A DNA stretch of 24,000 nucleotides. Source: an uncultured Eubacteriales bacterium (lineage in GTDB: Bacteria; Bacillota; Clostridia; Lachnospirales; Lachnospiraceae). A program made the position numbers and the translations under genes. Numbering within the stretch: the stretch's first letter is position 1; each line of letters begins with the position of its first letter. The DNA lies in assembly GCA_900318615.1 (NCBI GenBank), contig ONLK01000006.1:16314-40313 (forward strand), given 5' to 3'. Below, one piece after another: positions 1 through 24,000 of the stretch. The notes under the pieces are model-generated. The model did no database searches. It saw nothing but the letters and a program-made list of their open reading frames with translations, and was not told the origin of the DNA.

Positions 1-961
1 TCTTCGCCGACTCGTCGATAATGACATCACAGTAATAATCCCGGCTTTCCGGATCATCATTCACGCAGTCCTTCAGCCCCTCCGCGTATCCGGAGATCAG
101 GGCGAGCGGTGTTTTCAGCTCATGCGAAACGTTGGCGATAAATTCATTTTTCATCTGCTCGTTTTTGTTCTTCTGCTCGATGTCGCGCTGCAGCTCATAG
201 TTTGCCGACTTCAGACGTGAAATGGTTGTCTCCAGCGTTTTGCTCATCTGATTGAAATTCTCGCCGAGCCGCCCGATTTCATTGTCCCCGCCGCTGACAT
301 ATTTGGCGTCAAAGTCCAGATTTGCCATCCGTTTCGACAGGTACGAAAGCTCCCGGATTGGCTTGGCAATCCTCTCGGAAAGCCAGTTGACCAGGAAAAT
401 GGAGATAACCGCAGCTAAAAGGCTGATATACAGACTGAACTCGTTGGAGATGCTGCTCGAAAGCCGTACGGAGGCCATCGGGATTCTCATCAGAAAATAA
501 TAGGAGTTGTCAAGCTGTCCCCACATCTCCAGGTATTCCATGTTCATCACCTGGTCTGTCTTCAGCTGTATGGTATAATTGTCTGTTCTTCGCAGTACCT
601 TCGCGTCATCGTGCTCCAGGTTCGTGATATACCCGAACAGACGTCCCATCATAATGTCGCTTTGCCCTAGAACCGTCTGAAAATTGCTGTCCAGAATCAC
701 GAGGTTGATGTTGTTGGCGTCGCATTCCTCCGCGAATTCACTGCTGTACAGTTTGTCGCTGATGCCGCTGTTTGTTACATTTTCATTCACCTCTCTGTAA
801 ACTGAAATCAGCGACTTCTGCAGCTTATGCTGATAGAACTTTCCGAGAAAACAGTAATTAAAAATCATATTCATCACCAGCAGGGCTGCCAGCAGGATAA
901 TAAAAGTAGCGGCGATCTGCCGGGAGATTGAATTTTTCACACGGTGTGTGTTCTTTTTCAT
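1..961 (-). CDS. Sensor histidine kinase, N-terminal ~320 aa only (C-terminus runs off the left edge)
   Basis: Absent from the ORF track because it is open at the window edge. My minus-strand translation from the ATG at 961-959 gives MKKNTHRVKNSISRQIAATFIILLAALLVMNMIF... (TM segment). A second hydrophobic segment and linker follow, then the H-box FIANVSHELKTPLALISGYAEGL at about 100-170. It starts 5 nt after the response-regulator stop, a classic RR-HK pair. Confidence 0.85.
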   Translation of the reverse strand, partial: MKKNTHRVKNSISRQIAATFIILLAALLVMNMIFNYCFLGKFYQHKLQKSLISVYREVNENVTNSGISDKLYSSEFAEECDANNINLVILDSNFQTVLGQSDIMMGRLFGYITNLEHDDAKVLRRTDNYTIQLKTDQVMNMEYLEMWGQLDNSYYFLMRIPMASVRLSSSISNEFSLYISLLAAVISIFLVNWLSERIAKPIRELSYLSKRMANLDFDAKYVSGGDNEIGRLGENFNQMSKTLETTISRLKSANYELQRDIEQKNKNEQMKNEFIANVSHELKTPLALISGYAEGLKDCVNDDPESRDYYCDVIIDESAK

Positions 962-966
962 ACGAA

Positions 967-1647
967 TCACTCGCAAACTTCGAATTTATATCCCATTCCC
1001 CAGATGGTTTTGATATAATCGCCGTGCTCTCCCATCTTGGAACGGAGTTTTTTAACATGCGTATCAATGGTCCGGGCATCACCGAAATAATCATAATTCC
1101 ACACGCTGTTCAGAATCTTTTCGCGTGAAAGGGCAATCCCCTGATTTTCTATAAAATAGCTCAGAAGCTCAAATTCCTTGTAGGAAAGATCAACATTCTT
1201 TCCGTCAATCTTAACTTCATGGGCAGCCTTGTTGATTTCAATGGCGCCCGCTTTAAGAATATCCTCCGGCGTGATCGTGTTCGTGCGGCGAAGAATAGCT
1301 TCCACTCTGGCCACCAGCGTTTTCGGGCTGAAGGGTTTTGAGATATAATCGTCCACTCCGAGTTCAAAGCCAAGAAGCTCATCTCTCTCCTCGCTTCGGG
1401 CCGTCAGCATAATGATCGGGACTTTACTGGTTTTCCGGATCTCACGGACAACCTCCCAGCCGTCCATTTTCGGCATCATAACATCCAGAATGATCAGTGC
1501 GATATCCTTCTGCTCATAGAATTTATCCACCGCCTCCTGCCCGTCTGCGGCTTCCACAACATCAAAATCGTTTCTGACAAGGAAATCCCGTACAAGCTTT
1601 CTCATACGTGCTTCATCGTCAACAACCATCACTTTCAATGTATCCAT
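967..1647 (-). CDS. OmpR/PhoB-family response regulator (receiver + winged-helix DNA-binding domain)
   Basis: ORF 967..1677. Receiver motifs VMVVDDE and ILDVMMPKMDG are present, plus the C-terminal winged helix (IKTIWGMGYKF). I prefer the start at MDTLKV (1647) because GGAGG lies 6 nt upstream. The ORF-track start at 1677 has no SD. Confidence 0.9.
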   Translation of the reverse strand: MDTLKVMVVDDEARMRKLVRDFLVRNDFDVVEAADGQEAVDKFYEQKDIALIILDVMMPKMDGWEVVREIRKTSKVPIIMLTARSEERDELLGFELGVDDYISKPFSPKTLVARVEAILRRTNTITPEDILKAGAIEINKAAHEVKIDGKNVDLSYKEFELLSYFIENQGIALSREKILNSVWNYDYFGDARTIDTHVKKLRSKMGEHGDYIKTIWGMGYKFEVCE

Positions 1648-1785
1648 ATATCCTCCGCCTCTGCCGGGGATGTTCATGCCCGGTCATACTGCAATCCTTC
1701 CTGTCTGCGTAAAAAATACGTAATTCGATAAAAATCATACCATTTTGGACCAATTTATGCAATAATCTACAGGTGAACATGGGAG

Positions 1786-1814
1786 CGGCTGCATTTGCAG
1801 CCGGGTATTTTCTT
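1786..1814 (+). promoter_or_regulatory. Terminator-like hairpin in the purF leader (possible attenuator)
   Basis: CGGCTGC-attt-GCAGCCG (7-bp stem) followed by GGTATTTTCTT. It ends about 15 nt before the purF ATG at 1829. Confidence 0.3.
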
Positions 1815-1828
1815 CGGAAAGGACAAAC

Positions 1829-3280
1829 ATGACAAAAATCTACAAGAATGCAGGAGCAATAAGCGGCCATGAAATTCATGAGGAATGCGGTGTCTTCGGC
1901 ATCTATGCCCGGGAAAAGAAACCGCTGGCCAAACTGGTCTACTACGGGCTGACAGCCCTTCAGCATCGCGGGCAGGAGGCCTGCGGCATTGCCGTCAATG
2001 AAGATCGTATTATCCGCTATCACAAAGATATCGGCCTGGTTCACGAAGTTTTTACACCGGAACAGCTTACCGCGCTGGGCTGCGGCCAGATTGCCGTAGG
2101 TCACTGCCGCTATTCCACCAGCGGAAGCCAGGCACGTGAAAACGCACAGCCGATGGTGGTCCGCCATGTCAAGGGCCAGCTGGCGCTCTGCCATAACGGC
2201 AATCTTGTCAATTCCTTTGAGCTTCGCCGGGAACTGGAACTGAAGGGATGCATCTTCCAGACCACCAGCGACACAGAAGTTATTTCCTATATCATTATCC
2301 AGAACCGGCTGAAATACGGAAGCATAGAGGACGCTGTATGTGCTGCCATGGGGCAGCTGGACGGTGCTTTTTCCATGATCATGATGTCTCCCGCCAAGCT
2401 GCTGGCCTGCCGCGATCCATACGGTCTGCGCCCGCTGTGCTGCGGAATGCTGGAGGACGGAAGCTATGTATTTTCCTCCGAGACCTGCGCACTGGACACC
2501 GTCGGTGCCCGTTATATCCGGGATCTGGAGCCCGGGGAACTGGTTGTGGCTGATAAAAACGGAATCCGTTCCATCAGAACGCACTGCGACAGAAAACCGA
2601 AAAAGCTATGCGTCTTCGAATACATATATTTTGCCAGATCTGATTCCATTATTGAAGGCTGCCCGGTCCATGAGGCGCGCCGGCGCGCCGGCCGTTTTCT
2701 TGCCAGGGAATATCCGGCGGATGCGGATGTTGTGATCGGCGTTCCGGATTCGGGCCTTGATTCCGCCATCGGCTACAGCGAGGAGTCCGGTATTCCATAC
2801 GGGATCGGCCTTATCAAGAATAAATACATCGGCCGCACCTTCATCGCTCCGGATCAGGAAACCCGTGAAAAAATGGTTCAGCTGAAGCTGAATGCTGTCC
2901 GCAGTACGGTGGAGGGAAAACGGGTCGTCATGATTGATGACTCGATCGTGCGCGGGACTACCTCTGCCCGGATTGTCAACCTGATCCGCCAGGCCGGCGC
3001 CAGCGAGGTACATGTGCGCATCTCGGCACCGCCGTTCCTCAACCCTTGCTACTACGGAACCGATGTGGATTCAAAGGAGAATCTGATCGCCTGCCGGCTC
3101 ACCATTCCTGAAATATGTAAACTGATCGGAGCGGATTCTCTGGGATACCTTTCGGTGGAAAATGCCCGCCACCTGACCGGGGCCGATCCGGACAGCTTCT
3201 GCTGCGCGTGCTTTGACGGAAAGTATCCGACGGCGGTTCCCACTCACACGGATAAGGACCGTTTCGAGGTGATAAAATGA
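1829..3280 (+). CDS. purF: Amidophosphoribosyltransferase (glutamine-PRPP amidotransferase), Fe-S type with propeptide
   Basis: 483 aa. The N-terminal nucleophile context is HEECGVFGI. The PRPP loop is VVMIDDSIVRGTT. C-terminal cysteines (PCYYG, FCCACFDGKYP) are typical of the B. subtilis-type [4Fe-4S] PurF. Confidence 0.95.
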   Translation: MTKIYKNAGAISGHEIHEECGVFGIYAREKKPLAKLVYYGLTALQHRGQEACGIAVNEDRIIRYHKDIGLVHEVFTPEQLTALGCGQIAVGHCRYSTSGSQARENAQPMVVRHVKGQLALCHNGNLVNSFELRRELELKGCIFQTTSDTEVISYIIIQNRLKYGSIEDAVCAAMGQLDGAFSMIMMSPAKLLACRDPYGLRPLCCGMLEDGSYVFSSETCALDTVGARYIRDLEPGELVVADKNGIRSIRTHCDRKPKKLCVFEYIYFARSDSIIEGCPVHEARRRAGRFLAREYPADADVVIGVPDSGLDSAIGYSEESGIPYGIGLIKNKYIGRTFIAPDQETREKMVQLKLNAVRSTVEGKRVVMIDDSIVRGTTSARIVNLIRQAGASEVHVRISAPPFLNPCYYGTDVDSKENLIACRLTIPEICKLIGADSLGYLSVENARHLTGADPDSFCCACFDGKYPTAVPTHTDKDRFEVIK

Positions 3281-3285
3281 TTACA

Positions 3286-3345
3286 GTGTCAAAAGTCCGC
3301 CGCCACGCATGCTTGCATGCGAGTGGTGGCAGGACTTATTGACAC
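3286..3345 (+). repeat. Long imperfect inverted repeat / stem-loop just downstream of the purF stop
   Basis: GTGTCAA-a-AGTCC-GCCGCCAC ... GTGGTGGC-a-GGACT-ta-TTGACAC gives about 20 paired positions, including one G-T. The loop carries two GCATGC palindromes. A second small hairpin, GTGGCGC-GAAA-GCGTCAC, lies at 3365-3382. Confidence 0.6.
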
Positions 3346-3481
3346 GCCCTGCATGAGGCATGAAGTGGCGCGAAAGCGTCACGAAGGTACGATGTTTTTT
3401 CATGAATACTTTTTAAAATAAAGTTTTCTTCCTGTCTGGCTTTATTTTATTCGTTGCCATCCGCTTTTGACTTTTGTTTGA

Positions 3482-3510
3482 TTGACACCGGTTTGTCCTG
3501 GTGCAATAAT
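3482..3510 (+). promoter_or_regulatory. Candidate sigma-70/SigA promoter upstream of asnB
   Basis: TTGACA (3482-3487), a 17-nt spacer, then AATAAT (3505-3510). Confidence 0.45.
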
Positions 3511-3521
3511 AATCAGAGAAA

Positions 3522-3560
3522 AGACAAGGATGTCCGAAAGGGATATCCTTGTCTTTTTTA
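3522..3560 (+). terminator. Intrinsic terminator hairpin, either an asnB leader attenuator or the distal purF terminator
   Basis: AGACAAGGAT-gtccgaaaggg-ATATCCTTGTCT followed by TTTTTATTT. The stem is at least 10 bp, with inner TCC-GAAA-GGA pairing. Confidence 0.65.
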
Positions 3561-3646
3561 TTTCAGTCACAGTGCACAGAAGGAAGGCCGGAGGACCGGC
3601 AGAGCCTTCTTCGCATTGAACAAACAACAACAGGAGGAGACATCGT

Positions 3647-5239
3647 ATGTGCTCAATACTCGCTTTTACAAACCCCGCTGCCGATGAAAAAACCGTCGCA
3701 GCCTCTCTCGCAAAGACTGTATCCCGCGGTCCTGATATGACCAGGATCGTCAATGTGAATAATAACCGCGGGTATATGGGCTTTAATCGTCTTGTCATTA
3801 TGGGCCTTACGGAAAAAGGTATGCAGCCCTTCGTACGCGGAAACAAGATCTGCGTATGCAACGGTGAGCTGTACGGATTTCGTAAAACCAAAAAGGAACT
3901 GGAGCGTATCGGATACACATTCCTCAGCAACAGTGACTGCGAACTTTTAATCCCACTGTGGCAGGAAAAGGGGGTTGACATGTTCCGTGACCTGGACGCT
4001 GAATTTGCCATGGTTCTCTATGACGCAGATACCGATCAGTGGATTGCCGCCCGCGATCCCATCGGTATCCGGCCGCTCTACTACGGGGAAGATAAGGATG
4101 GCTATCCGATTTTTGCCTCCGAGCCGAAGAACCTGGTCGGCCTTTGTGACCGCATTAAGCCGTTCCCTCCGGGGTATTATTATGCCGATGGAAAGTTTAC
4201 CTGCTACCGTGACATGAGCGATATTCGCTCCTACAATACCACGGACGATGTGGAGACGATCTGCAGAAATATTCATGACCTGCTTGTAGAAGGCGTAGGC
4301 AAACGGCTGGACAGTGATACGCCGGTGGGATTCCTTCTGTCCGGAGGCCTCGACTCCTCTCTCGTCTGCGGTATTGCCGCGAAAATGCTCGACAAGCCGC
4401 TGGAAACCTTCTCCATCGGCATGGATATCGATGCGATCGATCTGAAATACGCCCGTGAGGTAGCCGAATATATCCACAGCAACCACCACGAGGTCATCAT
4501 CTCCCGCAGCGATGTCATCAACGCTCTTGAACCGGTCATCGCCGCTCTCGGTACCTGGGACATCACCACGATCCGCGCATCCATCGGCATGTACCTGGTG
4601 TGCAAATGGATCCATGAAAATACAGATATCCGCGTCCTTCTGACCGGAGAAATTTCCGACGAGCTTTTTGGCTACAAGTATACGGATTTTGCACCAGATG
4701 CGGAAGAATTCCAGAAAGAAGCGGAAAAGCGTATCCGGGAGCTTCATATGTACGATGTGCTCCGCGCCGACCGCTGCATCTCCGTAAACTCACTGGAGGC
4801 CCGTGTCCCGTTTGGTGATCTTGATTTTGTGGACTACGTTATGCACATCGATCCGCAGAAAAAGATGAATACCTACGGAATAGGAAAATATCTGCCGCGT
4901 CATGCCTTTGAGAAGGATGCACTCATTCCGCACGACATCCTGATGCGCCAGAAGGCCGCGTTCTCCGACGCTGTGGGCCACTCCCTGAAGGACGATCTGC
5001 AGGAGTACGCCGAATCTCTCTACACCGACGGGGAATACGAAAAAGCACGCAGCAAATACACCTACCGCCCCCCCTTCACCAAAGAATCCCTGCTCTACCG
5101 GGAAATCTTCGAAAAATACTATCCGGGGCAGGCGCAGATGATCGTCGATTTCTGGATGCCAAACAAAACCTGGCCGGGCTGCAACGTCAGCGACCCCAGC
5201 GCCCGTGTTCTTTCAAACTACGGAGACAGCGGAGTGTGA
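3647..5239 (+). CDS. asnB: Asparagine synthetase (glutamine-hydrolysing), AsnB type
   Basis: 530 aa. It starts MCSIL (Ntn Cys2). The PP-loop FLLSGGLDSS is present, with homology along the whole length to E. coli AsnB (LHMYDVLRADR, EARVPF, KESLLYREIFE). The RBS AGGAGGAG lies 8 nt upstream. Confidence 0.93.
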   Translation: MCSILAFTNPAADEKTVAASLAKTVSRGPDMTRIVNVNNNRGYMGFNRLVIMGLTEKGMQPFVRGNKICVCNGELYGFRKTKKELERIGYTFLSNSDCELLIPLWQEKGVDMFRDLDAEFAMVLYDADTDQWIAARDPIGIRPLYYGEDKDGYPIFASEPKNLVGLCDRIKPFPPGYYYADGKFTCYRDMSDIRSYNTTDDVETICRNIHDLLVEGVGKRLDSDTPVGFLLSGGLDSSLVCGIAAKMLDKPLETFSIGMDIDAIDLKYAREVAEYIHSNHHEVIISRSDVINALEPVIAALGTWDITTIRASIGMYLVCKWIHENTDIRVLLTGEISDELFGYKYTDFAPDAEEFQKEAEKRIRELHMYDVLRADRCISVNSLEARVPFGDLDFVDYVMHIDPQKKMNTYGIGKYLPRHAFEKDALIPHDILMRQKAAFSDAVGHSLKDDLQEYAESLYTDGEYEKARSKYTYRPPFTKESLLYREIFEKYYPGQAQMIVDFWMPNKTWPGCNVSDPSARVLSNYGDSGV

Positions 5240-5261
5240 ATATTGTGCAGCTGTTTTCTTA

Positions 5262-5288
5262 TCATTAATCTCATTAATCTCATTAATC
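5262..5288. repeat. Perfect 3x tandem repeat of the 9-mer TCATTAATC
   Basis: Read directly at 5262-5270, 5271-5279 and 5280-5288. It lies between the convergent genes asnB and punA. Confidence 0.95.
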
Positions 5289-5293
5289 AATTT

Positions 5294-5323
5294 CAGCGGT
5301 TCCATTCCGGAACCGCTGTTTTT
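5294..5323 (+). terminator. Rho-independent terminator after asnB
   Basis: CAGCGGTTCC-attcc-GGAACCGCTG (10-bp stem) followed by TTTTT. Confidence 0.85.
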
Positions 5324-5351
5324 CGCTCTAAGTTCTAAGCTCATTTTCTAT

Positions 5352-6206
5352 TCACTGCCGGTCTCCTGATTCTGTCTGTCCAAGTTCACGGACAATTTCC
5401 GTAACCAGCTTCTCAAAGGAAACCTTCACCCGGTCCGCGGTTTCCTGTACCTCCCGATGGTTCAGCGGACGGTCAAGGATACCGGCTGCCATGTTGGTGA
5501 GGCAGGAAATGGCACCTGTCCTCATGCCCATGTGATGGGCTGCGATCGCTTCACATACCGTACTCATGCCGGCGGCATCCGCTCCGAGGGTCCGGTACAT
5601 GCGTATTTCCGCAGGCGTCTCATAGTTCGGACCGGTACACTGTACGTACACACCTTCCTTCAGATCCACCCCGGTGCGGCGGGCTGCCTGTCGGATGATG
5701 TCCCTCATTTTTAAGTCATACACGTAGCTCATATCCGGGAAGCGGGTTCCCAGTTCATCGATGTTTGGTCCGATCAGAGGACTTTTGATAAAGGAAGAGA
5801 TGTGATCGGTCAGCATCATAAGATCGCCCGGGCGGAACGAAGTATTGATGGCCCCGGCTGCGTTGGTCAGGATCAGCTTTTTCGCCCCGAGCATTCCCAT
5901 CACACGGGTCGGAAGGACCACGTCGGACATAGCATACCCTTCATAGAAATGGACTCTGCCCTTCATTAACACCACCGGGACATTCTCCACATATCCGAAC
6001 AGATAACGTCCGTCGTGTCCCTGTACGGTCGATACCGGAAAACCTTCTATTTCCGAATACGGAATCTCCGACCTCACATCCATATTCCGGGCGTATTCCC
6101 CCAGACCTGAACCGAGGATCAGGGCAACCTCCGGAATAAAATCCGTCCGTTCCCGCACCGCCGCAGTACATTTCTGCAGTTTCCGGTACGCTTCTGAATT
6201 TTTCAT
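5352..6206 (-). CDS. punA: Purine nucleoside phosphorylase (trimeric PNP/PunA family)
   Basis: 284 aa. Diagnostic stretches are ALILGSGLG, GFPVSTVQGHDGRYLFG, GRVHFYEGY, NAAGAIN and GPNYETPAEIRMYRTLGADAAGMSTV. Confidence 0.92.
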   Translation of the reverse strand: MKNSEAYRKLQKCTAAVRERTDFIPEVALILGSGLGEYARNMDVRSEIPYSEIEGFPVSTVQGHDGRYLFGYVENVPVVLMKGRVHFYEGYAMSDVVLPTRVMGMLGAKKLILTNAAGAINTSFRPGDLMMLTDHISSFIKSPLIGPNIDELGTRFPDMSYVYDLKMRDIIRQAARRTGVDLKEGVYVQCTGPNYETPAEIRMYRTLGADAAGMSTVCEAIAAHHMGMRTGAISCLTNMAAGILDRPLNHREVQETADRVKVSFEKLVTEIVRELGQTESGDRQ

Positions 6207-6281
6207 AGTTCAAATTCCCCCTTTAAAAGTTCTCCGGTTCGCGTTACAGTATTCCTGATTGCTTTCATACAGGAGAACAAA

Positions 6282-6977
6282 ATGGCTAAATTATATTTTC
6301 GTTACGGCGCCATGGGCAGTTCGAAAACTGCGAATGCGCTGATGGTTCGTTACAATTACATAGAACGCGGAAGGAATGTCATTCTGCTCAAACCGCGGAT
6401 CGACCGCCGGGACGGGGAGAAGGTAATCCGCTCCCGCATCGGTCTTTCAGCGGAATGTGAGTTTGTAGAAAATTTTGTTCTATACGCAGAGAAAAACTGG
6501 AAAACCAGTGAAGACGCTTCCTGGTGTTCCTGCATCATCATCGATGAGTGCCAGTTTATGACGCCGGAGCAGGTGGACTTCATGGCCCACATTGTTGATG
6601 ACATGGATGTTCCTGTCATCTGCTACGGTCTGCGGACCGATTTTCAGTCGCACATGTTTCCAGGATCCGCGAGACTGTTTGAGCTGGCCGATGTTATCGA
6701 GCAGATTCCGACGGTCTGCTGGTGCGGGAAAAAAGCCCAGTTTAACGCACGTGTCATCGATGGAAAAATGATACGGGAAGGCGAACAGATTTTCCTCGGC
6801 GCCAATGAAAGCTATGTCGCTTTGTGCCGCCGTCACTTCATGTCCGGCCAGTTTCTTCCGCCCAAAAAACCATCCGTGAAGGACTGGGAAGCCGCTATGC
6901 AGGTCCTTCCGGAGGAGACCTTCGAGGAGGCGCATCAGGGCAGAGGTGAGGAAAAAAGCAGCAAAGAGGAGCCGTAG
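6282..6977 (+). CDS. tdk: Thymidine kinase with a ~41-aa C-terminal extension
   Basis: 231 aa. It has the P-loop GAMGSSKT, IIIDECQF, and the Zn-ribbon cysteines CWCGKK...LCRRHF. An AGGAG RBS is present. Confidence 0.92.
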   Translation: MAKLYFRYGAMGSSKTANALMVRYNYIERGRNVILLKPRIDRRDGEKVIRSRIGLSAECEFVENFVLYAEKNWKTSEDASWCSCIIIDECQFMTPEQVDFMAHIVDDMDVPVICYGLRTDFQSHMFPGSARLFELADVIEQIPTVCWCGKKAQFNARVIDGKMIREGEQIFLGANESYVALCRRHFMSGQFLPPKKPSVKDWEAAMQVLPEETFEEAHQGRGEEKSSKEEP

Positions 6978-6987
6978 TCCGCTCTTC

Positions 6988-8022
6988 TCAGACCCAACTA
7001 TGCCGAAGCATAAATTTCTGCTCTTCGGAAGCAAATGACATCTCTACCGAATTCAGATAAATCTGTTTCAGATCCTCCTTATTCAGCTTCAGATGCTCCA
7101 CGCATTTTTTAAATTCACGGGTGCTGTCCGTGCTGCTGCAGGTCCGGTTATCGGTATTGATGGAAACCGGAATGTGATGTGCCATAAATTCCTTCAGCGG
7201 ATATTCTTCCCATAAGGTGCAGGCCTTTGTCTGAAAATTACTCGTCGGGCACATTTCCACGCCTATCTTTTGATCCGCGCACAGCCGCATCAGTTCCTCA
7301 TCCCCGCTCATGGCGATCCCGTGTCCGATTCTGCGGGCGCCATGTTCAACGGCATAGCGGACATTTTCACGGCTGCCGGTCTCTCCGGCGTGGATGGTCA
7401 TCGGCATCCCCGCCTCACGGCAGCAGTCAAAGTACTCCCCGAACATTGCATTCGGGAAGGCATTTTCATCTCCGGCCAGATCGCAGGCGACAACACCGTT
7501 TCCCAGCCACCGGCTGCCCTCTTCCAGCATCTGTCTGTTCTGTTCCATCGGAAGATGACGCATGGCGCAGCAGATGACACCGTATCCGATTCCATACTGA
7601 CGGTGTGCTCTTTCCAGTCCGTCTATGACACTGGAGATGGAATCGTGCAGTGTCATTCCCCGGGTCAGGCATATCTGCGGTGCATAACGCACCTCCAGAT
7701 ACACAACATTCTCCGCGTGGGCGTGCCGTCCCAGATAATAAGCCGCTTCGTTTAAAAAATCAGCATCCTGAATGCAGCGGATCGGCAGGTCAAACTTTTC
7801 CAGATACTCTGCCAGTGACCGGCAGCTGTCATCGACACCAACCCTCTGCATGACCTCTTCCGCCGTCATTTTCATCCCCAGTTTTTCCATTTTCTCCCGA
7901 ATCAGAAATGGCTCAATCGATCCGTCCAGATGACAGTGAAGATCAATCTTCGGCATGGCCTCTGCCAGCAGGAGAGTCTCTTTTTCAGAAGAATCCCGGT
8001 CTGTGTTCCTATTCCATTCCAT
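6988..8022 (-). CDS. add: Adenosine deaminase
   Basis: 344 aa. It has the metal-binding KIDLHCHLDGS, HAGE (TIHAGETG) and SINTDN motifs. The AAGGAG RBS lies 10 nt upstream. Confidence 0.92.
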   Translation of the reverse strand: MEWNRNTDRDSSEKETLLLAEAMPKIDLHCHLDGSIEPFLIREKMEKLGMKMTAEEVMQRVGVDDSCRSLAEYLEKFDLPIRCIQDADFLNEAAYYLGRHAHAENVVYLEVRYAPQICLTRGMTLHDSISSVIDGLERAHRQYGIGYGVICCAMRHLPMEQNRQMLEEGSRWLGNGVVACDLAGDENAFPNAMFGEYFDCCREAGMPMTIHAGETGSRENVRYAVEHGARRIGHGIAMSGDEELMRLCADQKIGVEMCPTSNFQTKACTLWEEYPLKEFMAHHIPVSINTDNRTCSSTDSTREFKKCVEHLKLNKEDLKQIYLNSVEMSFASEEQKFMLRHSWV

Positions 8023-8038
8023 GTGTCAAACACTCCTT

Positions 8039-8067
8039 AAAAAATCAGGCGGGGATTCCCGCCTGAT
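8039..8067 (-). terminator. Intrinsic terminator between the last permease gene and add
   Basis: The minus strand reads ATCAGGCGGG-aatc-CCCGCCTGAT (10-bp GC-rich stem) followed by TTTTT. The T-run leads directly into the add AAGGAG RBS. Confidence 0.8.
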
Positions 8068-8092
8068 TTGAAATTTGCATCCGCTGCTGCCG

Positions 8093-9028
8093 TTATTTTG
8101 CCTTTACGAAAATCTTTCCATTGGCAGCCGGTGCGTTTGCTCTTCCGACGACCAGTACCAGAGCGAGAATGGTAACCACATACGGAATCATGGAAATCAG
8201 ATTGGGAGATACCATGTTGCTCTGACTGGCCAGTGTACGGATGCCGGTGCAGAAACCAAACAGCAGGCAGGCGAGCGTTGCGCCGCCCGGAGAGAATTTT
8301 CCGAAGATAACCGCTGCGATGGCAATGAAGCCCTGCCCGACAATGACGTTCGGGCGGAATTGATTGATGGTTGCCAGCGTTACAAAAGCGCCGCCCAGAC
8401 CGGAAAGGAATCCGGAAAGAATAACGCAGATATAGCGGACACCATACACATCGATACCCAGTGTTTCACAGGCTTCCGGGTGCTCCCCGCAGGCTCTCAG
8501 ATGCGAACCGAATTTCGTCTTGTAGAAAACAAACCAGCACAGCGCCGCTACGGCAAATACGAGGAATGCAGGCACGTACACATTCAGCACGTTGGCCCCG
8601 AAGGAACCGGTCTTAAAAACCCCCTCGAAAAATCTGGGAAGTTTATCGCTGGTATCCAGCGCCGGTGTGTCCGAGGAGTTGTCAAACATTGCCTTGCAAA
8701 GAAACAAAGCCAGCCCCTGCCCCAGGAAGTTGATGGCGGTGCCGGCGATCGTCTGGTCCGCATGAAGTGAAATGCAGACGATCGCATGAATCAAAGCCAG
8801 CGCCGCACCTGCCAGACCTCCGCACAGCCAGGCGATCCATCCGTTATGGCAGATCAGACCCATCACGGAACCCGTGAAAGCGCCGATGGTCATCATACCT
8901 TCAATACCGATGTTTACCACTCCGCTTCGCTCGGAAAAGCAGGAACCAAGCGCTGCAAAAAGAAGCGGCGGCGTAGCGATCAAAGTCGCATTCAAAAGAA
9001 GTCCGAGATTTTTAATAATGACATCCAT
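8093..9028 (-). CDS. ABC transporter permease, BMP/nucleoside (NupQ/RnsD/YufQ-like) family
   Basis: 311 aa polytopic membrane protein (FSERSGVVNIGIEGMM). Its start overlaps the stop of the upstream permease by 1 nt. Confidence 0.88.
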   Translation of the reverse strand: MDVIIKNLGLLLNATLIATPPLLFAALGSCFSERSGVVNIGIEGMMTIGAFTGSVMGLICHNGWIAWLCGGLAGAALALIHAIVCISLHADQTIAGTAINFLGQGLALFLCKAMFDNSSDTPALDTSDKLPRFFEGVFKTGSFGANVLNVYVPAFLVFAVAALCWFVFYKTKFGSHLRACGEHPEACETLGIDVYGVRYICVILSGFLSGLGGAFVTLATINQFRPNVIVGQGFIAIAAVIFGKFSPGGATLACLLFGFCTGIRTLASQSNMVSPNLISMIPYVVTILALVLVVGRANAPAANGKIFVKAK

Positions 9029-10104
9029 TATTCTGCCTCCTCACTCTTTCTGCGGATTTTCATAAACAGTTCCTTAAATACGTGCGTGATGGCAATGAGA
9101 ATAATGACGCATCCCATGATGATGTTGATAACTTCCGAGGGAGCGTGAACCATCGTCAGCTTTGAACCGCCGTATTTCATAGCACCGTAAAAAATACCGG
9201 AGAAAATGCATCCGACCGGACTGGATCCGCCGATCAGCGCCACCGAGATTCCTTCGAAACCGAAGCCCTCCTGCGCAGCCAGCTGACTCAGGCGCCCACC
9301 CATGCCGAGTGTCTGAACAGCTCCGCCCAGGCCGGCCAGGGCTCCGGAAATGCCCAGAGCGGTCAGAACCGATTGATCGGAGTCGATGCCGGCGAAACGG
9401 GCTGCACTTGCATTGAAGCCGACGGCCTTCAGCCTGAAGCCGAGCGTTGTTTTCTCAATAATAATGAAGATAAGGATGGCTGCCACAATAGCGATCACAA
9501 TGCCGGCATTCGCCTGACTGCAATCCAGAAAATCCCGGAATGCCTTCGGCCACAGCAGGCGGGCGCTGTCATGAACATCCCTTGTAGCCTCGCCGCCGCC
9601 TTCCTTGTGAATAGCCTTGATGTTAACGATGTAGTTTTGCAGATAAAAGGCAATCCAGTTGAACATGATGAAGGAAAGAACTTCATGTATTCCCCTTTTA
9701 ACCTTCATGATGCCGACGATCATAGACCATACGTACCCCGCCGCCATGGCGGCCATCAGGCAGAGCGGAATCTCCAGCACCGCCGGCAGATCCACAAAGA
9801 TACCGATCAGACAGGAAGCAATACACCCCATAATATACTGACCCTCGGCACCGATGTTGAAGATTCCGGTACGGAAGGAAAATGCAACCGAAAGACCGGT
9901 CAGCATGATCGGGCTTGCATAGATCAGAGTATATACCAGGTATTTGGGTTTGCTGAAAACACTGCTCAGCAGTTTTCCGTAAGCCACGGACGGTGAAATG
10001 CCTGCGATCTGCAGAAAGATAGCTCCGATCAGAAAGCCAATCAGGATGGCGATGACCGTATAAAGAATGCTGCTGTCGAAAATGCTTTTTCTCTTCGTTT
10101 TCAT
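9028..10104 (-). CDS. ABC transporter permease, BMP/nucleoside (NupP/RnsC/YufP-like) family
   Basis: 358 aa polytopic membrane protein (FNIGAEGQYIMG). There is a 4-nt ATGA-type overlap with the ATPase stop. Confidence 0.88.
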   Translation of the reverse strand: MKTKRKSIFDSSILYTVIAILIGFLIGAIFLQIAGISPSVAYGKLLSSVFSKPKYLVYTLIYASPIMLTGLSVAFSFRTGIFNIGAEGQYIMGCIASCLIGIFVDLPAVLEIPLCLMAAMAAGYVWSMIVGIMKVKRGIHEVLSFIMFNWIAFYLQNYIVNIKAIHKEGGGEATRDVHDSARLLWPKAFRDFLDCSQANAGIVIAIVAAILIFIIIEKTTLGFRLKAVGFNASAARFAGIDSDQSVLTALGISGALAGLGGAVQTLGMGGRLSQLAAQEGFGFEGISVALIGGSSPVGCIFSGIFYGAMKYGGSKLTMVHAPSEVINIIMGCVIILIAITHVFKELFMKIRRKSEEAE

Positions 10105-11660
10105 TCTTTCCTTCCTCCTGCCATCATGAAGCCGAGTTCCTTTTCATCCGCATCCTTGCCGGACACGCTGCCGTTGATCTTCCCATTGAAAATAACCTCG
10201 ATGCGGTCGGAAAGACTCATAATTTCATCCAATTCGAAGGAAACGAGCAGAACCGCACGCCCCTTGTCCCGCTGCTCCACCAGATATTTGTGGACGAACT
10301 CGATGGCACCGACATCCAGCCCCCGGGTCGGGTTGACTGCGATCAGAAGATCCTTATCGTTCGTCACCTCGCGGGCAATGATTACCTTCTGCTGATTGCC
10401 TCCGGACAGTGTTCCCGCCGGATGCGCCTCTGCCCCGCGCGGACGGACATCAAATTTATCCATCAGTCCGGTGGCATGGTCATGAATAGCCTTCTTATTC
10501 AGCATACCCTTGTGGGAATACGGCTCCTCCTCAAAATGCTGAAGCACCATATTGTTTTCAATGGAAAAATCCAGAATCAGGCCGTATTTCTGACGGTCCG
10601 CCGGAATGCTGGATAGTCCGGCCTCGAAAATCTGCTTAGGCGTGTGATTGACAATCTCCTGCCCGTGCATCTTCACCGAACCGGAATCCGCTTTCTTTAA
10701 GCCGGACAGGATCTCTACAAGCTCCGTCTGTCCGTTGCCGTCGACACCGGCAAGGCCTACAATTTCGCCGGCATGAACCTGAATATTGAATCCCTTCAGG
10801 ATTTCCACACCGCGGTAATCCTTCGCGTGCAGATCCCTCACGTCCAGAACCAGGTCTCCCGGTTCCTGCTCTTTCTTGTCCACCGTGAATTTAACATCCC
10901 GGCCGACCATCATGGAAGCCAGCTGATTTTCACTTACATCGCTGACCTTCACGGTGTCAATATATCTGCCCTGCCGGATGATGGTACAGTAATCGGAGGA
11001 GGCTGTTATTTCTTTCAGCTTATGCGTGATCAGAATAACACTTTTCCCATCTGCCGTCAGGTTCTGAATGATTTCCATCAGGCCGTCGATTTCCTGCGGT
11101 GTCAGAGAAGCCGTCGGTTCATCAAGAATAAGCACCTCCGCGCCGCGGTAAAGAACCTTCAGGATCTCGACACGCTGCTGCATGCCGACCGAAATATCCT
11201 GAATCTTCGCGTCCGGGTCTACCTTCATGGAATACCGCTCTGAAAGCTCCATAACTCTGTCCCGGGCCTTTTTTACATCCACCACCAGTCCCCTGACAGG
11301 TTCAACACCAAGAATAATGTTTTCGGTTACAGTAAAAGGAGGTATCAGCATAAAGTGCTGATGTACCATTCCAATTCCAAGATCAGACGCATATTTCGGA
11401 CTGCTGATATTTACCTCTTTTCCCTTGAGAAAAATCTGACCGCTGGTCGGACGGTACAGCCCGCACAGCACGTTCATCAGCGTACTCTTCCCGGCTCCGT
11501 TTTCGCCCAGAATAGCGTGAACCTCCCCTTTGTGGACTTTCAGATTAATGTGGTCATTGGCGGTAAAACTGCCGAATTTTTTGACAATATCCCGCATCTC
11601 AACCACGACTGTAGTCGGGTCCATGTGGCTTTCGTGACTCACTGCTTCAACCTCCTCCAT
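10101..11660 (-). CDS. Duplicated-cassette ABC ATP-binding protein of the nucleoside/simple-sugar importer (NupO/RnsB/YufO-like)
   Basis: 519 aa. It has Walker A GENGAGKST, the signatures VGMQQRVEILK and LSGGNQQKV, and two Walker B motifs (LILDEPT, LIAVNPTRGLD). The ATG at 11660 is 5 nt after the activase stop. Later in-frame starts (M13, M22) are possible. Confidence 0.9.
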   Translation of the reverse strand: MEEVEAVSHESHMDPTTVVVEMRDIVKKFGSFTANDHINLKVHKGEVHAILGENGAGKSTLMNVLCGLYRPTSGQIFLKGKEVNISSPKYASDLGIGMVHQHFMLIPPFTVTENIILGVEPVRGLVVDVKKARDRVMELSERYSMKVDPDAKIQDISVGMQQRVEILKVLYRGAEVLILDEPTASLTPQEIDGLMEIIQNLTADGKSVILITHKLKEITASSDYCTIIRQGRYIDTVKVSDVSENQLASMMVGRDVKFTVDKKEQEPGDLVLDVRDLHAKDYRGVEILKGFNIQVHAGEIVGLAGVDGNGQTELVEILSGLKKADSGSVKMHGQEIVNHTPKQIFEAGLSSIPADRQKYGLILDFSIENNMVLQHFEEEPYSHKGMLNKKAIHDHATGLMDKFDVRPRGAEAHPAGTLSGGNQQKVIIAREVTNDKDLLIAVNPTRGLDVGAIEFVHKYLVEQRDKGRAVLLVSFELDEIMSLSDRIEVIFNGKINGSVSGKDADEKELGFMMAGGRKE

Positions 11661-11665
11661 GTCTG

Positions 11666-12508
11666 TCAGATCAGAATGATTTTTTCATAATCCATCTGTC
11701 TGAGAATTTCTTCCAGCTCTTCAAGATACCGGCGGCTGGGAACCGTCAGGTTTTTAAATTCCGGCCTTACGCCCATCGGGCGGAAAGCGATCAGCTTCAT
11801 CAAAAACGGGTGCATGTCATAGTACGGTTTCAGGAACCTGCCTGCCTGTGTCACACTGTTTTTTGTATCGTAGAGGTCCGGAGCAATAACAAAGCGAACT
11901 TCCTCCAATTTCCCGTTTTTCCCGAGATAAACGGCATTTTCCAGCACGGTCCGGTTTGTATGTCCGGTCACATGAATGCACTGCTGCTCGTCAAATGCCT
12001 TGATGTCCAGCATAACTCCGTCCGTAACCTTCATCAGGTCCGGATAGGAATCAAAGGCGATGGTACCGTTGCTGTCGATCAATGTCCCCAGCCCGTCGGC
12101 ACGAGCCATGGAAAACAGCTCCGTAAGGAACTGCGGGTGCAGCATGCACTCGCCGCCTGAAACGGAAATTCCGCGGATATAGGGGATCTGTTTCTTCACC
12201 CGCTCGTATACCTGCGCCGCATCCCACAGATGCGTGCGCGGGGTGCTGTCGTACGGGCATATATGAATGCAGGTATCGCACTGGCAGCACAGGCGCTCGT
12301 CCCATACCACGTTTCCGTCCTTCATGGACAGAGCGCCGGCCGGGCAATTAGATACACAGACACCGCAGTTTACGCACATCCCGCGGGTTTCCGGGTTATG
12401 ACAGTATTTGCAGCGGATATTGCATCCCTGCAGGAACACGGCGGTCCGGTTGCCCGGCCCGTCCACGCTGCTGAAAGGGATAATCTTATTGACAAGAACT
12501 TTTTCCAT
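11666..12508 (-). CDS. yjjW: Glycyl-radical enzyme activating protein (radical SAM), YjjW-like, with two extra ferredoxin-type Cys clusters
   Basis: 280 aa. The N-terminal activase signature is SVDGPGNRTAVFLQGCNIRCKYCHNPE (CX3CX2C at about 12401-12424). Two additional clusters follow: CVNCGVCVSNCP and CCQCDTCIHICP. The RBS GGAGAA is present. It begins 17 nt after the GRE stop. Confidence 0.88.
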   Translation of the reverse strand: MEKVLVNKIIPFSSVDGPGNRTAVFLQGCNIRCKYCHNPETRGMCVNCGVCVSNCPAGALSMKDGNVVWDERLCCQCDTCIHICPYDSTPRTHLWDAAQVYERVKKQIPYIRGISVSGGECMLHPQFLTELFSMARADGLGTLIDSNGTIAFDSYPDLMKVTDGVMLDIKAFDEQQCIHVTGHTNRTVLENAVYLGKNGKLEEVRFVIAPDLYDTKNSVTQAGRFLKPYYDMHPFLMKLIAFRPMGVRPEFKNLTVPSRRYLEELEEILRQMDYEKIILI

Positions 12509-12525
12509 ATTCTGTTCTCCGCCGG

Positions 12526-14070
12526 TCAGCGTACCTTGCGCTCCAGAATGTGTCCGTTTTTAGAAGCGCCCAGGCCGAGGGCTGTTGTATCATGAATAAC
12601 AGCCTCATTTTTGTCAAGCTTTTCCATCTCCGAGCGTTTAACCAGATATCCGGTTACACGGATCACATCGCTGTCGCTGGAATAGAAGGAAAGGTAACGC
12701 AGGTTCTCGCGGAAGCTTCCCTTGATGATATCCAGAACATACTCCGGATTGCGGTGAACGGTCATGTCGATCGGGAAAATGTCACCCGTGCCGGACGGGA
12801 AATACTTGTGGAAATGACTCAGAACATTCAGCTGATCCACCAGTTCATCCGGCTCCTCCCCGATCGGGATACGGGTACCCGGCGTTACGCCGACATCGCT
12901 GGCAATACCAACCTGTGCGTGAAGCAGGAAATGCCCGCCTGTAACCTCGCAGTACTTGTTGTAATGATTCTTGTTGAAGGCATCAATGATGTCCATGATC
13001 TCAACGCCGAGCTTCGTAGCATTGTCGGTGTGTCCAAAATGTCCTTCCACGCCCTCCTTCTTCAGCAGGATATTGACTGCCTCCGCCAGGCCGACCAGTC
13101 CGAACATGGCCGTAAAACGGTCGCGGTGAATAAATCCCTCCCGTGCCAGGAAGCTGTTCTCAAAAAATTCGCTTTCCTCAACCTCGAACTTAATTCTCGC
13201 ATCCATATAGCGGGCCATAATGTCCATCACATACGGAAGCTGATTCTTCTCGAAGTCTTCGATGTTTTTTGAGCGCTTTGCAATATTGCCGAGGATCAGA
13301 CGGCACAGGGTGTAGGAACCTCCGCCGTACGGAAGTCCGTTGTAGCAGCTGGCAATGACATAATCCTTTGTCAGCTCGCTTTCAAACATTTTATTATTGG
13401 CAAAACTGGGCTTTGCGCATTTCAAGGCACAGTTGATTGCTTTCAGTGTAAAATCGTCCGGTGTGATGTTTTCATCATACTTCATGGAAAGGTTTGGAAC
13501 CGCGTCCTGAAGTTCAGCTTCCGCCTCAAAAATATATTCGGCCGTTCTGGAAGCCTTCGGTCCGATGTCCGCATGCGAAAAGGAATCCAGAATGGTGCGG
13601 TCGCAGTTCTGGAGGAAAAGCCGGATCAGCTTTCTGGCGGTCGCCTCATCGACGGTATCGATGAACGGCTCCAGCAGATCATCCAGTTGTCCCATGTATA
13701 CCGGATAATTGGTGACGCTGGGGACATGCTTGTAGAAAATCAGAAGCGTATTGAGCGCTTCAAAAAGGTCCTTCGGCGGATCCAGTCTCAGATAACTGCA
13801 TCCTTCCTTCATCAGTTTTGCATAGTCCGGCGCAATATAGCGCGGACGCATGGGTGCATGGCCTTCGGAAAGATCACAGATGCACTGTGTATCTATCGGC
13901 GCATACAGAAGTTCATCGAGTCCTTCCGGCTTATCCAGAACCTCCAGCAGCGAATCCGCCTCCTGGGCCATGACAGCAACTTTCTGCTCATGTGTGAGCG
14001 TCGAACTTTTGATGGTGTCAAGAATCTGCTGTCTTGTCTGGTTGACACGTTCCATTGAGATATCTCGCAT
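12526..14070 (-). CDS. yjjI: YjjI-family (DUF3029-type) predicted glycyl-radical enzyme, substrate unknown
   Basis: The ORF is 12526..14094. I prefer the start at MRDISMERV (14070) because AAGGAG lies 8 nt upstream. That gives about 514 aa. The C-terminal glycyl-radical motif DVIRVTGYLVKR (Gly codon 12649-12651) sits about 40 aa from the end. A dedicated activase lies immediately downstream. The size and C-terminal motif are as I recall for E. coli YjjI. Confidence 0.8.
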   Translation of the reverse strand: MRDISMERVNQTRQQILDTIKSSTLTHEQKVAVMAQEADSLLEVLDKPEGLDELLYAPIDTQCICDLSEGHAPMRPRYIAPDYAKLMKEGCSYLRLDPPKDLFEALNTLLIFYKHVPSVTNYPVYMGQLDDLLEPFIDTVDEATARKLIRLFLQNCDRTILDSFSHADIGPKASRTAEYIFEAEAELQDAVPNLSMKYDENITPDDFTLKAINCALKCAKPSFANNKMFESELTKDYVIASCYNGLPYGGGSYTLCRLILGNIAKRSKNIEDFEKNQLPYVMDIMARYMDARIKFEVEESEFFENSFLAREGFIHRDRFTAMFGLVGLAEAVNILLKKEGVEGHFGHTDNATKLGVEIMDIIDAFNKNHYNKYCEVTGGHFLLHAQVGIASDVGVTPGTRIPIGEEPDELVDQLNVLSHFHKYFPSGTGDIFPIDMTVHRNPEYVLDIIKGSFRENLRYLSFYSSDSDVIRVTGYLVKRSEMEKLDKNEAVIHDTTALGLGASKNGHILERKVR

Positions 14071-14230
14071 AACATTACTCCTTGCAGGGTTCACCCCGAA
14101 ATAATTTGAAACATTGCTGGCATCCGAAGCTTAATCCGGTCATTCTGCCGGGGGATAGCAGCCGGGACACAGGGTAAAGGCTGCAGCGCACTGTCCTGAG
14201 AAGCCTCTGAAGTTGGGACAGCCGCTATAG
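14071..14230 (-). promoter_or_regulatory. Structured ~160-nt leader in front of the GRE gene (candidate cis-regulatory RNA, class unknown)
   Basis: Minus-strand pairings visible by eye are CTGTCC...GGACAG, GCAGCC...GGCTGC, CCGG-cagaatga-CCGG, long-range CCCCG...CGGGG, and GGG-gtgaa-CCC next to the RBS. The region looks more GC-rich than the other intergenic regions in the window. Confidence 0.3.
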
Positions 14231-14261
14231 TAACACAAAGACGGAACCTTTACGGGTTCCG
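14231..14261 (-). terminator. Terminator-like hairpin after the binding-protein gene (probably a partial, intra-operon terminator)
   Basis: The minus strand reads CGGAACC-cgtaaa-GGTTCCG followed by TCTTTGTGTT. Confidence 0.45.
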
Positions 14262-14322
14262 CCCTTTTGTTAACCATAAATACTGTCACGAAATTAAAAT
14301 CCGCAACATGACCGCCTGCCGG

Positions 14323-15366
14323 TCAGTCATCCAGCTCGTAGATATCGCCGTACTTCTCCTCAAACTCTTCTTTGGTCTTCGGAACAACGACTTCTCCGGA
14401 AATGATCTTTTCCTTAACGTCATCAACAGCTGCAATTACGTCGTCGGAAAGAAGGTCCGTTGTCGGAGCAATATCAACGCCGCCATGAGCCAGATCATAC
14501 TCATGAATTCCGCTCTCCAGCTTATCCTGGATCAGCTCTTCGGTTGTCTCATATACGGCGTTATCTACTCTCTTCATTGCGGAGGTGATAACGGTATCCG
14601 GAGCGATGGAGCTCTGGTCAGAGTCAACACCGATGGCTTTGATTTTCGCTTCCTGGCATGCTTCGATCACGCCGAGTCCCGTAGCGCCTGCCGCGTGGAA
14701 GATTACATCGGCACCGTTGGTGATTTCCTGGTTGGCCATGGACTTTCCGGTTGCGGAATCGGAGAAGGAGTTTGCGTTCTGCTGAAGGACGGTTGCGTCC
14801 GGGTTGGCATCCTTGACACCTGCCAGATAGCCGTATCCGAACTGGTTCATCGTATCGTTGGCCATGCCAAGTACAAAACCGACCGTGTTGGTTTCGGTTA
14901 CCAGACCTGCGACATAGCCTACCAGATAGGAAGCCTGCTCCTGACGGAACATAAGACAGGTAACATTGTCAAGATCAGAGCAGCTTGAATCATCAATGAT
15001 AGCGAATTTCTGATCCGGATTCTCCTCTGCGGCGGATCTCATGGCATCGGCCAGCATGTAGCCTACGCAGATGATCAGGTCGCAGTCCTCATCCATAAAG
15101 CTTTCGATGTTCGGAGTGTAGTCAGCATCTGTCTTGGATTCCAGATAGTTCACGGTTACGCCGAAATCCTCGCCTGCCTTCTGAAGGCCTTCCCATGCGC
15201 TCTGGTTGAAAGAACCATCATTGACACCGCCGACATCCGTAACCAGACCTACGGAAAAATCAGATCCGTCCAGATCCGGAGCCTCCGTTGCGGACTCTGC
15301 GAAGGCAGGTGCCGCCATTGCCAGTACCATGGATGCCGATAAAATCACTGATAATGCTTTTTTCAT
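14323..15366 (-). CDS. BMP-family (PnrA/TmpC/NupN-like) ABC substrate-binding protein, nucleoside-binding type
   Basis: 347 aa. An N-terminal signal sequence is followed by VGLVTDVGGVNDGSFNQSAWEGL, the typical BMP-family nucleoside-binding N-domain. An AAGGAGAG RBS is present. Confidence 0.9.
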   Translation of the reverse strand: MKKALSVILSASMVLAMAAPAFAESATEAPDLDGSDFSVGLVTDVGGVNDGSFNQSAWEGLQKAGEDFGVTVNYLESKTDADYTPNIESFMDEDCDLIICVGYMLADAMRSAAEENPDQKFAIIDDSSCSDLDNVTCLMFRQEQASYLVGYVAGLVTETNTVGFVLGMANDTMNQFGYGYLAGVKDANPDATVLQQNANSFSDSATGKSMANQEITNGADVIFHAAGATGLGVIEACQEAKIKAIGVDSDQSSIAPDTVITSAMKRVDNAVYETTEELIQDKLESGIHEYDLAHGGVDIAPTTDLLSDDVIAAVDDVKEKIISGEVVVPKTKEEFEEKYGDIYELDD

Positions 15367-15428
15367 GTTCGACTCTCCTTTTCTAAATAATATTTACGGG
15401 CATAATTCCACACCCGATCTACAAGTTG

Positions 15429-15457
15429 ATTATAGTCTGTACATGACTTTATTACAA
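15429..15457 (-). promoter_or_regulatory. Candidate promoter of the nucleoside-transporter/GRE operon
   Basis: The minus strand reads TTGTAA, a 17-nt spacer, then TATAAT. It lies about 60 nt upstream of the binding-protein ATG. Confidence 0.5.
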
Positions 15458-15493
15458 GAAAAAACCTTTCAGAATAAATAAATTGCCGCAGCA

Positions 15494-16354
15494 TCAGTCG
15501 CTTACGCCGGTATCGAAGTAGTAATCCCCGAATACTTTCCCGGCCTCATCGGAGAGTACAAACTCCTCAAAGTCCGCCGCAGCCGCCGTCTGTGCATCGT
15601 CCGCTTCCCCGTTCTTAATCTGGGCAATCGGATAAATGATATTTCCGGAAACATCGTACGGAACAACTTCCAGGACATCCACCTTATCCTCAAAGCCATA
15701 CGTATCCGAAGAATAGGTCGTTCCTGCTTCGCAGGATCCTTCCGCGACGGTCTGAAGAACCTTGCTTACGTTCCCCTGCTCGCTGATCTCAACGCCGCCG
15801 AGCGCGTCCGAAACTTCCTGCGTCGTGAAGGTGGACGGGTCGTCTCTCTTCTCCAGAATACCAAGGTTCATCAGTGCCTGACGGGTATATTTTCCGACCG
15901 GGACGCTGCCGTCCGCAAGAGCAAGGCTGGAAGCATCCTTCAAAGTCTCCAGCCCTTTGACCTTCGTGCCGCTGTTCTTCCAGGTTATAACAACCAGCTG
16001 GTTGTTCAGTACATTGTGCCGCGTATCCTCCACGACGAGTCCGTCCTCCTCCAGCTGATCCATCTGCTTTTGAGCTGCGCTGAAGAACAGATCGCACGCA
16101 TAGCCTTCCTCAATCTGGGTCATCAGCTTGCCGGAGCTGTCCGCATTGAAGGTGATGGTAACATTCGGATGGGTTTCATTGTATTTCTTCGCCAGTTCCG
16201 TCATAACATTATTCAGGCTGGCTGCAATGAAAACCTGGATTTCAACCGGCTTTGTTCCGGCCGCCGCCCCGGCTTTGCTCTGGGCAGACGCTGGCGCGTA
16301 AAGGCAGGCCGTCATTGCTCCTGACAGTACCAGGGATAATAATTTTTTCTTCAT
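15494..16354 (-). CDS. modA: Molybdate ABC transporter substrate-binding protein
   Basis: 286 aa. It has a signal peptide with a possible lipobox (GAMTAC). Family motifs are VFIAASL, FNADSSGKL and DLFFSAA. Confidence 0.88.
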   Translation of the reverse strand: MKKKLLSLVLSGAMTACLYAPASAQSKAGAAAGTKPVEIQVFIAASLNNVMTELAKKYNETHPNVTITFNADSSGKLMTQIEEGYACDLFFSAAQKQMDQLEEDGLVVEDTRHNVLNNQLVVITWKNSGTKVKGLETLKDASSLALADGSVPVGKYTRQALMNLGILEKRDDPSTFTTQEVSDALGGVEISEQGNVSKVLQTVAEGSCEAGTTYSSDTYGFEDKVDVLEVVPYDVSGNIIYPIAQIKNGEADDAQTAAAADFEEFVLSDEAGKVFGDYYFDTGVSD

Positions 16355-16376
16355 TTAGTCTCCACCTGTTAAAATC

Positions 16377-16874
16377 TTAAAATTTAAAATCACCGCTTTT
16401 ACCGCCGCTTTTACCGAGCAGATGAATGTCCGTCATAACCATCCGCTTATCGATGGCCTTGCACATGTCATAGACCGTCAGAAGTGCCGTTGAAACTCCC
16501 GTCAAAGCTTCCATCTCCACGCCGGTCCTTCCATCTGTCTTAACGGTACAGAAAGCGCGTATTTCTTTTTTTTCAGGATTCATTTCAAAGGTAACCGCTG
16601 CATGGGTGAGGTTCAGAATATGACACATCGGGATAAGCTCCGACGTTTTTTTGCACCCCATAATTCCGGCTACCTGCGCTACCGTAAGCACATCCCCTTT
16701 TTTGACCTTTTTCCCCTCCACAGCGTCAAAAATTTCCGGACTTACCTGAATGGTGCCGGTCGCCGTGGCTTCCCGATGGGTTATGTTCTTTCCGGAAACG
16801 TCCACCATCCGGGCATTTCCATCTTCATCAAAATGAGTAAATTCCATGTCTGTGTGATTTCGCCGGATCTTCAT
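16377..16874 (-). CDS. moaC: Cyclic pyranopterin monophosphate synthase MoaC
   Basis: 165 aa. Family motifs are [23 protein letters not shown] and GVEMEALTG. The start overlaps the modC stop by 4 nt (ATGA). Confidence 0.92.
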
Positions 16875-17935
16875 CCCTGAAGAAACAGCATGTCCCTTTC
16901 ATTCATTCCGAGGTAATCAGGCATTCCCTTTTCCTCAACTTCGTGTTTTATGCTTCGCTGGGCAAACCAGCAGATGTATTCCGGATTCCCCGGCTGAATT
17001 TTTCCCTGCGGTATCAGATAATAATTTTTTTCAAACGGCAGCTGTGCGCTGTCCGCCACCTGTACCGGGAAGCTGTTTACAGCCCTTTTGCCCCACACGG
17101 GCACAAAAAAGTGAGCCCGGTATCCCAGACTGTCCGTGCCCTCCGGAATTTCACGCTCCGTCTGAAGTTCCATTCCCCAGTCCGTCAGATACGCATGGTG
17201 TGAATCCCGGCGGACGAGACCGGTGTAATTTTTGCATCCGGTCAGCCGGGCCGCCGCCCGGCGCCGCGGGTTCGCAAAAACTTCCTTTGTCTCCCCCTCA
17301 CAGACCACGGATCCCTGATCCATCACAATCAGCCGATGACAGAACCGGTAAATTTCATCCCGGTTATGAGAAACCAGGATCATACTGCCGCGGTATTCCT
17401 TCAGCATTTCTTCCATCTGCTGCTGCAGCTGATCCTTCAGGAAGGAATCCATGGCAGAGAACGGTTCATCGAGAAGAATGACCTCCGGTTCATACGCCAT
17501 CAGCCGCGCCAGTGCGACCCGCTGCTGCTGTCCTCCGGAAAGATGCAGCGGATATCGGTTCGCCAGATTGCTGACATGGAACTTTTCCATCATTTCCGCA
17601 GCCCGCCTCCGGTTTTCGCCGCGCGAGCCGGAAAGACCAGCCATGATGTTCTGTTCTACGGTCATGGTCGGGAAAAGCGCATAGTTTTGAAAAAGATACC
17701 CGATCCTTCGCTTCTGCGGCGGCAGATTGATTTTGCCTGTGCTGTCATAAAGAACCCGCTCTCCGATCCTTATTTTCCCCGAATCCGGTTTCACAATTCC
17801 GGCAATGCTTTTCAGCGTCATGCTCTTGCCGCAGCCGGAGGCTCCCAGAATACCGATGCGGCCTTCCGTCTCCTGAAGATCAAGATCAAGAGTGAATTCA
17901 TTCAGTTTTTTTCGGATCCTGATTTCAAGTTCCAT
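16871..17935 (-). CDS. modC: Molybdate ABC transporter ATP-binding protein (ModC-like)
   Basis: 354 aa. It has Walker A GASGCGKS, the signature [13 protein letters not shown], Walker [12 protein letters not shown] and a C-terminal accessory domain. It lies directly downstream of modB. Confidence 0.85.
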
Positions 17936-17960
17936 GCTCTTTCAACCTCTGTGATTTATT

Positions 17961-18665
17961 TTACCAGCGTTCCACATTTTTCATTTTCCTTCCGGTAACC
18001 ATGTTCATGGCGAATATAATGCCGAATGCGATGATCAGCACAATAACCGTCCAGATGCCTGCGGTCAGATAATCGCCGTCCTGGATTACCATGGCAATTC
18101 TCTGGGAGATGGTTGCCGTTTTTCCCGGAATATTGCCGGCCAGCATGGAGGTGGCTCCGTACTCCCCGAGTGCCCGGGCAAAGGTCAGAATGGTGCCCGA
18201 AACAACACCGGGGCCGGCTGTCGGAAGAATAACCTTCCAGAAGATTTTCGTCTCCGACATGCCCAGGGTACGCGCCGCATAGACCAGGTTCACATCAATC
18301 TGTTCAAAGGCCGCTCTCGCATTCCGATACATCAGAGGGAAAGCGATGACGGTTGCTGCGAGAATGCATCCCAGCCAGCTTTGCACTACCCGGAGGCCGA
18401 ACTGCCCGTACAGGAAACGTCCGAACGGACGGCGCAGGCTGAAAAGCAGCAGCAGAAAAAAACCGGCTACCGTAGGCGGCAGTACCATCGGAAGGGTCAG
18501 TATTCCGTCGATTACGGATTTGGTTCCCGGCCCGCACCGGATGACCTTTCGCGCAGCAAAAATTCCAAGGAAAAAGGAAAGGACCGTCGCAACAATGCCG
18601 GTTTTCAGGGAAATCCACAGGGGACTATAGTCCAGCGATTTCAGTATTTCTATAATCTCATCCAC
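17961..18665 (-). CDS. modB: Molybdate ABC transporter permease
   Basis: 234 aa. Family motifs are LPMVLPPTVAGFFLL, ARTLGMSE and FARALGEYGAT. Confidence 0.9.
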   Translation of the reverse strand: MDEIIEILKSLDYSPLWISLKTGIVATVLSFFLGIFAARKVIRCGPGTKSVIDGILTLPMVLPPTVAGFFLLLLFSLRRPFGRFLYGQFGLRVVQSWLGCILAATVIAFPLMYRNARAAFEQIDVNLVYAARTLGMSETKIFWKVILPTAGPGVVSGTILTFARALGEYGATSMLAGNIPGKTATISQRIAMVIQDGDYLTAGIWTVIVLIIAFGIIFAMNMVTGRKMKNVERW

Positions 18666-18713
18666 TTTTATACCTCCGTCGGATCCATACTTTCCACATG
18701 TCCGGCAGGCCGG

Positions 18714-19736
18714 TCACTTTCCGAATCCGCAGTTGGGGAATGTGCAGACCGGGCAGTTCAGACACAGACCGCCCTCGCCGAGAGCATCGATATCCGCCTT
18801 CGTCAGAATATCATCCGCCATCAGCCGCGGCAGAACCAGATCGAAGACGGTTCTCTTCGCGTACATCACGCATCCGGGCAGGCCGACAATCGGAATATTC
18901 TTTTCTCCGTAATAGGAAAGCAGGAACATGGCGCCCGGCAGTACCGGAGCTCCGTAGGTAATCATCCTGGATCCGGTATTCCGGATAGCGAGGGGAGTCC
19001 GGTCATCCGGATCCACGCTCATGCCGCCGGTGCACAGAATAAGATCTGCCCCCGCGGCCAGAAATTTATGAATAGCGGCGGTCGTCATCGTGTCATCATC
19101 ACTGCAGATTTCATGACCGATCACCTCCGTGTCGTACTCAGCCAGTTTTTCCCTGATAACGTCCGTGAACGTATCCTCTATGCGGTGATAGTACACTTCA
19201 TTGCCGGTTGTCACGATGGCCGCTTTTTTGTGATGAAACGGCAGAATATTCAGAATGCGTCCGCTGCCGGCCGCTTTCCTGGCACGGTCCATTTTGGCCT
19301 TGTCAATCACCAGCGGTATGATCCGGGTGCCGGCCAGATGATCTCCCTTTTTCACGGCAAAATTTCCGTGCCGTGTGGCAATCATCATCTCTCCCAGGGA
19401 ATTAACAGCCTTCAGCTTTTGCGCATCAACCTTTAGCAATCCGTCGCTGTCGGCGATCAGCTCAATTTTTCCTTCCTTCACTTCGGACGGATGCATGTGA
19501 TCACCTCTGCACAGTTCATAGAGAATCTGTGCCGCTTCATTCTCATGCATCTTCGTCTCATCGTTTTCCCATATATAAACGTGATCCTTGCCGACGGACA
19601 GAAGAACCGGAATGTCTTCCTTTGTGATAATATGACCTTTGCGGAAAACAGGTCCCTTCTTTTCGCCCCTGATAATCTGGGTAATGTCGTGGCACAGTAC
19701 CTGGCCGACGGCATCCTCCGTCTTCATAAGCTTCAT
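18714..19736 (-). CDS. MoeA-like / MogA-MoaB-domain molybdopterin-binding protein (uncharacterised subfamily) with a Cys-rich C-terminal tail
   Basis: 340 aa. The MoCF-biosynthesis-domain signature is LILCTGGMSVDPDDRTP. The N-terminus is MoeA-N-like (EDAVGQVLCHDI). An AAGGAGG RBS is present. It is the first gene of the Mo block. Confidence 0.7.
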   Translation of the reverse strand: MKLMKTEDAVGQVLCHDITQIIRGEKKGPVFRKGHIITKEDIPVLLSVGKDHVYIWENDETKMHENEAAQILYELCRGDHMHPSEVKEGKIELIADSDGLLKVDAQKLKAVNSLGEMMIATRHGNFAVKKGDHLAGTRIIPLVIDKAKMDRARKAAGSGRILNILPFHHKKAAIVTTGNEVYYHRIEDTFTDVIREKLAEYDTEVIGHEICSDDDTMTTAAIHKFLAAGADLILCTGGMSVDPDDRTPLAIRNTGSRMITYGAPVLPGAMFLLSYYGEKNIPIVGLPGCVMYAKRTVFDLVLPRLMADDILTKADIDALGEGGLCLNCPVCTFPNCGFGK

Positions 19737-19749
19737 GACAACCTCCTTG

Positions 19750-19835
19750 AACTTATTGTTTTCGGGCCTGCCAGGGACCCTTTTAATAATCCTCCGAACC
19801 TGTGTTTTCGTCTGCTTCGTTCAGAGGTACCGTAT
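19750..19835 (-). promoter_or_regulatory. Structured leader of the Mo operon, possibly a Moco-riboswitch-like element
   Basis: The minus strand has CCTCTGAAC...GTTCGGAGG (9-bp stem), then GGGTCCCTGGCAGGCCC, then an A-rich tract into AAGGAGG. The genomic context (Moco and molybdate genes) fits. I could not verify the consensus from memory. Confidence 0.35.
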
Positions 19836-19839
19836 TGTA

Positions 19840-19868
19840 TTATAATAACATTCGGTAAGAATGTCAAA
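19840..19868 (-). promoter_or_regulatory. Candidate promoter of the Mo operon
   Basis: The minus strand reads TTGACA (19868-19863), a 17-nt spacer, then TATAAT (19845-19840), matching the consensus at both hexamers. Confidence 0.6.
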
Positions 19869-19919
19869 AAGAAGCTGCCGTTTACAGCTGAATTTATGAA
19901 TACTGTAAACGACAGCTTT
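19867..19919 (-). terminator. Intrinsic terminator after the carbamate kinase gene
   Basis: The minus strand reads AAGCTGTCGTTTACAG-(15-nt loop)-CTGTAAACGGCAGCTT, a 16-bp stem with one G-U, followed by CTTTTT. The T-tract abuts the next promoter's -35 element. Confidence 0.7.
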
Positions 19920-19946
19920 TCTGGTTTTGTCTGTATCTTCCATTGA

Positions 19947-20891
19947 TCACAAATGGATCCGGGTCCCGGTCTTTCCGTTAATCCCGTCCTTTGCCTTGTC
20001 CAGCAATGTAATCAGGGCTGTTCTTCCCGGTCTGGACTGTGCAAATTTGACAGCCGCCTGCACCTTTGGCAGCATAGAGCCTTTCGCAAACTGATCTTGT
20101 GCGATATATTTCTCTGCTTCCTCCGGAGTCAGTTCATCAAGCCACTTCTGATCCGGCTTTCCGAAATTGACAGCTACCTTTTCTACCGCCGTCAGGATAA
20201 TGAATACATCGGCGTCCAGTTCCTCCGCCAGAAGCTCGGACGTAAAATCCTTGTCGATGACGGCAGCCGCGCCTTTCAGGTGAAATCCTTCCGTGCGAAA
20301 GACCGGGATTCCGCCGCCGCCGGCAGCAACAACCACATGCCCGGAATTAACCAGATCCTGGATGGTCTTAATCTCTACAATCTTTTTCGGCTTCGGACTG
20401 GCCACAACACGGCGATACCCTCTTCCGGCATCCTCGATGACGGTGTAATTGCGTGTACGCACCAGCTCATCCGCCTCCTCCTTCGTCAGAAAAGAGCCGA
20501 TGGGTTTGGTCGGATTCTTAAAGGCAGGATCCTCCGGGTCTACTTCAACCTGTGTCAGCACACTGGTCACGTCCTTATAGATTCCCCGGTCATAAAGCTC
20601 CTCCCGAAGCAGGTTCTGCAGGTCATATCCGATATATCCCTGGCTCATGGCCGTGCAGACGGAAAGCGGAACCGTGTCGTACTTTTCAGGATCGCTGCGG
20701 TGAAGCTGTGTCATGGCCTCCTGAATCATGCCGACCTGAGGACCATTTCCGTGGGCGATTACAACCTGATATCCTTCCCCGATCAGATCAGCGATTGCCC
20801 TGGAAGTATGCTGTACATCGATAAACTGTTCATGAAGGTTTTTACCCAGCGCATTTCCGCCGAGCGCTACTACGATCTTTTTCATTTCCAT
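19947..20891 (-). CDS. arcC: Carbamate kinase (ArcC / YqeA-like)
   Basis: The ORF is 19947..20969. I prefer the start at MEMKKIVVALGGNALG (20891, or 20885) because a GAGGGG RBS precedes it and carbamate kinases begin that way. Family motifs are HGNGPQVG and VVAAGGGGIPV. Confidence 0.9.
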   Translation of the reverse strand: MEMKKIVVALGGNALGKNLHEQFIDVQHTSRAIADLIGEGYQVVIAHGNGPQVGMIQEAMTQLHRSDPEKYDTVPLSVCTAMSQGYIGYDLQNLLREELYDRGIYKDVTSVLTQVEVDPEDPAFKNPTKPIGSFLTKEEADELVRTRNYTVIEDAGRGYRRVVASPKPKKIVEIKTIQDLVNSGHVVVAAGGGGIPVFRTEGFHLKGAAAVIDKDFTSELLAEELDADVFIILTAVEKVAVNFGKPDQKWLDELTPEEAEKYIAQDQFAKGSMLPKVQAAVKFAQSRPGRTALITLLDKAKDGINGKTGTRIHL

Positions 20892-21004
20892 TTCAGATAA
20901 CCCCTCAATATCAAAAGGCTGCCGTGCGAAATACGAATCAATGCGGTATTCCGGCGTCAGCCCTGTCATTCTGTCTTTTCCCTTTGTTTGGAACGTCCGC
21001 CCGA

Positions 21005-22198
21005 TCAGAATGCGATTCTGGGACCTGCGGATGCATCCAGTGTCCGGAGCGCAGCTGCCGGATCCTTAACCTTGGCAAGGAAGATCATGGCCGCAATAAT
21101 ATACGGTTTGAAGGATGCTTCCTTGTACAGCGGATCAATGTAGCGGTCGAATACGGAATTGTCAACCTCACCTTCACGGCAGGAAAGTCCGGTAATGTCC
21201 GCCGGCAGGCAGTGCATGTAAAGAGCCTTTCCGCCTCTGGTGCGGGCCATCATTTCTTCTGTGCAGCTCCAGTTCTTGTATTTTGCGTTGTTCGCCAGCA
21301 GTTCCTTCTCCAGAGCGTCGATTCCGTCTTTGTCTCCCGCCTGATACAGTCTGGTTCTTTTTTCCATGGCTGCGAAGGGTGCCCAGCTCTTCGGATAGAC
21401 AATATCCGCGTTCTCGAACGCTTCCTCCATGCTGTTAACCTTCGCGAAGGAACCGCCGGATGCCGCCGCATTCTTCCCCGCAATGTCTTCCACATCGCTC
21501 ATGACATCGTATCCTTCCGGATGCGCCAGAACAACGTCCATGCCGAAACGGGTGAACAGTCCGATCACGCCCTGCGGAACGGACAGCGGTTTTCCGTAGC
21601 TGGGGCTGTAGGCCCAGGTCATAGCAACCTTTTTGCCCCGGAGGTTTTCAACGCCGCCGAAATAATGGATAATGGAAGCCATATCCGCCATGCACTGCGT
21701 CGGATGGTCCACATCGCACTGCAGATTGACCAGGGTGGGTTTCTGCTCCAGGATTCCGTCGTTATGTCCTTTGGTAACAGCATCCATGAAGGTCTTCTGA
21801 TACTTGTGGCCTTCGCCGATGAACATATCATCGCGGATACCGATGACATCCGCCATGAAGCTTACCATGTTGGCTGTTTCACGAACGGTCTCTCCGTGAG
21901 CAATCTGGGACTTCTTTTCATCCAGGTCCTGAACCTCCAGTCCCAGCAGATTGCAGGCGCTGGCAAAGGAGAAGCGGGTTCTGGTGGAGTTATCACGGAA
22001 GATAGAAATTCCGAGTCCGGAGTCAAAGATCTTTGTTGATTTGTTGCGCTCCCGAAGGTCGCGAAGAGCGTCGGCTACGGCAAATACGGAAGCAAGCTCA
22101 TCATCGGTTTTGTCCCATGTCCAGTAAAAATCACTGTTGTACATATGGCTGTAATCAAGTTTTGAAAGCTTTTCAGCTAATTCGACTGTTTTAGACAT
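21005..22198 (-). CDS. ygeW: YgeW-type knotted carbamoyltransferase (substrate not securely known to me)
   Basis: 397 aa. It matches E. coli YgeW, as I remember it, over the full length: GLGISIFRDNSTRTRFSFASA, SQIAHGETVRETANM, NLQCDVDHPTQ, WAYSPSYGKPLSVPQG, YMHCLPAD and KPYIIAAMI. Confidence 0.9.
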   Translation of the reverse strand: MSKTVELAEKLSKLDYSHMYNSDFYWTWDKTDDELASVFAVADALRDLRERNKSTKIFDSGLGISIFRDNSTRTRFSFASACNLLGLEVQDLDEKKSQIAHGETVRETANMVSFMADVIGIRDDMFIGEGHKYQKTFMDAVTKGHNDGILEQKPTLVNLQCDVDHPTQCMADMASIIHYFGGVENLRGKKVAMTWAYSPSYGKPLSVPQGVIGLFTRFGMDVVLAHPEGYDVMSDVEDIAGKNAAASGGSFAKVNSMEEAFENADIVYPKSWAPFAAMEKRTRLYQAGDKDGIDALEKELLANNAKYKNWSCTEEMMARTRGGKALYMHCLPADITGLSCREGEVDNSVFDRYIDPLYKEASFKPYIIAAMIFLAKVKDPAAALRTLDASAGPRIAF

Positions 22199-22292
22199 TT
22201 TTTATCTCCTGTTTTATCAAAATATCAGCCGGGGGAATCAGCGCATTTCCGCTGACGTCCCCCCATGTTCCAGCGTCTCTGTTTCCTGCCTG

Positions 22293-23657
22293 TTACTGCC
22301 TGTCCGTTCCCGGTGCGCGAAACTCCGTAACATCTTCTTTTCCGGTACCCTTGTACAGCTGCGGAACAGCCGCGTAAACAGCCGCGCAGGTGACAAGATC
22401 CTGCTTATAGGTAATTTCGTTCGGTGCATGAGCCTGAGACTCTGCGCCCGGCCCGAAGCCTGCGCAGGGGATGCCGAAACGTCCCTGAATGGATACGCAG
22501 TTCGTGGAGAAGGTCCATTTATCAATGAGCGGCCGGCCTTCACGCTTGTCCATGGCCTGCGCAGCTCCGATTCTCTTCTCTCCGAACAAAGCGTGATACG
22601 CATCCGCCAGTGCCTGTACGTGCGGTGCATTTTCCCTGTTGATCCAGGTCGGGAAGTAGCACTCCGTCTCGTACTTCAGACCGGTCCATGCCGGACGGTC
22701 ATACATATACATGGAAACGGTTACGTCCTTCGCATACTTTTTGCATGCCGGAAGATTACGCACCTCTTCCAGGCAGGATTCATAGGTTTCTCCTGCGGTC
22801 ATCCGGCGATCGATGGAGATGGAGCATCCGTCTGCGACTGCGCAGCGGCTGGGGCTGGTGAAGTAAATCTGGGAGATGGTGCAGGTTCCTCTTCCAAGGA
22901 AGCGGGCATCTTCATAATGGTCCGGATTGTACTTCGGATTAAGCATCTTAACCAGGCCCTTGATTTCCCTGTCATCAGCATCATCATTTTCATTCAGGTC
23001 ACGAATATTCTCAATCACCTCCGCCATTTTAATAATGGCATTGTCGCCGCGCTCCGGCGCGGAACCGTGGCAGGAAACTCCGTGCATGTCAACGCGGATT
23101 TCCATACGGCCTCTGTGGCCGCGGTAAATACCGCCGTCGGTCGGCTCGGTGGAAATGACGAACTCCGGTGTAATCTTGTCTTCCTTATGAATGTACTGCC
23201 AGCAAAGACCATCGCAGTCTTCTTCCTGAACGGTAGCCGTCACGAGAATTTTTACGTCTTCCGGAATAAGATTCAGGTCCTTCATGATTCTGGCGCCGTA
23301 TACAGCTGCCGCAATACCGCCTTCCTGATCGGAGCCCCCGCGGCCGCCGATCTCGGTATCGTTCTCATAGCCCTTGTACGGATCGAATTTCCAGTTGTCG
23401 ATGTTTCCGATGCCAACCGTATCGATGTGCCCGTCGAACGCGTAGATCCGGCTTCCGTGACCCATGAATCCAAGGCAGTTGCCTTCCGGATCGACATAAA
23501 CTTCGTCAAAACCTACATCCTTCATTTCTTTTTCAATGCGGTGGATAACGCCCTCTTCCTCACAGCTTTCACTGGGAATGGCGATCATGTCGCGAAGGAA
23601 GCGAACCATATCCGGTTCATATTTTTTCGCTGCGGCCCTGATAGCTTCAAAATCCAT
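22293..23657 (-). CDS. ygeY: YgeY-family M20 metallohydrolase ('selenium metabolism-linked hydrolase' family)
   Basis: The ORF is 22293..23768. I prefer the start at [13 protein letters not shown] (23657) because a GAAAGGGG RBS precedes it and the longer ORF would overlap the predicted promoter. Matches to E. coli YgeY as recalled are [63 protein letters not shown] and DKWTFSTN. Confidence 0.9.
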
Positions 23658-23745
23658 AATAACTGCCCCTTTCTGCATGGAATATGCAACTTCTATTATA
23701 GTTTCATCTGCAGAAACCCTGTCCGGGTTTTCCCTGTCTGATACC

Positions 23746-23773
23746 ATTATAACGCCCCTTAAGCACAAGTCAA
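23746..23773 (-). promoter_or_regulatory. Candidate promoter for ygeY-ygeW-arcC
   Basis: The minus strand reads TTGACT (23773-23768), a 16-nt spacer, then TATAAT (23751-23746). Confidence 0.5.
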
Positions 23774-23848
23774 TACTTTATTTCAGGTATGCTAAATATT
23801 TTTTAGCTTCCTGTCCCAGCCTCCGTCCCCTGGCTGTCCCGCGCGGCT

Positions 23849-24000
23849 TTACTGCGCCAGAATACTCTTCTCTCGTTTCAGGTATCGTCCGTCTCCTCGT
23901 TTTCCAAGAAATTGATGATCTTTTACAATCACCTTTCCGCGCTGCATGACAAGATCAATATCGCCATGCAGCTTCATTCCCTCATAGCAGGTGTAATCGG
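23849..24000 (-). CDS. C-terminal ~50 aa of a D-hydantoinase/dihydropyrimidinase-family amidohydrolase (gene continues beyond the right edge)
   Basis: My minus-strand translation is ...DYTCYEGMKLHGDIDLVMQRGKVIVKDHQFLGKRGDGRYLKREKSILAQ*. The pattern G-x-V-x-x-V-x-x-RG-x-x-V...G-x-x-G-x-G-R-[YF]-L-x-R is typical of hydantoinase C-termini. The position upstream of ygeY mirrors the E. coli ygeY/hyuA neighbourhood. Confidence 0.55.
   Translation of the reverse strand, partial: DYTCYEGMKLHGDIDLVMQRGKVIVKDHQFLGKRGDGRYLKREKSILAQ

Follow-up and report, generated by a model that had tools for sequence, protein, structure and literature searches.

Why a glycyl radical enzyme (GRE) and its activase should lie inside a probable nucleoside importer operon, and on what the enzyme acts there, are the questions raised by this locus, which was analyzed within a stretch of 24,000 nucleotides (the window). 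The yjjI and yjjW genes are already known, and YjjI is a well-conserved, O2-sensitive enzyme. As expected, no demonstrated function of YjjI was found in the literature searched, in a June 2026 GRE review, or in the Escherichia coli K-12 RefSeq annotation, in which the protein is named “DUF3029 domain-containing protein.” The recurrent link to nucleoside uptake and breakdown described below narrows the search for the YjjI substrate, and the function of the enzyme is now directly testable.

Organization of the Operon

The operon lies on the minus strand in the order BMP gene, 252-nt spacer, GRE, activase, ABC ATPase, permease 1, permease 2, and terminator. The gene order, coordinates, gaps, and overlaps given in the initial annotation agree to the base with the open reading frame list, and the GRE pair does lie where it was placed, with the binding-protein gene of a BMP-type importer on one side and the ATPase gene on the other. 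The first gene (14323..15366, minus strand) encodes the BMP/PnrA-family substrate-binding lipoprotein of a probable nucleoside ABC importer (PF02608, 281.6 bits). Between its ATG (15366) and the modA stop codon (15494) sits a candidate σ70-like promoter, TTGTAA-17-TATAAT (15429..15457, minus strand), for which the evidence is a consensus scan (10 of 12 positions matched).

The spacer (14322-14071) leads into the YjjI-family GRE gene (12526..14070, minus strand). The mechanical open reading frame of this gene begins with a GTG at 14094; the ATG at 14070 has a Shine-Dalgarno-like AAGGAG ahead of it and yields a protein of 514 amino acids, a length common to nearly all close homologues. The gene for the 280-residue YjjW-family radical SAM activase (11666..12508, minus strand) follows after 17 nt, and 5 nt separate it from that of the 519-residue ABC ATPase (10101..11660, minus strand), in which PF00005 matches in two stretches that correspond to duplicated nucleotide-binding domains. 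The ATPase gene overlaps that of permease 1 (9028..10104, minus strand; PF02653, 146 bits) by 4 nt, and this in turn overlaps the gene for permease 2 (8093..9028, minus strand; PF02653, 149 bits) by 1 nt; both permeases are of the BPD_transp_2 type.

An intrinsic terminator read from the sequence (8039..8068, minus strand) closes the operon. Its stem pairs perfectly over 11 bp around a 4-nt loop and is followed by a T run (AATCAGGCGGG-AATC-CCCGCCTGATT, then further T; 8068-8039), and the ribosome-binding site and ATG (8022) of add come directly after it, with the add start 17 nt past the T run. Within the 252-nt spacer, a terminator-like match and inspection of the sequence point to a GC-rich hairpin followed by a T-rich tract (14242..14261, minus strand), which is probably a partial terminator or an mRNA-stabilizing element. 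No Rfam family was matched. Across 67 related loci, most spacers have a GC hairpin and T run directly 3′ of the BMP stop codon, and in eight the spacer is 36 nt or less. We infer co-transcription across the operon: the transcript probably begins ahead of the BMP gene, the hairpin after this gene probably lets the binding-protein message build up in excess, and read-through would extend into yjjI, yjjW, and the genes for the ATPase and two permeases before stopping at the strong terminator.

That nucleoside genes flank the operon proved true of one side only. Downstream of the terminator lie adenosine deaminase (add; 6988..8022, minus strand; TIGR01430, 279 bits against a cut-off of 217), thymidine kinase (tdk; 6282..6977, plus strand; PF00265; NF003300, 224 bits against a cut-off of 195), and a PunA-type purine nucleoside phosphorylase (5352..6206, minus strand; NF006054, 358 bits against a cut-off of 218). 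Directly upstream of the BMP gene are modA, moaC, modC, modB, and a gene for a MoCF-domain protein, none of them nucleoside genes, and beyond these are genes for carbamate kinase, YgeW, and YgeY.

A Probable Nucleoside Importer

The window importer has the usual BMP/PnrA set in one operon, namely a PnrA-like protein, a duplicated ATPase, and two BPD_transp_2 permeases. Its relatives include Treponema pallidum PnrA/TmpC (170 bits between the window binding protein and TmpC), Streptococcus pneumoniae PnrA, and “transporter L” of Clostridium thermocellum. To our knowledge, the characterized PnrA, NupNOPQ, and Rns operons contain no GRE. The window binding protein is 67% identical over 317 amino acids to C. 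thermocellum Lbp (PDB 7X0R), for which ligand density in a 1.5-Å crystal structure was fitted by the authors as guanosine (PMC9601137). This identity argues for import of nucleosides by the window system, in agreement with the initial annotation.

Family, Motifs, and Fold of YjjI

Profile searches placed both proteins above curated cut-offs for the families to which they had been assigned. The GRE scored 682.7 bits against TIGR04040 (NCBIfam cut-off 498.3), with profile positions 1-497 of 497 covered, and 728.9 bits (cut-off 23) against PF11230, which Pfam names “Glycyl radical enzyme YjjI-like.” The activase scored 358.6 bits against TIGR04041 (cut-off 250.2). It contains the radical SAM motif CX3CX2C (Cys29, Cys33, and Cys36) and two ferredoxin-type cysteine motifs of the CX2CX2CX3C type (C45/48/51/55 and C74-84) and is of the two-auxiliary-cluster type used by non-RNR GREs.

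The glycyl radical motif RVxG[FWY] is present in the GRE as R471-V-T-G474-Y475. In an alignment of 22 divergent family sequences, Arg471 is invariant and Gly474 nearly so. The sole cysteine invariant across the family is Cys242 of an S-C-Y-N loop in which Asn244 is at least 90% conserved. Another cysteine, Cys65, is replaced by His, Tyr, Asp, or Thr in several lineages. In an AF2 model of the GRE (pLDDT 90.9, pTM 0.90), strands 237-240 and 244-247 flank Cys242, which occupies the tip of a finger loop; judged from sequence motifs and the topology of the secondary-structure elements, it would be adjacent to Gly474.

E. coli K-12 YjjI (b4380) is 42% identical to the window GRE over its full length. 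The two share the RVTGY motif, the S-C-Y-N Cys loop, a length of ∼515 residues, and an adjacent activase, and both activases (b4379 in E. coli) have two auxiliary Fe-S motifs. Both YjjI genes adjoin nucleoside catabolism genes. However, the window pair is inside a BMP-type importer operon, whereas the E. coli yjjW-yjjI pair lies outside any transporter operon as the divergent neighbor of deoCABD, with a yjjI-deoC interval of 257 bp; the link to deoCABD given in the initial annotation is thus real.

The model has a ten-stranded β/α barrel that Foldseek related with a probability of 1.00 both to class III RNRs and to PFL-like GREs. In the comparison with NrdD and PFL envisaged at the outset, the class III RNRs were the nearest solved folds (8p23_B, E value 4e-16, TM-score 0.72 normalized to the query; T4 NrdD, 1h78, TM-score 0.71). 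NrdD and YjjI are alike in having a glycyl radical loop, a thiyl cysteine on a finger loop, and a nucleoside or nucleotide link. Their sequences, by contrast, are only 13-14% identical, hhalign of YjjI against E. coli NrdD returned a probability of 5%, and the match to PF13597 (Pfam NRDD) was partial and marginal (29.2 bits versus 26.2). YjjI matched none of the NCBIfam NrdD models and no ATP-cone model, and in the alignment of 22 sequences neither a second, bottom-face active-site cysteine nor the C-terminal cysteines of a zinc ribbon were conserved. NrdG is not known to have ferredoxin-type clusters; YjjW, with its two, scores far higher against eliminase-type activase models.

The PFL-like eliminases and isomerases compared were glycerol and propanediol dehydratases, HypD, CutC, YbiW, and PflD, of which the last two process anhydro-sugar phosphates. 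These enzymes use a single catalytic cysteine for redox-neutral radical cleavage of C-O or C-N bonds, and their activases share the PFLE_PFLC type with YjjW. They are nevertheless larger than YjjI (∼770-810 versus 514 residues), the TM-score is only about 0.6, and the Pfam PFL-like match of YjjI is faint. A Cys-X-Glu motif defines their Cys loop (PMC13450708); it was not found on the Cys loop of YjjI, which has Cys-Tyr-Asn instead.

Gene Neighborhoods of YjjI

Gene neighborhoods were compared across about 170 related loci. The link to nucleoside transporter, deo, udp, add, and rih genes was strong and repeated, but about two thirds of the loci from divergent lineages were stand-alone YjjI-YjjW pairs.

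In close relatives, a BMP transporter adjoins YjjI in 74 of 75 usable genome loci and in 24 of 25 metagenome loci. The arrangement is widespread and not particular to the window. YjjW was found in 69 of the 75 genome loci, Udp in 41, DeoC in 34, and Add, following the transporter, in 25. At least three gene orders keep YjjI with the transporter, namely BMP-YjjI-YjjW-ATPase, BMP-ATPase-perm-perm-YjjI-Udp-DeoB-YjjW-DeoD-DeoC, and BMP-YjjI-Udp-DeoB-Crp/Fnr-YjjW-ATPase. The many Lachnospiraceae-type loci, being related by common descent, amount to no more than a few independent events. Among the loci compared, the ygeW cluster stands next to YjjI in the window only: a carbamate kinase match occurred in 1 of 80 related loci, and ygeW or ygeY in none of the 80.

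In divergent lineages, one arrangement has YjjI-YjjW followed in turn by an IU-type ribonucleoside hydrolase, a distant BMP transporter (36% identical), and, further on, Udp; another is NupC-YjjI-YjjW. Edwardsiella has yjjI-yjjW divergent from deoCABD together with NupC, and DeoC and Pdp are near YjjI in Natronincola. No nucleoside gene was present within 8 kb of YjjI in 24 of 36 usable metagenome loci or in six of 10 individual genome contexts, E. coli counted among the 10; the six are Proteus, Caminicella, Tepidibacter, Lutispora, Haloimpatiens, and an Atribacteria MAG. Such stand-alone pairs adjoin unrelated genes, e.g. ruvAB-queA-tgt, addAB, and urocanase. In Caminicella, a DHFR gene overlaps the start of yjjI. 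Tandem paralogous YjjI-YjjW pairs (46% identical) occur as well.

Anaerobic Expression of YjjI Orthologues

Anaerobic induction of the E. coli orthologue has been shown to be FNR-dependent, with yjjI activated directly by FNR (PMC3688515), and yjjI of Yersinia is expressed 4.3-fold higher anaerobically (PMC3792023). CRP peaks have been mapped within yjjI and in the yjjI/deoC intergenic region (PMC4287617).

Proposed Function and Alternatives

The reading preferred here, to which a probability of roughly 0.55 is assigned, is that the region is a single operon for nucleoside uptake plus processing that is used under anoxia and that YjjI is a redox-neutral GRE. The interpretation in the initial annotation, that the enzyme acts on an imported nucleoside or its sugar, is supported to this extent: a nucleoside-derived substrate appears likely, and the choice of the pentose as the target is put at a little under an even chance. 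YjjW, with SAM and a reduced [4Fe-4S] cluster, would be expected to put a radical on Gly474, which would be handed to Cys242, the only conserved cysteine, and the resulting thiyl radical would take a hydrogen atom from the substrate. YjjI is without a second active-site cysteine, an ATP cone, a zinc ribbon, and Cys-X-Glu, and redox-neutral C-O or C-N cleavage is therefore the most likely chemistry; given a nucleoside-linked substrate, redox neutrality is favored, if not strongly. Dehydration, elimination, and ring-opening isomerization are all candidate reactions. The enzyme may act on the pentose moiety of a ribonucleoside after import, or else on ribose or pentose phosphate that Udp, DeoD, PunA, or Rih-type enzymes and DeoB have freed from it, and the product would feed central fermentation.

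It is tentatively proposed, at slightly less than even odds, that YjjI represents a third structural branch of GREs that carries out an undescribed O2-independent radical cleavage or rearrangement, acting on the pentose of imported ribonucleosides or of a nucleoside refractory to the usual enzymes. With its RNR-like core, single cysteine, and C-Y-N loop, the enzyme would be neither an “anaerobic RNR” nor “PFL-like.” If true, this would add a new step to the anaerobic fermentation or salvage of nucleosides, one common among gut Clostridia and also found in E. coli.

The fold similarity to class III RNRs and the marginal Pfam NRDD match would also suit a minimal RNR-like reductase that removes the 2′-OH from an imported ribonucleoside, ribose 1-phosphate, or ribose 5-phosphate with formate, abundant in anaerobic E. 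coli, as the reductant. The product would pass to DeoC, yielding acetaldehyde and glyceraldehyde 3-phosphate, or to deoxynucleoside kinases for salvage of DNA precursors, and deoC at related loci and beside E. coli yjjI, tdk in the window, and the Caminicella DHFR gene fit this scheme. However, all known classes of RNR deliver a hydrogen atom via a bottom-face cysteine, and class III enzymes re-reduce a pair of cysteines in the active site. RNR-type reduction by YjjI, and with it the RNR-like 2′-OH elimination listed among possible chemistries in the initial annotation, is disfavored because only one cysteine, Cys242, is conserved across the family, Cys65 being replaceable; the missing ATP cone and zinc ribbon, the distance from NrdD in sequence, and an activase that is not NrdG-like likewise make such a reductase unlikely. 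Little weight is similarly given to action on the freed nucleobase rather than the sugar, for example by opening or rearranging the ring of uracil, thymine, or a purine without O2. The commonest catabolic neighbors (Udp, the uridine/inosine-type hydrolase, Pdp, DeoA, DeoD, and PunA) do free bases, add is in the window, and a cluster of the anaerobic purine degradation type (carbamate kinase, YgeW, and YgeY) with molybdenum genes lies 0.1-8 kb upstream. Yet the bases freed by these partners differ and the pentose is the common product, genes for the sugar-handling DeoB and DeoC are interspersed with those for YjjI and YjjW, no GRE is required in the known anaerobic routes for pyrimidines and purines, and the ygeW cluster adjoins YjjI in the window alone.

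Known nucleoside catabolism through a phosphorylase, DeoB, DeoC, and the pentose phosphate pathway needs no radical step, and this counts against the preferred reading. Handling of a non-canonical nucleoside closed to ordinary phosphorylases and hydrolases, such as pseudouridine (a C-glycoside) or a 2′-O-methyl or 5′-deoxy nucleoside, would account for having a radical enzyme at all. The reaction would resemble the way in which YbiW and PflD open the ring of anhydro-sugar phosphates. Sugars whose anomeric carbon is locked are exactly what GRE isomerases act on, and the tandem paralogous pairs suggest diversified substrates. No result singles out a specific modified nucleoside, though, and E. 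coli already has PsuK and PsuG for pseudouridine. BMP-type binding proteins take a range of nucleosides, PnrA being described as binding various ligands, but the ligand with which the orthologous protein co-purified was fitted as plain guanosine (PMC9601137), and this possibility too is judged improbable. Finally, the role of the pair might have nothing to do with nucleosides, the two genes having simply entered a transporter operon and been passed on with it. The stand-alone pairs that predominate in divergent lineages and the common ancestry of the Lachnospiraceae-type loci speak for such hitch-hiking. It is nonetheless considered very unlikely, given that the linkage survives at least three rearranged gene orders, involves unrelated types of partner (the BMP ABC transporter, its 36%-identical paralogue, NupC/CNT, phosphorylase, hydrolase, and the deo operon), and occurs in both Clostridia and Enterobacterales.

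A figure legend in the C. thermocellum study lists “pgm, hp, rsam” beside lbp (PMC9601137), a hint, short of proof, that this GRE pair adjoins lbp in that organism as well and went unnoticed.

Organization of the operon and identity of its genes

An ORF list of the window reproduced every coordinate, gap and overlap reported in the initial annotation. On the minus strand, the gene for the BMP-type binding protein (15366-14323) is followed by a 252-nt spacer, the gene for the YjjI-family glycyl radical enzyme (GRE; 14070-12526), a 17-nt gap, the gene for its YjjW-family activase (12508-11666), a 5-nt gap and the ATPase gene (11660-10101). The first permease gene (10104-9028) overlaps the ATPase gene by 4 nt, and the second (9028-8093) overlaps the first by 1 nt. 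A sigma-70-like candidate promoter, TTGTAA-17-TATAAT (15457-15429), is present upstream of the BMP gene, and an intrinsic terminator of the textbook type (8068-8039) lies downstream of the second permease gene. The mechanically called GRE ORF begins at GTG 14094; given that ATG 14070 has a Shine-Dalgarno-like AAGGAG ahead of it and yields the 514-aa length common to almost all close homologues, the start at 14070 chosen initially is the correct one.

The add, tdk and punA genes that had been placed beside the operon were all identified downstream. The ribosome-binding site and start codon of add (ATG 8022) directly follow the terminator; tdk, on the plus strand, comes next, and then a gene for a PunA-type purine nucleoside phosphorylase. 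Only 17 nt separate the end of the terminator from the add start codon (window 8022-8068), which leaves no room for a promoter, such that add would be expressed by read-through or from a promoter within a permease gene. A search for riboswitches and other RNA families gave no Rfam match across the window, the 252-nt spacer included.

Both proteins of the GRE pair scored above the curated cut-offs of the families to which they had been assigned. The GRE matched PF11230 with 728.9 bits and TIGR04040 with 682.7 bits (cut-off 498.3), and the activase matched TIGR04041 with 358.6 bits (cut-off 250.2); the window genes clearly belong to a known orphan family. The glycyl motif of the GRE is R471-V-T-G474-Y475. 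The activase contains a CX3CX2C motif (C29, C33, C36) together with two cysteine motifs of the ferredoxin type, an arrangement found in the activases of GREs other than RNR and PFL, and its best matches outside the YjjW family were the activases of hydroxyproline dehydratase and sulfopropanediol dehydratase, not NrdG.

Probable ligand of the importer

The binding protein is of the PnrA/BMP type (PF02608, 282 bits), the ATPase contains a pair of ABC domains, and both permeases are BPD_transp_2 proteins. Over 317 residues it shares 67% identity with the structure PDB 7X0R: here "it" is the binding protein, and the structure is that of the Lbp protein of Clostridium thermocellum. The ligand density of Lbp is not fitted by laminaribiose or cellobiose but is fitted by guanosine, the protein-ligand contacts resemble those of Treponema pallidum PnrA, and a C. 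thermocellum transporter-L insertion mutant grows normally on laminaribiose (PMC9601137). Because the experimental structure of a close orthologue fits guanosine, nucleoside import is supported beyond family membership, and the misnamed "laminaribiose-binding protein" of C. thermocellum is corrected to the nucleoside-binding BMP protein of such a system. The legend of the gene map for that cluster names "lbp, pgm, hp, rsam" (PMC9601137), where "hp" is probably YjjI, "rsam" YjjW and "pgm" a DeoB-type mutase.

Conservation of the linkage among close relatives

A scan with one genome per species yielded 80 loci in which YjjI is 72-80% identical to that of the window. All were annotated by tblastn, and 75 had usable flanks. 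By this annotation, a BMP transporter was present in 74 of the 75 loci, YjjW in 69, uridine phosphorylase in 41, DeoC in 34, DeoB in 32 and add in 25. The contiguous order BMP-YjjI-YjjW-ATPase was found in 53 of all 80 loci, and the direct flanks of YjjI were BMP and YjjW in 58. Three loci (L039, L040 and L056) have the order BMP-ATPase-permease-permease-YjjI-Udp-DeoB-YjjW-DeoD-DeoC, each protein being confirmed with curated models, and two (L044 and L048) have BMP-YjjI-Udp-DeoB-(Crp/Fnr-like regulator)-YjjW-ATPase-permease-permease. At L030 a second transporter copy has the activase alone between its BMP and ATPase genes. The YjjI-transporter linkage outlasts rearrangement of gene order. The arrangement is common in Lachnospiraceae-type genomes, which makes the window an ordinary case.

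The spacer 3' of the BMP gene varies from 5 to 488 nt across related loci and usually contains a GC hairpin and a T run, a common device for over-producing the mRNA of a binding protein; in eight loci it measures 36 nt or less. This pattern supports a single operon.

At five loci (L007, L024, L067, L069 and L026), YjjI is placed between BMP and ATPase with no activase adjacent to it; the activase of L026 is 5 kb downstream. A Crp/Fnr-family regulator with cNMP-binding and HTH_Crp_2 domains (e.g. L044 13841-14557) was found near YjjI in 28 of the 75 close genome loci (tblastn) and in 14 divergent metagenome loci (ORF clustering), and the same regulator is upstream of YjjI in L123, L124, L126, L150 and L163. 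It is a candidate for a dedicated anaerobic or ligand-responsive regulator of the YjjI system. Two typical Lachnospiraceae-type BMP-YjjI operons (L004 and L075) are on contigs that the MAG records label Senegalimassilia and Parolsenella (Actinomycetota), for which mis-binning is likely and horizontal transfer less likely.

YjjI in other lineages

The initial search returned thousands of homologues, with hundreds of members in certain clusters. When 1.84 billion cluster representatives were searched exhaustively, 523 matches were obtained, among which only about two dozen were both full-length and 37-47% identical to the query. The YjjI family is small, and its members are plentiful among Clostridia of the gut and rumen.

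In E. coli K-12, yjjW-yjjI and deoCABD are neighbours transcribed divergently, which confirms the adjacency given in the initial annotation. Edwardsiella has the same deoCABD-divergent arrangement together with a NupC-type transporter, and in a relative whose YjjI is 65% identical to that of E. coli the order NupC-YjjI-YjjW is found on one strand, 70 nt apart. A nucleoside neighbour is absent from the Proteus YjjI locus. One NCBI protein of 574 aa (P0124) joins E. coli YjjI (100% identity) to a DeoC-family domain (PF01791); given that yjjI and deoC are divergent neighbours, it probably reflects an error of assembly or gene calling rather than a genuine fusion.

YjjI of a third clostridial lineage is ∼497 aa long. 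In Natronincola, BMP-type permeases, DeoC and Pdp are encoded just upstream of YjjI; this cluster (L090 3017-7815) also contains a sulfatase and an anaerobic sulfatase-maturating radical SAM enzyme, placed between LacI regulator/DeoC/Pdp and YjjI-YjjW. In Caminicella, a dihydrofolate reductase gene overlaps the start of yjjI. The overlap is 8 nt in Caminicella sporogenes (L087 7499-8008), which suggests translational coupling, and this is the sole context that points to deoxynucleotide/thymidylate metabolism instead of catabolism. Stand-alone YjjI-YjjW pairs occur in Tepidibacter, Lutispora, Haloimpatiens and an Atribacteria MAG.

When metagenomes were scanned with a profile built from divergent members, 52 loci with less than 65% identity to the window were recovered, 36 with usable flanks. 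A BMP-type or NupC transporter was located within 8 kb of YjjI in 12 of the 36; the other 24 are stand-alone, some beside ruvAB-queA-tgt. An inosine/uridine-type ribonucleoside hydrolase is encoded directly 3' of YjjW in nine of these loci, not all of them independent because several are near-identical copies from different samples. The order in these loci is Crp/Fnr-like regulator (divergent), YjjI, YjjW, hydrolase, BMP', ATPase' and two permeases, with Udp further on, and BMP' is 36% identical to the BMP protein of the window. One metagenome contig (L095) carries two tandem YjjI-YjjW pairs (4721-6962 and 7995-10353) whose GREs, at 46% identity, may be paralogues with different substrates, as their sequences suggest.

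When all lineages are taken together, YjjI is joined to nucleoside genes in at least six different arrangements, and its partners comprise transporters of three types, unrelated or barely related to one another, and enzymes of three kinds that cleave glycosidic bonds. The census called for in the initial annotation shows a strong and repeated nucleoside link, but one that is absent in many lineages.

Predicted structure of YjjI

An AF2 model of YjjI built from 50 sequences had a pLDDT of 90.9 and a pTM of 0.90. Comparison of the model with NrdD and PFL, as envisaged in the initial annotation, placed class III RNR folds closest: the top Foldseek matches in the PDB were class III RNRs, including that of P. 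copri (8p23_B; E 4e-16, query-normalised TM-score 0.72) and T4 NrdD (1h78; TM-score 0.71), followed by PFL-like dehydratases and isomerases at a TM-score of ∼0.6. A sequence search of the PDB revealed no solved YjjI relative (best match E 0.69).

In the model, short strands flank C242 on either side (237-240 and 244-247) and G474 is located between strands 469-472 and 475-478, such that the two loops are predicted to form the expected finger-loop pair. C242 is the sole invariant cysteine across 22 divergent sequences. Further invariant or near-invariant polar residues are R77, D130, H166, N193, K220, N225, R257, E311, Q386, D392, R400 and R471, among which R77, D130, H166, R257, E311 and R400 are candidate pocket residues. 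C65, in an ICD motif, is invariant in Lachnospiraceae and Enterobacterales, the two best-sampled lineages; its replacement in other lineages led to its rejection as a counterpart of the second NrdD cysteine. Alignment of the YjjI profile with E. coli NrdD by hhalign gave a probability of 5%, too weak for residue mapping.

A June 2026 review classes every non-RNR GRE as "PFL-like", describes a Cys-X-Glu loop kept in GRE eliminases and isomerases, and describes an active-site cysteine pair that is re-reduced in class III RNRs (PMC13450708). YjjI fits neither description: its core is RNR-like but has one conserved cysteine in contrast to class III RNRs, and its loop is Cys-Tyr-Asn whereas that of the PFL-like eliminases and isomerases is Cys-X-Glu.

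Expression and earlier proposals

The deo P1/P2 regulatory region reaches into the yjjI/deoC intergenic area. CRP ChIP-seq peaks are found inside yjjI and in this intergenic region (PMC4287617). The yjjI gene belongs to an operon class that FNR activates directly and that is expressed more highly without oxygen (PMC3688515), and in Yersinia intermedia yjjI and yjjW were up 4.3- and 2.1-fold, respectively, under anaerobic conditions (PMC3792023). The only earlier functional proposal found for YjjI placed it in nitrogen metabolism because it is co-expressed with nar genes (PMC3228777), a pattern that is explained by shared FNR control.

No functional assignment of YjjI/YjjW was found in the full-text literature, subscription-only papers aside, although a very recent one is conceivable. 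RefSeq K-12 gives no function ("DUF3029 domain-containing protein YjjI"), NCBIfam gives none (TIGR04040 and TIGR04041 are both "hypoth_equivalog"), and neither "yjj" nor "nucleoside" occurs in the text of the 2026 GRE review (PMC13450708).

Proposed role and alternatives

The nucleoside-processing interpretation is supported as far as computation reaches, and we put the probability that the substrate of YjjI is nucleoside-derived at roughly 0.75. Under anoxia, the lipoprotein would capture nucleosides for import, YjjW would activate YjjI, and a thiyl radical on Cys242 would initiate redox-neutral cleavage of a C-O or C-N bond in the nucleoside pentose. Alternatively, the target may be ribose or a pentose phosphate freed by Udp, DeoD, PunA or Rih enzymes and DeoB. 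That the pentose is the target is a tentative reading, at slightly less than even odds; the pentose is the only product that all partner enzymes share, and the sugar-only enzymes DeoB and DeoC are interleaved with the GRE pair. A reaction directed at the nucleobase, against which these sugar-only enzymes speak, is improbable.

That YjjI is a formate-dependent reductase would be in keeping with its RNR-like core. The single conserved cysteine and the Cys-Tyr-Asn loop argue against RNR-type reduction, one of the chemistries considered initially and now disfavoured, and we regard such a reductase as unlikely. The structure instead favors redox-neutral chemistry, with the thiyl radical taking up a hydrogen atom and giving it back later, an argument that leaves the identity of the substrate unspecified. 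To our knowledge, no radical step is required for the canonical breakdown of nucleosides, which leaves the physiological need for YjjI unexplained; this is the main weakness of the proposed role. A non-canonical nucleoside might supply such a need; the fit of guanosine to the orthologous binding protein points elsewhere, and we give this possibility little weight. The stand-alone pairs would be compatible with no functional link to nucleosides at all, which the recurrence of the linkage in separate arrangements renders very improbable, the least probable of these readings.

YjjI is one of the E. coli GREs still without a function, and GREs have repeatedly been found behind key anaerobic gut chemistries, including the metabolism of choline, hydroxyproline, propanediol and anhydro-sugars. 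With a GRE linked to nucleoside uptake, the use of RNA- and DNA-derived nutrients by anaerobes would gain a further step. The value of the present analysis lies in the strength and recurrence of the nucleoside link, the experimentally supported importer ligand and the structural argument on chemistry, which together make the long-open question of YjjI function directly testable. The context narrows the substrate search to a short panel of purchasable nucleosides, pentoses, pentose phosphates and bases, and two genetically tractable hosts are available, E. coli and C. thermocellum, the latter with its existing transporter-L mutant, an intron insertion with polar effects on downstream genes.

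Genes upstream of the operon

Upstream of the BMP promoter candidate are modA, moaC, modC, modB and a MoCF-domain gene (15494-19736), followed by genes for carbamate kinase (TIGR00746), YgeW and YgeY (19947-23768, minus strand); these are not nucleoside genes. YgeW is a knotted carbamoyltransferase (759 bits) and YgeY a selenium-linked hydrolase (612 bits). The latter three genes, just upstream of the block of molybdenum uptake and cofactor genes and close to the nucleoside operon, resemble part of the ygeW-ygeY set tied to anaerobic purine (xanthine/urate) degradation. The moaC gene (16377-16874) is wedged between modC, which it overlaps by 4 nt, and modA; this cofactor-biosynthesis gene inside a molybdate ABC transporter string parallels the GRE pair inside the nucleoside transporter.
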